IMG/VR virus record: IMGVR_UViG_3300027744_000008 | Length of the DNA stretch: 64,000 nucleotides | Source of the DNA: a virus | Lineage: Duplodnaviria > Heunggongvirae > Uroviricota > Caudoviricetes | Reading direction: 5' to 3' (one strand) | Shown here: piece by piece, positions 1 to 64,000 of the stretch | How positions within the stretch are numbered: the stretch's first letter is position 1 | How the letters are laid out: every line of letters starts with the position of its first letter | Notes under the pieces: generated by a model | Told to the model about the DNA's origin: nothing | The model's database searches: none | What the model saw: the letters and a program-made list of their open reading frames with translations, nothing else | Made by a program: the position numbers and the translations under genes

Positions 1-96
1 ACAAACAATCGAGCAGATGATGCACCAGTTGGTGACACAGGACCCAGCGATGTTGACAAAATGGCAAAACGTGCAGCCGCAAAAGAAATAAAAACT

Positions 97-125
97 TGAC
101 AATATAATCAATTTTTAGTATAATA
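97..125 (+). promoter_or_regulatory. sigma70-like promoter (TTGACA-17-TATAAT) upstream of first CDS
   Basis: ttgaca at 97-102, 17-nt spacer, tataat at 120-125, ATG at 130. Confidence 0.5.
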
Positions 126-129
126 GGCT

Positions 130-816
130 ATGTCCTTATTAATTGAAAAATTTAATTATGTTAAACTAACTCGAGACGAAAGCCAAGGTAAACGCTTATA
201 TGCTACACCTCAAGGCCACCGAGTTCCCAGTGTCACAACTATCTTAGATCGAACTAAACCAGCAGAAGCCCGTGCCGCATTGGCCAATTGGAAAAAAGCT
301 GTTGGTGAAAAGAAAGCCCAAGAGATTGTTACCGAAGCTGCTGGTCGCGGTACTAGGATGCACAAGTACTTAGAAGACTATGTCAAGGGAGAGCCACTGC
401 GTGAAACAGTGACTAATCCCTTTGCACAGCAAAGCCTAGATATGGCCCGTATAGTGATTGAAAAGGGATTTCCTAAAATTAGTGAAGTATGGGGCAGTGA
501 AGTACCTTTATACTTCCCAGAACTATATGCTGGAACTACTGATTGTTGTGGGATACACGACGGCGCCGAAGCCATCCTAGACTTTAAACAAACTAATAAA
601 CCCAAGAAACTAGAATGGATCGGCGATTACTTTCTACAATTGACAGCCTACGCTCTAGCACACAATGAAGTACACGGAACAAACATACGCAAGGGTGTTA
701 TTCTAATGTGCAGTAAAGATTACCAGTATCAAGAGTTTATCCTAGAACCCAAGGACTTTGATTACTGGACTAATTGTTGGTGCGACAGGGTAAGTGAATA
801 TTATAAACAAGCATGA
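130..816 (+). CDS. PD-(D/E)XK family nuclease (phage exonuclease-like)
   Basis: Motifs VTTILD, GTRMHKYLE, D...ILDFKQTNK (D-ExK) typical of PD-(D/E)XK exonucleases; ORF track. Confidence 0.5.
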   Translation: MSLLIEKFNYVKLTRDESQGKRLYATPQGHRVPSVTTILDRTKPAEARAALANWKKAVGEKKAQEIVTEAAGRGTRMHKYLEDYVKGEPLRETVTNPFAQQSLDMARIVIEKGFPKISEVWGSEVPLYFPELYAGTTDCCGIHDGAEAILDFKQTNKPKKLEWIGDYFLQLTAYALAHNEVHGTNIRKGVILMCSKDYQYQEFILEPKDFDYWTNCWCDRVSEYYKQA

Positions 817-1529
817 AAACAGCATTAATAGGACATACTGGACTAATAGGCTCAGTGTTAAAAAGAACAAACACATTTCATAAATTATATAATTCTGCAA
901 ACATAGTAGAGTTACCAGACGACGGAGTTGACACAATTATCTGTTCTGCACCTAGTGCCAATAGAATCATTGCTAATCAAAATCCGGAAGAAGATCTATT
1001 ATCAGTTAACACACTGATCAACAGCATTAGACAATCTGGTGCTCAACAAGTGGTCTTAATAGGGACAATAGATGCTGTCAATTATACAAACACACCCTAC
1101 GGTCTCCATAGAAAACTGCTTGAAGATTTTATCAAAACAGAGATAGAAGATCACTATATTATACGCTTATGTTCATTAATAGACAAGACTATTATTAAAA
1201 ATCCCCTATACGATTTAAAAAACAAAAAGTTTATTGAAAAAATACAAAGGAATGCACAGCTACAATGGTACGCTTTAAGCAATCTGCATAAGGACATAAA
1301 CTTATGTATAGAGCATAAAATTAGAGAAATAACACTTACATCTGAGCCTGTGAATACCCTAGAAATTATCACAGAGTTTTTCCCAGAATTCTTGGATATT
1401 GTCAAGGATTCCGAAACTCCGCAAATATACGATATTAGGACAGAGCATCACAGCATATTTGGTCAGACTATACCCTATGCTTATAACAAGCTACAGACTT
1501 TCAAATACATAGAAGAATATTTGACTTAA
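813..1529 (+). CDS. hypothetical protein, N-terminal Rossmann-like GxxGxxG (IGHTGLIG)
   Basis: ORF track; 4-nt overlap with upstream gene; glycine-rich N-terminus. Confidence 0.35.
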   Translation: MKTALIGHTGLIGSVLKRTNTFHKLYNSANIVELPDDGVDTIICSAPSANRIIANQNPEEDLLSVNTLINSIRQSGAQQVVLIGTIDAVNYTNTPYGLHRKLLEDFIKTEIEDHYIIRLCSLIDKTIIKNPLYDLKNKKFIEKIQRNAQLQWYALSNLHKDINLCIEHKIREITLTSEPVNTLEIITEFFPEFLDIVKDSETPQIYDIRTEHHSIFGQTIPYAYNKLQTFKYIEEYLT

Positions 1530-1577
1530 ACTCAAGCACTCAAAAGTGATAAATATCCGTATAAAGAGGATATTATT

Positions 1578-3542
1578 ATGGCAGTGGTTCAAATCTCAAG
1601 GATTCAGCAGCGTCGAGGAAGAAAAGATGACGGATTACCGCAACTGGCTAGCGGTGAACTTGCATGGTGTATTGACACACAGGAGTTGTTCATCGGTAAC
1701 GGATCAGTTGCTGAAGGTTCACCAGCAGTGGGAAATACCAAACTACTGACAGAGTACGATAATCTATTAAATTTAATAGGTACTTACGAATTTGCCAAGA
1801 ATGATGATAGTATTCAGACTGGCGCTGAAATTAACTTCCCGGTAACTAGATCTGTACAACAACGATTAGATGACGAAGTCTCTATGGCAAGTTTTGGTGT
1901 TCTAGACGACAACTCTGTCCAAACGCCCGACTATCGAACAGCTGCCATGCAACGTGCTATTGACCAACTATACCTAAGTGCATCACGTAATGGAGAAACT
2001 AGTTCTAGAATAGAACTACAAATTTCTCCTGGAGAGTTCACTATTTCAGATACACTATATCTTCCTAGTTTTGTTACACTAGTCGGCGCGGGCAAAAATA
2101 AAACTATTATTAATTATACAGGTGCCGGCCCCATAGTAGAATGTGTCGACGATGAGTCTAGTGTGGGTGTATATCGCACATTAACTACTATAGTCTGTGA
2201 AGTAACTACGGTTAATTATTATGAAGGTCTTGATATAGTTAATAAGATACTAGTAAATGATACTACTGGAATCTCTATAGATGACGAAGTTGTATTTAGA
2301 GGAACCGGATTTGGTAATATTGAGATCGGAACAACTTACTACGTTAGAACAATAAGTAACGACAACGACTACATTACTATTAGTGAATCAACTGTATTAG
2401 GTGGAGATCCTATCTTTACACTAATCGACGATATAGGTTTTATGCGGGCAATAATTACTGTTAACGGTAACAGTACAAATTCTACAAATCAACCGCAGCA
2501 TATAAATGTACGAGGTATAGGTTTAACAACTGAAAGCAATAGCACACAAGGTATTGTGTTTAATGCAGTTAGAGATAGTGTGTTTGACGACATTGGATTA
2601 ACCGGGCTATGGAAAGCAGATGACGACCATGCAACTACTCCAAATAGCCGAGCATTAGAATTAAATTCTGTCAGCGCAGTTGTTACTTCAGAACGTAATA
2701 TATTTAAAGATATAGAAATAACAGGTTTCACCTACGGTGTATGGTCAACGCAAGATGCACAGTACAATAAGTTTGACAATTTATATATACACGGAGTAGG
2801 AACATCATTAAATGTGCATCAAGCCATAGTTTTTGGAAATGGTGCCAGTGCTGGTAGAGGACCAAAAAATAATACTATATCAAATTCGATTTTTGAACTA
2901 GTACATAGACACGGTATTTACATTAGTACAGGCCTAGGTAATACCAGCATTGCCAACAGATTTGTAAATGTTGGTAATGATGGACAGGGTAATAGTTTTT
3001 CATCATGGCCACACATTTATTTTGGTGATCCTGGAAATTCGTCACACAACGATGAATTTGATAGAGTAGAGGACCTTGAAGGTGCGGCCAACGGTAGTTC
3101 AGTTTATGTGCCTAATATTAACGGGCATGTTGCCTACGATTCAACTTCAGTTAGTAGTATTAATCTTACCTATGCCGCAACGCCACCTGCTATTTCTACA
3201 GTAATCGCCCTACGACTGCCAATGCCAAACTTAAACTCTAGTATACCCACTGCAAGAGATAATATTGGATATGAAATTAATTATGTATATCGAAGAAATA
3301 ACGATTCTACATCTAGATTTGGTAGGCTATTAATTAATGCAGATGTACCCACTGATACAGTACAGTTAGTCGATGAGTACGAGTTTGTCGGTGCAGCAGG
3401 TCAGGAAATAAAATTATCATTTACAGCTAGAATCTGGGATACCAATGGCGATACATTCAAAGATACACTGCAAATCTTCTATAATATTGCCAGCTCAACC
3501 GACGATGGTACTATGAGCTACTCATATCGAAGTATTTTTTAA
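1578..3542 (+). CDS. tail fibre / tail-spike-like structural protein with right-handed beta-helix (pectate-lyase-like) domain
   Basis: N-terminal motif IQQRRG...LASGELAWCIDTQELFIGNG common to phage tail-fibre proteins; repeated N/G/T/S-rich beta-helix turns (NVRGIGLT, IEITGFTYGVWS, NLYIHGVG); RBS aagaggat before ATG. Confidence 0.6.
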   Translation: MAVVQISRIQQRRGRKDDGLPQLASGELAWCIDTQELFIGNGSVAEGSPAVGNTKLLTEYDNLLNLIGTYEFAKNDDSIQTGAEINFPVTRSVQQRLDDEVSMASFGVLDDNSVQTPDYRTAAMQRAIDQLYLSASRNGETSSRIELQISPGEFTISDTLYLPSFVTLVGAGKNKTIINYTGAGPIVECVDDESSVGVYRTLTTIVCEVTTVNYYEGLDIVNKILVNDTTGISIDDEVVFRGTGFGNIEIGTTYYVRTISNDNDYITISESTVLGGDPIFTLIDDIGFMRAIITVNGNSTNSTNQPQHINVRGIGLTTESNSTQGIVFNAVRDSVFDDIGLTGLWKADDDHATTPNSRALELNSVSAVVTSERNIFKDIEITGFTYGVWSTQDAQYNKFDNLYIHGVGTSLNVHQAIVFGNGASAGRGPKNNTISNSIFELVHRHGIYISTGLGNTSIANRFVNVGNDGQGNSFSSWPHIYFGDPGNSSHNDEFDRVEDLEGAANGSSVYVPNINGHVAYDSTSVSSINLTYAATPPAISTVIALRLPMPNLNSSIPTARDNIGYEINYVYRRNNDSTSRFGRLLINADVPTDTVQLVDEYEFVGAAGQEIKLSFTARIWDTNGDTFKDTLQIFYNIASSTDDGTMSYSYRSIF

Positions 3543-3746
3543 ATCGAATCATTTGACTTTTAGATAAAAATAGCATATTATTTGCTTTAGTTAGATAATA
3601 AGATACCTAAGAACTCTTAAAATTCAATTTTTATTAAAAACCTGTTTAAATTCAACAATTTAGACAAGTTTTTCAGCCAACAAATTCTCCACTAAATATG
3701 AGTCAACTAACATTAAGTAAAATACATTTTACAAAAAGAAAGAGCA

Positions 3747-6071
3747 ATGTCAACTATCACAGTAATTAAAAGAAATGGGAAGAAAGAGCCGTTAACCATA
3801 GAAAAATGGCAAACGCAGATTGCCAAAGTCTGTAGCGGTACAGCAGATGTTAGTCAAAGTATGATTGAGATTAAAGCTCAATTACATTTTTATGATGGAA
3901 TTACAACTAAAGAAATTGATGGTATAACTCTACGTGCTATAGTAGATCTCATCGATGTAGAGTCAAACCCGGACGTAGGTCATGTTAATTATCAATATGT
4001 AGCGGGCAAACAGCGCCTCAGTATGCTACGTAAGGATGTATACGGAATATACGAGCCTCCCCACCTATATGAGATTGTTAAGAAGAATGTAGCCACTGGC
4101 TTATATACTCCCGATCTTCTTAAATGGTATAGTGAGGACGACTGGGATAAAATGAACGACATCATAGATCATTCAAAAGATGAACAATACGGATATGCTA
4201 GTATTGAACAGCTAATAGAAAAATATCTAGTAAAGAATCGATCCACTAAGGAAATATATGAAACTCCGCAGGTTAGATACATGGTGGCCGCAGCCACAGT
4301 CTTCCACAAAGAAGAGCCCAACACAGCCCGTATGCGATATATCAAAGAATACTACACAGCAGCCAGTGACGGACTCTTTACCTTGGCCACGCCAGTGTTG
4401 GCAGGCCTTGGTACTCCTACTAAACAGTTTAGTAGTTGCGTACTTATTAGGTCGGATGATGATCTGGACAGTATTTTCGCGTCCGGAGAGATGATGGCCA
4501 AGTATGCCAGTAAACGTGCTGGCATTGGATTAGAAATTGGACGCCTACGCCCCTTGGGATCCCCTATAAGGGGAGGTGAAATAATGCACACCGGCATGAT
4601 CCCATTTCTAAAGAAATGGTTTGGTGATTTACGTAGTTGTAGTCAAGGAGGTATCCGTAACGCTAGTGCTACTGTGTTCTATCCTATTTGGCATCATCAG
4701 TTTGATGATCTTATTGTGCTTAAAAACAATCAAGGAACAGAAGAAACCCGAGTTAGACACATGGACTACGGAGTCGTCCTCTCCGCCTTCTTCTGGAGAC
4801 GATTTCGAAACAAGGAAACTATAACTTTCTTTGATCCCAATGAAGTACCAGACCTGTATGAAGCGTTTTATCGTAACACCGAGCTATTTGAAGAGCTGTA
4901 CGTAAAATATGAAAAACGTAAAGACCTTCGAACAAAAACAATGAATGCCGAGGATGTATTCAAGGGCGGCATTCTTAAAGAGCGTACTGACACAGGACGT
5001 ATCTATCTAGTGTTCATTGACAATGTAATGAATCAAGGACCTTTTGACCCTGAATACCATACCATTTATCAAAGTAATCTCTGCTGTGAAATACTTCTTC
5101 CTACTAAATCCTTTAAGCGTTTGGATGACAGCGATGGCCGTATCGCTCTTTGCACACTGGGCTCAATCAACTGGGGTGCGTTCCGCAATCCTGAAGACAT
5201 GCGCCGTGCTTGCCGTATTCTTCAGCGTAGCCTGTGCAACATATTGGACTACCAAGACTTCCTCTCAATCCAATCAAAACTATCAAATGATGAAATCCAA
5301 CCCTTGGGTATCGGAGTCACAAATCTTGCCTACTGGCACGCCAAGCGTGGACTCAAGTACGGCGAAAAAGACGCACTCCAAGATGTAAAATCTTGGATGG
5401 AACATCAAGCGTTTTATCTAACAGAAGCCACGGTTGAATTAGCCAAAGAACGCGGTCCATGCACACACAGTGGTAGAACAAGATATGGTCAAGGCATATT
5501 CCCCTGGGAACTACGTGCCAAGGGTGTGAATGAACTTACTGACTTTACTCCTGAACTACCTTGGGAACCACTACGTGCTGAGATGAAACAGTATGGTGTT
5601 CGCAACGCCACACTTATGGCAATTGCCCCTGTAGAATCTAGTAGTGTAGCCATTAACAGCACTAACGGGATCGAGTTGCCTATGAGTTTAATCAGTGTCA
5701 AGGAAAGTAAAGCAGGGTCATTTATTCAAGTGGTCCCCGAATACCACAGGCTAAAGAACAAATATCAACTTATGTGGGAACAAAAAGACTGCGACGGATA
5801 TCTTAAAACTGCCGCAGTGTTGGCTGCTTACGTTGACCAAAGCATTAGTACAAATACTTTTTATAATCCCGCACACTGGGCAGACCGTAAAGTACCGACT
5901 ACACTAATTGCCAAAAATTTAATGCAAGCCCATATATGGGGATTAAAAACATTCTACTACAGTCTGATTAATAAAGCAGGCAGTAAAGCCAACGAAGAAC
6001 TAGTGCAGACCATTGCACAAACATACATAGAACAAGAATTAGAAGACGACTGCGAGGCATGTAAACTATGA
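3747..6071 (+). CDS. nrdA: ribonucleoside-diphosphate reductase large subunit (class Ia) with N-terminal ATP cone
   Basis: 774 aa; ATP-cone (VIKRNGKKEPLTIEKW), catalytic region motifs (NLCCEILL, C-terminal CEAC); followed by nrdB with 4-nt overlap. Confidence 0.9.
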   Translation: MSTITVIKRNGKKEPLTIEKWQTQIAKVCSGTADVSQSMIEIKAQLHFYDGITTKEIDGITLRAIVDLIDVESNPDVGHVNYQYVAGKQRLSMLRKDVYGIYEPPHLYEIVKKNVATGLYTPDLLKWYSEDDWDKMNDIIDHSKDEQYGYASIEQLIEKYLVKNRSTKEIYETPQVRYMVAAATVFHKEEPNTARMRYIKEYYTAASDGLFTLATPVLAGLGTPTKQFSSCVLIRSDDDLDSIFASGEMMAKYASKRAGIGLEIGRLRPLGSPIRGGEIMHTGMIPFLKKWFGDLRSCSQGGIRNASATVFYPIWHHQFDDLIVLKNNQGTEETRVRHMDYGVVLSAFFWRRFRNKETITFFDPNEVPDLYEAFYRNTELFEELYVKYEKRKDLRTKTMNAEDVFKGGILKERTDTGRIYLVFIDNVMNQGPFDPEYHTIYQSNLCCEILLPTKSFKRLDDSDGRIALCTLGSINWGAFRNPEDMRRACRILQRSLCNILDYQDFLSIQSKLSNDEIQPLGIGVTNLAYWHAKRGLKYGEKDALQDVKSWMEHQAFYLTEATVELAKERGPCTHSGRTRYGQGIFPWELRAKGVNELTDFTPELPWEPLRAEMKQYGVRNATLMAIAPVESSSVAINSTNGIELPMSLISVKESKAGSFIQVVPEYHRLKNKYQLMWEQKDCDGYLKTAAVLAAYVDQSISTNTFYNPAHWADRKVPTTLIAKNLMQAHIWGLKTFYYSLINKAGSKANEELVQTIAQTYIEQELEDDCEACKL

Positions 6072-7168
6072 GCAAAGAACAATACAATTTAACCACAAAG
6101 ACAGACTATCTAGATCGTAAGATGTTTCTAGATCCAGCGGGTCCTGTAACCATCCAACGCTTTGAAGAAGTTAAGTATCCTAAGATACAAAAGATTGAAC
6201 AAACAGCACGAGGCTTCTTTTGGGTACCAGAAGAAATTAGTCTAAGCAAAGATGCTAACGACTTTAAAGATGCCAGTGATGCGGTCAAACATATCTTTAC
6301 CAGCAACCTGCTACGCCAGACAGCATTAGACAGCCTACAAGGACGTGGTCCGGCACAGGTGTTTACACCTTGTGTCAGTTTACCAGAAGTCGAAGCTCTA
6401 ATGTATAATTGGAGTTTCTTTGAAACTAATATACATAGCCGTAGTTATAGCCACATTATTCGTAACATCTACAATGTACCTAAAGATGTTTTTAACACCA
6501 TCCACGATACACAAGAGATTATTGATATGGCCAGTAGTGTTGGCAAGTATTATGATTACCTACACAAATTAAATTGCCAAAAAGAAACGGGTGAAGATAT
6601 ACCTGAATTAGAACATGTTAAGGCAATATGGTTGGCACTCAACGCCAGCTATGCACTAGAAGCATTCCGTTTTATGGTCAGCTTTGCCACTAGTCTTGCC
6701 ATGGTGGAAAATAAAATCTTTATTGGTAATGGAAACATTATTAGTTTAATTCTACAAGACGAAGTCCTACACAAAGAATGGACTGCCTTAATGATTAATG
6801 CAGTGGTTAAAGAGGACAGCAGATTTGCACAGGCCAAGGAAGAGTGTGCCAACGAAGTCTATCAATTATATATAGATGTAATTTGCGAGGAGAAAGCCTG
6901 GGCTGATTATTTGTTTAAGAAAGGCCCTGTCATCGGATTGAACGCTAATATTTTAAAAGAATTTGTGGACTATACTGCTCTGCAAGCATTAAAAGATATT
7001 GGCATTAAATATCAAAGCCCTGCACCCAAGTCAACACCTATTCCGTGGTTTAACAAACATGTAGACACTAGTAAGAAGCAGACTGCCTTACAAGAAAATG
7101 AGTCAACAAACTACGTCATTGGTGTAATGGGTGATAGTATTGACTACGATGAATTACCAGCAGTATAA
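6068..7168 (+). CDS. nrdB: ribonucleoside-diphosphate reductase small subunit
   Basis: 366 aa ferritin-like diiron protein immediately downstream of nrdA, overlapping start; acidic C-terminal tail. Confidence 0.85.
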   Translation: MSKEQYNLTTKTDYLDRKMFLDPAGPVTIQRFEEVKYPKIQKIEQTARGFFWVPEEISLSKDANDFKDASDAVKHIFTSNLLRQTALDSLQGRGPAQVFTPCVSLPEVEALMYNWSFFETNIHSRSYSHIIRNIYNVPKDVFNTIHDTQEIIDMASSVGKYYDYLHKLNCQKETGEDIPELEHVKAIWLALNASYALEAFRFMVSFATSLAMVENKIFIGNGNIISLILQDEVLHKEWTALMINAVVKEDSRFAQAKEECANEVYQLYIDVICEEKAWADYLFKKGPVIGLNANILKEFVDYTALQALKDIGIKYQSPAPKSTPIPWFNKHVDTSKKQTALQENESTNYVIGVMGDSIDYDELPAV

Positions 7169-7178
7169 CGGAGAAAAA

Positions 7179-7409
7179 ATGAAAGCAATAGTATGGTCAA
7201 AATATCAATGCACATTCTGCGATCAGGCCAAGGCATTACTAACACAAAAAGGTATTGAATTTGAAGAACGCAAAATAGGTGATGGATATACCCGAGAAGA
7301 ATTATTAGAAGCAGTGCCCACGGCACGTACAGTACCACAGATTTTCCTAGATGGAGAACTAGTAGGCGGATTTAACGAATTAAAAGAAAGGTTAGTAAAT
7401 GTTAATTAA
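7179..7409 (+). CDS. glutaredoxin (NrdC/NrdH-like, CxxC redox protein)
   Basis: MKAIVWSKYQCTFCDQAKALL... CTFC active site, TVPQIF, GG motif; start re-chosen at internal ATG with RBS aacggaga; adjacent to nrdAB. Confidence 0.8.
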   Translation: MKAIVWSKYQCTFCDQAKALLTQKGIEFEERKIGDGYTREELLEAVPTARTVPQIFLDGELVGGFNELKERLVNVN

Positions 7410-7689
7410 TAAAGGCATGTCATCAGGCGATGTAATCACACTCAAACTTACCAGCGGAGAAGAACTAGTTGCTAAACTATCTGAAGAGACAGACAGCTAT
7501 TATAAACTAAGTCGGCCAATGGTTATTGGCATGGGACAACAAGGTCCCGGACTAATGCCTTACTTGTTTACAGTAAGTCCAAATGCAGATGTTAAGTTGC
7601 AAAAATCTACAGTAACAGTAGCAGAGCTGACCGATGAGTCATTTGCCAAACAATTCTTAGAGTCTACTACAGGAATTAAATTAATTTAA
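7399..7689 (+). CDS. hypothetical protein
   Basis: ORF track, tight spacing in operon. Confidence 0.4.
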   Translation: MLINKGMSSGDVITLKLTSGEELVAKLSEETDSYYKLSRPMVIGMGQQGPGLMPYLFTVSPNADVKLQKSTVTVAELTDESFAKQFLESTTGIKLI

Positions 7690-7898
7690 TGCATAAGTTT
7701 GTCATCATGGTCAACGGAGAACTTGTAACCTATACTAGGTACGAAGATATCCCTGACGATTTTGATCATGTGATAGAATTTGTACCTGAAATACCAAATG
7801 GACCACATACAACAGACCAGCATAACGAAATTGAACAGTGGCATCATAGACTTCAGCAGTTAATTCAAAAAGAAAATAACAAACATGCCAACGGCTAG
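7689..7898 (+). CDS. hypothetical small protein
   Basis: ORF track; start overlaps previous stop (TAATG). Confidence 0.35.
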   Translation: MHKFVIMVNGELVTYTRYEDIPDDFDHVIEFVPEIPNGPHTTDQHNEIEQWHHRLQQLIQKENNKHANG

Positions 7899-8340
7899 TC
7901 CTCTATCACTCGGTTCTGTTGTAATAGGCGACAATTTTACTGCCACTGTAAATATAATTCCAGATGACGAGTTTGAAACAATAAGTTCTGTGACAGGAGT
8001 GTTATCAGGTACACCGTTAGAGACTAGTATAACTGTCACAGGCGGATCTACTAGTGTAACTATTTCTGGACAGCATCTAAATACATTCACTGATGTCTTT
8101 ACCTACACAGAACCTGGATTTAGTGATCTAGAGACTACTCCTAGTACAGCAACAGGCAGAGAAAATATGCCAGCTGAAAAGAATCTGTTTATCCTAAATC
8201 AAGATTCAAGGAAAAGCCAAACACGCACTTATATTCTTACTGTTAACGGAAGTATATCACTATCAGTTACACAGGAAGTAGAAAATCCGTTAGAAGCCAT
8301 GACTTCATTTATGGCTAACTATAATTACAAAGCGAGTTAA
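7885..8340 (+). CDS. hypothetical protein (T/S-rich, possibly structural, precedes PAAR gene)
   Basis: ORF track; T/S/G-rich composition. Confidence 0.35.
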   Translation: MPTASPLSLGSVVIGDNFTATVNIIPDDEFETISSVTGVLSGTPLETSITVTGGSTSVTISGQHLNTFTDVFTYTEPGFSDLETTPSTATGRENMPAEKNLFILNQDSRKSQTRTYILTVNGSISLSVTQEVENPLEAMTSFMANYNYKAS

Positions 8341-8342
8341 CT

Positions 8343-8633
8343 ATGCCAGCAGTAACAAGGATTGGAGATGCAGACGTTGCCCATTGCTCGGGCATGGTAA
8401 GAGCAGCTGGCTCTGGGAACGTATTTGCCAATAATCGTCCAATCAGCAGACAGAGCGATGTTAATACTGTACATTTGTTGCCAGGAAGTCCTTGTCCTGC
8501 ACATTCTGCACCAATCGCTTCTGGAAGTAGCAGTGTATTTGTAAACAATCTAGGATGCGGACGAATCGGAGATGCACTGTCTGGGTGTACATCAGTGGCT
8601 GCAGGTAGCTCAAATGTCTTTGCTGGTGGATGA
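8343..8633 (+). CDS. PAAR-repeat protein (baseplate central spike tip)
   Basis: RIGDADVAHCSG..., three PAAR-like repeats (VFANNRPISRQSD, VFVNNLGCGRIGD, VFAGG), 96 aa typical size. Confidence 0.75.
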   Translation: MPAVTRIGDADVAHCSGMVRAAGSGNVFANNRPISRQSDVNTVHLLPGSPCPAHSAPIASGSSSVFVNNLGCGRIGDALSGCTSVAAGSSNVFAGG

Positions 8634-8694
8634 AATATTTTTCTAATGAGATAATGCACATAAGTATTGTGTAATTGCCTAAAGGAGAAATATA

Positions 8695-8889
8695 ATGGCT
8701 ACAAATAAACACGCAGAATTCACAGCAATCGTAGAAGCAATGGAGGCAGACTTTGAAAAGTTTTATGACAAAGAAGTTGGCGCAGCTGGTACACGAGTCC
8801 GCAAGCATTGTCAAGATTTGGCCAAGTTATGCAAAGACACCCGTAACGATGTGACAGCAGTTAAAAATGCCCGCAAAGAAGTAAAATAA
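8695..8889 (+). CDS. Hc1-like histone H1-type nucleoid protein (small basic DNA-binding)
   Basis: AAGTRVRKHCQDLAKLCKDTRND resembles Chlamydia Hc1 KAAAQRVRTESIKLEKIAKVYRKE segment; strong RBS aaaggagaaatat. Confidence 0.4.
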   Translation: MATNKHAEFTAIVEAMEADFEKFYDKEVGAAGTRVRKHCQDLAKLCKDTRNDVTAVKNARKEVK

Positions 8890-8904
8890 TAGTATAAATA
8901 CTGT

Positions 8905-9294
8905 ATGGCATACAGTAGTAAAGTAATTGATCATTACGAAAATCCAAGGAATGTAGGATCATTTGAAAAAGATGATCCTACAGTTGGTACAGGTATGGTC
9001 GGTGCACCGGCTTGCGGCGACGTGATGAAACTGCAAATCAAAGTAGACAAAGATGGCATTATTACCGATGCCAAATTTAAAACTTATGGATGCGGTTCAG
9101 CAATTGCCAGTTCAAGCCTTGTTACTGAGTGGGTAAAGGGTATGCATATCAATGATGCTGTCAACCTTAAAAATTCTCAAATTGCCGAAGAACTAGCCCT
9201 GCCTCCTGTAAAGATACATTGCAGTATATTAGCAGAAGATGCTATAACAGCCGCAGTGGCAGATTATCGAAAGAAGCATGATCTCTCTAACTGA
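8905..9294 (+). CDS. iscU: Fe-S cluster assembly scaffold IscU/NifU-like
   Basis: YSSKVIDHYENPRNVG, GAPACGDVMKL, YGCGSAIASSS, KIHCS motifs. Confidence 0.85.
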   Translation: MAYSSKVIDHYENPRNVGSFEKDDPTVGTGMVGAPACGDVMKLQIKVDKDGIITDAKFKTYGCGSAIASSSLVTEWVKGMHINDAVNLKNSQIAEELALPPVKIHCSILAEDAITAAVADYRKKHDLSN

Positions 9295-9601
9295 ACGTGC
9301 AGAAAATCAGATTATACAACTACTCAAAAAAAGAGGCGGCCTCGGCCTACGTATAGGTGTCAAAACTACGGGCTGTAGTGGTCTTGCCTATGTGTTAGAA
9401 TATCTAAAAGAAGATAAGTTTGACCCTGCAGACGAACGCATTGTTTACAAAGACTTTATTGTAAAAACAGCCACTAGAGATTTGGTTTATCTTAGAGGAC
9501 TAGTAGTGGACTATGTTAAAAACGGACTCAATGAAGGATTTGAATTTAAAAATCCAAATGAACGTGATCGTTGCGGGTGTGGCGAATCGTTTCGAGTATA
9601 A
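9278..9601 (+). CDS. iscA: Fe-S cluster insertion protein IscA/HesB family
   Basis: GCSGLAY... C-terminal CGCGESF signature of A-type carriers. Confidence 0.8.
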   Translation: MISLTERAENQIIQLLKKRGGLGLRIGVKTTGCSGLAYVLEYLKEDKFDPADERIVYKDFIVKTATRDLVYLRGLVVDYVKNGLNEGFEFKNPNERDRCGCGESFRV

Positions 9602-9613
9602 ACCAAAATATTT

Positions 9614-9642
9614 GACTCAAGTTAAACAAGACTATATAATAT
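9614..9642 (+). promoter_or_regulatory. sigma70-like promoter (TTGACT-17-TATAAT)
   Basis: ttgactcaagttaaacaagactatataat upstream of ORF 9673. Confidence 0.4.
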
Positions 9643-9672
9643 TGTGATGTGTTTAACTTCCGGTGAAAACTT

Positions 9673-10065
9673 ATGAGTATGCATCTTCATCATCCTAGTC
9701 TCAGCCTTAACGGCAAGAAGCGTGGAAAAATCAAATTTAGAAATGCCGACGAGGCAAGGAAGGCTAGAGATTTGGATACAGAGTGGAAAGAACTACAGAA
9801 ACGTTGGGGCGTCGAAGCTGAAGAAAAAAAGCGAACTCGTGCTTTAAAATCTGAAGTTTATGTTCCACCAAAAGACCTATCTCGACGAGAAACTGAAGTT
9901 GAAAAAGTACGCAGTTTAAACACAGGTTTAGGTGTGGCCACATTGGTACCAGCCAAGGTCTATACTGGCACCAAGGTTATGGGCATTGCAACCATGCATA
10001 AGAGCAACGCAGTGCCGGTTTTTTCAAACGAAGAAGCCGTTGATATCGCAAAAATGCGTAGATAA
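9673..10065 (+). CDS. hypothetical basic protein
   Basis: ORF track; RBS ggtgaaaac weak. Confidence 0.35.
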   Translation: MSMHLHHPSLSLNGKKRGKIKFRNADEARKARDLDTEWKELQKRWGVEAEEKKRTRALKSEVYVPPKDLSRRETEVEKVRSLNTGLGVATLVPAKVYTGTKVMGIATMHKSNAVPVFSNEEAVDIAKMRR

Positions 10066-10152
10066 CCAAAAAAATCATCGAGATAACTAATTAACGTTCC
10101 GCTTTTGGAACGTAAGGTGCTTGCATCTTAATTCGCGTAAAGGAGGAAACTT

Positions 10153-10683
10153 ATGATACGCATTATAAAAATGGCTGTTTATCTAACAGTCGCAATTATT
10201 GTAGGGGTAGTGGCTCAACGTGCTACAGCATATAAATTGGACAATCTAAAGGAGGCTCGAATGAGCGCAAGTCCAATTACAGCACAAGTCCGCCAAACCC
10301 AACTTGATTGCCTAGCACGTAACATTTACTACGAAGCAGGTTATGAGCCTTTCGAAGGAAAAGTTGCTGTTGCACAAGTAACTATCAATCGTGCAGAAAG
10401 TGGGGATTTTCCCAGCGACATCTGTCAGGTTGTTTATCAAAAGAACATTGTTTATGAGCGAGTTCTTTGCCAATTCAGTTGGTACTGTGATAAAGCCAGT
10501 TTTAAGAAACCAATGAATGGCCCAGTCTATTACGAAAGTATGGAAGTAGCTAAAAAAGTACTGTTAGAAGGATTTAGGTTGCCTTCTATTAAAAATGCAC
10601 TCTACTTTCATGGAGACTACGTTAATCCAAAATGGGGTAAAAAACCCGTAGCAAAAATTGGTCGTCACATTTTTTATAACTAG
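10153..10683 (+). CDS. SleB-like cell wall hydrolase (Hydrolase_2 family), N-terminal membrane anchor
   Basis: LARNIYYEAGYEPFEGKVAVAQVTINRAESGDFPSDICQVVYQ...QFSWYCD matches SleB/cell-wall-hydrolase core; RBS aaaggagga. Confidence 0.7.
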   Translation: MIRIIKMAVYLTVAIIVGVVAQRATAYKLDNLKEARMSASPITAQVRQTQLDCLARNIYYEAGYEPFEGKVAVAQVTINRAESGDFPSDICQVVYQKNIVYERVLCQFSWYCDKASFKKPMNGPVYYESMEVAKKVLLEGFRLPSIKNALYFHGDYVNPKWGKKPVAKIGRHIFYN

Positions 10684-10691
10684 GAGATAAA

Positions 10692-11030
10692 ATGACATTT
10701 CTACAAAAATTCAATCAAAAAATAACAGACATGGTTGATGTTGAGAAAATTAGAATAAACCTAATCGAACATGTTCCACATCTTAGTGCGGAAACAATGG
10801 GTTGGCTAGCAGTTATTTTACTACACCTATCCACAATCCCTACACTGCTGGCCATGCTAACTGGACTAACTGAAAAGTTACCGCCAGTCGATATGGTCCT
10901 GTTTAGTTGGGTTGGATTATTCTTCTTTTTCATCAAAGGAGTAATCCAAAAAGATTGGCTAAACGTAGTTACTATTGGATTTGGATTTTTCTGCCAAGCC
11001 GCAATTATGGCATTAATCCTATTTAAATAA
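10692..11030 (+). CDS. small integral membrane protein
   Basis: three hydrophobic helices; RBS aggagataaa. Confidence 0.45.
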   Translation: MTFLQKFNQKITDMVDVEKIRINLIEHVPHLSAETMGWLAVILLHLSTIPTLLAMLTGLTEKLPPVDMVLFSWVGLFFFFIKGVIQKDWLNVVTIGFGFFCQAAIMALILFK

Positions 11031-11055
11031 CCAAAACTAGTTGACAGTCCCTTGC

Positions 11056-11091
11056 CTCTATAGTATACTATGTACTGTAGAGGCTTTTTAT
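11056..11091 (+). terminator. rho-independent terminator-like hairpin plus overlapping TTGACA-17-TATACT promoter
   Basis: cctctatagtatactatgtactgtagagg stem followed by ctttttatt; ttgacag at 11041. Confidence 0.4.
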
Positions 11092-11113
11092 TAACACACA
11101 CAGAAAGGCAAGT

Positions 11114-11242
11114 ATGAAGGCATTTATTATAGGCGTAGTTTTTGGTCTAGTATTGGCTACCGTTGGTTTCAGCGGAATGGCACGTATTATGGACAAAGGT
11201 GTAGACACAGTTAAAACACAGAGTCAGGAGTTGGCAAAATGA
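11114..11242 (+). CDS. small hydrophobic protein (42 aa), not in ORF track
   Basis: MKAFIIGVVFGLVLATVGFSG...; RBS gaaagg 8 nt upstream. Confidence 0.3.
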   Translation: MKAFIIGVVFGLVLATVGFSGMARIMDKGVDTVKTQSQELAK

Positions 11243-11835
11243 AAAAAGTATTAACACTTATACCGCTGGTAGCAATGCTAGTGGCTTGTTCGGGTATGAC
11301 AACATTAAAAACAGAAGACCTTGATCGGAAGACTGTTCCAACTTGGTACCTTGAACACGCAGATACTGGCTCTGAAATGAACGGTGTTAAGTTCTGGGAT
11401 CGTCAAGGTATGTTTTATGCAGTTGCCGAAGATGTTAGCCCTAGTATGGAAATGGCTATTAAGAAAGCTACACTCAAAGCCAAGGCTAAGATTGCTGACC
11501 GAGTCAACGGTGAAATGAACAATCGTACTACAATCAAGTATGATGAATCTGGTACACCTGACCGCCCAGTTGCACAGGCACAGGCACAGGATGTGATTGT
11601 TAACTTGATTGCTGAAAGTATTGTTCGTACCTATGGACTTGAGCAAAAAATGGTTATTTATAATCCAGAGTTGAATAACTATCGTGCATTTGTCTTGATG
11701 AAGATCAGCAAGACTGACGTAGATGCCTTAGCCGCATCCTTTGATCAAAACAAGCAGGTTAGACTGCAAGGTCGTGTTGCTGGTAAGACAGTAGACGAAA
11801 CAGCCAAAGAAGTTCTTGATCAAGCGAGAAAGTAA
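11239..11835 (+). CDS. lipoprotein (signal peptide with LVAC lipobox)
   Basis: MKKVLTLIPLVAMLVACSG lipobox; RBS caggagttgg. Confidence 0.55.
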   Translation: MKKVLTLIPLVAMLVACSGMTTLKTEDLDRKTVPTWYLEHADTGSEMNGVKFWDRQGMFYAVAEDVSPSMEMAIKKATLKAKAKIADRVNGEMNNRTTIKYDESGTPDRPVAQAQAQDVIVNLIAESIVRTYGLEQKMVIYNPELNNYRAFVLMKISKTDVDALAASFDQNKQVRLQGRVAGKTVDETAKEVLDQARK

Positions 11836-12179
11836 TGTTTTTTAAATTGATTGTATTATTACTTGCAATCTCAGCGACTGCCTGCGGATCTAACCCTCCG
11901 CGGGCTCAATCTGAACAATACTGTGACATGAAGTCGTCAACAGTATCTGTTAAGGATAAAAACGGAAAAGTTATCGATGAAAACACTGTTGAAGTTATGA
12001 AATGTAATGACAACAAAGTTGATCGATTATTCCTTGCTCAAAGCGGAATCTCTAAAGAGTGCGGCGAATACAAATACATTATGCCACTGAAAAATCAACT
12101 TGTCGAACGGAGAGGCTATGCCTGCCAAAAATATGACGGCACTTGGGAAATTGTGCCTCATCCTAGCAGTTTCCGCTAG
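11835..12179 (+). CDS. secreted/lipoprotein, Cys-containing
   Basis: signal peptide LLLAISATACGS; ORF track. Confidence 0.45.
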   Translation: MFFKLIVLLLAISATACGSNPPRAQSEQYCDMKSSTVSVKDKNGKVIDENTVEVMKCNDNKVDRLFLAQSGISKECGEYKYIMPLKNQLVERRGYACQKYDGTWEIVPHPSSFR

Positions 12180-12543
12180 TGCTCATGCACAGAGTTGGAA
12201 TCGTCCGTTGTTCGAAGACTGGCAGCGTGATGATAATGTTATAGGATTAGTGTTCAATGCCATAAAATGGCATGAATCAAAACTCAATCCAGTAAACAAT
12301 GCTTTTCACACTCAGGCTGTATACCATGCTCTTAATCACGCTGAAAACGGTGAAGAAGTAGATTGGTTCAGTGATAGATCCAATGATCGTGGCAAGGTGA
12401 GGATTGTCTACACTTGGTTGGCCAGTGGTTCAACCTGCCGTAGACTACAGCATTATATACGTACAGAATCCAATCAACGGTCATGGGCAGAGACTGCCTG
12501 CATGAATGCAAATGACGGCAGGTGGGTGTTTACGGATAAATAG
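12100..12543 (+). CDS. secreted hypothetical protein
   Basis: signal peptide ...LAVSASAHAQ; overlaps previous gene in another frame. Confidence 0.4.
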   Translation: MSNGEAMPAKNMTALGKLCLILAVSASAHAQSWNRPLFEDWQRDDNVIGLVFNAIKWHESKLNPVNNAFHTQAVYHALNHAENGEEVDWFSDRSNDRGKVRIVYTWLASGSTCRRLQHYIRTESNQRSWAETACMNANDGRWVFTDK

Positions 12544-12564
12544 TATAATAAGGAGATAGCAATT

Positions 12565-13203
12565 ATGCCATCAGGATTTCAACAAGACACTAACCAACTA
12601 AGCCCAGGACTATTTCGTATAGTCTGGATAGCTAACACTGGCACATACCCTACCGCAGACGGTAACGACAACGGTGGAATCACACCAAACAGTTCAGATA
12701 GTTTTGCAACATTGCCAACTACTCTGATTATAGCAAAAGCACGAGCACGTGGTAACATTCGTTTCCGTAACGTAGTTAATCGTTTAAGTGGTTTAGGCGA
12801 CTGCCAAATTTTAGATATTGAAACTGGTATCGCAGCTGGTGGTGCAGAACTAGTTGGCGACGATGTCGCTACAAGTTTGGCATTTACAGTTAAGTACGAA
12901 CGCACAGCGGGTATCATCGATGCCCAAAAAGCACTTAATGTACAAGAAACTGGTTCTGCTACAAACGTAGCCAGTGTGGCAATTACTACACTGGCACTTG
13001 CTATCGAAGACGCAGTTGTACGTGGATTCCGCGATACTACTACATCATCAACTCGTGTAGCATCTAGCGTTCCAGATAATAGTCAAATGTCTCTTACTGT
13101 TATAGCACCTGATACAGCCGCTGATATTTTAGCAGACGTCACAGTTGTTCAAATTGACGGTACTGAACTTATAACTATTGACGCCGCTGGCGCCGCAGAA
13201 TAA
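12565..13203 (+). CDS. hypothetical protein (Ala/Thr-rich, possibly virion-associated)
   Basis: RBS taaggagatagc; ORF track. Confidence 0.45.
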   Translation: MPSGFQQDTNQLSPGLFRIVWIANTGTYPTADGNDNGGITPNSSDSFATLPTTLIIAKARARGNIRFRNVVNRLSGLGDCQILDIETGIAAGGAELVGDDVATSLAFTVKYERTAGIIDAQKALNVQETGSATNVASVAITTLALAIEDAVVRGFRDTTTSSTRVASSVPDNSQMSLTVIAPDTAADILADVTVVQIDGTELITIDAAGAAE

Positions 13204-13215
13204 TATAAGGCAACA

Positions 13216-14442
13216 ATGATTTTAGCCTGGCTACTACTCCTTACCGGCCTCACCATCTCAGCAGTTGCAATCTACTATTCCGTAGTAGGTTTGGCTGCGA
13301 TTTTCTCAGCGGCAGTGATTCCAATTATTATCATGGGATCCGCTCTTGAAGTGGGTAAACTTGTTTGCGCCTCTTGGTTAAAAGCCAATTGGACCCGTGC
13401 TCCTGCGTACATGAAGTACTACATGATATCAGCAGTGATTATCCTGATGTTTATTACTTCAATGGGTATCTTTGGATTCTTGTCCAAAGCACACAGTGAT
13501 CAAAGTTTAGTCAGCGGTGATGTTGGCAGTAAGATTGCCATTTATGATGAAAAGATCAAAACCGCAAAGGACAATATCGATGCAAACCGTAAGGCACTTA
13601 AACAGATGGATGAGGCTGTGGACCAAGTCATGGGCCGAAGCAATGATGAAAAAGGTGCCGACAAAGCAGTTCAAATTCGAAGAGGGCAACAAAAAGAACG
13701 GGTCCGTCTTCAATCTGAGATTACAGCCGAACAGAAAATTGTTGCCGCCATTAGTGAAGAACGTGCGCCCATCGCGGCGGAGGTACGAAAAGTAGAAGCA
13801 GAAGTAGGCCCAATCAAATACATTGCCAAGTTTATCTACGGTGATAAAGGCGCAGATGAAAACATGTTGGAAAAAGCAGTAACATGGATCATTATCCTTA
13901 TTGTTATTGTATTTGATCCACTAGCAATTATTATGTTGCTGGCCGCACAGATGACATTTGGTTGGCGACGTGATGAAAAAGAAAAGCAAGAAGTGTTGCC
14001 AGTATATGTTGCTGATGTTGTCAACACACCAACTAAAGAAGAAACAGAAGACGAGCTTGAAGGACAAGAACAAGCAGAGTTCGACCGATTAAAAGCATTA
14101 GCAACTAGGGACAAAATAGAAGAACCTTGTCCCAAGTGCGGCACTATGATGATGTATGCACCAGGTATAGGACCGTACTGTCCAAATAAAGACTGTGATG
14201 TACTTGACGGTCCGGACTTATACAAAGAAACTGAATCTACTAACGAAAAGTTAATCTGGGAAAGTGTATTAATGCCCAAGGCAACTGATGCAGTTGAAGA
14301 GGCTGCAAAATGGGCCGATGAAAATAAAGATACGCAGGCCGCTGAAGAAGCTAAACAGTGGATCGAAGAAGAAGAATCAAAAAAAAAGAACAGTTACATG
14401 ATCAAGGAACAGGGCAAGCTAGTAACCAAGGAACAGAAGTAA
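13216..14442 (+). CDS. membrane protein with coiled-coil region, CxxC-x-CxxxC zinc ribbon and acidic C-terminus
   Basis: N-terminal TM helices, CPKCGTMMMYAPGIGPYCPNKDC, E/K-rich tail. Confidence 0.5.
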   Translation: MILAWLLLLTGLTISAVAIYYSVVGLAAIFSAAVIPIIIMGSALEVGKLVCASWLKANWTRAPAYMKYYMISAVIILMFITSMGIFGFLSKAHSDQSLVSGDVGSKIAIYDEKIKTAKDNIDANRKALKQMDEAVDQVMGRSNDEKGADKAVQIRRGQQKERVRLQSEITAEQKIVAAISEERAPIAAEVRKVEAEVGPIKYIAKFIYGDKGADENMLEKAVTWIIILIVIVFDPLAIIMLLAAQMTFGWRRDEKEKQEVLPVYVADVVNTPTKEETEDELEGQEQAEFDRLKALATRDKIEEPCPKCGTMMMYAPGIGPYCPNKDCDVLDGPDLYKETESTNEKLIWESVLMPKATDAVEEAAKWADENKDTQAAEEAKQWIEEEESKKKNSYMIKEQGKLVTKEQK

Positions 14443-14714
14443 CCTATGTACAAAATGGTGAGCAACAAGGAACAACAATATGGCAACGTATACAACGTGC
14501 TCGATCTAAAGATGAGTTATATAAACTGTACGGGACAAAGATATTTGATAGTTTAATTATAGATGGATCTGTGGAGTCTGATCTAGCTAACTTTATCATC
14601 GAGACACGGGACAAAGGTCCGAAATTTAGTAATTACTCAAGAGAAAATTTAGAAAGTTTTGTAGAAAGAATTTATGAGCTTAGGAAAAATCAATCTAATA
14701 ACACCACCAGATAA
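14358..14714 (+). CDS. hypothetical protein (start uncertain, overlaps upstream gene)
   Basis: ORF track only. Confidence 0.25.
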   Translation: MDRRRRIKKKEQLHDQGTGQASNQGTEVTYVQNGEQQGTTIWQRIQRARSKDELYKLYGTKIFDSLIIDGSVESDLANFIIETRDKGPKFSNYSRENLESFVERIYELRKNQSNNTTR

Positions 14715-15078
14715 GTTGTTTAATCTATCAGAAAGTTTTTTATTGGTTAAACCATCGACTACTGTAAAACAACAATTCCAAGCAATACTGAGTCAAATTA
14801 ATGACAGTGTTAATGTTTTTATCTTTGACGAAAGTGATCACGATATTGAGTGGATGCTGAGTGTAGCACAACAAGTAGATCATGTTATTTTAGATTTAGA
14901 TAACTGCGATCCATTAACTAGGCAATTTGCCACAGTTATAATGGTACAGGCTAATGTACATTACTTTACCACTGATATAGCAACTCCCTACAATTTAATA
15001 AATCGAAATCGAATTTATAATTTAGATTGGATGATTTCTATTAACAAAGACGAGGAAGAGGAAGACGACGATGAGTGA
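14674..15078 (+). CDS. hypothetical acidic protein
   Basis: ORF track; C-terminal DEEEEDDDE. Confidence 0.4.
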   Translation: MSLGKINLITPPDKLFNLSESFLLVKPSTTVKQQFQAILSQINDSVNVFIFDESDHDIEWMLSVAQQVDHVILDLDNCDPLTRQFATVIMVQANVHYFTTDIATPYNLINRNRIYNLDWMISINKDEEEEDDDE

Positions 15079-15304
15079 TTCATATCGTCCTCGTAGGAAT
15101 GCTGTCTACGTTAAAAATGATGACGTAGGCCGTGCTATTAAGAAACTCAAAAACAAAGTTGAAGAAAGTGGTCTATTAACAGATCTGCAAAGAAAAGAGT
15201 TTTACGAAAAACCCACCACTACACGTAAACGCAAGGCCGCCGCTGCCAAACAGCGTTACAAAAAGAAAGTTGCTTCAGAGCAACTACCACCTAAGCTATA
15301 CTAA
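15071..15304 (+). CDS. rpsU: 30S ribosomal protein bS21 homolog
   Basis: VYVKNDDVGRAIKKLKNKVEESGLLTDLQRKEFYEKPTTTRKRKAAAAKQRYKK matches S21 consensus (V.V.....ALRRFKR...GIL.E.RRREFYEKP..RKRK..AA.KR). Confidence 0.85.
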   Translation: MSDSYRPRRNAVYVKNDDVGRAIKKLKNKVEESGLLTDLQRKEFYEKPTTTRKRKAAAAKQRYKKKVASEQLPPKLY

Positions 15305-15319
15305 CCAAACTGATTGTTT

Positions 15320-15345
15320 TTTATAACAGTTCTGTTATAATATAG
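15320..15345 (+). promoter_or_regulatory. inverted repeat overlapping a TATAAT -10 (possible operator/promoter)
   Basis: ttataacagttctgttataat palindrome 20 nt upstream of exonuclease gene. Confidence 0.3.
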
Positions 15346-15365
15346 TATAACTACGAAAGACTTAC

Positions 15366-15890
15366 ATGGCAAAACACCTAATGGTAGACTTAGAAACTTT
15401 GGCTACCTCCCCTGATGCGGCAATACTGACAATTGGTGCAGTATTGTTTGATCCTTACTCAACAAGGGTCTATGATAAATTCTACACTAGAGTGAATCTT
15501 GAGTCTACAACAGACTTAGGTATGAAGATTGATGACTCAACTATTGAGTGGTGGAGCAAGCAATCCGCGGCTGCACAGGAAGAAGCGTTCAGCGAAGAAA
15601 ATCGTATACCAATTACAGAAGCCATTGAACAGTTCCATAAATTTGCTTGGAATTGCGAAGCATTTTGGAGTCACGGTAGTATCTTTGACATTAACATTTT
15701 AGACACTTACTATAGAAAACTAGGTAAAGCACCGCCATGGAACTATTGGCAAGTACGTGATACACGCACAGTATTTGATTTGGGCTACGATCCCGAACTA
15801 CCAAAAATCACAGCACACAATGCCCTAGAAGATGCTAATGCACAGGCCATTGGTGTACAAACAATTATGAGAAAGATAGGACGCAGATGA
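15366..15890 (+). CDS. DEDDh 3'-5' exonuclease (DnaQ-like)
   Basis: MVDLETL (Exo I D-x-E), WSHGSIFDI (Exo II), ITAHNALEDANAQA (Exo III, H..D). Confidence 0.75.
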   Translation: MAKHLMVDLETLATSPDAAILTIGAVLFDPYSTRVYDKFYTRVNLESTTDLGMKIDDSTIEWWSKQSAAAQEEAFSEENRIPITEAIEQFHKFAWNCEAFWSHGSIFDINILDTYYRKLGKAPPWNYWQVRDTRTVFDLGYDPELPKITAHNALEDANAQAIGVQTIMRKIGRR

Positions 15891-16174
15891 TAGATAATCA
15901 AACTAAAGAAGTTATGGACATTCTCCAAGAAGAATGTGCAGAAGTAATTCAAGCGGTAAGTAAGATCAGCCGCTTTGGTCTAGACAATTTTAAACCTGGT
16001 AAGCCTAAAACTAACAGGGAACACCTAGAAGAAGAACTAGGCGATATGCTGGCTATGATTGACATATTATGTAGTATGCATGTAGTTGACTCGGACAACT
16101 TACGTATTGCAAAATTAGCCAAAATTCAAAAACTAAAACAATGGTCAAACATTCAAAATCTTGAGAATGTTTGA
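15887..16174 (+). CDS. mazG: MazG-like nucleoside triphosphate pyrophosphohydrolase
   Basis: EECAEVIQAV...EELGDMLAMIDIL EExxE/ELGD MazG motifs; 95 aa. Confidence 0.75.
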   Translation: MIDNQTKEVMDILQEECAEVIQAVSKISRFGLDNFKPGKPKTNREHLEEELGDMLAMIDILCSMHVVDSDNLRIAKLAKIQKLKQWSNIQNLENV

Positions 16175-16240
16175 GATAAATAAATTTGTAGAGCGCCGTA
16201 AAGGGCCTACAAATTCTTGCTTAATTAAAGGAGAACAATT

Positions 16241-18130
16241 ATGAGCAAAATCATTGGTATCGACTTAGGTACAACAAATTCGTGTGTGGCTGTTATGGAA
16301 AACGGCAAAGCTAAGATCATTGAAAATAGCGAAGGCGCACGTACAACACCCTCAATCATTGCTTACACTGACAAAGAAATTCTAGTTGGTGCAACAGCAA
16401 AACGCCAAGCAGTAACAAATCCAAAAAACACAATCTATGCAGCCAAACGCTTAATTGGACGTAAGTTCAAAGAAGAAGCTGTACAAAAAGACATCGACCT
16501 GATGCCCTTCAAAATTACCGAAGCTAGTAACGGTGATGCTTGGGTCAGCGTAAATGACAAAGAACTAGCACCTCCACAAATTTCAGCGGAAGTACTACGT
16601 AAAATGAAAAAGACTGCTGAGGACTATCTTGGACATGAAGTAACAGAAGCAGTTATCACAGTACCGGCTTACTTTAATGACAGCCAACGTCAGGCAACCA
16701 AGGATGCAGGTAAAATTGCTGGACTGGATGTTAAACGTATTATCAATGAACCAACAGCGGCCGCATTAGCCTATGGTGTTGATAAAGAAGACAAACAAGA
16801 TCGTAAGATTGCAGTCTATGACCTAGGTGGTGGTACATTTGATATTTCAATCATTGAGATTGCCAACGTCGACGGCGATAAACAGATTGAAGTACTGTCA
16901 ACGAACGGTGATACATTCCTAGGTGGTGAAGACTTTGACCAACGTATTATGGATTACTTGGTTGATGAATTTAAGAAAGACACTGGCGTGGATCTCAAGA
17001 AAGATATGCTGTCACTACAGCGTCTAAAAGAAGCCGCAGAAAAAGCCAAGATTGAACTTTCAAGTTCGGCACAAACAGATGTTAACTTGCCCTACATTAC
17101 AGCAGATGCCAGTGGTCCTAAACATATGAATATTAAACTTACACGTAGTAAGTTTGAACAATTAGTTGAAGATCTAGTTGAACGCAGTATTGCTCCTTGC
17201 CGCATTGCACTACAGGATGCAGGCCTAAATCAAAACGCTATTGACGAAATTATTCTTGTTGGTGGACAAACACGTATGCCTAAAGTACAAGAAGCAGTTG
17301 AAAAATTCTTTGGTAAAGCACCACGCAAGGATGTTAACCCAGATGAGGCAGTGGCTGCAGGTGCCGCTATACAAGGTGCTGTTTTATCAGGCGACAAAAC
17401 AGATGTATTGTTGTTAGATGTTACACCGCTAAGTCTTGGTATTGAAACCATGGGCGGCATTATGACTAAACTGGTCACTAAAAACACCACTATCCCAACT
17501 AAGGCTAATCAAGTATTCAGTACAGCAGATGATAACCAACCTGCTGTTACTATCAAGGTCTTCCAAGGCGAGCGTGAGTTGTGTGCGTTCAATAAACTTC
17601 TAGGTGAGTTTAATTTAGAAGGGATTGAACCCGCACCACGTGGTATGCCACAGATTGAAGTTACCTTTGATATTGATGCCAACGGTATTCTTAATGTCAG
17701 CGCCAAAGACAAGAAAACTAATAAAGAAAAGAATATTGTCATTAAAGCCAACAGTGGACTAAGTGATGCTGAAGTTCAACAGATGATCCGTGAAGCAGAA
17801 GAAAATGCAGATGCTGATAAAAAGGCACGTGGGCTTATTGAAGCACGTAATGGTGCTGAGTCTCAAATTCATTCTTTAAAGAAAGATCTTGAGGAACACG
17901 GCGATAAGATCACTGAAGCTGAAAAGACTGAAATCGAAGAAGTTATCAAAACTGTACAAGAAGCAACCAATGGTAACGATGCAGAAGCTATCAATGAAGC
18001 AGTTGGTAAAATCTTCACTGTCGCTGGTCCATTGATGCAGAAGAAAACGGAGGCAGAGCAAGCCAAGGCTCAACCTCAACAAAACGAAAACGGCGACACC
18101 GTAGTTGATGCTGAATTCAAAGAAGTTTGA
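16241..18130 (+). CDS. dnaK: molecular chaperone DnaK (Hsp70)
   Basis: [36 protein letters not shown] Hsp70 signatures; 629 aa; RBS taaaggagaac. Confidence 0.95.
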
Positions 18131-18216
18131 CACAGACACAGACAGATAGTATAATACAGATGTAGGGCGCCGATGGTCGGGCCCTACACAGTTCTTGCTT
18201 AATAAAGGAGACTAAC

Positions 18217-18636
18217 ATGCAATTAAGAACTATTGACACTGCCGCATTGGCACAACTGAGTAAAGCACTAGTAGGCTTTGATCGTTATTTTACTGCACCA
18301 CATCATCAAAATGGTAATTATCCCCCGCACAACGTTGTCAAATATGCCGACGACAGCTATGGCATTGAAGTAGCGGTAGCAGGTTTTAGCAAAGATGAGA
18401 TCACAGTAGAAGTGGATCAAGACCAACTAACAATTCGTGGCGTTAAAAATCGGCTAACTGATCCCACTTTTGAGTACTTACATCGTGGACTAGCGGCTCG
18501 TGACTTTGAACAAACATTTACTCTTGCTGAGTATATGGAAGTTCATGGCGCCAAGGTAGAAGACGGGATGTTGCAAATTGACATTCAACGAATTATGCCC
18601 GAGGCGCTCAAACCTCGACAAATTGAAATCAAATAA
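18217..18636 (+). CDS. small heat-shock protein Hsp20 (IbpA-like alpha-crystallin domain)
   Basis: alpha-crystallin-like AVAGFSKDEITVEV...LTIRG; RBS aataaaggagac. Confidence 0.75.
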   Translation: MQLRTIDTAALAQLSKALVGFDRYFTAPHHQNGNYPPHNVVKYADDSYGIEVAVAGFSKDEITVEVDQDQLTIRGVKNRLTDPTFEYLHRGLAARDFEQTFTLAEYMEVHGAKVEDGMLQIDIQRIMPEALKPRQIEIK

Positions 18637-18650
18637 GATTAAATAACAAT

Positions 18651-18677
18651 GGGGGAGGAAACTCCCCCTCTTTTAAA
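18651..18677 (+). terminator. rho-independent terminator (GNRA-loop hairpin gggggag-gaaa-ctccccc + U-run)
   Basis: seen after hsp20 stop; the track ORF start at 18649 lies inside this hairpin, so ClpS start moved to 18691. Confidence 0.6.
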
Positions 18678-18690
18678 AGAGAGTATTACT

Positions 18691-18993
18691 ATGTCCACCA
18701 CTGATATCAAAATTGACGAAAAAATTAAAGTCAAAGTCGCAGAACCTAAACGTTGGAAAGTAATTTTCCTTAATGACGACTCAACTCCTATGGATTTTGT
18801 TGTTGGCATATTAATTGAAATTTTTAAACATACAGATGCCACTGCCCGTGATATTATGATTATTGTACACGAGACAGGCAGCGGCATTGCAGGTGTTTAT
18901 AGTTTTGAAATTGCCGAAGCAAAAGCAGTAGAAGCAACACAGGCAGCACGTACTAACGGATTCCCCTTACAGATTAAACTGGAAGAAGAATGA
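18691..18993 (+). CDS. clpS: ATP-dependent Clp protease adaptor ClpS
   Basis: KRWKVIFLNDDSTPMDFVVGIL...ATARDIMIIVHETGSGIAGVYSFEIAE matches ClpS core. Confidence 0.85.
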   Translation: MSTTDIKIDEKIKVKVAEPKRWKVIFLNDDSTPMDFVVGILIEIFKHTDATARDIMIIVHETGSGIAGVYSFEIAEAKAVEATQAARTNGFPLQIKLEEE

Positions 18994-19532
18994 GTTTACG
19001 TGAAATAACACAGGATTTACACGCAGACGCAGAACGTACAATATTTGCCAAGAAACTAGTAACAGGCTCCTTTACTTCAGAAGAGTATGCTAACTATCTT
19101 TGGCAAATGGTTTTAGTATACAACGGTATAGAAGTTGCAGCCAATAGTCAGGGTATGTTAAAAAACTTACCTGACATCGAAAGAACACACAAGATATTTC
19201 AAGATTGTATAGAACTGGTTGGTATACATCACAATCTTAAATGGTTGCCCGAAACCATTGACTACTATCAATATCTATTAACACTGAATTACGACTCAGA
19301 ACGTAGGCATCTTATCAAAGCACATTTATACTGCCGTCATATGGGGGACCTGTTTGGCGGACAGATCATTGCTAAAAATTGTCCGGGACAAGGAAGATTT
19401 TATCAATTCAAAGATGCTGAAAATCTAAAAACAGCCATACGTGCTGAACTTACAGACGATCTCGGAGACGAAGCCCGTGTGGCATTTGCATGGGCCATTA
19501 AACTTATGAAAGCATTGATAAAGAATGAGTGA
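18990..19532 (+). CDS. heme oxygenase
   Basis: LHADAERTIF...YANYLWQMVLVYNGIE and AHLYCRHMGDLFGGQII align with HO-1 proximal helix (H..AE..F) and AHAYTRYLGDLSGGQ motif. Confidence 0.8.
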   Translation: MSLREITQDLHADAERTIFAKKLVTGSFTSEEYANYLWQMVLVYNGIEVAANSQGMLKNLPDIERTHKIFQDCIELVGIHHNLKWLPETIDYYQYLLTLNYDSERRHLIKAHLYCRHMGDLFGGQIIAKNCPGQGRFYQFKDAENLKTAIRAELTDDLGDEARVAFAWAIKLMKALIKNE

Positions 19533-19538
19533 ACTAGT

Positions 19539-20312
19539 ATGGATTTTATAAGTAAATTCAGATGGTTTTATTACATGAATCTCATAAGTATTCCTGTGGG
19601 TATTATAGTAGCGTTTTATACATCATTGTACTGGTTACTTTTTACTTTTTTTTGGTATAGATTTGTAGGTATAATTTTTTTCTCTATTGGACTTCATAGA
19701 TATTTTGCACATAGATCTTTTAAAACTGGTCCTTTGAGACATAAAATACTTGCTCTAGGATCAATACTAACTGGTGCTGGAAGTCCTATAGCATTTTCTG
19801 CATCGCATACACATCACCATAAGCACAGTGATAAAGAATTGGATCTACATAGTCCTAAGGATGGGGCTTTTCACTCATGTGTCTCTTGGTTACTCAATTC
19901 TAAACAGTGGTTTTTTGAGGAAAAAGGAATGATTGTTCCTATGTTTGCAGTAAAAGATAGATTCGTTAACTTTGTTCATAAGTATTATTTTAGTTTATGG
20001 TTTCTGATATCTCTTAGTTTGTTCTTGATTGACTGGAAACTTTTTCTGTTTATGATACCAGTAACAGCAGGCATTGGTACTTTAACAAATAATTTTGTCG
20101 GGGTATATATTGCCCATGTGAAATTACCCGGATCATACAAAAATTTTGATACAAAGGATAATAGTTATAATAATCAATTTGTTCAATTGTTGGAAATAGC
20201 AGAAGGGTATCACAATAATCATCACGCAGATCCTTCTAATTATAACTTTGCTAGAAAACCAGGTGAGTTTGATGCGTGTGCCTGGATAATTGAAAGATTT
20301 TTTAAAATATGA
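19539..20312 (+). CDS. membrane acyl-lipid/acyl-CoA delta-9 desaturase-like protein (paralog 1)
   Basis: His boxes HRYFAHRSFK, HTHHHKHSDKELDLHSPKDG, EGYHNNHHADP; 2+2 TM topology. Confidence 0.7.
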   Translation: MDFISKFRWFYYMNLISIPVGIIVAFYTSLYWLLFTFFWYRFVGIIFFSIGLHRYFAHRSFKTGPLRHKILALGSILTGAGSPIAFSASHTHHHKHSDKELDLHSPKDGAFHSCVSWLLNSKQWFFEEKGMIVPMFAVKDRFVNFVHKYYFSLWFLISLSLFLIDWKLFLFMIPVTAGIGTLTNNFVGVYIAHVKLPGSYKNFDTKDNSYNNQFVQLLEIAEGYHNNHHADPSNYNFARKPGEFDACAWIIERFFKI

Positions 20313-20989
20313 ATGATGTTTGGAATACCTTAATTGAAATTGAAAACTACTTTGAATCAAAGTTTTATGCTACAGGCAGTATCGTAAACGAGCCAGGAAT
20401 GGATCGCTTTAACCAACCAGGTTGGGTTAACAAAGTTTGGGCCAGTAGTCAGTATCGTAGAGCACACATTGATGTAGTAGATGCCCGTGACACCAAGGGA
20501 CTTTGGATGATGCACTGCTGTGTATTTCCACACTTGCACAATCCTGCACCTATCTTTGGATTTGATGTAGTAGCAGGTAAAAACAAGATCACAGGCTGCT
20601 TTCACGACTTTAGTCCAGCAGGCGATCATAATCATCCTCTAATTGACTGGTTCATGGAAGAATCAGAAAAACTTACTTGGAATAAAAAGCGACCCTTACC
20701 AGACTGGGCAGAACGTATCTTTACCAAACATATGATTGCTGCGGGCAACGTCAGCGAAGAAGACGAACTAGCGCAGATTTTAGCCATGGCACGTAAGAAC
20801 TTAAACTGCTATCTAGATGAAGTGGGACTAACTAATAATACTGTGGATAATACAAAAGACGCACAGAATTACTATGCACAGAATCAAAAAATGAACCCGC
20901 ATACGCCTAAAGTCATGGCTAGCCTAGGCCTAAACGAAAAAGATGTGCAGTTGTTTATTCAGGACTGTTTGTTCCCGGAGATAGTATAA
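20309..20989 (+). CDS. ferredoxin-dependent bilin reductase (PcyA/PebS/PcyX family)
   Basis: VNKVWASSQYRRAHIDVVDARDTKGLWMMHCCVFPHLHNPAPIFGFDVVAG aligns with PcyA W.AS.YRKIHLE..DILHCVMFP..PLFGCD..AG core; directly downstream of heme oxygenase. Confidence 0.75.
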   Translation: MNDVWNTLIEIENYFESKFYATGSIVNEPGMDRFNQPGWVNKVWASSQYRRAHIDVVDARDTKGLWMMHCCVFPHLHNPAPIFGFDVVAGKNKITGCFHDFSPAGDHNHPLIDWFMEESEKLTWNKKRPLPDWAERIFTKHMIAAGNVSEEDELAQILAMARKNLNCYLDEVGLTNNTVDNTKDAQNYYAQNQKMNPHTPKVMASLGLNEKDVQLFIQDCLFPEIV

Positions 20990-20999
20990 ATATTATACT

Positions 21000-22511
21000 A
21001 TGAGATTTAAACAAATTACGGTTGAATATGCGGCAGCAACTACTCCGGGAGTTCAAGAACTTAAAAATCTAGTAAATTCTGCTGGCACACTACCTGCAGA
21101 TTCTCCCGTTAGATTAACAGTACAAAAGTTATTAAACACTATTGCTCTTAAGGCCAGCGGACAAATAGCTGAAGTAGCAGGAGCTCCAGTTGGATCTAGG
21201 CTATTACTTACACAGCAAATTCTAGAAGCATTTTTAAAAATGTCTCCAGAAGAGCAGGCCAAGACAAGAGAAGCAGTGCAAGCAGGACAAAGTGCGGTTG
21301 ATGCTGCGAAGAAAGTTGTTAAGCATCCCGAAGTTAGTAAATCATTTAAATCTTTAGAAACAAAAATAAAACTTGATGTTCAGGGCAATATTATTAAAAT
21401 GGACAAAGAGTTAGAAGAGCAAGCACACGAAATTGCTAGTAGTTTACATTTAGATATTAAATGGGCACGTAATCTTATTGGAATGTTCGGTGTTAGTATC
21501 AGTAGAGAAGATAGAAACGCCTTTATTGCAGCCTGTAGAGAAGGCACTGCTCTAGATATGCCCGGAATGTTCCGAGACAAAGAAGGCAAACTAGAAGATT
21601 ATATTACTCAAAATCCGCCTAGTATTAAACAAGTATTTCAATCTGTAAAATCAACATTGCTAGACATTAGTTTAAGTTCAGGCCAAGGTGCTGCCACCGG
21701 ACCGTTTGAAGCTATGCTGGCTATTATGGGTGGAGCTAAAAAAGCAGAAAAAGGTGACTTAGAAATTAATGGAAAGAAATACGAAGTTAAAAGTAGTTCT
21801 GTTAGTATAAACGCAAAAGGTGGTACCAGTAATAGTGGTGGTTGGTTAGACTCAACTGGGGAACTTGCACCAAGTGATGTACGTAACAATTTTAGAAAAA
21901 TACTAGAAAAACAATCCCCAAACCCTATTAACACTTCCGACGGAAAAACTTTATTTGCAAAGTCAGATTTTAGACCTACTAACATAGCTAATTTAGCTAT
22001 GTTGCTCAACACAGTGAATAGACCTAATCAGGTTATGTTTTCTTTACACGCTGAATTATTCCCAAATGTTGCAAAAATTGAAACGCCGGAATATAGTTTT
22101 AAGAATAGCATAAAAACGATTGTAAAATCCATTCTAGCAGAAAATGCTACAGAAGTTGCTAAACAACAAGCCATCATGGCGATGTTACAATATGCCGCAG
22201 GCCCATATCAAAGCGGATTTATACTTTTCAACAGTAGTTTTCAAATGTTTAAAATCATCGATAGTATTGAAGAAATATTTTCTTTAGCAGCTGATCCTGA
22301 TGGTCAAGGTGTACACTTTGAATCCAAAGGGATAACTATGGGTACAGGAAGAAAATCTAGTCCAGGCATTTATTATGGACCAATACATAACAGTCCAGAG
22401 GGTAAAGAGTATGCTATCCGAGTTAAACAAAGTCCGGAGTATATGAGAAAATTTAAAGCAGGATTGGCAGCTAACAAAAAAGAAAAAGCAGAACATGGTG
22501 TAAAGTCTTAA
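21000..22511 (+). CDS. hypothetical protein (503 aa)
   Basis: ORF track, no recognisable motif. Confidence 0.5.
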   Translation: MRFKQITVEYAAATTPGVQELKNLVNSAGTLPADSPVRLTVQKLLNTIALKASGQIAEVAGAPVGSRLLLTQQILEAFLKMSPEEQAKTREAVQAGQSAVDAAKKVVKHPEVSKSFKSLETKIKLDVQGNIIKMDKELEEQAHEIASSLHLDIKWARNLIGMFGVSISREDRNAFIAACREGTALDMPGMFRDKEGKLEDYITQNPPSIKQVFQSVKSTLLDISLSSGQGAATGPFEAMLAIMGGAKKAEKGDLEINGKKYEVKSSSVSINAKGGTSNSGGWLDSTGELAPSDVRNNFRKILEKQSPNPINTSDGKTLFAKSDFRPTNIANLAMLLNTVNRPNQVMFSLHAELFPNVAKIETPEYSFKNSIKTIVKSILAENATEVAKQQAIMAMLQYAAGPYQSGFILFNSSFQMFKIIDSIEEIFSLAADPDGQGVHFESKGITMGTGRKSSPGIYYGPIHNSPEGKEYAIRVKQSPEYMRKFKAGLAANKKEKAEHGVKS

Positions 22512-22521
22512 AATTAATATT

Positions 22522-22830
22522 ATGAAAAAACTATTTGCAATCCTAATGTTCTTAAGTATCACAGCCTATGCTGAAATACGTGAAAAGACTATCAAAGTTA
22601 AATGTGGTGACGAAAAAGAATTTAGATCGATGATACGGGCGTTCAAAGAAACTCCTGTGGTCATGGCCTCTAATGAAGTAGACAATGTAATACTAATTGT
22701 GTGGGCCAACAAGGAAACTAAAACTAGTACCTGGATAGCACATTTACCGTTGACCGGTGAGTACTGTACATTTGGAGCAGGATCAACATTGAGTTTACCG
22801 AAAATTAGTCAAAGCATCAAATACCAATAA
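22522..22830 (+). CDS. small secreted protein
   Basis: signal peptide MKKLFAILMFLSITAYA. Confidence 0.45.
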   Translation: MKKLFAILMFLSITAYAEIREKTIKVKCGDEKEFRSMIRAFKETPVVMASNEVDNVILIVWANKETKTSTWIAHLPLTGEYCTFGAGSTLSLPKISQSIKYQ

Positions 22831-22836
22831 CGGCAT

Positions 22837-22861
22837 GCTCCACTAGTTGGAGCTTTTTTTT
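22837..22861 (+). terminator. rho-independent terminator
   Basis: gctccactagttggagc hairpin followed by tttttttt. Confidence 0.6.
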
Positions 22862-23107
22862 GAAATGAAAAAACTAATACTATTATTCTTATTATTATCA
22901 ACAAGTGCATACGCTGATATGAGCGAGTGTATGAACATGCCGCATCAAGATAAGAAGAATTACTGTATGGCCAGCTATAGTGGAAGTGCAGCATTCTGTG
23001 ATAAAATTAAAAGTTATGAATTTCGAACACAGTGTATGAGAATGGTTATTGCAAAACAAAGACAAGTACAATACGGAATATCGCCTAAAGAAGAAAAAAA
23101 GGAGTGA
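22847..23107 (+). CDS. small secreted Cys-rich protein
   Basis: signal peptide LLFLLLSTSAYA; 6 Cys. Confidence 0.4.
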   Translation: MELFFEMKKLILLFLLLSTSAYADMSECMNMPHQDKKNYCMASYSGSAAFCDKIKSYEFRTQCMRMVIAKQRQVQYGISPKEEKKE

Positions 23108-23110
23108 ACA

Positions 23111-23269
23111 ATGAGTTGGTTTAAACACAGCCCACCTAAACATCCCCCACATAGACCGCACAGTCATCCCCACCGAACAAGTCCAGCAACAGAACGAATG
23201 ATGGACGAAGCCAAAGAAACTGGCCCAACTGAAAAGAAATCTCGTAAAAAAAAATCTAAACCAGAATAA
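23111..23269 (+). CDS. small basic His/Pro-rich protein (52 aa), not in ORF track
   Basis: ATG 8 nt after RBS aaaaaggagtgaac; MSWFKHSPPKHPPHRPHSHPHR... Confidence 0.3.
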   Translation: MSWFKHSPPKHPPHRPHSHPHRTSPATERMMDEAKETGPTEKKSRKKKSKPE

Positions 23270-23290
23270 ATATAATTTTAAGGACCCATT

Positions 23291-23626
23291 ATGCGTAAAA
23301 CAGTAATGGCGTTCCTATTCTGCCTAACTAGCTCTATAGCCAACGCCCAAGAACCGGTGCCAATATTCACAGACACTGTGATGAAAGATAATTCTTTGAT
23401 TGTATTAGGCCAGCAGGTATGGGACGGTCAGTGTCGACACTGCCACGGCAACAGTGCGTATCCTGGCAAGGCACCCAAACTTAAATCTAGCAGTTATCAA
23501 CCTGATTTTGTCTACGATCGGGTGACCAATGGATTTCGCAAAATGCCTGGTTGGAAAGCTGTCTTTAGTGAACAACAGCGAATCGGGGTAACTGCATATA
23601 TATTGAGTGATAAATTTTCACCCTAA
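23291..23626 (+). CDS. class I c-type cytochrome (c553/c6-like), secreted
   Basis: signal peptide + CRHCHG heme-binding CxxCH + distal KMPGW Met ligand. Confidence 0.6.
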   Translation: MRKTVMAFLFCLTSSIANAQEPVPIFTDTVMKDNSLIVLGQQVWDGQCRHCHGNSAYPGKAPKLKSSSYQPDFVYDRVTNGFRKMPGWKAVFSEQQRIGVTAYILSDKFSP

Positions 23627-23654
23627 CAATAAATACTAGTTTAAAGGAACCACT

Positions 23655-23954
23655 ATGAAAAAGGCAATTACGGTGGCGTTCCTATTCTGCCTAACTAGCT
23701 CTATAGCAAACGCCCAGGAGATTATTGATTTAAACAAAGCAATGAAATGTTCAGACCCACAAAAAGTAATGAACTATTTTGTTGATACGCACAAAGAAAC
23801 ACCAATCTGGGTTGGTAAGACAGTACATAATAGTCATATAACATTGTTAATGAACAAAGAAACACGTTCATGGACTATAATAGAATATGATGTTAAATTA
23901 GCCTGTGTACTAGGTGCCGGTGAAGACAAGTCGGGCAGCAGTCCTGAAATTTAA
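23655..23954 (+). CDS. secreted hypothetical protein sharing the signal peptide of the upstream cytochrome
   Basis: AFLFCLTSSIANAQE identical to 23291 gene N-terminus (about 45 nt near-identical DNA). Confidence 0.45.
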   Translation: MKKAITVAFLFCLTSSIANAQEIIDLNKAMKCSDPQKVMNYFVDTHKETPIWVGKTVHNSHITLLMNKETRSWTIIEYDVKLACVLGAGEDKSGSSPEI

Positions 23955-24025
23955 CAATTTCAATAATAACTAGCAGTTTATATTCTAATCCAAACTCTTA
24001 AATAAAATGTTGGGAGCGGATCAGA

Positions 24026-24310
24026 ATGAAACAAAAATTAGCATTAGGTGCGTTGGTAACGTCAGTCGCCATTACTATGAGCGGCAAGATAGATATCAAT
24101 CTAATGCCTCAGACTGTGGTATATGAACGACCGGCAGTCCAACGACAAAATTATAAAACCTTATGTGACCGTACTAGAGAATTCAATGATCGCGGTCGAC
24201 ATGTCTGCGAATACAAGTGCAGAGAAGGTGATCAAAAAACCTTGTATATGACCTACTACAGCTCGTCAATGCAGTGCAGAGATGTTGTTGAGACCGAGAT
24301 AAAACGTTAA
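24026..24310 (+). CDS. small secreted Cys-containing protein
   Basis: signal peptide; ORF track. Confidence 0.4.
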   Translation: MKQKLALGALVTSVAITMSGKIDINLMPQTVVYERPAVQRQNYKTLCDRTREFNDRGRHVCEYKCREGDQKTLYMTYYSSSMQCRDVVETEIKR

Positions 24311-24320
24311 TAAATAATTA

Positions 24321-25076
24321 ATGAAAAAATTATTATTAATAATACTTGTACTATTCGCCTCCGCAACATTTGCCAATAAGCCTGTCAAGGTCACTGCCAA
24401 CAGTTGGATAGTAGCAGATGCAGATGGCAACATAATCGAAGGTAAAAATACAGAAACTGTTAGGGCTATTGCCAGTATAACAAAGTTGGTCACTGCCATG
24501 GTTGTATTAGATGCAAAGCAATCACTTAATCAAACTATTACTCTACGTAAATTTAAGAAAACTAAGCTAACTAGACAACAGTTGATTGACCTGGCTCTAG
24601 TACACAGTGATAACCAAGCCGCAGACGCTCTGTGTAAGAATTATCCAAAAGGGTATCAGGCCTGTGTGCTTGCAATGAACAACAAAGTTAAATCACTAGG
24701 TATGATGTCAACATATTTTAATGATTCTACAGGATTAAGTCACGCCAACGTTAGCACTGCTGAGGACTTAATCAAATTGGTTAGAGCAAGCCATCAGTAT
24801 CCAGCAATACTTGCAGCTTCGCATCAAGACGCTGTGCGTATTTCTACACGGACTAAACGTAAAAAAACACGTACTCAAACTTTTGTTAATACTAATCCCT
24901 TGGTAAGACTGGGGCAACCAGTTACTGTGAGTAAAACAGGTTTTAACAATGCCAGCGGAGGTTGCTTGGTCATGCAATTAAGAACATCAATAGGTGAACG
25001 TATTGTTATTGTTCTAGGTAGTAGAAATACAAAAACTAGATTTCCAGAAGCTGAGTTTTTAGTGGCCAGTAGATAA
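24321..25076 (+). CDS. D-alanyl-D-alanine carboxypeptidase/endopeptidase (PBP5/PBP7-like serine peptidase S11)
   Basis: SITK (SxxK), SDN (VHSDNQA), KTG (SKTGF) motifs in correct order and spacing; signal peptide. Confidence 0.7.
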   Translation: MKKLLLIILVLFASATFANKPVKVTANSWIVADADGNIIEGKNTETVRAIASITKLVTAMVVLDAKQSLNQTITLRKFKKTKLTRQQLIDLALVHSDNQAADALCKNYPKGYQACVLAMNNKVKSLGMMSTYFNDSTGLSHANVSTAEDLIKLVRASHQYPAILAASHQDAVRISTRTKRKKTRTQTFVNTNPLVRLGQPVTVSKTGFNNASGGCLVMQLRTSIGERIVIVLGSRNTKTRFPEAEFLVASR

Positions 25077-25145
25077 GCGTATTTAATTTTATTAATGTAA
25101 TAATTAAATAAATTGTAGGTTGAGCGACCTACAAGGAGCGACTGT

Positions 25146-25286
25146 ATGGTCAAGGCATTAACTGAGCTACGTGAACATTTGGAACAAGTAAAGAATCCAT
25201 TTTTATTCTTTATCTGGGTGTCTCTTGTATATCTTCTAGTAGCAGCATTGGCCTTAGTCGGAGTATATTTCTATACTCGTCCTTAA
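25146..25286 (+). CDS. small membrane protein (46 aa), not in ORF track
   Basis: RBS caaggagcgact; hydrophobic helix. Confidence 0.3.
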   Translation: MVKALTELREHLEQVKNPFLFFIWVSLVYLLVAALALVGVYFYTRP

Positions 25287-25618
25287 TGATGTTTATCAAG
25301 GTGTAAAAACCATTTCTCTAATTGTTCTAAAGTCAACTCCCCATCAAAATGCTTTTTAAATCCATGGTATCTACGTATCTTGTCTTTATCACCGTTGAAT
25401 CGAGCTATGATTTGTTCTTCTTCTAGATGTTTTCGCAGTATCTCTGGATAAATCTCTTGGTAGGTATAGTATCCAAATAACCAAACACAAGCAATAAATG
25501 AAGTTATTGCAATGAAAGCATATATGTAGTCATGGAAAATGATTAGTATTGCAGGCACAGCAAACACACTGAGTATTGTTCCTAAAATTATCAACAGTGA
25601 TTTAATTACTGGATTCAT
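25283..25618 (-). CDS. membrane protein
   Basis: ORF track; two TM helices. Confidence 0.45.
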   Translation of the reverse strand: MNPVIKSLLIILGTILSVFAVPAILIIFHDYIYAFIAITSFIACVWLFGYYTYQEIYPEILRKHLEEEQIIARFNGDKDKIRRYHGFKKHFDGELTLEQLEKWFLHLDKHH

Positions 25619-26432
25619 TTTGTTCTTTCTGTCTACGTTCTTGTGCTAGGAAATCTTCGTACTCTTTTAATTTACGCTGATGTTCAAACCATTCTTGACG
25701 TCTTACTTGTTCTAATGTATCTCTGTACTTGTGCATATTGGTACCACCCCAACGCTTTTGTGCGTCGTGAGCCACCCACATAAAGAATCCCATCATAACA
25801 AACACTAATATTATTGCTGCAATACCCACAGAAATTTCAAATTGATAATGTGCCATTCGTCGTCTACGTAGTCTAGCTTTTTCTATTTCTTTGACCATGA
25901 GAACTTTTTGTTCTTTGCCCAGCTCTTTGGTCATGTCATTTACTTCAGTATATAACGCACCTAATTCAGGTGGACTCTGGTAGATCATTAATTCACGTAA
26001 TTCTGTGCCCATTTGTTCTAGTTGCTTTTTCATTAGCACACGTTTTAAGGCACGTTTGGCTAGACTGTCACCACCACTGTATACTTCAGTCTTTGATCGC
26101 TTTTCTTCATCTTCAAGTACTGCTAGACATTTAAAATAGTTGTCATAGTATTGACCAAGATAGTCGCCAATTTCAGCATAGATATTCACAGTTTCTTCAC
26201 TGCGTTTGTTTAGTTCTTTAACGCGAGATTTTTCTTCGTTGAATTGCTTAACAGCTTCGGCAGGCGGTGACTTACCTTTGCCTTCGTAAGCATCATGAAA
26301 TTGTTTGTCAAGGTCTTTGAGTACGCCTTTTACATCACCCGCGGCGCTTTTGATGTCTTTATAAAGTTGACACCCTTTTTTTACGGCTTGTACTGCGCCG
26401 CTTGCCAAGGCAAAGAGTGTAAAAGGATCCAT
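25602..26432 (-). CDS. coiled-coil protein with C-terminal TM helix
   Basis: ORF track; overlaps downstream gene start. Confidence 0.45.
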   Translation of the reverse strand: MDPFTLFALASGAVQAVKKGCQLYKDIKSAAGDVKGVLKDLDKQFHDAYEGKGKSPPAEAVKQFNEEKSRVKELNKRSEETVNIYAEIGDYLGQYYDNYFKCLAVLEDEEKRSKTEVYSGGDSLAKRALKRVLMKKQLEQMGTELRELMIYQSPPELGALYTEVNDMTKELGKEQKVLMVKEIEKARLRRRRMAHYQFEISVGIAAIILVFVMMGFFMWVAHDAQKRWGGTNMHKYRDTLEQVRRQEWFEHQRKLKEYEDFLAQERRQKEQNESSN

Positions 26433-26501
26433 CTAGTCGCTCCATAATAATACGCTAATATTATTTAAAGCGACTGGAGTTTAGATAATGTTAGTGGTTA
26501 A

Positions 26502-27056
26502 TTAAATGAATGGTATCCACAGCCAGATGCCTTGGCTCAACAGCACTGTGCCAACCACAGCAACCACTTCGCTGATACGGTACATGGTGTTGTTCACACT
26601 CAAAATACTGGCACTCAACAGCACAATGGCCAGTTGAAATGCCAATGACGCAAATGTCAACCATGGTGTGTGGCGTGTGGCTTCATCACGTGCGGCTTCG
26701 TAGGCCTGTGCTTTTTGCAACAGTTCACGCTTGCCTTCCGCCTTCACAGGGTCTGATTCGTAGCGAGCAATCTTGGCTACAAGTGCTGCTTTACGCTGGG
26801 GATCACGTGTTTCTTCTAACTGTCCTTCAGCAATACTTTGCTTGATGCTCTTGCTTTGATAGAACGCATAGGTGTCTGTGGCCTTCAACATGTTCTTCAG
26901 CACAGCACCTGAGTAACTGTTTGAAAAGTATGTGGTCACAGCCATGAACAAGGCCATGATCACAATCACAAGTCCGGCTTTGTCTTTAATTGCTGCTTCA
27001 CGTTCACTACGTGACAAGGGTTTTGTTTCTACTTCAGCCATTTTTAGCTCCTTCAA
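26502..27056 (-). CDS. membrane protein
   Basis: ORF track; two hydrophobic segments. Confidence 0.45.
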   Translation of the reverse strand: MKELKMAEVETKPLSRSEREAAIKDKAGLVIVIMALFMAVTTYFSNSYSGAVLKNMLKATDTYAFYQSKSIKQSIAEGQLEETRDPQRKAALVAKIARYESDPVKAEGKRELLQKAQAYEAARDEATRHTPWLTFASLAFQLAIVLLSASILSVNNTMYRISEVVAVVGTVLLSQGIWLWIPFI

Positions 27057-27246
27057 GTGTTTTATTTGGCTCTATCTTGACTAGTTGTTGCCGTCCATCG
27101 ATATTAGTAAATTCAAATCGATCACCGTTTTTCCAGCCTAAGTTATCTGTATTAAGTGTTCCATCTAAAATAATTTTTTCTCGAAATACTGTCCATTCTA
27201 AATCTCTATCCATTTTTAGCTCTCCTTTAATATTTAGTTTACTCAT
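27034..27246 (-). CDS. small hypothetical protein
   Basis: ORF track. Confidence 0.35.
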   Translation of the reverse strand: MSKLNIKGELKMDRDLEWTVFREKIILDGTLNTDNLGWKNGDRFEFTNIDGRQQLVKIEPNKTLEGAKNG

Positions 27247-27306
27247 TAAAGTTGCTTGGCTAAATAATTGACGTTATAATAACGTTTTTATTAGGAAATT
27301 AAGTAA

Positions 27307-27510
27307 ATGGCAACAGGTAAAGTAAAATGGTTTAATGAAACCAAGGGTTTTGGGTTTATTACTCCAGACAACGGTGGTGAGGATTTATTTGCTCACTACT
27401 CAGCAATTCAGTCTTCGGGCTTTAAAGTTCTACAAGAAAATCAAGAAGTAACTTTTGATGTAATTCAGGGTATGAAGGGTAAACAAGCAGCAAATATTGT
27501 ACCCCAATAA
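27307..27510 (+). CDS. cspA: cold-shock protein CspA family
   Basis: [49 protein letters not shown]: RNP1/RNP2 motifs of CSD. Confidence 0.9.
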
Positions 27511-27519
27511 GGAGATAAC

Positions 27520-27594
27520 ATGGCTAAATTTAAGGCACATCATCCACGTTCGATACGTGCAACAGCACGTAGAGTTCTTAAGAAAAGGAAATAA
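27520..27594 (+). CDS. tiny Arg/Lys-rich peptide (24 aa)
   Basis: strong RBS taaggagataac; MAKFKAHHPRSIRATARRVLKKRK. Confidence 0.3.
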   Translation: MAKFKAHHPRSIRATARRVLKKRK

Positions 27595-27596
27595 AT

Positions 27597-27704
27597 TATG
27601 CCTAGCCCACGTAGGGTCAGTCAGATTTTAAAAGGCAAAAAGCCTCCAAAGCCAAAGACAGTTAAGACTATGGCTAAACGAGTAGTTAGACGAAAGTCTA
27701 AATA
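27597..27704 (+). CDS. tiny Arg/Lys-rich peptide (35 aa)
   Basis: RBS aaaggaaataaatt; MPSPRRVSQILKGKKPPKPKTVKTMAKRVVRRKSK. Confidence 0.3.
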
Positions 27705-28045
27705 AGAAATTGTTGTAATTCCTTCAAAGTGAAGGCATTCTGGACGCGGGTTCGACTCCCGCCAGGTCCACCATTAAGTATACTCTATCCGCAAGGAGAC
27801 AAGTGGGTTCATCCATGTAGTGTACTTAATAATGGGCCTGCCATGGCTTCGACAGGGTGAGATAATAGAGACGGCAACACGGTAGGCGATGACCGTTAAT
27901 CAAGCAAAAACCGTAAATGCAACCGCAAATACATTCAAGTTTTGGCAAGCACCAGTTAGCATCGCTGCTAACGACGAGTTTGCACTAGCAGCCTAAGAAA
28001 CTGCACTTGCGAGGTAGGAAAGACCTTGTCATCCAACACACCAAA
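27705..28045 (+). ncRNA. ssrA: two-piece (circularly permuted) tmRNA: acceptor piece ending ...GGUUCGACUCCCGCCAGGUCCACCA (about 27705-27773), coding piece from GGGCCUGCCAUGGCUUCGACAGGG (27834) with tag reading frame ...AANDEFALAA-stop
   Basis: tRNA-like T-arm plus CCA precedes the 5' acceptor strand (gggcctg pairs caggtcc); gct gct aac gac gag ttt gca cta gca gcc taa = AANDEFALAA; gene closed by a terminator. Confidence 0.75.
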
Positions 28046-28072
28046 AAGGTTGCTTCGGCAACCTTTTTTCTT
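28046..28072 (+). terminator. rho-independent terminator (aaggttgc-ttcg-gcaacctt + U-run)
   Basis: seen directly after tmRNA. Confidence 0.7.
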
Positions 28073-28114
28073 TATAATACACACATCACAACACAACAAA
28101 CACGAAAGAAATAG

Positions 28115-29182
28115 ATGGCATACTTTTTAAAATCCGGTAACACCTTCCAGGTCAGCTCAAAAGAGGCAATGGATCTCTACGAGTTGTTGCCAGCTGGCAA
28201 CTATGTAGTTAAAGAAGCGCCTATGAACGGACCCCTGTATCTTGAAACTATTGATTCATTTGAAATCAAAGGTAAAATCTACGGTGATACTGTGCGTACA
28301 GCCGCACGTATCCTAAACACATTCAATGATCGTCCAGCAAGTACTGGCGTCATGCTTACAGGCGAAAAAGGTTCTGGTAAAACTTTGCTGGCAAAGATGC
28401 TGAGTGTTAAAGGTGCTGAATCAGGTGTGCCCACTATCGTTATTAACGCACCTTGGGTAGGTGACAAGTTCAACGCTTTCTTGCAGTCAATTGATCAGTC
28501 TTGTATCATCTTGTTTGACGAGTTTGAAAAGGTCTACGACAAAGATGAACAAGAAGGTATTCTAACCTTGTTGGACGGTGTATTCCCCAGCCGTAAGCTG
28601 TTCATTCTAACCTGTAACGACAAATGGCGTGTTGACAGCCACATGCGTAACCGTCCGGGTCGTATCTACTACATGCTGGATTACAAAGGGCTTGACCAAG
28701 ACTTCATCGTTGAATACTGTGAAGACAATTTGAAAACAGAATTGAAACAGCACATTGACAGCATCTGTAAGATTGCCGCAATGTTTGATCAGTTTAACTT
28801 TGACATGCTAAAGGCTCTCTGCGAGGAAATGAATCGCTACAACGAAACACCACAAGAATCCTTGAAGCTGTTGAATGCCAAGGCTGAGTTCTCAGGAGAA
28901 CAGCGTTATGCTGTAAACTTAGTGCCAAAAGGCAAAGTAGTGCCTTTTGAAAAATTAGAATCACGAGAGTGGCAAGGCAATCCATTGTCAAATCGTATTA
29001 GTCTCGACTACAAGGTAGATGTAGAAGATGGCGACTACGACTGGGAGTGCTGTAACTTTGCCAATACCGACTTGAAGGAAATTGATCCTACAAATGGTAA
29101 GTTTATCTTCATCAATGACTTTGGCGACAAAGTAGTGTTGAGCCGTGTTAAGGAACGTGAGTTCCGCTTTGATGCATTTTAA
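28115..29182 (+). CDS. AAA+ ATPase
   Basis: Walker A GEKGSGKT, Walker B IILFDEFE; RBS gaaagaaatag. Confidence 0.6.
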   Translation: MAYFLKSGNTFQVSSKEAMDLYELLPAGNYVVKEAPMNGPLYLETIDSFEIKGKIYGDTVRTAARILNTFNDRPASTGVMLTGEKGSGKTLLAKMLSVKGAESGVPTIVINAPWVGDKFNAFLQSIDQSCIILFDEFEKVYDKDEQEGILTLLDGVFPSRKLFILTCNDKWRVDSHMRNRPGRIYYMLDYKGLDQDFIVEYCEDNLKTELKQHIDSICKIAAMFDQFNFDMLKALCEEMNRYNETPQESLKLLNAKAEFSGEQRYAVNLVPKGKVVPFEKLESREWQGNPLSNRISLDYKVDVEDGDYDWECCNFANTDLKEIDPTNGKFIFINDFGDKVVLSRVKEREFRFDAF

Positions 29183-29207
29183 ATGATTAAAATTATATTA
29201 GCTTTTT

Positions 29208-30383
29208 ATGATACCGTTAAATTATCCAACCACTGAATACACTCTGCATGTAACCGGCACTGAGAAGTATTGGGTACATACTAAAGAACATGGTCGTATG
29301 TTGGAAACATTATGCGGTAATACTGCATTTATTTTTGGGTTTGATAATACACATATCATTGACAGAATAACTCAACAACAACATCAATTATCGTATCTAG
29401 TACATACCAATTATACCTGCGATGACAATAATAAACTGATAGAACTGTTATGCAAGCATGGAAATTTTCACGGTGTGAGTTATGCGGTCAGTGGCACTGA
29501 CGGCGTAGAGTGTGCAGTAGCAATCAATGATGATTATTGGAAACTCAAAGATAAAGATAAGACAAAGATTGTGTCATTTAGTCCTGGCTATCATGGAATA
29601 ACGTATCTTACTAGGGCAATGCGAGGTTCTTTAAAGATACAAGACAAAGTTATTGTAACTGCCGCACCTAGATGGCCTATCATTAAGTATAGAGAACCAT
29701 ACGAAACCTATTCATTTAAACTTCTAGAGAATTTGTTAGAATCTAACAAACAGATCGGAGCTGTTATCATGGAATCTATTCCCTGGTTCAATGGATTAAA
29801 GCCCTGGAGTGATAAATGGTGGAAAGATATAAGAAATCTTTGTACTGAACACAATATTAATCTAATCATTGATGATGTTATGGGCGGTATGGGTAAGTTA
29901 GGTGAGGTGTTTAGTCATACCAAGTATGGGATACAGCCTGATATTGCAGTATTAGGTAAATCATTAACTGGTGGATACAGTCCATTATGTGTTGCATGTA
30001 CTTCAAAAGAAATAGCAGAGACTATTAAAGATACTTGGGAGTACGGCCATACTTGGCAACCCAATATGATGGGTGTTGCGGCTGCATTAGCATCACTAGA
30101 ATTACTAGACCGTGACGCAATAGTTAAAATAGAAAGTAGATTAGTAGATTTATATCAAAGATTACCAGTGGATAATTATATAGTATCCGGGTTATTAAGT
30201 CAGTTTAGAACAAATAAATTATCACCTGAAGATTTGCATAATAATGGGTTGACATGTAATTTTTCAAAATGGTTCCATAACCTGCCGGGCAACAAATTTG
30301 ATTACATGATGTGTACACCTATCGTAGCAGATGACGAATACTTTGATGAGTTAGAAAAACGTTTGAAAGCGTTGATTACATGA
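29208..30383 (+). CDS. class III (PLP) aminotransferase-like protein
   Basis: DDVMGGMGKLG (cf DEV.TGFGRTG) and LGKSLTGGY lysine motif. Confidence 0.55.
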   Translation: MIPLNYPTTEYTLHVTGTEKYWVHTKEHGRMLETLCGNTAFIFGFDNTHIIDRITQQQHQLSYLVHTNYTCDDNNKLIELLCKHGNFHGVSYAVSGTDGVECAVAINDDYWKLKDKDKTKIVSFSPGYHGITYLTRAMRGSLKIQDKVIVTAAPRWPIIKYREPYETYSFKLLENLLESNKQIGAVIMESIPWFNGLKPWSDKWWKDIRNLCTEHNINLIIDDVMGGMGKLGEVFSHTKYGIQPDIAVLGKSLTGGYSPLCVACTSKEIAETIKDTWEYGHTWQPNMMGVAAALASLELLDRDAIVKIESRLVDLYQRLPVDNYIVSGLLSQFRTNKLSPEDLHNNGLTCNFSKWFHNLPGNKFDYMMCTPIVADDEYFDELEKRLKALIT

Positions 30384-30913
30384 AAGTAGTTATTACTGGT
30401 CACATGAATGGTTTCGGTTTGGCATTGTCAAATAAGTTTGTACAAAAAGGCTATACGATATCTGGATATGATTTAAACAATGATAAAGACGTAATCAAAG
30501 AAGATACAGTTAATGAGTTAATAACTGATTGCATTGATGCAGATATATTTGTTAACAATGCACACGCCAACCAATCATTCCTATTAACACAAGTTTATAA
30601 ATTATGGGAAGGCATGGATAAAACCATTATTAACATTTCAAGTGCGATTACTTATATAACACCGCGTAATTTACCAGAATCATTAAATGAATACATCTCA
30701 GACAAGAAAAATCTTGACACAACGGTTAAACTTCTCAGGATAAAGAGCGAGTTACCTCACATCATGAATATTAGACCTTCTTGGATTGAGACTCAATTAG
30801 TTAGTGAATTTAACACTAAGAAAATTAATCCAGATGATATTGCTAATCTAATAGTAATGTTGTATAATATACGTTATGCAGTTAAAATATTAGATATTGT
30901 GTTGGAAAAATAA
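30380..30913 (+). CDS. short-chain dehydrogenase/reductase-like (truncated SDR)
   Basis: N-terminal VVITGHMNGFGLAL Rossmann; overlaps upstream stop. Confidence 0.45.
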   Translation: MKVVITGHMNGFGLALSNKFVQKGYTISGYDLNNDKDVIKEDTVNELITDCIDADIFVNNAHANQSFLLTQVYKLWEGMDKTIINISSAITYITPRNLPESLNEYISDKKNLDTTVKLLRIKSELPHIMNIRPSWIETQLVSEFNTKKINPDDIANLIVMLYNIRYAVKILDIVLEK

Positions 30914-30948
30914 AAATTCAAAGATAAAGAACATTTCGGAGTTGAAGA

Positions 30949-31170
30949 ATGATTGAATTAGAAATTACACTGCAAGCACATGACTGGAGCCTAGATGGTT
31001 GGCGCACACGACCTCAAGTGGATCAATTGATGAAGGGTCACCCAGATCCTGCAGAGGCCCAGGCACTGTGGCAACAGCATTGTCCTTGGTGCGACAGCAA
31101 TGGCGGTTATGTTGCATGGTCAAAAAAATTCACCCAAGACAGTGCCACAATGATATGGAGTTATCAATGA
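30949..31170 (+). CDS. hypothetical protein
   Basis: RBS ggagttgaaga; ORF track. Confidence 0.4.
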   Translation: MIELEITLQAHDWSLDGWRTRPQVDQLMKGHPDPAEAQALWQQHCPWCDSNGGYVAWSKKFTQDSATMIWSYQ

Positions 31171-31460
31171 CACCGGATCACAATCTACTGTGCCAAACAA
31201 GGCCACTATACAACGAACCATATCATGTTGTGAGGCCACTGTTGCCCATAAGGATGCAACACGGTGACAGTATGATTGAGTGGGCTGAACAAGCATTTGG
31301 TCCCGCAGGCCGAAGAGTTAAGGGCATAATTGGGCAAACTGTAAAGGTTGAAGAACCTGGTCTCAGATACTATGTGGATCCCACTGCATTTTGGTTTAGA
31401 AATAGTCAAGATCGTGATAGTTTTATTACACATTGGACAAAGGAGTTGAAGAATGATTAA
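31167..31460 (+). CDS. hypothetical protein (start re-chosen at ATGA overlap)
   Basis: internal ATG of track ORF 30999..31460 overlapping upstream stop. Confidence 0.35.
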   Translation: MTPDHNLLCQTRPLYNEPYHVVRPLLPIRMQHGDSMIEWAEQAFGPAGRRVKGIIGQTVKVEEPGLRYYVDPTAFWFRNSQDRDSFITHWTKELKND

Positions 31461-31629
31461 ACTTTGGTTAGCATTTGCTGTCCTTGCTGTTCTTATTCAC
31501 TTTGGCATTAGTGCTTTGAGAAATATGAACGGTTTGGAACAATTGGCCTTGACAAAAAGCATAGGCTATAGTATACTTGTATCACTGGCAGCAATAATGT
31601 TGATGACAGTAATTGTTATTTTATTTTAA
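31453..31629 (+). CDS. small membrane protein (58 aa), not in ORF track
   Basis: same RBS/start context ggagttgaagaATGatt as gene at 30949; two TM helices. Confidence 0.35.
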   Translation: MIKLWLAFAVLAVLIHFGISALRNMNGLEQLALTKSIGYSILVSLAAIMLMTVIVILF

Positions 31630-31637
31630 GGAAAAAC

Positions 31638-32432
31638 ATGAAACGTATTTTTACTCTCTCTATTCTTGCTGCCGCAATTTTGGCCGCAGGTTGCACCCGT
31701 ATTGAAACCGGCGAGGTAGGTGTGCGTGTGGGCTTTGACCGACAGATTCAGCCAGGTGAACTCATGCCCGGATCATTCAATCAAACCATGATTGGTGATG
31801 TGCTTACATTCCCTATCAAGGACGTGAATGTAGTGCTTGAGAACATGACTCCCGTTGCCAAAGACAACAGCACAATGAAAGACTTTGATGCTGTGGTTGT
31901 TTACAACATCAATCCACAACAAGTAAGTGAATTGTATAGTACCAAGAACAAGAGTTTTCACGCTGAGTTCAAAGGTGACACCTATGTGATGTACAACTAC
32001 ATTGTGCAAAATGCTCGTAACGCTATCTACAAAGCCACACGTAAATATGAAGCATTAGACATGGCAGACAATCGTACTGAAATGGAAAACTATATCAAGG
32101 ATGAAATTACACGAAACCTTACTGAAGAAAAACTAGATGGCTCAATCACCATCAATCAAGTTATGGTTCGTAGTGTAATTCCTGCTGATAGTGTTGTTGA
32201 AAGTGCAAACGCACTGGTTCGTAGCAAAAACGAACTCAAGCAAAAGGAAGTTGAAGTTAAAACTGCCGAAGCAGAGTCACGCAGAATGGCAGCATTGGCT
32301 AATAACAGCGGTGCTAGTATTGCATTCATGCAAGCACAGGCTATGTTGAATATCAGTGAAGGTATCAAGAATGGTCGAGTGCAGACTATCGTTGTACCTA
32401 GCAACTTTAACGCATTGATGATGAACAAGTAA
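31638..32432 (+). CDS. SPFH/band-7 (HflK/C-like) lipoprotein
   Basis: lipobox LAAGCT; TGEVGVRVGF...VLENMTP core of SPFH domain. Confidence 0.55.
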   Translation: MKRIFTLSILAAAILAAGCTRIETGEVGVRVGFDRQIQPGELMPGSFNQTMIGDVLTFPIKDVNVVLENMTPVAKDNSTMKDFDAVVVYNINPQQVSELYSTKNKSFHAEFKGDTYVMYNYIVQNARNAIYKATRKYEALDMADNRTEMENYIKDEITRNLTEEKLDGSITINQVMVRSVIPADSVVESANALVRSKNELKQKEVEVKTAEAESRRMAALANNSGASIAFMQAQAMLNISEGIKNGRVQTIVVPSNFNALMMNK

Positions 32433-32657
32433 TATGTGGGCGTTGATTATTGCACTTACAATGGATGTAGCACCGTTTGAGGTAAAGTTTACTCAATTGG
32501 CCGAGGTCAAAACATATCAAGAATGTAGAGACCTTTCTAAAATCCTGAAGGACCGTGGTCTAAACGCCCACTTATTTTGTGTGCAACAACAATAATGTCT
32601 ACACGGTGATAATCACCATGTGCCGCATGTACGATGATTTTTGGAACTAAATAGGAT

Positions 32658-33455
32658 ATGATGACTTTCAACAACAAGTTCCGAATTCTTTATATTTTAC
32701 TTTTGCTCAGTGTTCCTGCAAGTATAATAGTGGCCTTTGAAACTAGTTGGTGGTATTTAATTTGTAGTCTTGTTTGGTTTCGATTTACAAACACCATTTT
32801 CACTCAGATCGGATTACATAGATACTTTGCACATAGAAATTTTAAGACAGGCCCTTGGCGCCATCGATTGCTTGCTGTTGGAACTGTATTAAACGGCAGC
32901 GGCAGTATTATTACTTGGGGTTCAAACCATATACATCATCATAGGTATTCAGATAAACCAACGGATGTGCATAGTCCAAATGATGGCTGGTGGCATGTTG
33001 CATTTTCGTGGGCTATATCTAGTAAAGAATATTTCACTGAAGAAAAGAAAATTATTGTACCCAGATATCTGTTGAAAGATAAATTGATAGTCTGGTTACA
33101 CAATAATTATTTTATGATATGGTTTGTTGGTATTGTTGCGTTGACTCTAATTGATTGGAAGTTTGCGCTGTTTGGATTAATGGCACCTGCAGGATGGAAT
33201 ATTTTATCAGGTAATGTTTTGGCTAATCTGTTGACACACATAAAATTGTTCGGCTCTTATAGAACCTTTAACACCAGTGACAATAGTTATAACAACAAGT
33301 TTATACAAATACTTGTATTTGGTGAAGGTTTGCACAACAATCACCATCATGATCCCAGCAAGCACAACCAAGCTGTGAAGCCGGGAGAATATGATCCAGC
33401 CAGCTGGATCATTAAACACTGCTTTGAAACTAAATCTAGTGCAGAACAACAATAA
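32658..33455 (+). CDS. delta-9 desaturase-like membrane protein (paralog 2)
   Basis: HRYFAHRNFK, HIHHHRYSDKPTDVHSPNDG, EGLHNNHHHDP His boxes. Confidence 0.7.
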   Translation: MMTFNNKFRILYILLLLSVPASIIVAFETSWWYLICSLVWFRFTNTIFTQIGLHRYFAHRNFKTGPWRHRLLAVGTVLNGSGSIITWGSNHIHHHRYSDKPTDVHSPNDGWWHVAFSWAISSKEYFTEEKKIIVPRYLLKDKLIVWLHNNYFMIWFVGIVALTLIDWKFALFGLMAPAGWNILSGNVLANLLTHIKLFGSYRTFNTSDNSYNNKFIQILVFGEGLHNNHHHDPSKHNQAVKPGEYDPASWIIKHCFETKSSAEQQ

Positions 33456-33706
33456 TGGCCAGTCTTACTGATTACTTTGCTAAGAATGCATACAAACCCA
33501 AGTACTTTATTGGTGATAGAGTATTTGGCCAGTATAACAATATTCCATTTATAGGCACTGTTGGTAATGACACTATAATCAGTGAAATAGAAGGTCCTCG
33601 TATCAGTATACACTTAGATTTACCAATTAAAATTGATAATGAAATTAAAACTGTTATCATTGTCAAACACAAAAATATAAAGCGTTTGAAGTTAATGAAC
33701 GACTAA
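33455..33706 (+). CDS. hypothetical small protein
   Basis: ORF track; ATGGCC overlap with previous stop. Confidence 0.35.
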   Translation: MASLTDYFAKNAYKPKYFIGDRVFGQYNNIPFIGTVGNDTIISEIEGPRISIHLDLPIKIDNEIKTVIIVKHKNIKRLKLMND

Positions 33707-33725
33707 AACGTTCACTAAATATCAA

Positions 33726-35246
33726 ATGCAAACAATAATATTCTCAGATGTCTTATCTCCTGGCTTTGGTAGAAACGCCGGCGCATATAGAATAGCAACA
33801 CAGCTTAGGAACAATGGTTATACTTGCCAAGTTATAGATCATTGTACTCGATACACCCAAGACGAGTATGTAAAAATAATAGATAAGTTTGTTACCAAAG
33901 ACACACTTTGGGTAGGTATATCTAATACATTTTTCTTTCCTCTTATACAAGAAGGTCCTGCTGACGGTCGATTTAATGATGTGTTTGATAAGGTCTTTGG
34001 AAAGATTTCTGATTTTCGTAGCGGTTATCCGTTTGAATCAGATACTATGCAAAAATTGTTCTGGTACATACGAAGCAAGAATGAAAATGTAAAAATAATA
34101 ATAGGTGGCGCTAGATCAAAAGAAGCACTACGATATGATGCAGGGGAAAAGGGTGTCTTTGCCGACTACTATGTACACGGGTATGCAGATGAAGCTATAG
34201 TTGAGTTAACTAATTGGCTAAGATCAAATAAAAGTCCTAGACCTAAATTGGACATTATCCATAAATCAATTATAGATTCAAATATGGATTATCCCTATCA
34301 GCACTTTAATAATTGTAATATAAAATACATCAAAGAAGATTTGATTTCTCCTGATGAATATTTGCCTATTGAAATAGCACGAGGTTGTATTTTTAAGTGT
34401 AAATTTTGTAGTTTTTCTTTACTAGGTAAAAAACGTGGTGATTATACCAAGACTAAAGAGACTCTAATTAATGAATTCATGTATAACTATGAAACATTTG
34501 GTACAACCAACTACATGTTCATGGATGAAACTACCAATGACAGTATGGAAAAGGCTGAATATCTTTTAGATGTTACATCTAGTTTGCCTTTTAAGATTCG
34601 ATGGGGCGGCTATGCAAGATTGGATTTACATTATGCTAATCCTGACATGGCAGCAATCATGAAGGAAAGTGGCCAGAGGCATACACAGTTTGGAATAGAG
34701 ACATTCAATCATCAAAGTGGTAAAGCAATTGGCAAGGGATTAGATCCGGAAAAAATTAAAAAAACATTAGAGAAGTTAAAACATGAATGGAAGAACGATG
34801 TTAGAATCACCACAGGACTAATTGTTGGCCTGCCCTATGAAACTAGGCGGTCTCTAAAAGATTTAGAAAACTATCTGTTGAGCGATGATTGTAATTTAGA
34901 TGCATGGGTGCTACATCCGTTGCTACTGGTTGAAGAAAGTGTATTTGGAGAAGATCCGGCAAAGTACGGGTATACATTTGAGCAGGGATCTTCTCAAATT
35001 TTAAACTGGAAAAACAGCGAAATGAATTTTGAAGATGCTGTTCAAATTGTTACTGAAATTAGAAATAATACCAAGCATAAGTGCAAATTAAATACTTGGA
35101 GCCATATGCGACTACAGAACATTGGCTACACTGAATCAGAAGTTGACAGCATGAACACTGAAACATATTTGTCAACTATGACAACGATTGCAGAAAGAAT
35201 GACTTTAAAGAAAGATACTTATTTTCGTCATTTGATGTCGTTGTGA
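33726..35246 (+). CDS. radical SAM enzyme with N-terminal B12-binding-like domain (class B-like)
   Basis: ARGCIFKCKFCSF (CxxxCxxC) cluster motif at the expected position after a Rossmann-like N-terminal domain. Confidence 0.6.
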   Translation: MQTIIFSDVLSPGFGRNAGAYRIATQLRNNGYTCQVIDHCTRYTQDEYVKIIDKFVTKDTLWVGISNTFFFPLIQEGPADGRFNDVFDKVFGKISDFRSGYPFESDTMQKLFWYIRSKNENVKIIIGGARSKEALRYDAGEKGVFADYYVHGYADEAIVELTNWLRSNKSPRPKLDIIHKSIIDSNMDYPYQHFNNCNIKYIKEDLISPDEYLPIEIARGCIFKCKFCSFSLLGKKRGDYTKTKETLINEFMYNYETFGTTNYMFMDETTNDSMEKAEYLLDVTSSLPFKIRWGGYARLDLHYANPDMAAIMKESGQRHTQFGIETFNHQSGKAIGKGLDPEKIKKTLEKLKHEWKNDVRITTGLIVGLPYETRRSLKDLENYLLSDDCNLDAWVLHPLLLVEESVFGEDPAKYGYTFEQGSSQILNWKNSEMNFEDAVQIVTEIRNNTKHKCKLNTWSHMRLQNIGYTESEVDSMNTETYLSTMTTIAERMTLKKDTYFRHLMSL

Positions 35247-35277
35247 CAATAAATACTATTCAAGGAGGGGCAACCTA

Positions 35278-35436
35278 TGAAACAACGAAAGTTAATTCAA
35301 AAATTGTATAAGGCTTGCTTCGACCGCGATGCCGAGAAACAGTTTGAACTTCGAAAGAAGGAATTCGCCAAGATCTTGAAACACAAGGCCGAAGGTAAAC
35401 CATTTACACATAAATGGACTTTAGTTCAAATATAAC
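35278..35436 (+). CDS. small basic protein (52 aa), not in ORF track
   Basis: strong RBS caaggaggggcaacct. Confidence 0.35.
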
Positions 35437-35481
35437 ACAGGTGTAATCACAGTGTAATCAATTGAGCGGTAAATATTCTAT

Positions 35482-36351
35482 ATGAAGACATACCGCTCAA
35501 TCTTTATTAGCGATGTACATCTTGGCACTAAAGACTGCCAGGCAGATAAACTCAACAACTTCTTAAAACATAATACCTGCGAAACGCTATATCTTGTAGG
35601 AGATATTATTGATGCTTGGAAAATCAAACAAAACAAGTGGCGCTGGAAACAGTCGCACACTAATGTTATTCGTCGTGTGCTGGGTCATAGCAAGCGCGGT
35701 ACTAGGGTTGTATATGTGGCTGGTAATCACGACGAGTTTCTAAGACCATTCATGCAATATGACATTGGTTTTGGTATGATCGAAGTCACAAATCAATTAG
35801 AACATATAGGTGCCGACGGCCGGCATTATCTTGTAGTGCATGGCGACCTGTTTGACGGTATTACTAGACTGGCGCCTTGGTTGGCAATGTTAGGAGATAA
35901 AGCATATGATTTCATTCTTGGACTCAATACTCGGATTAATTGGATTCGTCATCGTTTTGGTTTTGGGTACTTTAGCCTTAGCCTGTTTCTTAAGCACCGG
36001 GTCAAAAAAGCAGTAGACTTTATATTTCATTTTGAACGCAATCTTGCACAGTACTGTAAGAAGCGTGGATTTGATGGTGTTATCTGTGGGCATATACACC
36101 ACGCAGAGATTAAAGAGATAGACGGCGTTGTATATATGAATGACGGCGACTGGGTTGAAAGTTGTACAGCACTGGTAGAACATCATAACGGTGAGTGGGA
36201 AATTATAACCTGGACCAAGGAGAAGGACAATGTGGTTGATGATATTGATAGCAATACACACAGCGAATTCGCAAGATCAACCCGGAAGAATAGAACTACA
36301 GTTTCTAGATCAACGGACCTGCGAACAAACACTAATGACTATGAAATATGA
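35482..36351 (+). CDS. LpxH-family metallophosphoesterase (UDP-2,3-diacylglucosamine hydrolase-like)
   Basis: IFISDVHLG, YLVGDIIDAW, AGNHDEF, VVHGDLFD, CGHIHH - same motif order as LpxH (FIADLHL, ILGDLFEAW, HGNRD, HGDTL, HGHTH). Confidence 0.65.
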   Translation: MKTYRSIFISDVHLGTKDCQADKLNNFLKHNTCETLYLVGDIIDAWKIKQNKWRWKQSHTNVIRRVLGHSKRGTRVVYVAGNHDEFLRPFMQYDIGFGMIEVTNQLEHIGADGRHYLVVHGDLFDGITRLAPWLAMLGDKAYDFILGLNTRINWIRHRFGFGYFSLSLFLKHRVKKAVDFIFHFERNLAQYCKKRGFDGVICGHIHHAEIKEIDGVVYMNDGDWVESCTALVEHHNGEWEIITWTKEKDNVVDDIDSNTHSEFARSTRKNRTTVSRSTDLRTNTNDYEI

Positions 36352-36384
36352 TTTAAAATTTAAAAGTTTTAAGGTAGTAGGCGA

Positions 36385-37389
36385 ATGCAAAAAACAATCT
36401 TAATCGTCACAGACAATTTACCGGAGCAGATCAATGGTGTTGTTACAACCTACAAAAATATTGAGGCGCTTGCGATTCGCGACAACTATCGTGTTGTATA
36501 TATTGATCCCGGGAGGTTCCGCCATGTTGATTGCCCTGGCTACAACGAAGTCAAGATTACCCTTACCAGGAAACGCACAGTGGGCAAGATACTTGAGGAG
36601 ATCAATCCGGATCATATCCATATCGCCACCGAAGGTCCTTTGGGTCTGTGTGCTAGACAATATCTTGACCAACACGGTTATCGCTACAACACTGCTTATC
36701 ATACTAAGTTTCCAGAAGGAATTAGAAAGCTGTTTGGCATACCTGAGAGTGTTACTTGGCCTCTAGTGCGTTGGTTTCATAAGCATTCGGGCAAAGTACT
36801 AACAACAACAGACAGCATGGTCAAGGAGTTAAAAGATCATGGTTTTGATGGAGATGTTATCTCATGGACTCGCGGTGTTGACCGTGACATATTTCATCCT
36901 GCACACAGAGTAGAAACTGTCAGCAGGTATCTCTTGTGCGTCAGCAGAGTTAGCAAAGAGAAGAATCTTGAAAAGTTCTTTGAACTAGACTATCCCGGCT
37001 ATTTAAAAGTCATGGTCGGCGATGGTCCCATGCTTGAAACATATCGAAAACAGTACCCAGATGTACATTTTACTGGATACAAAACTGGAGTAGATCTAGC
37101 ACGTTACTATGCTAATGCAGAAGCATTTGTGTTTCCAAGTCGCTGGGAAACATTTGGGCTCGTAATGATTGAAGCCATGGCCTGCGGAACCCCGGTCGCT
37201 GCTTTTCCTGTACAAGGACCCTTGGATGTTGTCGACGAAGGTGTTACTGGTTGCCTAAATGATGACTTAAAACAAGCAGTCAAAGATTCACTAATGCTGG
37301 ACCGTCAACGTGTTTGGGAAGGCAGTGCTCGTTGGTCGTGGGAACGTGCATGGGAAATATTCTGTAATAATTTGGTAGAAAAAAATTAA
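36385..37389 (+). CDS. glycosyltransferase family 1 (GT4-type)
   Basis: EAFVFPSRWETFGLVMIEAMACGTPV E-x7-E motif. Confidence 0.75.
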   Translation: MQKTILIVTDNLPEQINGVVTTYKNIEALAIRDNYRVVYIDPGRFRHVDCPGYNEVKITLTRKRTVGKILEEINPDHIHIATEGPLGLCARQYLDQHGYRYNTAYHTKFPEGIRKLFGIPESVTWPLVRWFHKHSGKVLTTTDSMVKELKDHGFDGDVISWTRGVDRDIFHPAHRVETVSRYLLCVSRVSKEKNLEKFFELDYPGYLKVMVGDGPMLETYRKQYPDVHFTGYKTGVDLARYYANAEAFVFPSRWETFGLVMIEAMACGTPVAAFPVQGPLDVVDEGVTGCLNDDLKQAVKDSLMLDRQRVWEGSARWSWERAWEIFCNNLVEKN

Positions 37390-37483
37390 ATTTGCAAGAA
37401 AAATAAAGAAATAAAAGATTGACAAATAGTCAAGATAAATATATAATCACAGAGTTAACACAGTAAATTAAAAAGGAGATTTT

Positions 37484-38038
37484 ATGAAATTTACAAAACA
37501 ATTATCACTAGTATTGGCCTCATTATTGGTCACTGGTTCAGCATTGGCCAACGGCTATGCTACCTATGAGTACAGTGAAGAAGAAAACCGCGCAACCAGC
37601 GCCAACAACATTGCCAATGCAGTGGTAGTTGGTTTCAAGGCCGCAGAAGGTTGGGACTACAGTCTCAAAACTAACACCAGCCAAACTGCCCTGGGTTCAG
37701 GCTCAATCAGTTCAGGTCTAGAAGTTCGTGCTAGAAAATCACTGGGCGCATTCTACCTAGGTGGACGACTAGGTGAACGTATTACCAGCGCCACACACTT
37801 CAGCACCTATGCTATCGACGCAGGTGTCAAGTTTCCATTGGTAGCAGGTTTCACTGGTGATGTTGGCGGTCGTTATCGCAATGCTTTTGCCAGCGGTAAA
37901 ACCTACGAAACTCAGCGTGTGCATGCCACAGTGGGTTACGCATTGACCAAACAGGATTCAGTTGCTGTTCGTTTTTCACGCAGTTACGGTGACGAAGAAA
38001 AAGATGCATGGCGTTTGAGCTACACACGTAGTTTCTAA
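37484..38038 (+). CDS. outer-membrane beta-barrel protein (OmpW/OMP_b-brl-like)
   Basis: signal peptide, alternating amphipathic strands, C-terminal ...SYTRSF. Confidence 0.6.
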   Translation: MKFTKQLSLVLASLLVTGSALANGYATYEYSEEENRATSANNIANAVVVGFKAAEGWDYSLKTNTSQTALGSGSISSGLEVRARKSLGAFYLGGRLGERITSATHFSTYAIDAGVKFPLVAGFTGDVGGRYRNAFASGKTYETQRVHATVGYALTKQDSVAVRFSRSYGDEEKDAWRLSYTRSF

Positions 38039-38200
38039 TCAGTGTCTAAAATCGGCCGCAACGATTGAGCGGTGTTGGACCTCGTAACCAACAGTAGGAA
38101 CTTAGGTTCCTATTTTTATGACTGTAAAAAGCGTAACTGTAATGTAACAAACTACAGGTTAAATACTAAAGGACAATAGTCCTAACCCAAGGAGAAAAAT

Positions 38201-38599
38201 ATGAAACTCGAAATGACCGCGTATGATATGGATATCAACGTTACGCTAAGTGACGACGATACATTTAATGTGTCGTTAGATGTTATACAAACTATAAGAA
38301 ATCTAGTAGAAGAGTTAAGAGCATTTAGTAATGTAAATGTTTCGATTAACTCAATCTTAGTTGAGGAATATGCTACAGAATTTAATGATGAAATTATAGA
38401 AGACAACAGTATGCCAACTGTCTATATGGAACAAATTAATGCACAAGCATCGTGGCCATTTCCAAATAGTGATGTTCCAGCAGAACCTGCACAAGAAGAA
38501 GTTGTTAATGTAGGGTTACCATTAATGTCTCCTGTAGAAAATGGATTTGAATCTCAAGTACAGATTGTGTTTGATGACCCGACTATAAAAACAGAATAA
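38201..38599 (+). CDS. acidic hypothetical protein
   Basis: ORF track; RBS caaggagaaaaat. Confidence 0.45.
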   Translation: MKLEMTAYDMDINVTLSDDDTFNVSLDVIQTIRNLVEELRAFSNVNVSINSILVEEYATEFNDEIIEDNSMPTVYMEQINAQASWPFPNSDVPAEPAQEEVVNVGLPLMSPVENGFESQVQIVFDDPTIKTE

Positions 38600-38602
38600 T
38601 AT

Positions 38603-39247
38603 TTAAGATTCCATTAGCTGGTTAGTAAATTCCAGCAATAGCTTGTGATGCGATCCTTGATGCCAATGGGGACGCATCCAACTATAACCATCATACCAAA
38701 ACTTTTGACTTTCGGGATGACATCCTATTAGCCCTATCCTGTTTTGCACTATGGACATGGCATCACCGTTGGCATAGGTTGCCACTGTTTTAAATTTTGA
38801 TTTATCGCCTACTAGAGCACAGCCGTCGTACCAGAACATGTTATCTGCTTGGCCGTTCCAAGTTATACTGATGTTTTTAGCATGTGGTCTACGAGTATCT
38901 GTATCAGGACGAGACAGATATTGTACAGCATCTACACTGTCTAGTATATCAAAATAATGACTACCTGCCCAATATGCGCCCATGCATATTCCTAGATATC
39001 GGCCACCTCGATTAATAAAGTCAATTACCCGAGGTCCGTTGTGTTGAAATAGTTTTTCGTAGTTATCACTGTCTCCAACCCCTCCAGGAACAGCAATCAT
39101 ATCAACGCCATTAAAGAAATCAGCTTCTAACTTATTTTTAGAAAACAGTTTGAAGTTGTAGTGTGATGATAGCGAACTAAGAATGCCGTTGCCAGATTGC
39201 ACAGAGCAGGTCGGATCATATAAGAATAAAGCTATTGTGGGTTTCAC
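38603..39247 (-). CDS. class I glutamine amidotransferase-like / BPL_N-like protein
   Basis: IAVPGGVGDSD...GGRYLGICMGAY nucleophile-elbow Cys. Confidence 0.45.
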   Translation of the reverse strand: MKPTIALFLYDPTCSVQSGNGILSSLSSHYNFKLFSKNKLEADFFNGVDMIAVPGGVGDSDNYEKLFQHNGPRVIDFINRGGRYLGICMGAYWAGSHYFDILDSVDAVQYLSRPDTDTRRPHAKNISITWNGQADNMFWYDGCALVGDKSKFKTVATYANGDAMSIVQNRIGLIGCHPESQKFWYDGYSWMRPHWHQGSHHKLLLEFTNQLMES

Positions 39248-39360
39248 ACACGTATTTATAATAGATTTTTTTAAACATCACAATAGAAATAAATGTTGAA
39301 TAAATCTATTGACTTAGGGGTATAATAGGATATATAATATACACACATAAAGGAACAGTT

Positions 39361-39861
39361 ATGCCATTAGAAAAAATGTCGATTACATTGGAAAATCTTG
39401 CAAGTGCCCTGGCCGGTGAAAGCCAAGCGCACATCAAGTATCGTTACTTTGCAAAAATTGCTAGAGAAGAAGGCTACGAAGAAGTTGCCCGGCACTTTGA
39501 GCACACAGCAGATCAAGAAATCCTGCATGCCTGGGGTCACCTAGAATTGCTGGTTGGTCGACCAGACACTCGTCGCTGTCTAGAACTGGCCATTGAAGGT
39601 GAGACCTATGAGTTCACCACAATGTATCCGGGCTTTGAACAAGATGCTCGAGCCGAAAACGATCGTACTGCACAGTATGAGTTTCGCAATCAAATTATCG
39701 AAAGCACAGAACATGCAGAACAGTTCAAGGCAGTGTTGGCCAAGGCAGAAAAACGTTTTGCCGCACTCAAGCGAGTTGAAGCACGTCATGCGGCTGCTTA
39801 TCAAGACAAACTAAAGTGGTTGGTTGCAGGAACCTATGATGTCTCAGCAGGAGAAGCATAA
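39361..39861 (+). CDS. rubrerythrin/ferritin-like diiron protein
   Basis: E-x33-ExxH pairs (ESQAHIKY, EILHAW, EFT, EHAEQ). Confidence 0.65.
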   Translation: MPLEKMSITLENLASALAGESQAHIKYRYFAKIAREEGYEEVARHFEHTADQEILHAWGHLELLVGRPDTRRCLELAIEGETYEFTTMYPGFEQDARAENDRTAQYEFRNQIIESTEHAEQFKAVLAKAEKRFAALKRVEARHAAAYQDKLKWLVAGTYDVSAGEA

Positions 39862-39995
39862 TGGATAAAGAATATGTATGCATAGTTTGTGGACATGTAC
39901 ACGACGAAGCTGAAGAAGGATTCTGGGCAGAACTTCCAGATGATTTCCTCTGCCCAGAATGCGGTTGCGGTAAAGAAGACTACGCAGAAATGTAA
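39861..39995 (+). CDS. rubredoxin (44 aa), not in ORF track (<60 aa)
   Basis: MDKEYVCIVCGHVHDEAEEGFWAELPDDFLCPECGCGKEDYAEM: two CxxCG knuckles, DD(F/W)xCP signature; TAATG overlap with rubrerythrin. Confidence 0.8.
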   Translation: MDKEYVCIVCGHVHDEAEEGFWAELPDDFLCPECGCGKEDYAEM

Positions 39996-40198
39996 GTAGT
40001 AACGCTGACTGCATCTAATGATATTCACTACCTTCATTTAATAATATTCACTATGTATTTTAGAAATTTGTCCTGTATAATAGAGATACATAATTAACAC
40101 AAGGAGAACATTATGTGGACAACACCATCAGCAACTGATATGCGTTTCGGATTTGAAATCACTATGTATATCGCTAATCGTTAATCTAACGATAGTAG

Positions 40199-40222
40199 AA
40201 AAGGATCTTCGGGTCCTTTTCT
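40199..40222 (+). terminator. rho-independent terminator (aaaggatc-ttcg-ggtccttt + U-run)
   Basis: seen in sequence. Confidence 0.55.
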
Positions 40223-40223
40223 T

Positions 40224-40886
40224 ATGATAAATATTTCTATGTTAATAGAATCATTTCCGTCATTTCTTTTTTTTAAAAAGTATGTTAATTGTAATTTAAA
40301 TACTAAAATTTTAGATTTTGGCAGTAACTGGGGGAACTATATCAACAGTAATCCGGGTCAGTTCGATAATAAGAACTATACAGGATTGGATGTAGATAAA
40401 GAATCAATAGAAGAGGGTAAACGACTATTCCCTGAAGCTACATGGGTTTGGTACAACAGATACAATGCTGTATACAATCCAACAGGTGAAAAGATCCTGC
40501 CTGATTTAAATCAAACCTTTGACCTAGTTGTAAGCTACAGTGTTTTCACACACATGCCATTAGAAGACATGTTGGAAACACTGGATTATCTTTACAGTCA
40601 CTTAAATCCGGGCGGCACAATCTGCTTCAGCTATTGTAATATTGATAATCCTACGTGCGTTAGTTGGTTCCGAGAGCGTAGAGATAATTGTGATCCAGTT
40701 GAAAGTCAGGATTATGTTTATCTAGTTAACAATCAAGCAACACTTGAAGCACCAACCGAGAAAGTAATACATTTTGTTGTATTTTATAAAACAGAATTCT
40801 TGCTGGCCAAACTATCAAAGTTTAATGCAAGATCAGCATCAACTCATAGCGTCTGGTTCCAAGACGCTATAATAATTACAAAGTAA
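40224..40886 (+). CDS. class I SAM-dependent methyltransferase
   Basis: ILDFGSNWG motif I, acidic motif II. Confidence 0.5.
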   Translation: MINISMLIESFPSFLFFKKYVNCNLNTKILDFGSNWGNYINSNPGQFDNKNYTGLDVDKESIEEGKRLFPEATWVWYNRYNAVYNPTGEKILPDLNQTFDLVVSYSVFTHMPLEDMLETLDYLYSHLNPGGTICFSYCNIDNPTCVSWFRERRDNCDPVESQDYVYLVNNQATLEAPTEKVIHFVVFYKTEFLLAKLSKFNARSASTHSVWFQDAIIITK

Positions 40887-41322
40887 ATTTTGGAGTTAGG
40901 GTAATTGATATTCTAACACTGTTAGGGTCAAATCCAACTACACTGTGATAATGTTGAGCACTAAGTCGGTGCCAACGATCTAGCAGTATCTTTTCTGAAT
41001 ATACTAATTTTTTATTGTCATCGTAAAAAGATGTCGCTACTCTGTCTCCACCTGTATACAACAAATAGTTGTAGGCATAGGGCCTACCGTCAACATCTTT
41101 GTGTATAGGTACTATATTCCTTAACACTTGGTACAAGGGCTGTCTTTCTAGTTCAACGTCTAAATTTTTTGACAGCCAATCGGATAATTCGGCAGAGAGT
41201 GGTTTGGTCACGTAGTTGTCATATGTCCAATCTGAATCAAAGTTTTCTCGATTAAGGATTGTATCAACTGACTCTACGAAATGTTCGGGTATCGGTGGAT
41301 AGTCTAGGTATTCTATGTACAT
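40876..41322 (-). CDS. cupin/2OG-Fe(II) oxygenase-like hypothetical protein
   Basis: PIHKDVDG ... HYHSV. Confidence 0.35.
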   Translation of the reverse strand: MYIEYLDYPPIPEHFVESVDTILNRENFDSDWTYDNYVTKPLSAELSDWLSKNLDVELERQPLYQVLRNIVPIHKDVDGRPYAYNYLLYTGGDRVATSFYDDNKKLVYSEKILLDRWHRLSAQHYHSVVGFDPNSVRISITLTPKFTL

Positions 41323-41380
41323 GATCTATTTAAGTCACTTTTAAGAATCTGATTGACAAAAATCTAATAATAAATACATC

Positions 41381-41935
41381 ATGTTAACCTCAACATCTTA
41401 CAAAGAAATTAAATTACCGAATCCTATATCATTAGACCCTGATCTAATACTATCCAATGTCACTCTGTATCACAATATCGAAGCTGAAGATTCGGCAACT
41501 GTAAAATCTTATCTATCTAAAGATCGTAATTTTATTAAAAAACTTGTGAGCAACATATTTAAATTTCATATTCGACCTGATTATTTAGGATATGTTGAAA
41601 TCACGTTTGAGTCCGGGAGTATCCATCCACACACTGATGAGCATCGATATGGGTTAAACATCATATTAGAAGACCAAGGCGCTGTTACCAAGTTCTGGAC
41701 TACCACAGAAAAACATGACACAACCATTCCGGATGCGGTGATCTATGATATTAACAAATGTCAATTGATTGGAGAATTTAAAGCAACTGCTGGTTCAGCA
41801 TGGTTGTACGACCTACATACTATACACAGTGTACACAATGTAAACAGCACAGGCAACAGAAAAATAATCTCTATCAGATGGAGTGGAGAAAATAACACAT
41901 TTGATCAACTATACAACAGTATAGAAGTTTTATAG
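41381..41935 (+). CDS. 2OG-Fe(II) oxygenase-like protein (paralog family A)
   Basis: HPHTDEH...LHTIHSVHNVNSTGNRKIISIRW; paralogous to 48339(-) and 53196(+). Confidence 0.45.
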   Translation: MLTSTSYKEIKLPNPISLDPDLILSNVTLYHNIEAEDSATVKSYLSKDRNFIKKLVSNIFKFHIRPDYLGYVEITFESGSIHPHTDEHRYGLNIILEDQGAVTKFWTTTEKHDTTIPDAVIYDINKCQLIGEFKATAGSAWLYDLHTIHSVHNVNSTGNRKIISIRWSGENNTFDQLYNSIEVL

Positions 41936-42598
41936 TGTTGCAAAAATGCCACATTATCACAAGGTTCTTGACAGAAGATATAAATACTCATATAATAGAG
42001 ACATATTGTTAGTTAGAGGCCGGTGCAAAACTAATTTTACCAAAAAGTAAAAAAACAGTTGACAGCACAGTCAGAAGACTATACAATAGAGGCATACGTT
42101 AGAGATAACGTAGTTTTTAAGGAAAAAGAAAGCAAATGAAAAACAGTACGAAACATTCACAGCTAATACTAGCCAAACAAGGCGGCTTTATGCCCTCTTA
42201 TTGGTCAGCGATTAGTAATAATGATCGTACACCAGAGATTTGCCCAGGGTCCATGGAGGACAGGATTAGGTAACATACTTACTACTCCAAACTTCAAAGG
42301 ACCCTAGGATTAAAAACCCTGGGGTTTTTTGTTTTCGACGCTGAGATTGTCAAGGCAATCGTTGAAGCAAAGTGTGAAAAGGTGGTAACGAGGACCACGC
42401 TGGGCACTTTAAACATCTAGCAAACGGGCGGCCTGTAGGATGAAACTCTTCTTCTAGAGCGAAAAATTACAGCGTATTAAAGCATACTTCCCCTCTAGAC
42501 AACAAACGCTGGAGACTTTGTTAGTATGCTTTAATACACACTCTCCACGTTGCTGACTTTGACTCAGTGAACACGCATAGCGGGAGAGTGTCTTATTT

Positions 42599-42685
42599 GG
42601 ATGTGTGTGCCGAATGGTGAAGGCAGCTGACTGTAAATCAGTGACATAAGAAACGTTGGTGGTTCGAGTCCATCCGCATCCACCA
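42599..42685 (+). tRNA. tRNA-Tyr(GTA), type II, CCA encoded
   Basis: hand-folded: acceptor ggatgtg/cgcatcc, loop cuGUAaa, long variable arm. Confidence 0.75.
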
Positions 42686-42690
42686 AATTT

Positions 42691-42765
42691 GGTCCTGTCA
42701 TATAGTGGCTATTATACCGGCCTGTCTAGTCGGATATCGGGGTTCGATTCCCCGCAGGATCGCCA
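42691..42765 (+). tRNA. tRNA-Asp(GTC)
   Basis: acceptor ggtcctg/caggatc, loop cuGUCua, T-arm cgggg-ttcgatt-ccccg, disc G. Confidence 0.6.
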
Positions 42766-42769
42766 ATTA

Positions 42770-42844
42770 GGGGGATTCATATACTGGGTATTATGCCTGC
42801 CTTGCACGTAGGTCAAAAGAGTTCGATTCTCTTATCCTCCACCA
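42770..42844 (+). tRNA. tRNA-Ala(TGC) with G3:U70
   Basis: loop cuUGCac; G3-U70 identity pair present. Confidence 0.75.
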
Positions 42845-42917
42845 GTTTTAGGATAGCAACAGCAAACAAATCCAATTTCACTTTTAATGAAAAAAAGATG
42901 CTATCCTGTTTTATTAT

Positions 42918-42994
42918 GCGACCTTAGCTCAGTTGGATAGAGCACTTGCCTACGAAGTAAGGGGTCAGGAGTTCGAGTCTCTTAGGTCGCGCCA
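42918..42994 (+). tRNA. tRNA-Arg(ACG)
   Basis: loop cuACGaa; acceptor gcgacct/aggtcgc. Confidence 0.75.
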
Positions 42995-43001
42995 AATATA
43001 T

Positions 43002-43076
43002 TCCCTAGTAGCTCAGCGGTAGAGCAGCAGGCTGTTAACTTGTTGGTCCGTGGTTCGATCCCACGCTGGGGAGCCA
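43002..43076 (+). tRNA. tRNA-Asn(GTT), U1-A72 as in E. coli
   Basis: loop cuGUUaa. Confidence 0.7.
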
Positions 43077-43084
43077 ATTTATGT

Positions 43085-43159
43085 TGGGGTGTAGTGTAAT
43101 GGCTATCACAGCGGGCTTTGAACTCGCTAATCTTGGTTCGATTCCAAGCACCCCTACCA
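43085..43159 (+). tRNA. tRNA-Gln(TTG) with U1.U72 mismatch
   Basis: loop cuUUGaa; acceptor tggggtg vs cacccct. Confidence 0.6.
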
Positions 43160-43233
43160 GTTTTAGGTTAATTACAGCGATAAAAAATGGCTGTCTGCTA
43201 GGACGTTAAACTAGTATTAACCTGTTTTATTTT

Positions 43234-43308
43234 ACTCCGGTCGTCTAGTGGCTAGGACGCCAGCCTTTCAAGTTGGAGAAGCGGGATCGAAACCCGTTCG
43301 GAGTACCA
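43234..43308 (+). tRNA. tRNA-Glu(TTC) copy 1 (A1-U72)
   Basis: D/anticodon region cgtctagtggctaggacgccagccTTTCAAgttgg matches Glu family. Confidence 0.65.
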
Positions 43309-43315
43309 AGTTTAT

Positions 43316-43393
43316 ATAGCGGTGGCAGAGAGGCCCATTGCATCGGATTGCAAATCCGAAAAACCGTGAGTTCAAATCTCACCCGCTATTCCA
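43316..43393 (+). tRNA. tRNA-Cys(GCA), discriminator U73
   Basis: tcgga-ttGCAaa-tccga; U73 Cys identity. Confidence 0.65.
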
Positions 43394-43398
43394 AATTT

Positions 43399-43472
43399 GC
43401 CCTTTTAGTTAAATGGTATAACAACTGTTTTGTAATCAGTTATTGGCAGTTCGATTCTGTCATGGGGCACCA
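43399..43472 (+). tRNA. tRNA-Thr(TGT) copy 1 (U31.U39)
   Basis: actgt-tuUGUaa-tcagt resembles B. subtilis Thr-UGU arm. Confidence 0.65.
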
Positions 43473-43705
43473 AGTTTTGAGAGTGTCAGCAAGTGAAGTC
43501 ACGCTGTTTAGTATTCTTCGAAGGTACTGAGCAGTAAAAGGCAAATGGGTTCAACTCCCACCCGCGGGCAACTGCGGAGGTCCGTAATGGGGACTACGCT
43601 GGACGGATCCCAAGTGATATCCATCGTGCTCGAGGTCAGGCTAGGCGGCCGGTAAGTCCTGAATAAATCTACGATAAAAGCGGCGTAGGCTCTCAAATTC
43701 AATTT

Positions 43706-43780
43706 CCTCTTGTAGCTCAATGGTAGAGCACTCGCTTGATAAGCGATAGACCTAAGGTTCGATTCCTTTCGAGAGGACCA
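43706..43780 (+). tRNA. tRNA-Ile(GAT)
   Basis: loop uuGAUaa; acceptor cctcttg/cgagagg. Confidence 0.7.
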
Positions 43781-43937
43781 AGTTTCGAGTTAGACGTCAA
43801 CGTTGAGTCCCCATGGCATAGCACAATGCGGATTGTGTGACACACCAGTATGCTAATAGAGGTTGTTTAAACTCCGTTGCGCGAGACAATCTAGCGAGTC
43901 TTCCCAGGAGGATAGTTAGGCACTTGAAAATCTATTA

Positions 43938-44016
43938 CTGGGATTATTGTCAGTCAGGTCAGACGGCTCGCCTTGGAAGTGAGAGGTCGCAGGTTCGAAT
44001 CCTGCATCCCAGACCA
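43938..44016 (+). tRNA. tRNA-Pro-like (anticodon TGG; C1-G72, A73), irregular D-arm
   Basis: ctcgc-cuUGGaa-gtgag; 79 nt; 3 nt between acceptor and D-stem. Confidence 0.45.
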
Positions 44017-44030
44017 AAGACTTCTTTGGT

Positions 44031-44104
44031 GTGACTATGTTGTAATGGTAGCAACACAGATTGTGATTCTGTTAGCATGGGTTCGATCCCCATTAGTCAC
44101 CCCA
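44031..44104 (+). tRNA. tRNA-His(GTG), C73, no encoded G-1
   Basis: acaga-uuGUGau-tctgt; perfect acceptor gtgacta/tagtcac. Confidence 0.75.
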
Positions 44105-44114
44105 AAGAAGTTTT

Positions 44115-44192
44115 GCCCTTGTGGACAAATTGGTAAAGTCGCCTCTCTCAAAAGGAGTAGTTCTGTCTGTTCGAATCAGACCAAGGGTACCA
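44115..44192 (+). tRNA. atypical class-I tRNA with anticodon CAA (Leu codon UUG) but no long variable arm
   Basis: cctct-cuCAAaa-ggagt; variable region only 6 nt; good T-arm and acceptor. Confidence 0.45.
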
Positions 44193-44194
44193 AT

Positions 44195-44268
44195 GCTCTT
44201 ATAGTTAAATGGTAGAACACCTCTTTGGTATGGAGGTAATGGTAGTTCGATTCTACCTAAGAGCACCA
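44195..44268 (+). tRNA. tRNA-Thr(GGT)
   Basis: cctct-uuGGUau-ggagg. Confidence 0.75.
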
Positions 44269-44277
44269 AAAGTATAT

Positions 44278-44353
44278 GCCAAGATAGCTCAGTTGGTAGA
44301 GCACCGGTCTGAAGAATCGGGTGTGGTTGGTTCGATCCCAACTCTTGGTACCA
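44278..44353 (+). tRNA. tRNA-Phe(GAA)
   Basis: ccggt-cuGAAga-atcgg. Confidence 0.8.
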
Positions 44354-44527
44354 ATTTTAGGATGCGAACAGCAAATAAAAAAATTCAACTTGTAATTGAA
44401 AAATAAGCATCCTGTTTTTAAAATGTTCAAAAGGAGAACGACATGAAACGTGCTAAACGTTAGTGTCATCTTTAGATTCCATGTAGGTCTAGGGATGGCA
44501 CGTAAAAGAAAATCTAATACGTACTAT

Positions 44528-44602
44528 CCCTTCGAGGTGTTATGGTAGCATACTCGGCTCTTAACCGATGAGGTGACAGTTCGAATCTGTCTGGAGGGAC
44601 CA
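44528..44602 (+). tRNA. tRNA-Lys(CTT)
   Basis: ctcgg-cuCUUaa-ccgat; A73. Confidence 0.55.
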
Positions 44603-44608
44603 ATTCAT

Positions 44609-44684
44609 GGAAGCATAACTCAATGGCTAGAGTATCGGACTTTTAATCCGAGAGTTGTGGGTTCGAGTCCCACTGCTTCTACCA
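44609..44684 (+). tRNA. tRNA-Lys(TTT)
   Basis: tcgga-cuUUUaa-tccga. Confidence 0.8.
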
Positions 44685-44840
44685 TATAAAAACATACTGG
44701 TCTACCGCCACCGAGAGGTAGTTAAAGACAATGACAAGCAACAGCCAGTGTGTTTCTATATGGTGACTATATAAAAACACGCTCGCGGCTCCCGGGGTTG
44801 GGGGTACGTTGTACGACTACCCTAGAGTGTGTTTCTATAT

Positions 44841-44916
44841 GGTAACGTAGCATAGTGGCTAATGCACCACCTTCATACGGTGTCGATCGTCGGTTCGAGT
44901 CCGACCGTTACTACCA
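44841..44916 (+). tRNA. tRNA-Met/Ile2 (CAT) copy 1
   Basis: ccacc-uuCAUac-ggtgt. Confidence 0.6.
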
Positions 44917-45042
44917 AGTTTAGGATAGTAACAGCAAATTTAAAAACAACTACTCTTGAAAAGTGAAGGAACGGTTCGACTCCGTGGCCGCAAGGTTTGG
45001 TGTAACGGTAGCACTATGTTAAATTCTATCCTGTTTAATAAT

Positions 45043-45116
45043 GTCTCGGTGGTGTAATGGCAGCATGGCGGTCTCCAAAACCGTTCGTGGGGGTTCGAGT
45101 CCCTCCCGGGACGCCA
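45043..45116 (+). tRNA. tRNA-Trp(CCA), G73
   Basis: gcggt-cuCCAaa-accgt. Confidence 0.75.
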
Positions 45117-45122
45117 ATTAAT

Positions 45123-45210
45123 GGAAGTGTGTCTGAGTGGGTTAAGGTACCGCACTTGAAATGCGGCGTGTCGAAGGGCACCGTGGGTTCGAATCCTACC
45201 ACTTCCGCCA
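45123..45210 (+). tRNA. tRNA-Ser(TGA), type II
   Basis: ccgca-cuUGAaa-tgcgg; long variable arm; G73. Confidence 0.8.
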
Positions 45211-45215
45211 AGTTA

Positions 45216-45875
45216 TTACCAAATACTACTATTTGAATAATGATTGTCAACTACAATCTCAGGGATTGAAATCCATTCAGGTTGGCTAATCATCCATCTC
45301 ACAATGCTGGCAATTTCTTCGGGCTTGGTCCAGCAAACGCTAGAATTCCAATTGTAGTTTTTATAATGATCCGGATCAACTCTAAAAGGTGTCAAACTCC
45401 TGGCCAGCGGAGTATCCACTGCGCTGGGGCTGATGCACATGACCTTGACTGGTTTAGATCTACTGTTGCTTAATGCAACACTGGTCTCTTTGAGATGTTT
45501 CTTAGCAACCGCATAGGCAGTTCTGATAGAGTTTTCTCTAATGCCAGTTAGTCGTTCAGCACTTATGCTAGATACATTTATGATTTGCCCCGTGGGCATC
45601 TTATCATAAAATTTTAACAACAGATCAACGGATGCAGTACCAATCATGTGTAGTGTTTTGTATTTGTCAGAGAACAATGCCGCGGCGTTGTTGACAAACA
45701 AGTCAGGTGTATATTTTCCCACAAGATAGTTTCTAAATGCTTCATCTTGCAAATCACCTTGTTCAATGGCAGCATCACTTCTGCCAACTGTGATCACTTG
45801 ATACTCTGTACTTAGATCGTTGGCAATGGCTAAACCTATGCCTTTTGTTCCGCCCGTTACTAGTGCTATTTTCAT
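45216..45875 (-). CDS. short-chain dehydrogenase/reductase (SDR)
   Basis: VTGGTKGIGLAIA Rossmann, NNAA motif. Confidence 0.65.
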   Translation of the reverse strand: MKIALVTGGTKGIGLAIANDLSTEYQVITVGRSDAAIEQGDLQDEAFRNYLVGKYTPDLFVNNAAALFSDKYKTLHMIGTASVDLLLKFYDKMPTGQIINVSSISAERLTGIRENSIRTAYAVAKKHLKETSVALSNSRSKPVKVMCISPSAVDTPLARSLTPFRVDPDHYKNYNWNSSVCWTKPEEIASIVRWMISQPEWISIPEIVVDNHYSNSSIW

Positions 45876-47152
45876 ATGAGTGTGCTGGGTAAATCAAAAT
45901 AATAAAGTTTTTTTGTTTCATCTGGTTGATCGTCGAAGAATGTATATTGACTAGATTCTTTGATTTTTTCAAGCATACCTAGTTTAAAATTTACATTATC
46001 CCACACATAAAAAAGATATAGATCGTTATCAAAAGTAACATCATGTGGAACATGACTACCGGAAAAAACTAGTATACCAGATCTAGCAGTAATCTTAAAT
46101 TCATTGGGTCGTTGATGATCAGTATAAGAGCTTCTTAGTAGAGCAGGATTGCTGTAATAATTTGCTAAGTTGGGATCATCATCCGGTATTGGATTCCAGA
46201 ATCGATAGTCAATCCCACTGTCATTAAAAGTTAAACGAATAATTATAGTTAGTGTAAGTCTATTCTGCTCTGTAACACGATGTGTATGAACCAACAAAGA
46301 TTCATCTAGGCTTTTGTGACCCATCAGTACAGAAGCATGATCGCAATCGTCTATATAAGTTTCTGCAAGATCTTCTGCATCTTTATTCAACTTCATAAAT
46401 TTTTTATAGATATAGGGGTGTCGATCGATAGCGAACTGCATAGCATGATCAAACGTATGCATCAGTAACGAAATGGGAATTTTTCCTTTAGAGACAGTCA
46501 GGTCATGAGGTCTACGCACAATGTTACTGGTTCTTTCTTTGAGAAATCGACATCCAGTTAAACTAGGATCACTGGGTTTACACCATACACCTTCTCCATC
46601 ATAGCTAATCATGTGCCCAATGGGTATTATGTTTTTAACTACCCAGTCTAGATGATAAGGAATAAGTGTCCAGGAGATTAGTTGATTTTTTGGAGGATAA
46701 TGAGTATATGGAAACTCGCTATGATACCCATCATCGGATGTGTAACGACTAAATTTAGTTCCCACGGTGGCGTGTGCATTACTAAAACTAAGTATCAATT
46801 CATCATACTTGTCTCTATTTTTAGATGCCCATTTATCATATTCTTCTTTAGACCAAAATATAACACGCAATTCAGATCGAAGACCACCATCGGAATAATG
46901 CGGCTCAATATTAACCACTGCATCGGAACTGAGCAATAATTTATACAGATTAAAAATAGCTGTTTCATTTTGAGGATGCTCGTTAACTGATGCTATTTCT
47001 AGTACATTATAAACTGTGTAATAATTTTGTTGCATTTCTGTATCCATACTATTTAATTTTTCGTACAAAAGGTTTTGATAGCCCAAATAGCTGCCTATCT
47101 TTATTCCATACTTGTCCGGGCGGCAGACCAATCCTACTTCTTTTAATATCAA
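45872..47152 (-). CDS. Asp/Asn beta-hydroxylase (AspH/LpxO-like) family protein, long form
   Basis: HTHRVTEQNRLTLTIIIRL parallels HRHTGPENRTGEYIRIHIPL of neighbouring paralog. Confidence 0.45.
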   Translation of the reverse strand: MILKEVGLVCRPDKYGIKIGSYLGYQNLLYEKLNSMDTEMQQNYYTVYNVLEIASVNEHPQNETAIFNLYKLLLSSDAVVNIEPHYSDGGLRSELRVIFWSKEEYDKWASKNRDKYDELILSFSNAHATVGTKFSRYTSDDGYHSEFPYTHYPPKNQLISWTLIPYHLDWVVKNIIPIGHMISYDGEGVWCKPSDPSLTGCRFLKERTSNIVRRPHDLTVSKGKIPISLLMHTFDHAMQFAIDRHPYIYKKFMKLNKDAEDLAETYIDDCDHASVLMGHKSLDESLLVHTHRVTEQNRLTLTIIIRLTFNDSGIDYRFWNPIPDDDPNLANYYSNPALLRSSYTDHQRPNEFKITARSGILVFSGSHVPHDVTFDNDLYLFYVWDNVNFKLGMLEKIKESSQYTFFDDQPDETKKLYYFDLPSTLI

Positions 47153-47882
47153 TTAAAAATATCAATCGGTGACCGTTAGACAGATTGTGAGCACTATGTA
47201 CCAATTGATTATCAAAGGCAAATATATCACTCCAATTGATTTCTTCTCCGTCTACTTCAAAGAATAAATCACCGGGGGGAACAATTAATGGAATGTGAAT
47301 TCTAATATATTCTCCAGTCCTGTTTTCAGGACCAGTATGTCTGTGCAATACAGTATTTGGAGCCAAGTAACTATAACTGGCTATGGGACAATCGTTCCAA
47401 AATTCTTTAACTAGTCGATATGCCGTGGGGAAATTCTTTTCAGCATATTTGGGATCTATATCCCAATGTAGATCTGACGAAGGATCGTGATATTTAAATT
47501 CAACATTTTTCCATCCGTTGGGGTTGGCAAACGATTCGTTGTTATCATCTAGTGTAGTCCGCAGGATTTCAGTTACAACATCGGGAAACCGTGTTCCATT
47601 TGGATCCGGAGTTGGTACAAGATATCCGCCACGCTCAGAACTTTTTTGCATGACATTACGAGCTTTAACATTTATCGCTTCTTCAAGCGACTGACCTCTT
47701 AAGAATTCGTCTATTAGAGCCTGTCTAAAGCTCATTAGATATTCGGCAACTTCTAGAAACTCATGCCTTCTATAAATTGGTTGAGGATGTGTATCTTTTT
47801 CTGGATCGTAATTGGAGTCAATTTCTCCAAAGATATGACTATGCATTTGGTGCAAGAATGAGTGGAAGGCATGTTCTTTCAT
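47049..47882 (-). CDS. aspartyl/asparaginyl beta-hydroxylase family (LpxO-like) 2OG oxygenase
   Basis: VLHRHTGPENRTGEYIRIHIPLIVP...FEVDGEEINW...LVHSAHNLSNGHRLIFLIDI matches Asp_Arg_Hydrox core. Confidence 0.6.
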   Translation of the reverse strand: MKEHAFHSFLHQMHSHIFGEIDSNYDPEKDTHPQPIYRRHEFLEVAEYLMSFRQALIDEFLRGQSLEEAINVKARNVMQKSSERGGYLVPTPDPNGTRFPDVVTEILRTTLDDNNESFANPNGWKNVEFKYHDPSSDLHWDIDPKYAEKNFPTAYRLVKEFWNDCPIASYSYLAPNTVLHRHTGPENRTGEYIRIHIPLIVPPGDLFFEVDGEEINWSDIFAFDNQLVHSAHNLSNGHRLIFLIDIKRSRIGLPPGQVWNKDRQLFGLSKPFVRKIK

Positions 47883-47961
47883 TTTCAGGTTCCGTTATAC
47901 TATTTATTTTAAGATACTATTAGAGATAATTAATATTAGCAGTTTAAATTAAAGGACCAGC

Positions 47962-48369
47962 ATGTACGCATTTAAACATCGATATTATCACTCAGACGGT
48001 CATCCACTAGCAAGATTAGTACTTTCTTATGAAAATGAATTTGTAGAATTAATGCGGAAATGTTTCACTATTCAGGGCCTTAAACCTAAAATAAAAATTT
48101 TTAAAAGTCCTGATTATACATGGAACGAAATGTTATGGAGTTGGGACACCAAAGAAATATATCAACAATGGGTAGTAGTTGCAGGTGCAGACTGGCAACC
48201 AGCATTAGTTATCGGTTTACAATATAGTGATAGTGTAGGAGTAACACAAGTACGCGGGCAAGCTGATTGTGAGATAATGCCCACTGACGGGATGATAGAA
48301 ATAACTATGGACAAAGCAATACTAGATTACAAAACCAGTCATTTTATATTGTCTGAATCCACTAAGTAA
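47962..48369 (+). CDS. hypothetical protein
   Basis: ORF track. Confidence 0.4.
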   Translation: MYAFKHRYYHSDGHPLARLVLSYENEFVELMRKCFTIQGLKPKIKIFKSPDYTWNEMLWSWDTKEIYQQWVVVAGADWQPALVIGLQYSDSVGVTQVRGQADCEIMPTDGMIEITMDKAILDYKTSHFILSESTK

Positions 48370-48941
48370 TCTTTTAAAATTAGTTTAGCATTATTCATAG
48401 TAATAAAATTATTGTTTAAATCTTCTAATACCATTGATAACGATCTTCTTTTTCCGCTGAGTGTGACTACCGCATGTGGTACCCCAACTTGAATTAGACT
48501 AGGGAATTCAATTTTAGTTGAATAAATTTCATCCATTTGTTCTAATGTAAATGTTGTATAATTTCTAATAGAATTACTGGGTGTACGATCATTGATAGCA
48601 TAATTATAATCTAAGGGCATATTTGATTTAGGCAAGTACCAAGCTATTTTGTGATCATCACCCCACATCCAAATTAATTTGGACATATCACCTATACCGA
48701 GACAATCTGAATGAATCCCCCCATTGGTAATTGTTCCCCCATTGGGATTATAACAGTTAGGATATTCCTCATAGAAACTGGAAATTTTACTAATTTTTAT
48801 TCCCTTACTAAAGAAAAAATCTAGTAAGTCTGTCTTAATTAAATTTACTGGAATTAAGTTCCAAAAATCAGTTGATAATTCTTCTATTGGCATAATCAAC
48901 GGGTCAACATTAAGAGTTGTGTTGAAATGTAAATCAATCAT
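48339..48941 (-). CDS. 2OG-Fe(II) oxygenase-like protein (paralog family A)
   Basis: C-terminal GVPHAVVTLSGKRRSLSMVL similar to 53196 gene GAPHTVINSSNKNRWCVSIVL. Confidence 0.45.
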   Translation of the reverse strand: MIDLHFNTTLNVDPLIMPIEELSTDFWNLIPVNLIKTDLLDFFFSKGIKISKISSFYEEYPNCYNPNGGTITNGGIHSDCLGIGDMSKLIWMWGDDHKIAWYLPKSNMPLDYNYAINDRTPSNSIRNYTTFTLEQMDEIYSTKIEFPSLIQVGVPHAVVTLSGKRRSLSMVLEDLNNNFITMNNAKLILKDYLVDSDNIK

Positions 48942-49020
48942 TTTTAGGTTCCTCTAGATTATTTATTTTACAATAAGATTAGAGATAATTAATGTTAGCA
49001 GTTTAAATTAAAGGTAATAT

Positions 49021-49242
49021 ATGAACGGTAGAACATCGCAGGCAGCAGTAGAAATGGTGGGCAATAGATTTGATCTTATATTAATTTCCAGTCTGAGGGC
49101 CAGGGAATTACGTGCAGGCTATCCATCAAAATTAGCCAAGACCAATGGACCCATTATAACTGCATTAAATGAAATTGAGCAAGGGCTTGTTGGTAGAGAA
49201 TATCTAAAGAAAATTAAAGGTAAAACACGCTACGATAGGTAG
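49021..49242 (+). CDS. rpoZ: DNA-directed RNA polymerase omega subunit homolog
   Basis: AVEMVGNRFDLILISSLRARELRAG matches RpoZ signature ([21 protein letters not shown]). Confidence 0.7.
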   Translation: MNGRTSQAAVEMVGNRFDLILISSLRARELRAGYPSKLAKTNGPIITALNEIEQGLVGREYLKKIKGKTRYDR

Positions 49243-49251
49243 TTGGATTTT

Positions 49252-49345
49252 CCCTCTGTAGTTTAATGGTAAAACACCTGTTTTATACACAGCATCGTCG
49301 CCAGATTAGCGAGCGTTCTAGGTTCGAATCCTAGCAGAGGGACCA
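49252..49345 (+). tRNA. atypical tRNA: C1-G72/A73, anticodon loop uuUAUac (TAT) and about 24-nt variable region
   Basis: acceptor ccctctg/cagaggg, D gttt-aatggta-aaac, T ctagg-ttcgaat-cctag; identity uncertain. Confidence 0.45.
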
Positions 49346-49347
49346 TT

Positions 49348-50184
49348 TTGCTGATAAATACCAGTATGGACAAAAAAATAATTAACAAAATTAGAGAAAG
49401 TATTTTATCCGATAATGGCTACAACAAAGAATTTTCAACATCTGGGTCATTTCAAGGTCTACAACTTCCCCAGGAATATATAGACCGTATGACAGCACTA
49501 GGTGAGAAATATCAAGATATCAAGTGGTTGCCTTTAGACATACCAAAAATAGAAATCCCCGATATTGAAGAATTTAAAGCACTATGGGAAGAAGAATCTA
49601 TTGATACCCTTCGAACAAAAGTAGATGCGGCAGAACCCTGGCCCAAAGAGGATCACCCCAGGGGCATGGCTAGTAGTTGGCATGTGCCTTCGTTCAAAGG
49701 ACTGCATTTATACCAACATGAAATGTCCCCATTAGAGGATCATTCATGGACTGGCAAAGTCTACAAGGGCAACAACAAACAGCTAAAAAGAATTTTAGAA
49801 CAAGCATTTGAATATTTTCCAATACATACTTTTACTTCTATATTCATATGGCAAAGTGTTGAGGAAATTTATCCTCATCAGGATCAAGGAGCATTTTGGA
49901 AATGTCCCACTGAATTTCGGTGTATGTTACACGATGAAAATCCCGAGCCTACTCTGTATGTTGTAGACATTGAACGCGGAGACACAACCTACATAGATCT
50001 TCCAAAAGATACAAATAGTTTTTGTTGGAGTAACGGTACACAGCTACACGGCAGCGACTACAAGGGAAAGAAAAAATTTCTACTTGCTGTAGCCGGTGTT
50101 CAACATTCAGTCAAGTGCGAGGAATTGTTCGAACGCAGTATTGAAAAATATAAAGATCAACTCAATTATAAATTAGACTTGTAA
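49348..50184 (+). CDS. 2OG-Fe(II) oxygenase superfamily protein
   Basis: YPHQDQG (HxD) ... TQLHGS; starts right after tRNA. Confidence 0.45.
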   Translation: MLINTSMDKKIINKIRESILSDNGYNKEFSTSGSFQGLQLPQEYIDRMTALGEKYQDIKWLPLDIPKIEIPDIEEFKALWEEESIDTLRTKVDAAEPWPKEDHPRGMASSWHVPSFKGLHLYQHEMSPLEDHSWTGKVYKGNNKQLKRILEQAFEYFPIHTFTSIFIWQSVEEIYPHQDQGAFWKCPTEFRCMLHDENPEPTLYVVDIERGDTTYIDLPKDTNSFCWSNGTQLHGSDYKGKKKFLLAVAGVQHSVKCEELFERSIEKYKDQLNYKLDL

Positions 50185-50229
50185 TTCAGTTTTAAATCTA
50201 ATATTTCTACTCCGACAATAAGTAATTTT

Positions 50230-51105
50230 ATGAAAATAAAACCACTGAATAATTGCGGAGTAGAAATATTAGATTTGGATATTTCTACATTGTCCACGAC
50301 AGATTACGCAGAAATAAAAGATATCTTTTTAAACAACTTGATTGTAGTATTAAAAAATCAACCATTAAAAGTTGTTCCGTATGCTGGTCTAATCGAAGGC
50401 ATAGGAAAAATTGCCAATTGGGATCAAAGTGTATGGCGAATGGACGGATCTGTACTCTACGATGATTATAAGGGCTGTTACGTTGACCCATTTAACTATG
50501 TTGGTGCAGATGAAGACTTTCCTGTACAACGAGTAACCGGCAAAAAGATCAAAGGAGATCCAACAGGCATCTTTGGAGAAGGCAAACTTGATTGGCACAG
50601 TAACATGAACGGTCCTTTCAATAGGGCACGGGGTGTTGCACTACAAGGTGTATCGGAAGCCTGTGTTGGTACTAGTACTAGTTGGATGGATACTACATTG
50701 GCCTATGCTGCCATGAGTGACGAGTTAAAAACTCGTTGTCAAAACGTTGTTGGTAGATATGAATATGCTCCTGAAATATGGGCTGAAGGATTGCCCAAGT
50801 TTCAATATGATCTTATGTTAAAGAACAAAGAAGAATTCTATAACATGCCCTTGATAAATTTAAGTGACAAGGGCAAGCCCGGATTATATTTCCACTACAA
50901 CAATAAATGTACATTCCCTAGCGATCCAACATTATTAGAAGCTCTAAAAGAACACTGCTTTAAACCAGAATTTATATACACTCATGTTTGGGAGATAGGG
51001 GACATTGTGCTAAGTGATCAAGTATTAACCCTACACAAGCGAGATCAAGATGATCCTGCTATTCTAGCAGAACGTGTGCTACATAGATACACATTCCATT
51101 ATTAG
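50230..51105 (+). CDS. TauD/TfdA-like 2OG-dependent dioxygenase
   Basis: GKLDWHSNMNG (WH.D-like), C-terminal Arg; size 291 aa. Confidence 0.4.
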   Translation: MKIKPLNNCGVEILDLDISTLSTTDYAEIKDIFLNNLIVVLKNQPLKVVPYAGLIEGIGKIANWDQSVWRMDGSVLYDDYKGCYVDPFNYVGADEDFPVQRVTGKKIKGDPTGIFGEGKLDWHSNMNGPFNRARGVALQGVSEACVGTSTSWMDTTLAYAAMSDELKTRCQNVVGRYEYAPEIWAEGLPKFQYDLMLKNKEEFYNMPLINLSDKGKPGLYFHYNNKCTFPSDPTLLEALKEHCFKPEFIYTHVWEIGDIVLSDQVLTLHKRDQDDPAILAERVLHRYTFHY

Positions 51106-51421
51106 GACTTTAGTTTAATGGCAGAACATTACCGTGACATGGTAAAGATAATAGTTCAATTCTATTAAGTCCTACCAGAGAACAAGATAAGTACATTCAC
51201 AAAGAGAACCATATGAAACTACCATCAACCTTTAAATTATCAAAAGCAACCAAGCGTCGACTAGCAACTATACTTGACCCTCATCTACGAGGTGTCATCC
51301 GCAGAAGTTTAGCGCAGGCAGAATATGTTGCAAACCAAAAAGTCAAAACTTCTAAAGGCAGAGACGAGTAAGATTCATGCATCGATGATAGAATTGGTAA
51401 TACCAATTCTTAGGAAAAGAG

Positions 51422-51994
51422 TTGAATACATTATATCAATCTATCCACTTAGATACATTTAACTTGTTACAAGATTATACTGCTTCCGTCATGAAGGCAT
51501 ATGATCAAGAAAACATGCATGTTATCTATGTTGCTTTACCAAGTGATATACTAGAGAAATTTAACAGTGAGTTAAATTCCTTTGGATTGCCCAATCTTCG
51601 ATATGCCTACGCATTTAAAAGAAGATTGCACTTTACACCGGTCCACACAAATACACACATAGACTATGATATTACAAGTGATGCCATAGTAAACTGTTCA
51701 ATTGTGATCCCCGTCGAAGGATGCGAAAATACTAAAATGTTTTGGTTTGACGGTGAACGTGAAGAAACTATAATAAAAATGGAAGATGGCAATTCTTACG
51801 TAGACTTAAAATGGCTCGGGAGTGTTAAAAAATTAGATCAAATTGAGATCTACGATAGCCCGATGTTAGTAAATACTACGGTTCCGCACAGTGCTACCAG
51901 TAGCCGTGATAAGAGCTATAGAACAGTACTTACTGTACGACTCGAAGGAAACCCTAGTTTTAACGAAGTAAAAAGCAAATTTATGCGGGATTAG
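51422..51994 (+). CDS. hypothetical protein; stop codon lies inside tRNA-Gly 5' end
   Basis: ORF track. Confidence 0.4.
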   Translation: MNTLYQSIHLDTFNLLQDYTASVMKAYDQENMHVIYVALPSDILEKFNSELNSFGLPNLRYAYAFKRRLHFTPVHTNTHIDYDITSDAIVNCSIVIPVEGCENTKMFWFDGEREETIIKMEDGNSYVDLKWLGSVKKLDQIEIYDSPMLVNTTVPHSATSSRDKSYRTVLTVRLEGNPSFNEVKSKFMRD

Positions 51995-52059
51995 CTCAGT
52001 GGTAGAGCGAAACGTTGCCAACGTTTAGGTCATCGGTTCGACCCCGATATCCCGCTCCA
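51985..52059 (+). tRNA. tRNA-Gly(GCC), U73
   Basis: aaacg-uuGCCaa-cgttt; acceptor gcgggat/atcccgc. Confidence 0.8.
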
Positions 52060-52105
52060 AATATACAAAAATTTTGGTAAATAGTTATACTAGGAGGAGA
52101 CAACC

Positions 52106-52765
52106 ATGCTAGAAACTATGTCAGAACACAGCCATATTACCAAGGCTATCCACCGCAGTCAACACTGCCAACGCAACTGGGATCTAACTAAAGAAGTTCC
52201 AGAAGAAGATTTACAACTGCTGATCACTGCGGCTACACAATGCCCAAGTAAGCAGAACATTGCTTTCTATAAAGCACATTTTATTACAAATCGTGACATT
52301 ATTGAATCAGTACACGCAAACACAGTGGGATTTGGACGAAGCATGGATCCTACGGATCTAACAACAAACAGTCAAACATTGGCTAATTTACTTGTTGTTT
52401 TTGAAGACAACGATTTTACCAAGATGCTGGCCGAAGACACAGTCGTTAGATCAGCTGAAACTCAAGCATGGCTTGAAAGTGGTAAAACAGCAGACGAATG
52501 GGTACGTGATAGAGACATGGCCATTGGTATTGCCGCAGGTTATTTAAATCTAACAGCCAGCCTAATGGGTTATGGCACAGGTTGCTGTGCTTGTTTCGAC
52601 GGCATTGCTATCAAAGAACTACTGGGGCTGTCAGACACACCGGTATTGTTAATGGGCATTGGATTCAAGAATCCGTTGATGAATCGTAGAGTTCATCACA
52701 AAGAACATGATTTTGCTTTCCCAACTAAACCAAAACAACCTATACCAACAACAGTGTTACGTTAA
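52106..52765 (+). CDS. nitroreductase-family flavoprotein
   Basis: AIHRSQHCQRNWD...EDLQLLITAATQCPSKQN matches nitroreductase N-terminal consensus; RBS taggaggagac. Confidence 0.55.
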   Translation: MLETMSEHSHITKAIHRSQHCQRNWDLTKEVPEEDLQLLITAATQCPSKQNIAFYKAHFITNRDIIESVHANTVGFGRSMDPTDLTTNSQTLANLLVVFEDNDFTKMLAEDTVVRSAETQAWLESGKTADEWVRDRDMAIGIAAGYLNLTASLMGYGTGCCACFDGIAIKELLGLSDTPVLLMGIGFKNPLMNRRVHHKEHDFAFPTKPKQPIPTTVLR

Positions 52766-52770
52766 TCATA

Positions 52771-52797
52771 CAGGGCCCGCAGAGGCCCTGTTTTATT
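52771..52797 (+). terminator. rho-independent terminator (cagggcc-cgcaga-ggccctg + U-run)
   Basis: seen in sequence. Confidence 0.65.
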
Positions 52798-52830
52798 AGC
52801 ATAGCGCATTAAGGCAATAAATATGAGATC

Positions 52831-53196
52831 ATGATATTTCGAACTATTGCTACCTTTGAAAAACTAGAAACCAACATAGTAGATATACTGTGGAATAATC
52901 CCCATTACAGTCAACTATCAACATGCTATTTGTTTGAGGGTAATCCTTATTCTGTTATTGATCATAAATTATCAGAGGACAACTCCTACATAGAAATTTA
53001 CGTTGACTACCATACCGAACAATTTTATAGGATGTGGTATGAGGAGTTTAAAGACCAGTATGTTCCGTTGATTAAATTATCAGTTGACTCTCTTAAAGAA
53101 CAGGGAGTAGAAATTCATCATTACTTTGATCCTATAGATCTTTCGGGCTTACCAAAAAATCGCCAACTGATAACATCATTTGAGAGTAGATTCTAA
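52831..53196 (+). CDS. hypothetical protein
   Basis: ORF track. Confidence 0.4.
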   Translation: MIFRTIATFEKLETNIVDILWNNPHYSQLSTCYLFEGNPYSVIDHKLSEDNSYIEIYVDYHTEQFYRMWYEEFKDQYVPLIKLSVDSLKEQGVEIHHYFDPIDLSGLPKNRQLITSFESRF

Positions 53197-53765
53197 TGAA
53201 AGTTTATCAACATCTTGATCTAAACATTGGCTCCAGCATACTAGCGGATATAAGTATTTTGCACAAGGGCATAAAAGACCCCAATTTGGAACTCAGCTGG
53301 CATTGGGATTTAGAGTTATCAGACCTAAATCCCAAGTTCTTGGCCTTATTGAAAAGCAAGGATCTGCGTGTGATAAGCGCACAAGTTTTTAAAACTAATT
53401 TTTTTCATCCAATTTGGCCTATACATGTTGACACCGGAGTCGTTGGAGATTTTCCTAAGATGAATTGGGTCTACGGTAATCAAGAATGTCCAATGATTTG
53501 GTACAAAGAAAAAGATCCAACACATGTCAAAGTAGAAGAAATAACAGCTACTGGTGATACCTATTACATAATTGATCCCGACAGTGCGGAAGAGATGGCC
53601 AGAACATTTGTTAGAACTCCCACAATAGTACAAGCAGGTGCTCCACACACAGTTATAAATTCTAGTAATAAAAATCGTTGGTGCGTGAGTATAGTGTTAA
53701 AGAAGGGAGACGACTCGTTGACCTTTGACCAATTGGTCACTGAATTTAAAGACTACGCAGTATAA
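53196..53765 (+). CDS. 2OG-Fe(II) oxygenase-like protein (paralog family A)
   Basis: IHVDTG ... GAPHTVINSSNKNRWCVSIVL. Confidence 0.45.
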   Translation: MKVYQHLDLNIGSSILADISILHKGIKDPNLELSWHWDLELSDLNPKFLALLKSKDLRVISAQVFKTNFFHPIWPIHVDTGVVGDFPKMNWVYGNQECPMIWYKEKDPTHVKVEEITATGDTYYIIDPDSAEEMARTFVRTPTIVQAGAPHTVINSSNKNRWCVSIVLKKGDDSLTFDQLVTEFKDYAV

Positions 53766-53840
53766 CGGTCCTTGGTGAAATGGATATCATGCTTGTCTTC
53801 GAAACAAGCGGTGGGAGTTCGATCCTCTCAGGACCGACCA
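53766..53840 (+). tRNA. tRNA-Arg(TCG)
   Basis: cttgt-cuUCGaa-acaag; acceptor cggtcct/aggaccg. Confidence 0.7.
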
Positions 53841-53845
53841 AACAC

Positions 53846-53898
53846 GTTGTAAAAATACAACACTAAAGGTTGACACCCTGGTCAACAGAGTATATAAT
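53846..53898 (+). promoter_or_regulatory. hairpin gttgtaaaaatacaac followed by TTGACA-17-TATAAT promoter (module repeated at 61115)
   Basis: identical 16-nt hairpin at 61115..61130, each followed within about 10 nt by consensus -35/-10. Confidence 0.5.
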
Positions 53899-53945
53899 AA
53901 GTGCATAAGTTAAGAAATTAACTAAATGTTCTTTAAAAATTAATT

Positions 53946-54021
53946 GTCCCGTTCATCTAGAGGCCTAGGATACCGCCCTTTCACGGCGATCACACCAGTT
54001 CGAATCTGGTACGGGACGCCA
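53946..54021 (+). tRNA. tRNA-Glu(TTC) copy 2, G73
   Basis: ccgcc-cuUUCac-ggcga; acceptor gtcccgt/acgggac. Confidence 0.75.
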
Positions 54022-54173
54022 TTTGTTAGTAGCATAGCTCGTCGGCTAATGTACACAGCTAACCTTGTTTGGATCGGAGTCCTGTGATACTAGTAATTGA
54101 TTACCATAGGTAATTAACATCAGGCAGAGAAGAATAGTAAACTGTGCTACTAACAAATGGTAAGTAATAGAAA

Positions 54174-54257
54174 GCCCCGGTGATGTAATGGTAGCCATGC
54201 GAGTCTTAGAAGCTCGTGTCGAAAGGCGTGTCGGTTCGAGTCCGACCTGGGGCACCA
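54174..54257 (+). tRNA. tRNA-Leu(TAG), type II
   Basis: cgagt-cuUAGaa-gctcg; long variable arm. Confidence 0.75.
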
Positions 54258-54262
54258 ATATT

Positions 54263-54356
54263 GGAGAGTTGGGTGAGCGGCTTAAACCATCTTCCTGCTA
54301 AGAAGACGTACGGGCATAAACCTGTACCGAGGGTTCAAATCCCTCACTCTCCGCCA
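54263..54356 (+). tRNA. tRNA-Ser(GCT), type II
   Basis: tcttc-cuGCUaa-gaaga; long variable arm; G73. Confidence 0.8.
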
Positions 54357-54404
54357 AATTGTTTGATAAGTAATCAACGCTGGTAAGTAGTGCGTAATAA
54401 ATTT

Positions 54405-54478
54405 GCCCTTTTAGTTAAATGGTATAACAACTGTGTTGTAATCAGTTATTGGCAGTTCGATTCTGTCATGGGGCACCA
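54405..54478 (+). tRNA. tRNA-Thr(TGT) copy 2 (anticodon-loop variant of 43399 copy)
   Basis: identical to copy 1 except loop guUGUaa vs uuUGUaa. Confidence 0.65.
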
Positions 54479-54612
54479 TTAATTTTATTAAAATATACTT
54501 TCGTCTACATAGCCCAAACCCGGGGGAGCCTCGACAACGTCAAAGGAAATGTGTATAACACACGGTACAACAAGCATAAGACACTTGTTGGGAGTATATT
54601 TTAATAAAGTGT

Positions 54613-54686
54613 GCGGGGTTGGCATAGTGGTTGTGTTCTAGCCTTCCAAGCTAGCTAGAGGAGTTCGAATCTCCTACCCCGCTCCA
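54613..54686 (+). tRNA. tRNA-Gly(TCC), U73
   Basis: ctagc-cuUCCaa-gctag. Confidence 0.8.
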
Positions 54687-54693
54687 AATTTAT

Positions 54694-54939
54694 ATGATAG
54701 AATATATTATAACATTTTTTGCCTTGTTCTTTACAGATGTGTTTTACACATTCTACCTAAGAGCAGTGGCTAATGATCGTGCCATGGCCGCTAGTGCCTG
54801 GGCAGTTGTCGTGTACATTATTGCCAGTGTAGCAGTTATAAACTACACCACGGATCATTGGTCACTTATACCCGCAGGACTAGGTGCATTTTGTGGCACA
54901 TATGTTGGAATGAAAGTTAGAAAGAAATACGGTGTGTAG
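54694..54939 (+). CDS. small membrane protein embedded in tRNA array; stop codon inside tRNA-Pro 5' end
   Basis: ORF track; three hydrophobic helices. Confidence 0.4.
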   Translation: MIEYIITFFALFFTDVFYTFYLRAVANDRAMAASAWAVVVYIIASVAVINYTTDHWSLIPAGLGAFCGTYVGMKVRKKYGV

Positions 54940-55006
54940 CTCAGCCTGGTAGAGCTCTGCGTTTGGGACGCAGTGGTCGCATGTTCGAATCGTGTCACAC
55001 CGACCA
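54930..55006 (+). tRNA. tRNA-Pro(TGG), C1-G72, A73
   Basis: ctgcg-uuUGGga-cgcag. Confidence 0.8.
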
Positions 55007-55167
55007 AAGACAGCGGATAAGTTACATTATCCAGTATGAGTCGCTAAGGTAGCTAGCTAACCCTTAGGGCAGGTAATAGTACTAAGAGGGATGTAACAGG
55101 TGAGCAGTGATCTGCTTCAACGGGGATACCTCAAAAATGTTCTCCACCAATTAACAAAGGAATATAA

Positions 55168-64000: not shown

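Follow-up and report, generated by a model that had tools for sequence, protein, structure and literature searches.

The 64,000-nucleotide stretch of DNA analysed here (the window) carries what its sequence identifies as a vertically inherited proteostasis module of a large, uncultured lineage of T4-like jumbo phages. Within this module, dnaK and hsp20 appear to be separate units, each opening with the same two-hairpin leader. We are highly confident that this is a conserved, working module of viral origin, and nearly as sure that selection maintains the leader as a cis-element that is specific to chaperone genes. The presence of the same leader on dnaK and hsp20 is a new result of this analysis.

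Gene content and synteny of the block

The initial annotation described positions 15071-18993 as a dense block of host-like translation and proteostasis genes. All six open reading frames were recovered there on the plus strand, and Pfam and PHROGs searches, including the suggested HSP70, HSP20, ClpS and Ribosomal_S21 profiles, agreed with the proposed families except for the gene labelled DnaQ. The first gene (15071..15304) encodes ribosomal protein bS21 (77 aa; PF01165, E 4e-16; phrog_21469), which occupies the same place in 45 of 80 relatives. The supposed DnaQ gene (15366..15890, 174 aa) encodes a DEDDh 3'-5' exonuclease of the Rv2179c-like/T4 DexA-like type (PF16473, E 9e-44; phrog_255, 'exonuclease') with readable DxE, D and H-x4-D motifs; its top solved homologue is 8KEL, a 227-aa 'Exodeoxyribonuclease' (E 5.5e-7) that we take to be T4 DexA. 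The protein belongs to the DnaQ-like superfamily but is not the DnaQ epsilon proofreading subunit. The exonuclease stop overlaps by 4 nt the start of a gene for a small MazG-type nucleoside triphosphate pyrophosphohydrolase (15887..16174, 95 aa; PF03819, E 6e-7; phrog_4856, 9e-23). Then follow a full-length DnaK/Hsp70 of 629 aa (16241..18130; PF00012, E 1e-258), an Hsp20 small heat-shock protein of 139 aa (18217..18636; PF00011, E 4e-16; phrog_432, 5e-36; top solved homologue 7CK4, E 7e-20) and a ClpS N-degron adaptor of about 100 aa (18691..18993; PF02617, E 4e-27). The description as translation and proteostasis genes thus suits bS21, DnaK, Hsp20 and ClpS, but not the exonuclease and MazG, which are nucleic-acid and nucleotide genes.

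Pfam searches assigned three further plus-strand genes (18990..20989), the co-directional downstream part of the syntenic block: a heme oxygenase (HemO, 18990-19532), a fatty-acid desaturase that is a strain-specific insertion (19539-20312) and a ferredoxin-dependent bilin reductase (FDBR, 20309-20989). The gene order S21-Exo-(MazG)-DnaK-Hsp20-ClpS-HemO-FDBR recurs among 80 IMG/VR contigs. In 68 of 76 relatives hsp20 lies directly 3' of dnaK, and in most the HemO-FDBR pair, here 43% identical to that of Pelagibacter phage Mosig, comes after ClpS. Purifying selection acts on all eight genes tested, HemO and FDBR along with the six, with dN/dS of about 0.09-0.21 against relatives and saturated synonymous sites.

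Hsp70 together with Hsp20 and ClpS had been called rare for phages. DnaK is indeed rare, with matches in only 44 of 50,697 deposited phage records, many of them contaminated fragments, but every gene of the block has a phage precedent. Hsp20 and MazG belong to the standard gene set of T4-like cyanophages, and PA5oct and Phosso carry an adjacent Hsp20-ClpS pair, as here. An earlier study noted Hsp20 and Clp genes in the vicinity of phage bS21 (PMC9723584); DnaK is known from Lak phages, huge phages and moraphages (PMC12619734 and our search of phage records).

The block belongs to a phage genome

All six families are typically cellular, the window contains no capsid, portal or terminase gene, and some cellular contamination is known in IMG/VR. 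These observations could indicate cellular DNA, whether from a bacterial chromosome, from a plasmid or through an assembly or binning error, or else a recent capture of host genes that has no function. The comparative evidence largely refutes this reading, and we consider it very improbable. For each of two anchors, DnaK and the exonuclease, all 80 loci returned were IMG/VR contigs of at most 400 kb. The 80 closest cellular dnaK loci share no other gene with the window and carry grpE-dnaK-dnaJ, with grpE and dnaJ beside dnaK in 79 of the 80. Phage-only PHROG families occur within the window and just upstream, T4-late-type ATAAATA motifs mark the intergenic regions, and in a close relative the neighbour of the block is homologous to a virion protein from a T4-like cyanophage. 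The window also holds 32 tRNAs and a tmRNA, all on one strand, and has no plasmid match. Finally, the viral DnaKs form a clade of their own in which synonymous sites are saturated and dN/dS is about 0.1.

The source contig measures 320,469 bp, in keeping with the likeness to jumbo phages drawn earlier, and the window is DNA of an uncultured T4-like jumbo phage. A marine setting was not borne out: the nearest cellular DnaKs come from freshwater Burkholderiales, and identical proteins occur in JGI/ENA samples that are presumably lake samples. The phage probably lives in fresh water (a lake), and its host is probably a freshwater betaproteobacterium. The host is hinted at by the match of the tmRNA to Rfam beta_tmRNA (121 bits against a gathering threshold of 84; 137 bits in the relative L042) and by the top cultured match of Hsp20, from OM43 phage Melnitz. 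A jumbo phage of comparable size from Lake Biwa, with the alphaproteobacterium LD12 as its assigned host (bioRxiv 10.1101/655167), counts against this host call.

The other host-like genes reported for the window are present as well: IscU/IscA (8905-9601), a cold-shock domain protein reported as CspA (27307-27510), a tmRNA of the permuted type (27661-28087), RNAP omega (49021-49242) and a parvulin PPIase (55168-55428). The takeover of host protein synthesis previously read from these genes is an inference.

A canonical DnaK from an old acquisition

The alignment of DnaK with its E. coli counterpart spans the full length (residues 1-614), and catalytic residues and linker are intact. Conservation of its NBD, linker and SBD-beta matches that of cellular proteins, and only seven columns are clade-specific. 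In the phylogenetic placement suggested earlier, the viral DnaKs were monophyletic (100/100 neighbour-joining bootstraps), with a median identity of 77% among themselves and 70% to cellular DnaKs, the nearest being those of Limnohabitans, Polynucleobacter and Rhodoferax. They are under strong purifying selection. The proposed search for partners detected no J-domain protein (DnaJ) or GrpE, either in the window or at up to 10 kb from dnaK in 80 relatives, and neither gave a hit in 86 viral loci; a J-protein gene could lie elsewhere in the 320-kb genome. The clade goes back to a single, old capture of a dnaK of beta/gamma-proteobacterial origin, which retains every canonical Hsp70 feature but no longer has grpE and dnaJ as neighbours.

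Separate putative promoters and a shared two-hairpin leader

The chaperone genes had been placed in one operon, but dnaK and hsp20 each have a promoter-like site and a 5' leader of their own. Upstream of dnaK, 6 nt 5' of the leader hairpin, an ATAAATA motif (16176..16182, plus strand) forms the core of a putative T4-type late promoter (TATAAATA) and is found in 64 of 67 unique relatives. The window has 19 copies of this motif, 16 of them within the non-coding 16% and mostly 11-65 nt 5' of a start codon; it is taken to be a late promoter by analogy with T4-like phages. The candidate promoter of hsp20 is a perfect sigma-70 consensus, TTGACA-17-TATAAT (18127..18155, plus strand; 12/12 match, the best of a 10-kb scan), which overlaps the dnaK stop codon. 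It places the predicted transcription start at the base of the leader hairpin, and a TATAAT-like -10 element is present at hsp20 in 28 of 60 unique relatives.

The two plus-strand leaders, at 16185..16243 for dnaK and 18159..18219 for hsp20, match one covariance model, R1, with 67.1 bits (E 3e-16) and 64.6 bits (E 1.6e-15), respectively. Each consists of a 5' hairpin (hairpin I; 16188-16210 in dnaK, 18162-18187 in hsp20) followed by hairpin II, in which UCUU[G]CUU pairs with the Shine-Dalgarno sequence AAGGAGA and leaves a G bulged. In dnaK, hairpin II (16214-35) pairs UUCUUGCUU (16214-22) with the Shine-Dalgarno segment AAGGAGAA (16228-35) and bulges G16219; in hsp20 (18192-18211) the same UUCUUGCUU (18192-18200) pairs with AAGGAGA (18205-11) and bulges G18197. 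R1 matched only these two sites in the 64-kb window, the next best scoring 15 bits. In the 80 relatives R1 has 124 matches, which stop at the dnaK, hsp20 or groES start codon (groES in two relatives) with a single exception, in L020, that ends at a 103-aa ORF of no known function. An exact-pattern scan across IMG/VR returned 123 matches with Hsp20 downstream of 103 (34-75% identical to the window Hsp20), DnaK of 7-8, GroES of 2 and other genes of about 5. The layout upstream of hsp20 is the same in 60 unique relatives, and it is identical in 6/6 cultured phages examined and 59/59 protein-anchored cyanophage loci; Syn9, P-TIM68, S-CRM01, PA5oct and Melnitz-3 carry the leader 5' of their hsp20, as does the window.

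Hairpin I covaries, with 73 double changes versus 19.7 +/- 3.8 in shuffled controls (MAFFT alignment) and 261 versus 80 +/- 11 in an independent sample; slid controls gave <=0.09. In hairpin II the paired positions are invariant, the loop and bulge vary, and the relatives' alignments hold no compensatory changes, so that the case for its pairing is one of conservation and design.

ROSE likeness of the leader

In ROSE-like elements, by definition, U(U/C)GCU faces AGGAG, and a purine is bulged out between a U.G and a C-G pair (PMC11342760). [quoted passage not shown] Its one significant hit, likewise short of the gathering score, was to the homologous Melnitz-3 leader, with which it aligned over its full length, both hairpins included (34.1 bits, E 2e-4 to 7e-6). 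Hairpin II is predicted to be weak, reaching on its own only -7.5 kcal/mol at 5 C and -2.3 kcal/mol at 37 C; in context, 63% of that of dnaK is predicted to be formed at 5 C, falling to 22% at 20 C. Opening energies of the Shine-Dalgarno are near the bottom among window genes. We put temperature sensing by the leader at even chances.

The leader could instead be a genuine cis-regulatory RNA that is not a thermometer, either a protein operator (for example for Hsp20, repressing its own mRNA and those of other chaperones, or for a RegA-type translational repressor) or an element for mRNA stability or processing only; masking of the Shine-Dalgarno would then give constant damping or protein-controlled release. 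E. coli IbpA represses via the ibpA leader, and regA lies directly 5' of hsp20 in P-TIM68, S-CRM01 and S-CAM1. Such a role would accord with the predicted weakness of hairpin II, which in the window's hsp20 leader loses to a competing pairing with the coding region, with the lack of any Rfam ROSE match to the window's own leaders even at E <= 10, and with the position of hairpin I at the predicted 5' end, the classical spot for a stabilising hairpin. About 40% of the lineage's leaders read UUACU, with A replacing the canonical bulged G; in 61 of 68 genomes the dnaK and hsp20 leaders agree in having G or A here, which would fit a shared trans-acting reader. We nevertheless find this account somewhat doubtful: the pairing and bulged purine are the defining ROSE-like design, the motif is almost confined to heat-shock chaperone genes, and ROSE_3 covers both hairpins of a homologous phage leader. 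The two ideas are also not exclusive, as bacterial ibpA leaders are thermometers and IbpA targets at once.

ClpS and the hsp20-clpS gap

Although the clpS reading frame opens at 18649, translation probably begins at 18691 (MSTTD...): a conserved intercistronic GC hairpin lies within the initial 42 nt, and relatives begin at the downstream Met. This GC-rich, terminator-like element (GGGGGAGGAAACTCCCCC, 18651..18668, plus strand) occurs with compensatory changes in about 60 unique relatives and is possibly a partial terminator or mRNA stabiliser. ClpS matches the solved ClpS structures of Agrobacterium, Caulobacter and E. coli, and the equivalents of N34, D35, T38, H66, E79, E82 and L99 do not vary among 61 unique viral ClpS sequences, indicating that the phage protein retains the N-degron pocket and ClpA-docking residues.

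Proposed roles during infection

The infection roles of DnaK, Hsp20 and ClpS, and their use of host DnaJ, GrpE and ClpA, are proposed here by analogy with the bacterial families. dnaK would be transcribed alongside virion genes from its T4-late-type promoter, and phage DnaK with host DnaJ and GrpE would fold the structural proteins of the phage, a heavy load. Expressed from a strong sigma-70 promoter, Hsp20 would hold unfolding proteins for DnaK, and ClpS would redirect host ClpAP to N-degron substrates at the expense of ssrA-tagged and other ones.

DnaK, with Hsp20 and ClpS, might instead serve mainly phage DNA replication or remodelling, or counter-defence, in which it would titrate or replace host chaperones needed by defence or toxin-antitoxin systems, or degrade defence proteins via ClpS-ClpAP. 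Host DnaK and DnaJ serve lambda O-P-DnaB replication, and nucleotide and DNA genes (RNR, exonucleases, MazG) neighbour the cluster here. Two clade-specific substitutions, K166L and F216I, adjoin R167 and E217/V218, which are J-domain contacts. Counter-defence roles have been raised for phage DnaJ and DnaK in moraphages (PMC12619734), and Iyer et al. suggested a role of phage ClpS in handing targets to host ClpAP (PMC7824862). We judge this alternative unlikely, because the late-type motif 5' of dnaK fits co-expression with structural genes, the heat-shock-type leader common to hsp20 and groES points to general folding capacity, and DnaK is otherwise canonical.

For virion folding by a module under thermosensing control, the ROSE-like element would gate translation of dnaK, hsp20 and, where present, groES. 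At low temperature UCUU[G]CUU would mask the Shine-Dalgarno, and warming would melt the weak, bulged, AU-rich helix of hairpin II, so that rising temperature or folding stress would raise chaperone output per transcript. Hairpin I, at the 5' end, would stabilise the mRNA and aid correct folding of hairpin II. We lean towards this whole package, a viral proteostasis module with ROSE-like thermosensing leaders. With both dnaK and hsp20 behind a ROSE-like leader, the phage may have its own small-scale heat-shock response.

Gene content of the chaperone block

The initial annotation had described a dense block of host-like translation and proteostasis genes at 15071-18993, and six ORFs, all on the plus strand, lie there and match the named families in Pfam and PHROGs. 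The first, bS21, matched PF01165 (E 4e-16; 58.8 bits against a cutoff of 27) and combines an S21 domain with a basic C-terminus; its core, KEFYEKPTTTRKRK, and its C-terminal LY are like those of E. coli bS21. The second is a DEDD exonuclease (E 9e-44). Its former name, DnaQ, holds only as far as the common DEDDh superfamily, because the family is Rv2179c-like (149.8 bits) and not that of the proofreading subunit; identity with DnaQ epsilon was rejected on an RNase_T score of 20.3 bits, below the cutoff of 24. Its nearest solved relative is the 227-aa exodeoxyribonuclease 8KEL, which we take to be T4 DexA. MazG was recognized by Pfam (E 6e-7) and as phrog_4856 (9e-23). Hsp20 contains an alpha-crystallin domain (PF00011 over residues 43-139, E 4e-16), belongs to phrog_432 (5e-36) and has 7CK4 as its solved match (E 7e-20). 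ClpS matched PF02617 (E 4e-27) as well as solved ClpS structures. The clpS start most likely lies at 18691, 42 nt inside the ORF, because a conserved GC-rich hairpin falls within this opening stretch and the ClpS proteins of relatives begin at the downstream Met. About 60 relatives preserve this intercistronic hairpin between hsp20 and clpS (18651-18668) through compensatory changes, and it may determine how much Hsp20 is expressed relative to ClpS; a U-run follows it in some copies only. Directly downstream of clpS, Pfam identified heme oxygenase (HemO), fatty-acid desaturase and ferredoxin-dependent bilin reductase (FDBR) genes.

DnaK and ClpS retain function-linked residues

DnaK is full length (PF00012 over residues 4-601, E 1e-258); its alignment to the E. 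coli protein spans residues 1-614 and shows both ATPase motifs and interdomain linker preserved. The complete NBD-linker-SBD-lid architecture of an Hsp70 is present, including D8, K70, E171, D194, T199 and D201 and a hydrophobic linker. Across the viral clade, the NBD, linker and SBD-beta are as conserved as in cellular DnaKs; the lid alone is looser. Only seven alignment columns separate viral from cellular DnaKs. Two of them are K166L and F216I, although the window DnaK itself keeps the K; we take these positions to adjoin J-domain contact residues, which makes them a lead and not a result.

GrpE or J-domain partners, which the initial annotation had suggested looking for, were found neither in the window nor within 10 kb of dnaK in 86 viral loci: HMMs of DnaJ and GrpE, each made from 79 cellular sequences, gave no match at E <= 10. 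Within the searched viral loci, dnaK is thus not accompanied by genes for a J-protein and a nucleotide-exchange factor. Presumably the phage DnaK relies on the co-chaperones of the host, or on ones that other parts of the phage genome encode.

Among 61 distinct viral ClpS proteins, the residues corresponding to N34, D35, T38, H66, E79, E82 and L99 (E. coli numbering) do not vary, and M40 and K84 are kept in 50 and 54, respectively. The ClpS fold, the N-degron pocket (N34/D35/T38/M40/H66) and the contacts with the ClpA N-domain (E79/K84) are all recognizable, and this invariance fits with predicted N-degron binding and ClpA docking. We have high confidence that DnaK-Hsp20-ClpS is a conserved, viral and functional module.

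The block is syntenic and its DnaK traces to a probable single capture

All 80 IMG/VR loci retrieved by DnaK (74-79% identity) were syntenic, and Hsp20 lies directly 3' of DnaK in 68 of the 76 with room for it. The commonest order is IscU-IscA-...-S21-Exo-(MazG)-DnaK-Hsp20-ClpS-HemO-FDBR; between the last two, the desaturase was inserted at strain level. GroES-GroEL stands between DnaK and Hsp20 in two relatives (L060, 11950-13873; L045, 3124-5040), where groES has the same leader as dnaK and hsp20 (see below); the window has neither GroES nor GroEL. A neighbour-joining tree that also included the 80 closest cellular DnaKs united the 69 distinct viral ones in one clade (100/100 bootstraps) without singling out its sister group within the beta/gamma-proteobacteria. 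Identity between viral DnaKs has a median of 77%, as low as within the cellular set, and dN/dS is about 0.1 with synonymous sites saturated. Together, the synteny, single clade, low identity and synonymous saturation point to one ancient capture, after which inheritance was vertical. A bacterial chromosomal or plasmid source, which would have overturned the viral assignment, is contradicted by the cellular dnaK loci: none of the 80 has any other window gene, and grpE and dnaJ adjoin dnaK in 79 of them.

The genome and its probable host

No match was found by megablast, whether of 25 kb to deposited phages or of 12 kb to plasmids, and in a concatenated-protein tblastn for a cultured relative only the DUF2828/Ro60-like gene was matched. 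Metagenome contigs with exact copies of window proteins reach 320,469 bp. A same-strain contig (99.96% identity over the overlap) reaches 9.9 kb upstream and carries phage-only PHROG families; a PHROG scan of the 10 kb upstream of the window found no classical hallmark gene. In a close relative, the block adjoins a homologue of a T4-like cyanophage virion protein (5e-95; 46% identity to S-RIM12). The T4-late-promoter core ATAAATA occurs 19 times in the window, 16 of these inside the 16% that is non-coding and mostly 11-65 nt before starts. Each of two anchor proteins has several hundred IMG/VR relatives, on contigs of up to 400 kb. The upstream PHROG families, the virion homologue, the ATAAATA sites and the IMG/VR relatives argue that the genome is a jumbo phage of probable T4-like affinities.

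Hsp20, MazG and HemO-FDBR have their affinities with cyano- and pelagimyophages. The tmRNA matches Rfam beta_tmRNA at 121 bits (threshold 84; 137 bits in the relative L042), among cellular DnaKs the nearest come from Limnohabitans, Polynucleobacter, Rhodoferax and further Burkholderiales, and the best cultured match to Hsp20 is from an OM43 phage; these are hints of a betaproteobacterial host. The JGI samples holding exact window proteins are presumably lake samples, evidence of freshwater type that leaves a 'marine' label without support. A Lake Biwa study described LBVG_1, a 317.9-kb S21-encoding jumbo phage assigned to LD12, with marker genes similar to those of Atu_ph07 (bioRxiv 10.1101/655167); its length is near that of the 320-kb source contig of the window. 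The moraphages (PMC12619734) and boreal jumbophages (PMC13573597) were set aside as other lineages or as described with no mention of the block genes.

dnaK and hsp20 each carry a two-hairpin leader

The genes had been annotated as one operon, but dnaK and hsp20 each have a promoter-like site and a leader of their own. A perfect TTGACA-17-TATAAT promoter is predicted in the dnaK-hsp20 spacer (18127-18155), and GATAAATAAA lies upstream of dnaK, its ATAAATA core being retained in 64 of 67 distinct relatives. Both predicted transcripts begin at the base of a GC-rich hairpin (hairpin I), and the predicted promoters thus place the leaders (dnaK, 16185-16243; hsp20, 18159-18219) in 5' UTRs and not in internal intercistronic RNA. 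After hairpin I, both genes continue alike with UUCUUGCUU-AAU(U)A-AAGGAGA and the start codon.

UUCUUGCUU and AAGGAGA (16214-16235 before dnaK, 18192-18211 before hsp20) can form a second hairpin (hairpin II) with the pairs U-A, C-G, U-A, U.G, a bulged G, then C-G, U-A and U-A, burying the Shine-Dalgarno sequence. RNAfold on individual leaders returned (((((.(((...)))))))). The published signature of ROSE-like thermometers is U(U/C)GCU pairing imperfectly with the Shine-Dalgarno sequence, with the G bulged (PMC11342760), and by its base pattern the leader motif of the window is ROSE-like in this sense.

R1, a covariance model trained on relatives' leaders (59 distinct sequences) and run unfiltered, found two sites in the window (67 and 65 bits), with everything else at or below 15 bits. 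In 1.38 Mb of relatives it gave 124 matches, all on the coding strand; all but one run up to a dnaK, hsp20 or groES start codon, and the exception, in L020, precedes a 103-aa ORF with no known function. A regex scan of 2.8 Mb yielded 90 DnaK, 77 Hsp20 and 2 GroES matches, one unknown and a looser variant before an Hc1-like histone gene. An exact-pattern scan of IMG/VR gave at least 123 matches on at least 120 contigs; among the matches listed, 103 precede Hsp20 genes (34-75% identical to that of the window), 7-8 DnaK, 2 GroES, at least five truncated Hsp20 and about five other genes. The leader thus sits in predicted heat-shock 5' UTRs, with matches that almost exclusively abut dnaK, hsp20 and groES starts. 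The Hc1-like gene (PF07432; window ~8685-8879, L009 2478, L039 1302) is preceded in relatives by a CUUGCC(U)-UAAAGGAG motif (about 15 regex matches), and the window copy scores only 9 bits with R1. We also considered the leader motif as a sigma-32 promoter or CIRCE operator and rejected this because of the 20-nt distance of CTTGCTT from the start codon and the variable sequence of hairpin I.

In a plain MAFFT alignment, 94.3% of cells were paired, versus 87.3% after shuffling and 52-64% with slid partners, and there were 73 double-sided changes against 19.7 +/- 3.8 in shuffles (0/500 as high). Model-fitted alignments, which are biased toward the modelled structure, gave 233 double changes versus 62 for the lineage and 261 versus 80 for an independent IMG/VR sample. 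Covariation is confined to hairpin I; the paired positions of hairpin II are invariant, and its loop and bulge vary. We have high confidence in the leader as a genuine cis-element, kept by selection and with specificity for chaperone genes.

The bulge region reads UUGCU in 60% of relatives, UUACU in about 40% and UCGCU in a few. The bulge base (window 16219 and 18197) agrees between the dnaK and hsp20 leaders of a genome in nearly every case (37 G/G, 24 A/A, 2 mixed), for which parallel change, gene conversion between the leaders and a shared trans-acting reader are possible explanations. The dnaK anti-Shine-Dalgarno stretch UUGCUUA (16215-16221) also complements the start-codon region UGAGCAA (16240-16246; AUG AGC AA), where relatives of the UUACU class use UCU/UCA Ser codons. 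RNAfold favours this 7-bp UUGCUUA/UGAGCAA helix at 10 C and above, which in such models might offer a second route to masked initiation.

The leader extends to cultured phages and resembles Rfam ROSE_3

By eye, this two-hairpin layout was recognized before hsp20 of Syn9, P-TIM68, S-CRM01, S-CAM1, PA5oct and the OM43 phage Melnitz-3. R1 scored five of these six at 25-53 bits; S-CAM1 was not detected at E <= 0.01. Among Syn9-like loci, an unbiased set because they were picked by a protein anchor, every one of the 59 distinct leaders has the UCGCU form.

Rfam ROSE_3 matched the Melnitz-3 leader over its full length, covering both hairpins and the AUGCC...GGGU core, at 34.1 bits against a gathering threshold of 43 (E 2e-4 in 4.8 kb, 7e-6 in 151 nt). 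In the window leaders, permissive Rfam scans with RF00435, RF01832 and RF02523 gave no ROSE match at E <= 10, and the leader of the relative L080 reached 21.6 bits (E 4.4). Neither the window leaders nor Melnitz-3 therefore attain the gathering score of curated ROSE elements; at gathering score, Rfam recognizes only tRNAs and the tmRNA in the window.

Does the leader sense temperature?

In nearest-neighbour folding, hairpin II alone weakens from -7.5 kcal/mol at 5 C to -2.3 kcal/mol at 37 C. In context, its pairing probability in the dnaK leader falls from 0.63 to 0.05; in the window hsp20 leader it is about 0, owing to a competing helix. The Shine-Dalgarno opening energies of both leaders are among the lowest in the window compared with the other 90 genes, which speaks against strong masking. 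Marginal stability of hairpin II is what a thermometer tuned to water of 5-25 C would need, and an element that forms no structure there would show it equally. Overall, the chances that the leader functions as a thermometer stand about even.

Other features of the window

IscU/IscA, the CSD protein, parvulin and RNAP omega are present as originally annotated, as is a tmRNA; the window also has 32 tRNAs. The tmRNA is permuted and of beta type (27661-28087), with an ARAGORN tag ending ...ANDEFALAA; 28 nt after it begins a 355-aa AAA+ ATPase with weak Cdc48/VCP-D2 similarity (28115-29182), and the window shows no SmpB. A weak YrlA (Y-RNA-like) Rfam match overlies the tmRNA of the relative L042 (4390-4488, E 0.52). 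The DUF2828/DUF7788 gene (56255-57664), a Ro60/TROVE-related 'RNA-binding protein', adjoins tRNA arrays and, alone among the genes of the window, is well matched in many cultured large myoviruses. Two tRNAs predicted by ARAGORN are 94 nt long: tRNA-Ser(GCU) at 54263-54356, and tRNA-Ile(UAU) at 49252-49345, whose length is unusual for class I and may reflect an insertion or intron.

Three fatty-acid desaturases lie at 19539-20312, 32658-33455 and 62556-63314. Just beyond the window end, in L376 (5761-15764), follow a fourth desaturase, a UbiB/ABC1 kinase, a ketoacyl-ACP synthase, an ACP-like protein, a FabA-like dehydratase, a Rieske protein and a phosphopantetheinyl transferase. Together, these genes look like a phage-borne lipid-synthesis island. 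A 654-aa Mtd_N protein with a pectate-lyase-like region (1578-3542), preceded by ATAAATA, and a small PAAR-motif protein (~8343-8633) are probably tail-fibre or spike parts. The window is rich in redox and oxygenase auxiliary genes; its features include rubrerythrin (39361-39861), B12-binding radical SAM (33726-35246), Asp/Asn beta-hydroxylase (47049-47882), TauD dioxygenase (50230-51105), nitroreductase (52106-52765) and a 904-aa beta-propeller/cytochrome-like protein (58397-61111).

Discussion

The initial interpretation stands in part: its other gene identities and the viral origin hold, the DnaQ name and the single operon do not. What is new here is a ROSE-like leader on phage dnaK and hsp20, on groES in two relatives and on the hsp20 of cultured phages. 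The literature searched has three phage RNA thermometers, those of lambda cIII, of SPbeta blyA and of a sigma-70 gene in a gut phage, and all three are of other types than ROSE (PMC11182007). Within the same literature, we found no paper combining cyanophage or other phage hsp20 with an RNA thermometer or ROSE. The closest known design is ROSE_3 (RF02523) in Pseudomonas ibpA leaders, which likewise occupies the 5' leader of a small heat-shock gene with a helper hairpin and, as in the phage leaders, has a bulged G flanked by U.G and C-G and an AUGCC...GGGU core in hairpin I. The phage leaders differ in being encoded by lytic phages, in standing also on dnaK and groES and in an AU-richer helix; moreover, 40% of the lineage's copies have an A bulge, and the window copies lie below every Rfam threshold.

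Individual elements of the block have counterparts in other phages. The Hsp20 of the Kyanoviridae/pelagiphage type (7CK4) is of the same family (31-44% identity, phrog_432) and has the same leader architecture, but these phages have genomes of 140-230 kb, no DnaK or ClpS adjoining hsp20 and the UCGCU leader variant. PA5oct and its relatives and Phosso have hsp20 and clpS adjacent in the same order (30-39% identity), and the PA5oct leader is like that of the window (30.1 bits); these belong to different phage families, however, and have no DnaK upstream of hsp20. Hsp20, ClpS and DnaJ-domain proteins, but not Hsp70, are known in cultured jumbo phages (PMC7824862), many Clp genes in Atu_ph07 (PMC6102473), and Hsp20 and Clp genes near phage bS21 (PMC9723584). 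The bS21-encoding aquatic phages (HTVC008M; Chen et al. 2022) share bS21 with this lineage, but those of Chen et al. 2022 infect Bacteroidetes and carry bS21 among structural genes, and DnaK and leaders are not described there.

Full-length bacterial-type Hsp70 is likewise found in Lak megaphages, the huge phages of Al-Shayeb and moraphages, with genomes above 200 kb (PMC12619734), yet their DnaKs are only 48-57% identical to that of the window. The moraphages have DnaK, often DnaJ, and HSP20, their DnaK coming from Flavobacteriales (PMC12619734); the window lineage shows instead one old beta/gamma-proteobacterial DnaK acquisition, fixed Hsp20-ClpS partners and no J-protein nearby. Compared with the bacterial grpE-dnaK-dnaJ operon, whose DnaK shares about 70-75% identity and every functional motif, the phage block lacks the co-chaperone genes and has predicted phage promoters and a ROSE-like leader in place of sigma-32/HrcA-type control. 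The DnaK-Hsp20-ClpS trio without DnaJ and GrpE offers a natural case for studying a foreign Hsp70 in the host co-chaperone network and with ClpAP.

Phage chaperones are usually catalogued as auxiliary genes with no mention of their control; here a control element can be read from the sequence, in a specific design common to hundreds of uncultured genomes and to Syn9, P-TIM68, S-CRM01, PA5oct and Melnitz. A ROSE-type element may have passed with hsp20 through T4-like cyanophages, pelagiphage/OM43-type myoviruses and PA5oct-like jumbo phages, and ambient temperature would then directly tune the supply of viral chaperones. That tailed phages have a heat-shock regulon of their own, with this element inherited along with hsp20 and copied onto dnaK and groES in the freshwater lineage, is a tentative proposal whose odds we place slightly short of even. 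If true, viruses would gain their first ROSE-class thermometer and their first thermosensing leader shared across, and coordinating, several genes; through the cyanophages, the element could rank with the most abundant RNA thermometers of aquatic settings. Thermosensing by these leaders would extend a bacterial RNA-thermometer class to viruses and couple viral protein output in lakes and oceans to water temperature, with a bearing on infection dynamics under seasons and warming.

Follow-up and report, generated by a model that had tools for sequence, protein, structure and literature searches.

A heme oxygenase and PcyX-type bilin reductase cassette with an inserted desaturase gene in a very large freshwater phage

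The described systems closest to the locus analysed here are the marine PcyX/HemO cassettes (PcyX_EBK42635, PDB 5OWG; Ledermann et al. 2016, 2018), which are phage-borne and are represented in culture by Mosig, a phage of a heterotroph, and the hemO-pcyA/X(-valaS) cassettes of large freshwater phages (Chen et al. 2020, bioRxiv 10.1101/2020.02.13.942896; Wegner et al. 2024, PMC11480375), which are found in genomes of 318–374 kb with a GC content of 38–41%. In cyanophage P-SSM2 a phage heme oxygenase (ho1) is likewise combined with a four-electron reductase, PebS, yielding phycoerythrobilin (Dammeyer et al. 2008), and Bradyrhizobium sp. ORS278 carries a hemO-pcyA-alaS-bphP island. Cyanophages also encode Delta9 lipid desaturases (vFAD), which require O2 and ferredoxin and have been proposed to alter the fluidity of the host membrane (Roitman et al. 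2018, PMC5776448).

The window, i.e. the whole stretch of DNA analysed (64 kb), comes from a very large freshwater phage carrying a two-gene route from heme to bilin, a pink or blue pigment (heme oxygenase plus PcyX-type reductase), and its ho-desaturase-pcyX region is an ordinary further case of the phage hemO-pcyX cassette already described. The initial annotation, made from the letters of the sequence, had presented the system as open, but hemO-pcyX cassettes of huge freshwater phages were already in print (PMC11480375). Taken as a whole, the locus is very probably a heme-catabolic auxiliary cassette of a huge phage, into which a desaturase gene was inserted secondarily, with the bilin preferred as the selected product.

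Gene order and viral context

The genes clpS, ho, desaturase and pcyX follow one another in this order on the plus strand (18,691–20,989; Table 1), with hemO 0.78 kb upstream of pcyX and a single inserted gene separating the two. The clpS stop codon overlaps the ho start (ATGA), the desaturase gene begins 6 nt past the ho stop and its own stop overlaps the pcyX start (again ATGA); these overlapping codons and the tight packing of the genes suggest that ho and pcyX are co-expressed. The longest clpS orf begins at 18,649, but the terminator-like hairpin downstream of hsp20 falls within it, so translation of clpS probably begins at the ATG at 18,691; clpS homologues are 99–104 aa long. The ho and pcyX genes come last in a conserved proteostasis block with the order S21 (ribosomal protein)-exonuclease-MazG-DnaK-Hsp20-ClpS-ho-pcyX, and hsp20 is syntenic in nearly all related loci.

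Table 1 Features of the ho-desaturase-pcyX region and desaturase paralogs in the window.
Feature	Position	Strand	Evidence or remark
sigma-70 consensus promoter-like site, TTGACA-17-TATAAT, upstream of hsp20	18127..18155	+	12/12 consensus matches; candidate only
hsp20	18217..18636	+	PF00011 3.6e-16; phrog_432 5e-36
terminator-like G+C hairpin, GGGGGAGGAAACTCCCCC then T-run, between hsp20 and clpS	18651..18668	+	candidate
clpS, Clp protease adaptor	18691..18993	+	PF02617 4e-27
ho, compact heme oxygenase, HemO/HO-1 family, 180 aa	18990..19532	+	PF01126 1.7e-17
insertion scar, ancestral pcyX start remnant, ATGAGTGA...GTATGGA	19525..19543	+	comparison with L054, L096
compact membrane desaturase, SCD1/DesC Delta9 type, 257 aa	19539..20312	+	PF00487 4.7e-14
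pcyX, PcyX-type ferredoxin-dependent bilin reductase, 226 aa	20309..20989	+	PF05996 1.4e-16; phrog_7278 'ferredoxin oxidoreductase' 7.6e-21
desaturase paralog 2, 50% identical to inserted copy	32658..33455	+	tblastn; PF00487 1.8e-16; His boxes intact
desaturase paralog 3, 30% identity	62556..63314	+	tblastn
desaturase paralog 4, 30% identity, cut by window end	63362..64000	+	tblastn

The phage context proposed in the initial annotation is borne out by 32 tRNAs, by a permuted tmRNA and by 334 relatives in IMG/VR, on viral contigs of up to 383 kb. The source phage genome is probably ~320–375 kb. At the DNA level, a search of the phage collection returned only Mosig (69% over 158 nt). Two other genes named from the letters did not hold up: the supposed LpxH (35,482–36,351) reaches only 43.8 bits where the cut-off is 134 and matches in its N-terminal half only, as a generic metallophosphoesterase, and no outer membrane barrel was found in Pfam or NCBIfam scans.

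Many genes of the window are of cellular type (DnaK, IscU, ribonucleotide reductase, tmRNA, tRNAs) and relatives occur in eight metagenome-assembled genomes (MAGs), as might be expected if the window were bacterial, a cellular counterpart of the Bradyrhizobium ORS278 bilin island or of the pre-PcyA clusters. This is extremely unlikely. The eight MAGs gave the only matches when 185,579 species genomes were scanned with a reductase alignment of seven sequences; they belong to eight unrelated taxa, all match on contigs with the same phage block, mostly short, and no isolate genome is among them, whereas relatives in IMG/VR are viral genomes. The window itself has PAAR and Mtd_N tail-type domains, a bias towards one strand and tightly packed genes, and is without the phytochrome, V4R or globin partner found in cellular clusters (PMC10151467).

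For this phage a heterotrophic host is plausible by analogy, as the same ho-pcyX pair is found in Mosig, a cultured phage of SAR11, and related large phages have been assigned to methanotrophs (bioRxiv 10.1101/2020.02.13.942896). A reductase fragment with 66% identity is present in the actinobacterial single cell SCGC AAA041-L1x. A cyanobacterial host, in which the bilin would feed phycobiliproteins as with cyanophage PebS/ho1, is very unlikely: photosynthesis genes are absent from the 64 kb scanned, the best-scoring tmRNA type is the permuted one of betaproteobacteria, and SAR11 is the host of the closest cultured relative of the pair. Some points do fit such a host, namely that permuted tmRNAs also occur in some cyanobacteria, that the reductase has distant relatives in cyanophages and that Mosig is classified in Kyanoviridae. 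Besides the assignment of related large phages to methanotrophs, however, PcyX-bearing contigs have been treated as non-cyanophage (PMC11480375).

The heme oxygenase and the bilin reductase

Both enzymes of the heme-to-bilin route read in the initial annotation were confirmed by their profiles (PF01126 and PF05996), with the outer coordinates of the pair exact. The ho product (64.4 bits against the PF01126 cut-off of 23) matches heme oxygenases in PDB (E 4e-8), with its His11 aligned to their proximal His, and His11 and the distal-helix GDLxGGQ motif (G119-D120-L121-x-G123-G124-Q125) are invariant in 29 homologues. Its AlphaFold model (pLDDT 88.7) has the all-helical heme oxygenase fold over the full length, with TM-scores of 0.82–0.86 to HO-1, HmuO and Synechocystis HO-1 (0.86 for rat HO-1). 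By family, modelled fold, His and GDLxGGQ, the product is a canonical heme oxygenase with predicted activity. As in other members of the family, it would open host heme b to give biliverdin IX-alpha, Fe2+ and CO, using O2 and host reductant; vHemO of the freshwater phage CB_2, 31% identical to the window enzyme, yields biliverdin IX-alpha (PMC11480375).

The reductase scores 61.3 bits against PF05996 (cut-off 31), and the PcyA/PebS-core motif noticed in this orf is present as VWASSQYRRAHIDVVDARDTKGLWMMHCCVFPHLHNPAPIFGFDVVAG. In a PDB sequence search it matched PcyX (5OWG) over its full length at E 8e-72 and PcyA at 3e-14, with no Peb-type match at E ≤ 0.01; the 5OWG value rules out a chance match. 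Identity is 55% to the crystallised PcyX and 23% to Synechocystis PcyA. Asp55, His69 and Asp86, equivalent to PcyA Glu76, His88 and Asp105, are kept in 209/209 close relatives, among which 102 of the 226 positions are ≥98% conserved. The reductase phylogeny, proposed earlier as a check, was run as a neighbour-joining tree without support values; in it the reductase groups with PcyX and Mosig, apart from the all-Glu PcyA clade, within a PcyX/alphaproteobacterial-PcyA (‘AX’-like) clade, although its subclade is not that of marine PcyX. The 5OWG match, the three catalytic residues and this placement sustain the PcyX-like assignment over PcyA, PebS, PebA or PebB. Neither a missing catalytic Asp/His nor a profile match to an unrelated fold, the two outcomes that the initial annotation had named as counting against it, was found.

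Asp at the position of PcyA Glu76 has been tied to phycoerythrobilin and Glu to phycocyanobilin (PMC13446030, PMC11480375). Because the window enzyme has Asp rather than Glu here, together with the His/Asp pair, its predicted product is most likely phycoerythrobilin, made via 15,16-dihydrobiliverdin. As expected for the family, it would take four electrons from host ferredoxin for the reduction of biliverdin. It is unlikely, though far from negligible, that the enzyme is functionally a PcyA, giving phycocyanobilin or a two-electron product, as the CB_2 reductase makes phycocyanobilin and is the sole freshwater phage reductase assayed to date (PMC11480375). The separate subclade of the window enzyme would be in keeping with this, as would the variation at position 55 in the wider clade (D, S, N, Q, K, E), which implies that product specificity is evidently labile. 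CB_2, however, has Glu at 55 and its reductase is only 34% identical to that of the window, which is much closer to PcyX, at 55% the nearest assayed enzyme yielding phycoerythrobilin, and shares the PcyX triad with all of its close relatives. Phycoerythrobilin thus remains the favoured product. The freshwater subclade with Asp55 comprises ~5,000 sequences in public data, for which the product is a prediction only.

A desaturase gene at the ho-pcyX junction

The gene between ho and pcyX encodes a protein with the three His boxes HRYFAH, HTHHH and HNNHH (HX4H, HX2HH, HX2HH), and a nine-His di-iron set (53, 58, 90, 93, 94, 193, 225, 228, 229) is invariant in 41 sequences. It matches SCD1 (PDB 4YMK) at 2.7e-16, and SCD1 is also the only significant PDB match (E 3e-9, TM 0.76) of its model (pLDDT 96.8), which has the four-transmembrane-helix SCD1 fold; against the NCBIfam DesA family it scores 46 bits (cut-off 400). 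On sequence and model, the gene encodes a complete di-iron acyl desaturase of the Delta9 type, with predicted regiospecificity. It would act on membrane acyl chains, apart from the bilin route, with timing, O2 and reductant alone in common. The initial annotation described a desaturase paralog flanking the pair: the paralogy stands, with three more copies in the window identified by tblastn (Table 1), but the gene sits between ho and the reductase instead of flanking them. On other viral contigs the family forms arrays, with as many as nine copies, in which ho and pcyX are absent. A literature search found nothing relevant on desaturases in huge phages, and this multi-copy compact family is apparently not yet described; nor was any publication found that describes a desaturase gene between hemO and pcyX.

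No desaturase is present at the ho-pcyX junction in 80 related viral loci. The two genes have nothing between them in 74, while five have unrelated genes there and a sixth classed as ‘far’ (L119) was left out of the inspection. Cargo in the five loci, and in two marine relatives, consists of a class II aldolase, 2OG-Fe(II) oxygenase or C-N hydrolase, and across lineages at least four unrelated gene families occupy the junction. In loci L054 and L096 the stop codon of ho and the start codon of pcyX overlap, and comparison with these revealed a scar at the upstream end of the insert, where part of the ancestral pcyX start survives. Of L054, 26 nt align on both sides of the insert, and the ATG of the desaturase gene is an ATG within the former Val4-Trp5 codons of pcyX. 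Searching for repeats around the insert turned up only short ones, probably due to chance, apart from a copy overlapping the scar.

The desaturase gene is a secondary, lineage-specific insertion into the 5′ end of pcyX and not a third enzyme of the pathway, given its absence from the 80 loci, the other cargo at the same junction and the pcyX-start scar, as well as the paralogs elsewhere in the window and the arrays lacking ho and pcyX on other contigs. A second lineage (L008–L010) has two desaturase genes at the junction, orthologues with 70% identity, and retention of the arrangement there indicates that the insert is old and retained rather than a transient passenger. As the junction has repeatedly gained unrelated metabolic genes, neighbours found in it are not to be taken as pathway partners, and the ‘tight coupling’ to a desaturase that had been thought meaningful carries no functional weight.

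A single pathway of all three genes, with the desaturase acting on a tetrapyrrole or bilin-lipid conjugate, or fed by ho (Fe2+, shared ferredoxin), is accordingly most improbable. It would account for the overlap with pcyX and the 6-nt gap behind ho, and for the arrangement being found in two lineages; all three enzymes require reductant and two require O2, Fe(II)-dependent oxygenases are among the other cargo, and IscU and IscA are also phage-encoded. Yet ho and pcyX are directly adjacent in most related loci, none of the 80 having the desaturase, the class II aldolase and C-N hydrolases at the junction have no link to iron, and by fold and nine-His site the enzyme is an acyl-chain desaturase. 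The family also occurs apart from the pair, in three more copies in the window and in the arrays elsewhere, and in Mosig the desaturase gene lies 20 kb away from ho-pcyX. Improbable too is a junction serving as a dedicated cargo slot for O2/iron enzymes that would be made with ho and loaded with its Fe2+, the bilin being a by-product. Di-iron desaturases and 2OG-Fe(II) oxygenases would then be parked at the junction, with IscU/IscA handling the rest, and heme would be the private iron store of the phage for its auxiliary enzymes.

Bilin function and comparison with described systems

We prefer to read ho and pcyX as a pair in which selection acts on the bilin itself, the release of iron being a side benefit. 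Other phages add 5-aminolevulinate synthase to the hemO cassette (PMC11480375) and Mosig carries a ferrochelatase with its own; both push flux towards heme and bilin, which suggests that bilin is the goal. Among the ~85 orfs scanned (64 kb of the genome), no ferredoxin, bilin-binding protein, GAF/phytochrome, globin/phycobiliprotein or lyase was found. It is also possible, if rather doubtful, that the selected function is recovery of iron from heme for iron enzymes and that the reductase merely clears biliverdin for ho turnover. A role in supplying iron has been discussed (PMC11480375), and genes of the window include those for IscU (222 bits, above the cut-off) and IscA as well as a class I ribonucleotide reductase, rubrerythrin, a radical SAM enzyme, TauD, an Asp/Arg hydroxylase and the four di-iron desaturases. 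Coupling of the cassette to 5-aminolevulinate synthase or ferrochelatase elsewhere, however, means making heme rather than scavenging it, and the reductase is strongly constrained, including its product-determining residues, and clearance alone would not obviously call for constraint on these. What such a pigment does for a phage whose host is probably not photosynthetic is a real question, to which the window opens no new route; the same cassette has been published from the same genome class with reductases 67–70% identical.

Those reductases, with the same triad, are from phages of Lake Grosse Fuchskuhle, one of which has a heme oxygenase 79% identical to that of the window, and a tailings-pond contig (IMG 3300001605, 72 kb) has the same upstream Hsp20-ClpS-ho-pcyX block. 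The freshwater cassettes thus agree with the window in habitat and genome class, but differ in that the window has no 5-aminolevulinate synthase. CB_2, the biochemically tested member, has ho and pcyX ‘one gene apart’ and was considered as the source of the window; this was rejected (34% identity for the reductase, 31% for the oxygenase, and Glu55 in CB_2). The marine cassette contains the same two enzymes in the same order, and the reductases (55% identity with PcyX, 52–53% with Mosig) have the same Asp55/His69/Asp86 in identical numbering, but the heme oxygenases are only 30% identical. The window further differs from it in its freshwater origin, much larger genome, DnaK-Hsp20-ClpS neighbourhood, desaturase gene between the pair and placement of the reductase in a sister subclade (neighbour-joining tree).

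More distant systems share single features. PebS belongs to a different reductase lineage (PebA/PebS/PUBS), not detected from the window reductase by tblastn of the phage collection (E ≤ 1e-5), and serves a cyanobacterial host with phycobiliproteins. In the ORS278 island an AX-clade reductase adjoins a heme oxygenase outside cyanobacteria, as in the window, but the island is cellular, with Glu at the position-76 equivalent, phycocyanobilin as product and an adjacent phytochrome. The vFAD enzymes are also phage-encoded DesC/SCD-type membrane desaturases with three His boxes, but too distant for tblastn in the phage collection, where the Mosig desaturase was the only match to that of the window. 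In contrast to vFAD, the desaturase family of the window is compact (~250–270 aa), multi-copy (four in the window, up to nine in tandem elsewhere) and non-cyanophage.

Gene order and the ho–pcyX junction

The heme oxygenase (ho) and bilin reductase (pcyX) genes lie in a run of same-strand genes (see table). The initial annotation placed the outer limits of this locus exactly (18990-20989), although the desaturase, which it described as flanking the pair, in fact separates the two bilin genes. An ATGA overlap joins the end of clpS to the beginning of ho and, likewise, the desaturase stop to the reductase start; 6 nt separate the ho stop from the desaturase ATG. A sigma-70 consensus promoter-like site (12/12 sequence matches; 18127-18155) precedes hsp20. 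A terminator-like hairpin with strong G+C and a T-run (18651-18668) is found just 3′ of hsp20, within the longest clpS ORF, so that clpS probably starts at 18691. As the next hairpin is only at 22837, clpS, ho, the desaturase gene, pcyX and two ORFs further downstream may make up a single predicted unit. Two adjoining small ORFs (23291-23626, encoding a c-type cytochrome-like protein, and 23655-23954) have a near-identical signal peptide (AFLFCLTSSIANAQE), and several small neighbouring ORFs also appear secreted.

Main features of the ho-pcyX region and further desaturase copies
Feature	Position	Strand	Product (aa)	Match
dnaK	16241-18130	+		
hsp20	18217-18636	+		PF00011
clpS	18649-18993 (longest ORF)	+		PF02617
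heme oxygenase	18990-19532	+	180	PF01126, E 1.7e-17
fatty-acid-desaturase-family protein	19539-20312	+	257	PF00487, 4.7e-14
ferredoxin-dependent bilin reductase	20309-20989	+	226	PF05996, 1.4e-16; phrog_7278
desaturase paralog	32658-33455			50% identity
desaturase paralog	62556-63314			30% identity
desaturase paralog	63362 to window end (64000)			30% identity

Comparison with 80 related IMG/VR loci revealed a block, S21-exonuclease-MazG-DnaK-Hsp20-ClpS-ho-pcyX, conserved in most. The two bilin genes, ho and pcyX, are immediate neighbours (gap -4 to 41 nt) in nearly all of the loci; six have them in reverse order (pcyX first), still adjacent, and none of the 80 has a desaturase between the two. 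Another single gene, encoding a class II aldolase (PF00596, 1e-28) or 2OG-Fe(II) oxygenase (PF13759, 6e-14), occupies this position in five loci; one marine relative carries a C-N hydrolase gene here and a second both 2OG oxygenase and C-N hydrolase genes. A single junction desaturase is confined to the window's own lineage, while a second lineage (364 kb contig; 88% oxygenase, 70% desaturase and 70% reductase identity) has two. The ho–pcyX boundary thus behaves as a recurrent cargo site in freshwater and marine relatives. By lineage (loci L069/L070/L074, L073/L075, L125, L127 and L008-L010), the cargo comprises class II aldolase, 2OG-Fe(II) oxygenase, C-N hydrolase and one or two desaturases, single or double but tightly packed in every case.

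Where relatives share this oxygenase type but lack the desaturase, ho ends in AAAGATGAGTGAcGTATGGAAcac and its stop is overlapped by the pcyX ATG. The left edge of the insert in the window retains AAGAATGAGTGAactaGTATGGAtttt, the desaturase ATG being the ATG inside the old Val4-Trp5 codons of pcyX, and a new pcyX start (ATGAATGATGTTTGGAAT) is found 3′ of the insert. In all, 26 nt of the desaturase-free relative align to both sides of the insert.

The desaturase and its relatives

The 19539-20312 product is predicted, from sequence and model, to be an intact compact Delta9-type di-iron acyl desaturase. Mouse and human SCD1 match it (E 2.7e-16); it carries HRYFAH, HTHHH and HNNHH boxes, and nine histidines are invariant in 41 homologues. 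SCD1 was the only significant structural match (E 3e-9, TM 0.76) to its model (pLDDT 96.8). It had been called a paralog, and three further copies were indeed found in the window (see table). The second copy (32658-33455) lies within a run of membrane/envelope-type genes (31638-37389), encoding an SPFH/Band 7 protein, a GT4 glycosyltransferase, a B12-binding radical SAM enzyme (weak matches to PhpK, lipid-ladder and HpnJ families) and a metallophosphatase, reported earlier as LpxH, which it matches weakly.

Compact SCD1/DesC-type desaturases (~245-280 aa) are multi-copy in these viral contigs (window and IMG/VR contigs L012, L013, L014, L018 and L020). Other viral contigs, lacking ho and pcyX, carry as many as nine divergent desaturases in tandem (nine within 10 kb in L013). 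HX2HH boxes are kept in 93/93 desaturase ORFs examined, with a recognisable first box in all but three short ones, and distinct His-box subtypes reappear in the same order across contigs. No description of this family was found in the literature searched.

As for the tight coupling to the desaturase noted initially, the 80 loci without it, the alternative cargo and the remnant of the old pcyX start point to insertion at a repeatedly used junction. Together with the paralogs and arrays elsewhere, and with Pelagibacter (SAR11) phage Mosig, where the desaturase is 20 kb away from ho-pcyX rather than between the two genes, this sequence evidence argues that the desaturase is not part of the bilin pathway.

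Heme oxygenase and bilin reductase

Alignment of the window oxygenase with PDB heme oxygenases (E 4e-8) places His11 at the proximal ligand and GDLFGGQ in the distal helix; His11 and the distal-helix residues are invariant in 29 homologues. The AlphaFold model (pLDDT 88.7) superposes full-length on rat and human HO-1, HmuO and Synechocystis HO-1 (TM 0.82-0.86), and 177-183 aa is the usual size among 683 homologues. Within the conserved block (loci L040-L119), ho identity to the window's ranges from 34-92% while the adjoining reductase holds 68-80%, and one published genome has a window-type oxygenase (79%) beside a Glu55 reductase (38%). Oxygenase alleles appear to have been swapped between lineages.

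Among all PDB sequences, the top match of the reductase is phage PcyX (5OWG; E 8e-72), followed by PcyA entries (3e-14), with no PebS, PebA or PebB among its matches; Pfam PF05996 and phrog_7278 also back its FDBR identity. In a MAFFT alignment, it shares 55% identity with PcyX, 53% with its Mosig counterpart and 23% with Synechocystis PcyA. Asp55, His69 and Asp86, numbered identically in PcyX, correspond to PcyA Glu76, His88 and Asp105. Loss of the catalytic Asp/His residues and an unrelated fold, the outcomes named initially as contradicting this assignment, were both looked for, by alignment and PDB search, and neither was seen. The triad is kept in 209/209 close relatives (68-96% identity), among which 102/226 positions are at least 98% conserved.

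PcyX has Asp, tied to phycoerythrobilin, at the position where PcyA has Glu, which is required for 18-vinyl reduction and tied to phycocyanobilin (PMC13446030; PMC11480375). Searching 1.84 billion cluster representatives yielded 337 families. When the 83 with full-length sequences were placed in a neighbour-joining tree (no support values), an all-Glu PcyA clade split from one containing the window enzyme, Mosig and PcyX, whose members have D, S, N, Q, K or E at position 55. In the wider PcyX/alphaproteobacterial-PcyA-like set (cluster representatives P0241-P0390; PMC11480375 Supplementary Dataset 6) this residue takes seven forms (D, S, N, Q, K, E, C), in contrast to the nearly invariant His69 and Asp86. 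As characterised enzymes are limited to the D and E forms, other bilin products are possible.

Phage context and predicted function

The window encodes PAAR and Mtd_N tail-type domains, ribonucleotide reductase, a cell-wall hydrolase, ribosomal protein S21, 32 tRNAs in two clusters (42599-55669; tRNA-Ile (anticodon TAT), 49252-49345, is unusually long at 94 nt) and a permuted (two-piece) tmRNA (27661-28087; best score betaproteobacterial type, 121 bits; tag ending ANDEFALAA). The outer-membrane barrel listed initially did not turn up in Pfam or NCBIfam scans of the window. A 904 aa protein (58397-61111), an unexpected gene type for a phage, has beta-propeller repeats, a weak di-heme peroxidase-like stretch and sub-threshold matches to hydrazine synthase beta/gamma subunits and cytochrome d1. 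A reductase fragment labelled 'actinobacterium SCGC AAA041-L1' (freshwater single-cell genome; PMC11480375 Supplementary Dataset 6) is 66% identical to the window enzyme; it may point to a host or stem from a phage particle sorted along with the cell, and is at odds with the tmRNA, which suggests a Gram-negative character.

Two contigs (JGI, 176 kb; ENA, 37 kb) hold near-identical copies of the region, and IMG/VR has 334 reductase relatives on contigs of up to 383 kb. Among 185,579 species genomes, relatives of the reductase are encoded at just eight loci, all on MAG contigs (one 335 kb) assigned to unrelated taxa (Polynucleobacter, Arcticimaribacter, Halobacteroidaceae, Coraliomargarita, Crocinitomicaceae, Neomarinimicrobiota, Pirellulales and Rickettsiales). 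All eight (L120-L127) carry the phage block Hsp20-ClpS-ho-(x)-pcyX and are probably mis-binned phage contigs, in keeping with published work that restricts PcyX to phages.

By family membership, the oxygenase would convert host heme to biliverdin IX-alpha, Fe2+ and CO, and the reductase would carry out a four-electron reduction, presumably with host ferredoxin, as no ferredoxin is encoded in the 64 kb scanned. Iron supply is an attractive alternative role, since genes for IscU (bona fide: 222 bits, above the NCBIfam cut-off), an IscA-type protein, glutaredoxin and many iron enzymes are also present; the glutaredoxin, IscU and IscA-type genes (7131-7409, 8905-9294 and 9278-9601) adjoin class I ribonucleotide reductase, such that an iron-sulfur assembly set coexists with heme oxygenase. 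However, related phages add 5-aminolevulinate synthase (PMC11480375) or, in Mosig, ferrochelatase to the cassette, which argues that the bilin would be its goal. We favour phycoerythrobilin, with moderate confidence, as the predicted product. The only freshwater phage reductase assayed, that of CB_2, makes phycocyanobilin (PMC11480375), but carries Glu55 where the window enzyme has Asp55, and the two share 34% identity.

The initial observation was correct: these genes form a phage auxiliary cassette of a known kind. Chen et al. 2020 (bioRxiv 10.1101/2020.02.13.942896) described ho1 next to a pcyX-like gene in large freshwater phages, and phage genomes from Lake Grosse Fuchskuhle (318-374 kb, GC 38-41%; Wegner et al. 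2024, PMC11480375) encode reductases 67-70% identical, and one oxygenase 79% identical, to those of the window.

Follow-up and report, generated by a model that had tools for sequence, protein, structure and literature searches.

The locus lies in a 64,000-nucleotide stretch of DNA, hereafter referred to as the window, and comprises three plus-strand open reading frames between positions 35482 and 38038 (Table 1). All three are real genes, with boundaries as given in a preliminary description of this DNA; independent metagenome contigs, the longest of 320 kb, carried identical copies of all of them, which excluded an assembly artefact. The phage origin of the 64-kb window was backed by 32 tRNAs and a tmRNA and by relatives filed in IMG/VR, and the previously proposed Gram-negative host was retained as the most likely one. 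The phage genome measures at least 320 kb and belongs to a freshwater lineage represented by contigs of up to 513 kb and at least 562 IMG/VR stretches. In a DNA-level search against phages, the sole match was one of 150 nt to Pelagibacter phage Mosig.

Table 1. Features of the phosphoesterase-glycosyltransferase locus and its surroundings (positions in the window).
Feature	Position	Strand	Description
Pho-box-like promoter element	35431-35475	+	Upstream of phosphoesterase
Metallophosphoesterase ORF	35482-36351	+	289 aa
GT4 glycosyltransferase ORF	36385-37389	+	334 aa
Barrel promoter, perfect sigma-70 consensus	37419-37447	+	TTGACA-17-TATAAT (12/12), from sequence scan
Predicted outer-membrane barrel ORF	37484-38038	+	184 aa
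Intrinsic-terminator-like hairpin	38095-38119	+	TAGGAAC-TTAG-GTTCCTA then TTTTTAT; palindrome listed on other strand by scan
Second repeat-plus-TAAATA copy	38132-38165	+	CGTAAC-N5-TGTAAC-N11-TAAATA; upstream of 132-aa acidic ORF (38201-38599)

The phosphoesterase matched Pfam Metallophos (43.2 bits), and its metal-binding motifs (D11-x-H13, GD41, GN82H, H120, and GH204-x-H206, in this order) were invariant in the alignment. Eighty bacterial homologues, mostly from Alphaproteobacteria, shared 45-57% identity with it over nearly the full length (residues ~1-250), a range comparable to the 46-51% published for characterized PlcP proteins among themselves; residues ~250-289 form a phage-specific tail that is predicted to be disordered. 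A profile built from 79 of the bacterial homologues scored 390.7 bits against the phosphoesterase of the window and 38.9 bits against Escherichia coli LpxH. On sequence grounds, the protein is thus a putative PlcP, belonging with the LpxH-like paralogue whose gene precedes agt in Alpha- and Betaproteobacteria and which is the phospholipase C of phosphate-stress lipid renovation. This assignment, and that of the glycosyltransferase to Agt, ran via homologues from the same genera as characterized proteins (a Pelagibacter MAG, Labrenzia/Roseibium, and Mesorhizobium, in the case of PlcP) together with published identities, motifs, and residue numbering. Membership of the PlcP family would imply a glycerophospholipid, rather than a lipid A precursor, as the substrate, and the predicted role of the enzyme is that of a Mn-dependent phospholipase C that would release diacylglycerol from membrane phospholipid. 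A homologue with 47% identity adjoins pstS in phage Mosig; in Mosig and in S-SRM01, the phosphoesterase is present without an adjacent glycosyltransferase.

The second gene of the locus starts 33 nt past the phosphoesterase stop codon. As the preliminary description had proposed, it encodes a GT4-type glycosyltransferase with GT-B domains (Pfam Glycos_transf_1, 84.2 bits; Glyco_transf_4, 53.9 bits), whose length equals that of the Pelagibacter enzyme GTcp. In GTcp, His104 and Asp256 are catalytic and Thr162, Arg163, and Trp320 contact diacylglycerol. In a homologue from a Pelagibacter MAG, every one of these residues had the same number as in GTcp (H104, T162, R163, D256, W320, with the motifs GRVAIEKN and FPSKTDTFG), and H106, T162, R163, and W319 of the window protein aligned with the His, Thr-Arg, and Trp of GTcp. 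The conservation of these residues suggests an Agt/GTcp-like diacylglycerol glycosyltransferase.

Linkage of the two genes was not limited to the window. At 64 of the 80 bacterial loci, a full-length homologue of the window glycosyltransferase (36-46% identity) was encoded downstream on the same strand; its start fell within 600 nt in 54 of 79 cases (median overlap, 6 nt). This order corresponds to the published plcP-agt arrangement, in which phospholipid is converted via diacylglycerol to glucosyl- or glucuronosyl-diacylglycerol under phosphate stress. Among the 77 IMG/VR loci with sufficient downstream room, a GT4 gene was called in 34 and overlapped the phosphoesterase stop codon in one more (35 in all), a non-homologous GT2/GT21-type transferase of ~238 aa, starting 37 nt past the stop codon, was found in 40, and neither occurred in two. 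The GT2 protein had no informative family match. Presence of either GT4 or GT2 behind the phosphoesterase in 75 of 77 viral loci indicated selection for the pairing.

The element upstream of the phosphoesterase gene consists of TATAAC (35431-35436), a degenerate third copy of the repeat unit, the repeat TGTAAT-N5-TGTAAT (35442-35458), 11 nt, and a TAAATA box (35470-35475) that ends 6 nt before the phosphoesterase ATG, without a Shine-Dalgarno sequence. Its general form is TGTAAY or TGTCAY, N5, a repeat of this half-site, 10-12 nt, and TAAATA; the exact sequence TGTAAY-N5-TGTAAY occurs once in the window. A search of 80 related viral loci gave 52 plus-strand occurrences of the composite motif and one on the minus strand, vs. 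none in 20 Markov resamples; these statistics are inflated because the pattern was derived from the same, mutually related loci. The motif stood ahead of the phosphoesterase gene in 32 cases and ahead of pstS in 11. The phage pstS genes of these relatives are bona fide (NF008171, 400.6 bits; cut-off 339), and in 18 of the 80 viral relatives no more than 5 kb separated pstS from the phosphoesterase gene; the window itself contains no pstS. Canonical TGTCAY half-sites occur in some relatives, and the TGTAAY repeats of the window differ from CTGTCAT by one mismatch per half-site. Consistent with a Pho-box-type signal, a Pho-box-like site was present at most 200 nt upstream of the bacterial homologues in 40 of 79 cases; the intragenic control gave 1 of 79. 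A scan of the window with the canonical Pho box CTGTCATNNNNCTGTCAT, allowing up to three mismatches, gave 4 matches vs. 7.4 expected and was thus uninformative. Another candidate motif, a 9-mer TAATCACAG with a minus-strand dyad CTGTGWT-N4-5-CTGTGWT shared by the regions upstream of the phosphoesterase and barrel genes, was absent from all non-identical relatives; since the plus-strand TGTAAY repeats were conserved and this motif was not, the former were preferred.

Taken together, the phosphoesterase and GT4 genes are likely to represent a phage-borne version of the PlcP-Agt pathway by which bacteria renovate their lipids, driven by a Pho-box-like promoter and independent of the barrel gene. 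Family assignment, gene linkage, conserved residues, promoter motif, and sharing of this motif with pstS were established; from these we infer the substrates and products, binding of PhoB, and how the phage benefits. The virus probably draws phosphorus out of the host membrane. Under phosphate starvation, host PhoB would turn on the pair, probably transcribed from the Pho-box-like promoter, together with phage pstS where a relative has this gene. The phosphoesterase would then cleave host glycerophospholipid, in a Mn-dependent reaction, to diacylglycerol and a phosphorylated head group, whose phosphorus could enter phage nucleotide synthesis. The GT4 enzyme would convert diacylglycerol and a UDP-sugar to a phosphorus-free glycolipid and thereby keep the membrane intact until lysis. 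For the broader proposition that this freshwater jumbo phage lineage exploits the phosphate-starvation regulator of its host to express a phage-encoded phospholipase C and glycolipid synthase, replacing membrane phospholipid by glycolipid and directing the phosphorus into a very large genome, the chances appear about even.

The same chemistry might bring a benefit other than phosphorus, for instance a change in membrane charge or composition that counters superinfection, assists assembly of a large virion, or weakens the membrane before lysis. Such a role would agree with the membrane-related genes nearby (Band_7, fatty acid desaturase, barrel) and with Pseudomonas aeruginosa, in which lipid renovation alters the membrane proteome, possibly including phage receptors. 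The TAAATA box is closer to the T4-type late promoter TATAAATA than to a sigma-70 -10 box, and the element may represent a type of promoter peculiar to phages instead of a site for PhoB. The window has 5 matches to TATAAATA, no excess over the 6.8 expected; three of the five lie 4-7 nt ahead of ORF starts. Against a benefit of this kind, the promoter element is common to pstS, the archetypal phosphate-starvation gene, which is a frequent neighbor in the viral relatives and directly adjacent in Mosig, and bacterial homologues also have Pho-box-like sites. A promoter element in common with phage pstS favors phosphorus scavenging over superinfection exclusion or lysis timing, the purposes suggested in the preliminary description, and a benefit unrelated to phosphorus is considered unlikely.

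The third gene encodes, as previously described, a predicted outer-membrane protein ending in an aromatic residue. Its product has an N-terminal signal helix (...SALA/NG), 10 predicted antiparallel strands (pLDDT 82.5), and the C-terminus ...YTRSF with a final Phe. All 50 Foldseek matches listed from the PDB were outer-membrane barrels, with TM scores of up to 0.69 for a designed 10-strand barrel; searches against Pfam, NCBIfam, PHROG, and PDB sequences gave no match and no named outer-membrane protein family. Its 516 homologues, of which the 120 listed share 66-97% identity, were likewise without a Pfam match or an informative name. The barrel gene is adjacent to the pair on the same strand, with no terminator between it and the GT4 gene, and read-through from the latter is possible. 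These features would fit cooperation of the barrel with the pair, such as export of head groups or anchoring of a remodeled outer membrane. However, the gene has its own 12/12 promoter and its own terminator. Only 3 of the 80 viral relatives encode a homologue within 5 kb of the phosphoesterase, and the 80 bacterial plcP loci contain no homologue at all. The 513-kb relative has the barrel gene 2.4 kb upstream, next to genes for BPL_N and rubrerythrin. In view of its own promoter and terminator and its rare co-occurrence with the pair, the barrel was counted as a separate gene: it forms a transcription unit of its own and is not consistently associated with the pair, the three genes do not form the single cluster originally described, and cooperation with the pair is distinctly improbable.

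Two features of the viral GT4 proteins bear on the substrate of the pair. At the position of the catalytic Asp of bacterial Agt (FPSxTDTFG, DX7E), the window protein has Glu255 (FPSRWETFG, EX7E); WE was found in 34 of 40 viral GT4 proteins, vs. xD in 59 of 60 bacterial plcP-linked ones. In GTcp, the D256E substitution abolished more than 90% of activity, and the Asp-to-Glu change may therefore be accompanied by a donor, an acceptor, or a rate that differs from those of Agt. In addition, the UDP-sugar motif reads SRVSKEKN instead of GRVAxEKN, retaining RV and EKN with Gly and Ala changed. As both features separate the phage enzyme from characterized Agt, and as the alternative viral partner is a generic GT2, the pair might instead have a target other than membrane glycerolipid; for example, it might process a nucleotide-sugar or polyprenyl-pyrophosphate intermediate and then glycosylate a polysaccharide, phage DNA, or protein. 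Conservation of the diacylglycerol-contacting Thr-Arg and Trp and of the catalytic His argues against such a target, as does a gene order equal to that of bacteria with a genetically proven pathway, making this very unlikely.

The preliminary description had read the phosphoesterase as an LpxH-like lipid A enzyme with all five LpxH metal motifs in order. The motifs are indeed all present, but they are generic calcineurin-like motifs found throughout the superfamily, and the third (residues 81-84) is GNHD rather than the GNRD of E. coli LpxH; Arg in place of the usual His at this position reportedly marks LpxH. Scores against the NCBIfam LpxH equivalogs, NF003743 (43.8 bits; curated cut-off 134) and TIGR01854 (36.1 bits; cut-off 190), fell far short of both thresholds, with only residues 5-123 matching, and identity to E. 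coli LpxH was 25% across 122 N-terminal residues. The missed cut-offs, the N-terminal-only alignment, and the GNHD motif led to rejection of the LpxH assignment, and the nearer relatives are of the PlcP-type paralogue. The outcomes that the preliminary description had named as refuting it, assignment to a generic Mre11/YfcE phosphoesterase or of the barrel to a non-membrane fold, were not observed. The best PDB matches by sequence were nevertheless LpxH proteins, although only at E = 1e-4 and 24 bits, and a fold comparison of the structure model retrieved LpxH 5k8k (E = 3e-8) as the nearest solved structure. The model had an overall pLDDT of 64 and values below 50 in the helical insertion, so that comparison of the substrate pocket with that of LpxH was too uncertain. 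NCBI, GenBank, and IMG/JGI label the whole family as LpxH or UDP-2,3-diacylglucosamine diphosphatase, a name that is very likely wrong. Most close homologues come from Alphaproteobacteria such as Caulobacter, in which LpxI rather than LpxH reportedly makes lipid X, and no lipid A gene was found near the pair in the ORF list or by Pfam. With the homologues coupled to an agt-type GT4 instead, it is extremely improbable that the phosphoesterase is an LpxH forming lipid X and that the GT4 modifies LPS, the two remodeling lipid A/LPS with the barrel for superinfection exclusion or lysis timing, despite the nearest solved structures, the database name, and the shared metal motifs.

Characterized PlcP-Agt systems include Sinorhizobium SMc00171, Phaeobacter MED193_17359, Pelagibacter HTCC7211 PB7211_983/960 (GTcp), P. 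aeruginosa PA3219/PA3218, and that of Methylosinus OB3b. The phage pair resembles these in having an LpxH-like, putatively Mn-dependent metallophosphoesterase followed by a GT4 of ~334 aa, in its sequence identity, in the retained GTcp residues, and in the upstream Pho-box-type element. It differs from them in its location on a large phage genome, in the Glu (EX7E) and SRVSKEKN motifs, in the TGTAAY half-sites and the TAAATA box close to the ATG, in the replacement of GT4 by GT2 in about half of the related phages, and in the ~40-aa disordered tail of the phosphoesterase. With LpxH, the phosphoesterase shares the superfamily, the metal motifs, and a helical insertion after the HGD motif, but similarity is confined to the N-terminal 120 residues or so, and gene context and taxonomic distribution differ. 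The barrel protein resembles Lom of phage lambda, an outer-membrane protein of the 8-stranded Ail/Lom family, in being a small, secreted accessory beta-barrel of a phage, here under its own promoter; unlike Lom, it has ten predicted strands and homologues found only in this phage lineage.

Phage-borne pstS and phoA are a textbook example of viral manipulation of host metabolism, and those of T4-like cyanophages and pelagiphages are reportedly induced through host PhoBR. Like these, the genes described here would supply phosphorus to a phage from behind a Pho-box-like element. To our knowledge, all known phosphorus-relief genes of phages (pstS, phoA) act on external phosphate, whereas the PlcP-glycosyltransferase pair would tap a source inside the cell, the membrane phospholipid of the host, with a second enzyme that repairs the membrane. 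A literature search yielded no relevant report on phage-borne plcP or viral lipid renovation; if correct, the proposal would make this the first lipid-renovation pathway known from a virus, so far concealed under the name "LpxH / LPS biosynthesis." Infection would then shift the lipid composition of abundant aquatic bacteria and bear on environmental measurements of glycolipids and phospholipids. The annotation of phage and alphaproteobacterial members of the PlcP-type family, named LpxH in GenBank and IMG, very likely needs correction. Viral surveys count genes annotated as lpxH, possibly including members of this PlcP-type family, under "LPS biosynthesis."

Several other envelope-related genes had been assigned to a joint program of lipid A/LPS and peptidoglycan modification. 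The individual assignments largely held: Pfam matches supported a PBP5-type DD-carboxypeptidase (24321-25076, Peptidase_S11), a SleB-like hydrolase (10153-10683, Hydrolase_2), and an SPFH protein (31638-32432, Band_7). Of two proposed AspH/LpxO-like hydroxylases, that at 47049-47882 matched Asp_Arg_Hydrox and that at 45872-47152 had no Pfam or PHROG match. Nothing tied the pair to these distant peptidoglycan and hydroxylase genes. What endures of the envelope-remodeling proposal is that the phosphoesterase and GT4 plausibly act on an envelope lipid, although probably not on lipid A. A fatty acid desaturase gene is also located near the locus.

The three co-directional ORFs that the preliminary description had grouped as an envelope-remodelling cluster were all recovered (see table), and Pfam matches place the glycosyltransferase in type GT4. 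The phosphoesterase and GT4 genes are best read as phage-borne lipid renovation of the PlcP-Agt type, with a Pho-box-like promoter and with enzymology and regulation that we infer; on the same best reading, the outer-membrane barrel gene is unrelated to this pair. Independent metagenome contigs, the longest of 320 kb, carried identical copies of all three genes. The window, which also encodes ribonucleotide reductase, a phage-type exonuclease, an Mtd_N protein, 32 tRNA genes and one tmRNA, derives from a phage. Relatives of the phosphoesterase gene were present in at least 562 stretches of IMG/VR viral contigs of up to 359 kb, and a 79% identical relative, with a GP38-domain gene as neighbour, was found on a 513-kb contig. 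The tRNA array and tmRNA form a translation island of the kind typical for jumbo phages, and, judging by the tmRNA type, the host may be betaproteobacterial.

Positions of genes and sequence elements in the window
Feature	Position (nt)	Orientation or placement	Properties
Phosphoesterase ORF	35482-36351	co-directional with GT4 and barrel ORFs	289 aa; Pfam Metallophos
GT4 ORF	36385-37389	co-directional	334 aa; Pfam Glycos_transf_1 and Glyco_transf_4
Barrel ORF	37484-38038	co-directional	184 aa
Barrel promoter	37419-37447		perfect TTGACA-17-TATAAT
Hairpin and T-run	38095-38119	3' of barrel gene
TATAAATA or TAAATA boxes	8893-8900, 20985-20992, 39253-39260 (- strand); 35470-35475	4-7 nt ahead of start codons	without Shine-Dalgarno sequence
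tRNA genes	42599-45210 and 49252-55669		32 in all, 20 within a single dense array
Permuted tmRNA	27661-28087		Rfam beta_tmRNA, 121 bits (gathering score 84); tag ...ANDEFALAA

The phosphoesterase had been described as LpxH-like on account of its metal-binding motifs. These were indeed all present and in order (D11-x-H13, GD41, GN82H, H120 and GH204-x-H206) and are the motifs common to the whole calcineurin-like superfamily. Two curated LpxH equivalog models gave 43.8 bits (cut-off 134) and 36.1 bits (cut-off 190), with matches confined to residues 5-123, and identity to E. coli LpxH (K-12 record) was 25% across the first 122 residues. The third motif read GNHD versus GNRD in the E. coli enzyme, the Arg of GNRD being a hallmark of LpxH. 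LpxH chains were the best matches in a PDB sequence search, yet at E = 1e-4; for a structure model of moderate confidence (pLDDT 64), the nearest solved fold was LpxH-lipid X (5k8k, TM about 0.45), with generic phosphodiesterases ranking next. Together, these results indicated that LpxH is the closest solved relative of the phosphoesterase and not its family. An LpxH identity was therefore rejected, which leaves the proposed role of the pair in lipid A modification unsupported.

A scan of bacteria, with one genome per species, returned 80 homologues that were 45-57% identical to the phosphoesterase along nearly its full length. Most were alphaproteobacterial (Caulobacter, Labrys, Labrenzia/Roseibium, Mesorhizobium, Bradyrhizobium and a Pelagibacter MAG) and some betaproteobacterial. 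A profile of 79 of them scored the window protein at 390.7 bits and E. coli LpxH at 38.9; the homologues in the closest cultured phages, Pelagibacter phage Mosig (47% identity) and Synechococcus phage S-SRM01 (38%), reached 352.9 and 199.9 bits, and both are annotated as UDP-2,3-diacylglucosamine hydrolase. Alphaproteobacterial members of the family are likewise named 'LpxH' by NCBI and JGI. Since Caulobacter lipid X is made by LpxI, this name seems to be a mistake passed on between annotations. In a table of viral metatranscriptome genes from Lake Baikal, 'lpxH' is entered as LPS biosynthesis next to a stearoyl-CoA desaturase, and we suspect that these entries represent the same kind of genes as here.

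Of the 80 bacterial loci, 64 had a full-length homologue of the window GT4 (36-46% identity) downstream and in the same orientation; in 54 of 79 it started at most 600 nt away, the median overlap being 6 nt. PlcP is an Mn-dependent, LpxH-like phospholipase C that releases diacylglycerol from membrane phospholipids under phosphate starvation; Agt, a GT4 enzyme, converts diacylglycerol to monoglucosyl- or glucuronosyl-diacylglycerol. The pathway has been proven in Phaeobacter, Pelagibacter HTCC7211, P. aeruginosa, Agrobacterium and Methylosinus. Characterised PlcPs share 46-51% and characterised Agts 35-43% identity, and the window proteins matched the bacterial set within these same ranges. Judged by sequence, the two genes in these bacteria are the plcP-agt unit known from the literature. 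No connection between plcP and phages was found in the literature searched.

Linkage in viruses was analysed in the best 80 of the at least 562 IMG/VR loci (73-90% identity), 77 of which had room downstream of the phosphoesterase gene. A GT4 gene was called there in 34 of the 77, and one further locus had a GT4 overlapping the stop codon. An unrelated transferase of about 238 aa (Pfam Glycos_transf_2 and Glyco_transf_21) took this place in 40, mostly starting 37 nt past the phosphoesterase stop; two loci had neither type. This replacement by a non-homologous transferase at the same position argues for selection on a pairing of 'phospholipase C plus lipid glycosyltransferase', and bacterial plcP neighbourhoods contain the same alternative transferases. 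The best NCBIfam match of the GT2/GT21-type protein (e.g., locus L100, 5904-6623) was 61 bits against a cut-off of 182. On an unverified gut contig (MT836169, 'Bacteriophage sp.', human faeces; L010, 3781-5705), a 41% identical phosphoesterase gene was followed by an overlapping gene for a Glyco_trans_1_3 transferase, a putative third type of partner.

GTcp, the characterised Agt of Pelagibacter HTCC7211 (334 aa), has a His104-Asp256 catalytic dyad, diacylglycerol contacts at Thr162, Arg163 and Trp320, and the motifs GRVAxEKN and FPSxTDTFG; its D256E variant loses >90% of activity. In the Pelagibacter MAG (L065), the GT4 next to the homologous phosphoesterase has the published residues at identical numbers, which validated the alignment. 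In the window GT4, equal in length to GTcp, H106, T162, R163 and W319 align to the GTcp residues. However, it reads SRVSKEKN in place of GRVAxEKN and has Glu255, in FPSRWETFG, where GTcp has Asp256. Trp-Glu occupied this position in 34 of 40 viral GT4s and x-Asp in 59 of 60 bacterial plcP-linked GT4s, so that the Asp-to-Glu change is, in these alignments, specific to the phage lineage. This lineage-specific Glu, together with the effect of D256E, places the phage enzyme in a divergent subclade whose EX7E motif is the canonical one of GT4 enzymes. The phage GT4 was consequently treated as a protein that would work like Agt, without being a standard member.

Ahead of the phosphoesterase ATG lie, in order, TGTAATCACAGTGTAATC, 11 nt, TAAATA and 6 nt, with no Shine-Dalgarno sequence. 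Phage relatives share this design even with a different upstream gene, and half-sites in loci L127, L132, L134 and L006, among others, read TGTCAY, which is the half-site of the canonical Pho box. Searches with a strict pattern (at most one mismatch over two hexamers, 10-12 nt spacing, exact TAAATA), drawn from these same, mutually related loci, gave 52 gene-strand matches and one opposite-strand match across viral loci totalling 737 kb, and none in 20 Markov resamples. The element ended 4-11 nt ahead of the phosphoesterase ATG in 32 matches. Eleven preceded a 335-aa PstS (equivalog 400.6 bits, cut-off 339), five an Ala/Val/Glu-rich protein and two homologues of a 132-aa ORF, one of these two matches being the element at 38132-38165 in the window. 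The Ala/Val/Glu-rich protein (about 214 aa, no Pfam match; L103 6990-7640, L119, L144, L159 and L171) is a candidate member of a putative phage phosphate-stress regulon. The 132-aa window ORF (38201-38599), acidic and without family match, shares its repeat-plus-TAAATA element with the phosphoesterase gene and may be co-regulated with it. In 18 of 80 viral loci, pstS and the phosphoesterase gene were no more than 5 kb apart; in Mosig the two are divergent neighbours, and the 64-kb window had no pstS. For the bacterial homologues, the 200 nt upstream included a Pho-box-like site in 40 of 79 cases, and an intragenic control gave 1 of 79.

In sequence, the TAAATA box is similar to TATAAATA, the T4-type late promoter, an 8-mer that also lies 4-7 nt ahead of three other window ORFs. 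These boxes suggest a phage with T4-late-type promoters that would yield leaderless or near-leaderless mRNAs. The element may be read either by host sigma-70 with PhoB or by a phage factor. Mosig has the same box arrangement ahead of its phosphoesterase homologue (L001, about 8001-8011).

The barrel protein, earlier described as an outer-membrane barrel with an aromatic end, has a signal sequence and a C-terminal Phe and was predicted to form ten antiparallel strands (pLDDT 82.5), and all 50 PDB matches listed in a structure search were outer-membrane barrels. It had no match in Pfam, NCBIfam or PHROGs; none of its 516 homologues, of which the 120 listed are 66-97% identical, had a Pfam match or informative name. 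Its own promoter and the following hairpin mark the gene as a separate unit. Nor does it accompany the pair: homologues lay at most 5 kb from the phosphoesterase gene in just 3 of 80 viral loci and were absent from all 80 bacterial plcP loci. On the 513-kb contig its position is 2.4 kb upstream, next to genes for BPL_N and rubrerythrin. A role at the surface, for instance in exclusion, would be conjecture. Locus L006 has a rubrerythrin gene followed by rubredoxin.

Of the wider envelope cluster, the Peptidase_S11, Hydrolase_2 and Band_7 proteins were confirmed, as was one of the two AspH/LpxO-like hydroxylases, which matched Asp_Arg_Hydrox (47049-47882); their genes lie 3-25 kb off and no tie to the pair was found. 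The ORF described as the second hydroxylase (45872-47152, minus strand), which overlaps the first by about 100 nt, had no Pfam or PHROG match. ORF 45216-45875 encodes a short-chain dehydrogenase. A fatty acid desaturase gene (32658-33455) lies just upstream of the pair. Relatives repeatedly have a desaturase close to the pair as well, which makes a loose neighbourhood of membrane-lipid genes plausible. Also just upstream is a B12-binding radical SAM enzyme (33726-35246), whose best NCBIfam match was the PhpK family of P-methyltransferases (92.7 bits, cut-off 600). Elsewhere, the window encodes a class I ribonucleotide reductase (3747-7168), a full-length Hsp70/DnaK (16241-18130; 860 bits), a TauD-family dioxygenase (50230-51105) and a DUF2828/DUF7788 protein (56255-57664).

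Follow-up and report, generated by a model that had tools for sequence, protein, structure and literature searches.

A family of helix-bracketed elements in a phage tRNA array and beside a Ro60-like gene

The window analysed here, a 64,000-nucleotide stretch of DNA from a virus of the Caudoviricetes (IMG/VR record IMGVR_UViG_3300027744_000008), carries an array of 20 tRNA genes, a gene for a Ro60-like ring protein and eight copies of a structured element, all on the + strand (8/8), of which five lie within tRNA array 1 and three stand in tandem directly upstream of the Ro-like gene (ORF 56255-57664). The relevant features are as follows.

41968-41996 and 42059-42087: promoter-like sites ahead of tRNA array 1
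42599..45210, + strand: tRNA array 1 with 20 tRNA genes, the setting in which E1, E2, E8, E3 and E4 would be transcribed
42850..42907, + strand: E1, compact, 58 nt; pattern match, 76.4 bits with model R1; P1 42850-42858 with 42899-42907, CAGCAA 42860-42865, P2 hairpin 42876-42892 with loop CUUUUAA
43165..43223, + strand: E2, compact, 59 nt; P1 AGGTTAAT/ATTAACC T, motif variant CAGCGA; R1 43.5 bits
43477..43696, + strand: E8, large, 220 nt; P1 TTGAGAG (43477-43483) with CTCTCAA (43690-43696), TGT after P1, CAGCAA 43487-43492, T-arm-like GGGTTCAACTCCC inside
44359..44413, + strand: E3, compact, 55 nt; P1 AGGATGC/GCATCCT, P2 TTCAA-CUUGUAA-TTGAA; R1 76.9 bits
44922..45032, + strand: E4, medium, 111 nt; circularly permuted tRNA-like fold inside the handle, in the 5' to 3' order handle, hairpin (loop CUUGAAA), T arm (ACGG TTCGACT CCGT), GNRA-capped acceptor-like hairpin (GGCC GCAA GGTT), D arm (GGTG TAACGGTAG CACT), handle
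55690..55718, + strand: sigma-70-like promoter TTTACA-17-TATAAT, called from 11/12 consensus matches only, upstream of E5-E6-E7 and the Ro-like gene
55757..55922, + strand: E5, large, 166 nt; P1 AGGATCG/CGATCCT
55932..56176, + strand: E6, large, 245 nt; P1 AGGATGA/TCATCCT
56189..56241, + strand: E7, compact, 53 nt; P1 AGGTTAT/ATAACCT; R1 39.8 bits
56255..57664, + strand: Ro60-like ring protein, 469 aa; Pfam DUF2828 and DUF7788 (helical-repeat domain and vWA domain)
57805..58344, + strand: P-loop kinase (AAA_33), by Pfam, adjoining the Ro-like gene
61894..62496, + strand: calcineurin-type metallophosphoesterase, by Pfam

A preliminary description of this region had reported at least four copies in the tRNA array, each opening with AGGAT. 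Those four are present where it placed them, but E5, E6, E7 and E8 had been missed, and the second copy opens with AGGTT, the others starting as claimed. A composite pattern (AGG and four free nucleotides, 1-4 nt, CAGCRA, and a perfect 7-mer complement 25-420 nt downstream) matches the window seven times, in 7/7 cases on the + strand, against 0.06 matches per shuffle and a maximum of one over 300 Markov shuffles; a relaxed handle scan that tolerated G-U pairs and a single mismatch in the motif yielded 380 matches, mostly spurious, and was discarded. E5-E7 lie 14-498 nt upstream of the Ro-like gene, the 3' end of E7 abutting its Shine-Dalgarno sequence GAAAGGA (56242-56248), and E1-E4 and E8 lie 11-13 kb away.

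All eight copies share a handle that brackets a variable module. On the 5' side a terminal helix of 7-9 bp and free sequence is followed by exactly 3 nt and then by CAGCAA, whose start lies exactly 10 nt beyond the base that opens the helix, and on the 3' side the perfect complement of the 5' strand is found in 8/8 window copies. E1-E4 start with AGG(A/T)T and a variable part of the helix, continue with CAGC(A/G)A, and end with the exact complement followed by GTTT. The bracketed module is an anticodon-arm-like hairpin in the 53-59 nt class, a permuted tRNA-like fold in E4, and a larger fold in copies of 166-245 nt. A tRNA-like domain made up of a T arm, an acceptor-like stem-loop and a D arm is present in E4 and in 64 of 89 medium-class relatives; the compact class (E1, E2, E3, E7) lacks it. 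Among 78 hairpin loops, 50 read C-U-NNN-A-A, mostly as Lys-UUU, Thr-UGU, Arg-UCU, Tyr-GUA and Ser loops, and the P2 loop of E1 matches the anticodon loop of the window's own tRNA-Lys(UUU) with no differences. Neither ARAGORN nor Rfam RF00005 placed a tRNA call on any element. Single-copy folding energies are unremarkable for the larger copies, with z between -0.4 and -0.8 for E4-E6.

Conservation of the helices at the RNA level

In related viral contigs the 5' motif is closed by a perfect 7-mer complement in 390 of 486 cases, compared with 17 of 486 for a control 7-mer, and at least 26 distinct helix sequences occur. The inner hairpin P2, for which the search did not select, also covaries, one of its pairs being UA 44 times, AU 29 times and CG 16 times. 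In a protein-anchored and RNA-blind set, P1 is 100% paired and shows double-sided changes at four of its seven pairs, and among 49 distinct regions upstream of the gene in protein-selected relatives, about 47 carry an element in the E7 position. Compensatory changes likewise back the T and D arms of the medium class (25 related sequences) and the inner helices of E5 orthologues (e.g., CACAG/CTGTG vs CTCAG/CTGAG), and in the E8 orthologues of related contigs P1 reads TTGTAAG/CTTACAA. Strict strand bias, compensatory changes and the one-sided CAGCAA motif thus argue for a helix conserved as RNA and not as a DNA repeat, as the preliminary description had concluded from internal helix sequences that differ between copies yet stay complementary. 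The copies are one modular sRNA family with a terminal helix conserved at the RNA level; a family of this kind had been among the candidates proposed there, and is borne out by the same evidence.

The Ro60-like protein and its neighbours

An AlphaFold2 model of ORF 56255-57664 computed from 138 diverse representatives reached a pLDDT of 93.9 and a pTM of 0.92, replacing a run on 24 near-identical sequences whose pLDDT was only 46. The top eight PDB matches of the ORF in Foldseek are all Ro60/Rsr structures (E 3e-7 to 9e-6, TM up to 0.66, ~540 columns), and TROVE/Ro60 proteins are the top solved sequences in a profile search with the Ro-like protein. The protein combines a helical-repeat ring with a vWA domain bearing a MIDAS site, its DxSxS motif aligning with the MIDAS of phiRo60. 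Pfam assigns DUF2828 and DUF7788 only, the TROVE family (PF05731) giving no match to the ORF even at E up to 10, and a literature search on DUF2828 returned nothing relevant. The nearby P-loop kinase and metallophosphoesterase might possibly heal RNA ends, judging by family only.

Homologues of this protein have been independently called Ro60/Rsr-like in Bas63 (gp130) and CKA15 (CKA15_055), their Y RNAs being guessed at and left undefined (PMC11482910, PMC12282133). CKA15_055 is packaged in virions, Bas63 gp130 counters a defence system, and LeBron gp53 is toxic when overexpressed.

Linkage of the handle to Ro-like genes across phages

Homologues of the Ro-like protein are found in 711 phage records. 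In cultured phages, where the neighbourhoods of the Ro-like gene were examined, the handle occurs beside homologues of 25-50% identity in Synechococcus, Vibrio, Felix O1-like, Listeria, Staphylococcus, Enterococcus, Campylobacter, Sinorhizobium and Mycobacterium phages, and it adjoins the gene in 10 of 11 lineages examined. CAGCAA and its spacing are invariant and the helices are lineage-specific (AGGAT.., AGACC.., TGGAC.., AAGA.., AGCGGC.., ATGGTAC); the 5 kb around the Aeh1 homologue yielded no element. Across 129 loci holding the Ro-like gene, all elements (270/270) lie on the strand of the gene, most of them no more than 900 nt upstream. A covariance model trained on the window's clade alone recovered elements in BUCT-ZZ01 (E 5e-10), Kingsolomon (5e-8), F360 (4e-6), cka17 (5e-6), S-CoN_Ph1 (3e-5) and VRE9_1 (1e-4), and a megablast of the tRNA array against cultured phages gave tRNA-sized matches only. 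A natural control is provided by 120 loci pulled by the 5' half-pattern: none of the 110 loci in which the helix is unclosed holds a Ro-like gene, compared with 9 of the 10 closed loci, and the contig of the tenth carries the gene on its other piece.

The Listeria elements of CKA15 have a consensus promoter, TTGACA-17-TATCAT. Of the "three highly transcribed regions" published for this phage, the top one (26,236-26,727), its single most abundant reported ncRNA, is a different RNA and none of the three Listeria elements; the other two regions were published without coordinates, and a link from them to the Listeria elements would be made by elimination.

Proposed function and competing explanations

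The repeats are probably genes for uncatalogued small structured RNAs, similar to Y RNAs and YrlA, that serve as partners of the phage Ro60-like protein. By analogy with Y RNAs, whose terminal stem and 5'-side motif dock on Ro60, the handle would be the docking site for the phage's own ring protein, and the variable module would tether or decoy tRNA-directed factors. The array copies would share a transcript with the tRNAs, started at host-type promoters, and be freed as by-products of tRNA end-processing, and E5-E7 would be transcribed from their own promoter upstream of the Ro-like gene; E7, abutting the ribosome-binding site, could also feed back on translation of the Ro-like protein. We infer that the products are expressed as stable RNAs, bind the protein physically and act in RNA repair or quality control, or in anti-defence. 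Counted against a Ro partnership are the distance of 11-13 kb that separates five of the eight copies from the gene, the Aeh1 homologue without an element within 5 kb, the absence of the canonical Ro-binding motifs, to which CAGCAA is only analogous, the top CKA15 ncRNA that is no element, and the unremarkable folding energies of the larger copies.

More tentatively, the Ro-like ring and these RNAs could form an anti-defence device working through tRNA mimicry, although we regard this as a minority possibility. The compact and medium RNAs, with their faithful copies of anticodon arms, might serve as decoys, sponges or sentinels for the anticodon nucleases of the host and for other immune systems that target tRNA, and could also bring broken tRNAs to the neighbouring healing enzymes; such a role would explain both the location among phage tRNAs and the countering of a defence system by Bas63 gp130.

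Among the competing explanations, the one that survives best, and which we still judge unlikely, is recognition of the handle by another protein (an excising phage endoribonuclease, an RNA ligase or a repair enzyme), the Ro linkage then reflecting a shared RNA-metabolism module. The kinase and phosphoesterase near the Ro-like gene would fit such a module, as would the combination of Ro-like protein, Pnk and RNA ligase in LeBron-type phages (PMC13148394) and the missing canonical Ro-binding motif; however, across 10 lineages no gene but the Ro-like one is a consistent neighbour, the Listeria, Campylobacter, Felix-like and Mycobacterium loci do not have the kinase and phosphoesterase next to it, and E7-type elements touch the ribosome-binding site of the Ro-like gene in about 47 of 49 distinct relatives.

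It is rather less probable that the elements merely punctuate polycistronic tRNA transcripts, as spacer hairpins that guide RNase P/E/III and are then degraded without a product. Five copies do fill tRNA spacers, beginning 5 nt after the CCA end and ending 9-10 nt before the next tRNA, and their 3' flank GUUUU resembles the trailers after tRNAs. Yet a place between tRNAs is occupied neither by three of the window copies nor by the majority of those in Listeria, Staphylococcus, Campylobacter, Mycobacterium and Synechococcus phages. Most of the window's tRNA spacers measure only 5-10 nt and manage without such a hairpin, and compensation preserves anticodon-like loops and T and D arms in the inner modules, which a disposable spacer would not need. 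The suggestion in the preliminary description of tRNA-processing or anti-termination hairpins is not supported, with three copies here and most copies in other phages found outside tRNA arrays beside the Ro60-like gene, some of them behind their own promoter, no terminator called by the scan and no U tract in other lineages.

A role solely as cis-acting 5' UTR operators controlling translation of the Ro-like gene is very improbable: E7 does lie next to the Shine-Dalgarno sequence, a placement conserved in protein-selected relatives, but the Mycobacterium, Staphylococcus and Felix-like elements sit downstream of the gene and five window copies are 11-13 kb off in another transcription unit. As an extra role, for E7 only, such control is plausible. 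Least likely are repeats at the DNA level, whether intrinsic terminators or mobile elements of the miniature inverted-repeat type that duplicate their target sites, a reading that could draw on the inverted termini with GTTTT on both sides in the window and the U-rich 3' flank but is already largely refuted by strand bias and compensation, the termini varying between copies while remaining complementary, the orientation following transcription in 7/7 window pattern matches and 270/270 elements at gene loci, CAGCAA standing on one side only, and the terminator scan making no call on elements whose loops span 40-230 nt and whose helix, in other lineages, is not followed by a U tract. The mobile RNA element once proposed for this locus is likewise not supported, given the copies outside tRNA arrays beside the Ro60-like gene.

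The preferred reading, RNA partners of a phage Ro60-like protein, would reach well beyond this virus, element and Ro-like gene being found together in many phages unrelated to one another. At least 711 sequenced phages encode a Ro60-like DUF2828 protein, with Felix O1-like/Bas63, KVP40, P100/A511 and mycobacteriophage cluster L as model and therapeutic phages among them, and two recent papers postulated Y RNAs for these proteins without naming any. The handle (helix, 3 nt, CAGCAA) is a directly searchable signature with which many "hypothetical small ORFs" and seemingly empty spacers of tRNA arrays would come to be annotated as RNA genes, and, being defined, it makes the partner question open to direct testing. 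The payloads, mimics of anticodon arms and permuted tRNAs, suggest a tie between Ro biology and the tRNA-centred arms race.

Comparison with known RNA classes

At gathering score, Rfam 15 matched tRNA and tmRNA alone; at E up to 5 across 42000-56400 nothing credible appeared (chance matches such as Dicty_Class_I, and plastid UTRs overlapping tRNAs), and six other phage loci gave tRNAs only, so that the elements are uncatalogued there.

The E4-type elements resemble red-algal circularly permuted tRNA genes in that the T arm and acceptor 3' strand precede the acceptor 5' strand and D arm. Their acceptor ends, by contrast, are closed by a loop of 4-5 nt (GCAA, TTCAT) and lack CCA, which excludes true permuted tRNA genes; no functional tRNA can thus arise from them, and they are mimics.

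With metazoan Y RNAs (RF00019) the family shares a multi-copy, modular design in which a terminal stem serving as protein handle is joined to a variable effector loop, but it has no sequence or covariance-model similarity to them, carries a different motif and lacks a La-type oligo-U end. In Thermus phage phiLo, the Ro60 proper of the phage, phiRo60, binds Yrl1 and Yrl2, two Y-like RNAs encoded upstream, which have a 5'-3' stem and a CGAA motif (NAR 2025, PMC12135203). That system differs from ours in its CGAA motif, its bona fide TROVE protein and a binding and PNPase ternary complex established by experiment, the partnership in our case being a proposed one.

The closest relatives in concept are the bacterial YrlA-type Y RNAs (Chen et al. 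2014, RNA 20:1715, PMC4201824). None of the canonical Ro-binding motifs (GGUCCGA in animals, GNCGAAN0-1G or CGAA in bacteria and phage) is present. In place of the GNCGAAN0-1G of YrlA the elements carry CAGC(A/G)A at a fixed 10-nt offset, analogous to the Ro-binding motif in position only. The proposed partner is a DUF2828/DUF7788 protein and not a Pfam TROVE one, most members have no tRNA-like domain and present an anticodon-arm-like hairpin only (53-65 nt) or much larger folds, many lie dispersed within tRNA arrays, and no Rfam model matches. The likenesses are nonetheless extensive. Paired 5' and 3' ends form a terminal stem in all eight copies, as in YrlA, with a short conserved motif near the 5' end, and the medium class keeps the YrlA order of V/anticodon-like hairpin, T arm, acceptor-like stem-loop and D arm (PMC4201824). 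YrlA genes, too, are neighbours of a Ro60 homologue and share its strand, often number several and occur in phages as well; here E5-E7 lie on the same strand within ~4 kb of the Ro60 homologue. The preliminary view that nothing in the standard vocabulary explains these copies, formed without notice of the Ro60-like gene, is not supported, since terminal stem, conserved 5'-side motif, tRNA-like module and same-strand Ro60 homologue together fit the Y RNA/YrlA concept.

Handle-bracketed elements in the window

The first tRNA array of the window comprises 20 tRNA genes on the + strand at 42.6-45.2 kb, separated mostly by 5-10 nt, and on reading of the sequence four of its spacers proved to contain exactly the stem-bracketed elements noted in the preliminary description. 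Each carries a handle, in which a terminal helix (P1, 7-9 bp) is followed by 3 nt and CAGCAA and closed at the 3' end by its complement. The 64-kb window was searched for a composite pattern, in which AGG plus N4, a gap of 1-4 nt and CAGCRA are followed 25-420 nt on by a 7-mer exactly complementary to the opening one; this gave seven copies, every one on the + strand, against 0.06 per shuffle (maximum 1), so that the earlier count of at least four rises to seven, or to eight in total with E8. By direct reading, the first paired base and the start of the single-stranded motif CAGC(A/G)A are exactly 10 nt apart in all eight copies, and E5, E6 and E7 lie in tandem downstream of a near-consensus promoter (55690-55718).

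Element copies and their proposed protein partner
42850-42907, +: E1, 53-59 nt size class
43165-43223, +: E2, 53-59 nt size class
43477-43696: E8, eighth copy, helix TTGAGAG/CTCTCAA, 166-245 nt size class
44359-44413, +: E3, 53-59 nt size class
44922-45032, +: E4, 111 nt
55757-55922, +: E5, new from the composite search, 166-245 nt size class
55932-56176, +: E6, new from the composite search, 166-245 nt size class
56189-56241, +: E7, new from the composite search, 53-59 nt size class
56255-57664, +: Ro-like gene, Pfam matches to DUF2828 and DUF7788 only

Other features observed in the window
27661-28087, +: phage-encoded, circularly permuted (two-piece) tmRNA (Rfam tmRNA_permuted 135.6 bits, beta_tmRNA 121 bits; ARAGORN tag ATANTFKFWQAPVSIAANDEFALAA)
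43781-43937 and 44685-44840, +: tRNA spacers of 156-157 nt lacking a handle and any Rfam match; a direct repeat, GTGTGTTTCTATATGGT, lies in the second
44437-44463, +: AAGGAG Shine-Dalgarno, then a six-codon ORF (MKRAKR, stop), directly after E3 within the tRNA array
54022-54173 and 54479-54612, +: two long spacers of tRNA array 2 with terminal stems of 13-16 bp (TTTGTTAGTAGCA...TGCTACTAACAAA and TTTTATTAAAATATACT...AGTATATTTTAATAAA), without CAGCAA, which may be other stem-bracketed small RNAs
55437-55512, +: by eye a tRNA-like gene (T arm CTTGG-TTCAAAT-CCAAG, CAT anticodon-like loop, 3' ACCA), not called by ARAGORN or the Rfam tRNA model

The helix is selected at the RNA level

The elements are predicted RNAs with a selected structure. 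Related viral contigs were collected by two routes, through the neighbouring protein (L001-L080) or the 5' motif (L081 onward), and together contain 390 elements (308 of them distinct), whose helices represent at least 26 sequences. The 5' motif occurs 486 times and is closed by a perfect complement in 390 cases; with a control 7-mer the figure is 17 of the 486. All 270 elements at the 129 loci containing the neighbouring gene share its strand. In an RNA-blind set chosen by protein alone (the 78 nt preceding the start codon at 72 loci, 49 distinct sequences), an E7-type element abuts the Shine-Dalgarno in about 47 of the 49; its helix is paired in 336/336 cells, with double-sided changes at four of seven pairs, no single-sided ones and few independent events. 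The inner hairpin P2, chosen by no search criterion, shows strong covariation across 120 compact elements: one pair is UA 44, AU 29, CG 16 and UG 10, and the next AU 26, GC 24, CG 20 and UA 12. In scan-selected sets, P1 covariation is in part built in by the selection; support free of this bias comes from closure relative to the control 7-mer, P2 covariation, untrained covariance-model matches, P1 in the protein-selected set and a Felix-type half-pattern control. With double-sided P1 changes in the protein-selected set, a covarying P2 and motif closure far above control, the compensatory covariation originally claimed for an RNA helix is borne out.

Co-inheritance with a Ro-like gene

The Ro-like gene product is predicted to be a Ro60-fold protein. 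Its AlphaFold2 model, built on an alignment of 138 diverse relatives (pLDDT 93.9, pTM 0.92), gave Ro60/Rsr entries as all eight best Foldseek matches in the PDB (1yvr, 2i91, 1yvp, 2nvo, 9nfa, 9nep; E 3e-7 to 9e-6, TM up to 0.66, ~540 columns), followed by isolated vWA domains at E >0.01, and its sequence profile ranks TROVE/Ro60 chains first, weakly (E 0.034-0.6), via the MIDAS segment. The homologues Bas63 gp130 (PMC11482910) and Listeria phage CKA15_055 (PMC12282133) were independently named Ro60- or Rsr-like, and mycobacteriophage homologues are annotated "Ro-like RNA binding protein".

RNA elements and Ro-like gene are co-inherited. A tblastn search of cultured phages gave 711 records with the protein, at identities of 25-50%, and within ~5 kb on each side of the gene the handle is found on the same strand, in non-coding gaps, in 10 of 11 lineages examined. 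Helices are lineage-specific (AGACCNN, TGGACNN, AAGANNC, AGCGGCN, ATGGTAC and others; 26 of 27 listed are pure Watson-Crick 7-mers), and the 3-nt spacer and CAGCAA are constant. A covariance model trained solely on the window's clade, run with filters off, recovered the known copies and nothing else in the window, and the proposed search of other phages matched untrained elements in six of them.

Elements beside the Ro-like gene, by lineage, with untrained covariance-model matches
Window's own freshwater jumbo-phage clade: the eleventh lineage
Synechococcus phage BUCT-ZZ01: three, tandem, upstream; 54 bits, E 5e-10
KVP40: one, after tRNA-Ser
Felix O1-like SP116: 3-4, in a tRNA array beginning directly after the gene
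Listeria cka17/CKA15: three, tandem, upstream, behind TTGACA-17-TATCAT; cka17 E 5e-6 and 5e-4
Mycobacterium phage Kingsolomon: three, tandem, downstream, T arm in the middle one; E 5e-8
Campylobacter F360: two, upstream; E 4e-6
Staphylococcus S-CoN_Ph1: three, downstream; E 3e-5
Enterococcus VRE9_1: four; E 1e-4
Sinorhizobium phiM12: 2-3
Aeh1: none within 5 kb

As a natural control, IMG/VR was scanned with the Felix-type 5' half-pattern: 110 of 120 loci lack both closing complement and Ro-like gene, and ten are closed. In nine of these the fetched piece includes the gene, and for the last one it lies on another piece of the same contig.

Several related structures were observed in these phages. 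Salmonella phage SP116 (L201 6425-6505) has a handle 5' half, hairpin, T arm, acceptor 3' strand and CCA with no closing strand; the orthologue in other Felix-like contigs is closed, at 126 nt. In KVP40 (L200 3965-3983) a handle 5' half (CGACATT TTA CAGCAA), with no closing strand nearby, directly precedes the Ro-like start codon and may be an operator-like half-site. Just downstream of the BUCT-ZZ01 Ro-like gene (L199 5590-5830), two tRNA-like genes share a ~45-nt insert (AAAACGCATTCTGTAAAGAATGAATTCTGCAATC...), possibly a tRNA intron; the Rfam tRNA model matches over 114 nt at this site. The region of CKA15 reported as most transcribed, with as much as 67% of phage reads (26,236-26,727; PMC12282133), corresponds to L205 3237-3728 on the minus strand. 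Lacking both a CAGCAA handle and an Rfam match, it is a distinct and so far unexplained large non-coding RNA close to the Ro-like gene. The Listeria elements are linked to published transcriptome regions by elimination only.

tRNA-like modules

Modules of the elements are tRNA mimics. A 5-bp hairpin with a 7-nt loop is present in 78 of 117 distinct compact sequences, and 50 of these loops read CT-NNN-AA (CTTTTAA 13, CTTGTAA 9, CTTCTAA 8, CTGTAAA 4, others), the C32-U33 ... A37-A38 signature of tRNA anticodon loops; E1 has the same loop as the window's tRNA-Lys(UUU), and E4 the same as its tRNA-Ser(UGA). Among medium sequences, 64 of 89 contain a T arm (4-bp stem plus TTYRANN loop; reverse complement 1/89, shuffles 0/89), and RNAalifold, applied to 25 of the T-arm type including E4, recovered T and D arms of 5 and 4 bp as well as the terminal helix, with 11-13 double changes at T-stem and 9-10 at D-stem pairs. 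The 5'-to-3' order of handle, anticodon-like (or V) hairpin, variable loop, T arm, acceptor-like hairpin (4-7 bp, closed by a 4-5 nt loop), D arm and handle is that of a closed, circularly permuted cloverleaf. Function as tRNAs is ruled out for the medium elements, because they have no CCA end and the acceptor stem is closed.

Proposed mechanism and comparison with known RNAs

By analogy, the handle would be the docking site of the Ro-like protein: Ro60 touches the Y RNA stem chiefly on its 5' strand (PMC4201824), and the binding partners of phiRo60 are host PNPase and two RNAs encoded upstream, each with a stem and CGAA (PMC12135203). The copies in the array would be co-transcribed with the tRNAs from strong promoter-like sites found by promoter scan at 41968 and 42059, and freed by RNase P cutting at the next tRNA and by trailer trimming; with E7 touching the Shine-Dalgarno, the protein may also repress its own translation. 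The ribonucleoprotein might act on tRNA-directed processes (repair, quality control or counter-defence), a role that fits the adjacent P-loop kinase and metallophosphoesterase, the Ro-like/Pnk/ligase trio of LeBron (PMC13148394) and the countering of the ppl system by Bas63 gp130 (PMC11482910). The scanned parts of the window contain no RNA ligase, and the other neighbours are genes of auxiliary-metabolism type.

The family would work like Y RNAs, and the medium class like YrlA, whose arm order is the same (PMC4201824). It differs from the Y RNA/YrlA sequence definition in that the GNCGAA/CGAA motif is absent, and its partner, unlike Ro60, falls outside Pfam TROVE; two papers explicitly left the partner RNAs of phage Ro-like homologues as a guess (PMC11482910, PMC12282133). 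Because the handle RNAs are Y-RNA-like, match no Rfam model and are defined in no paper found by our literature search, we rate them a variant of the Y RNA kind, one that is widespread, easy to search for and distinguished by an unusual payload of anticodon-arm mimics.
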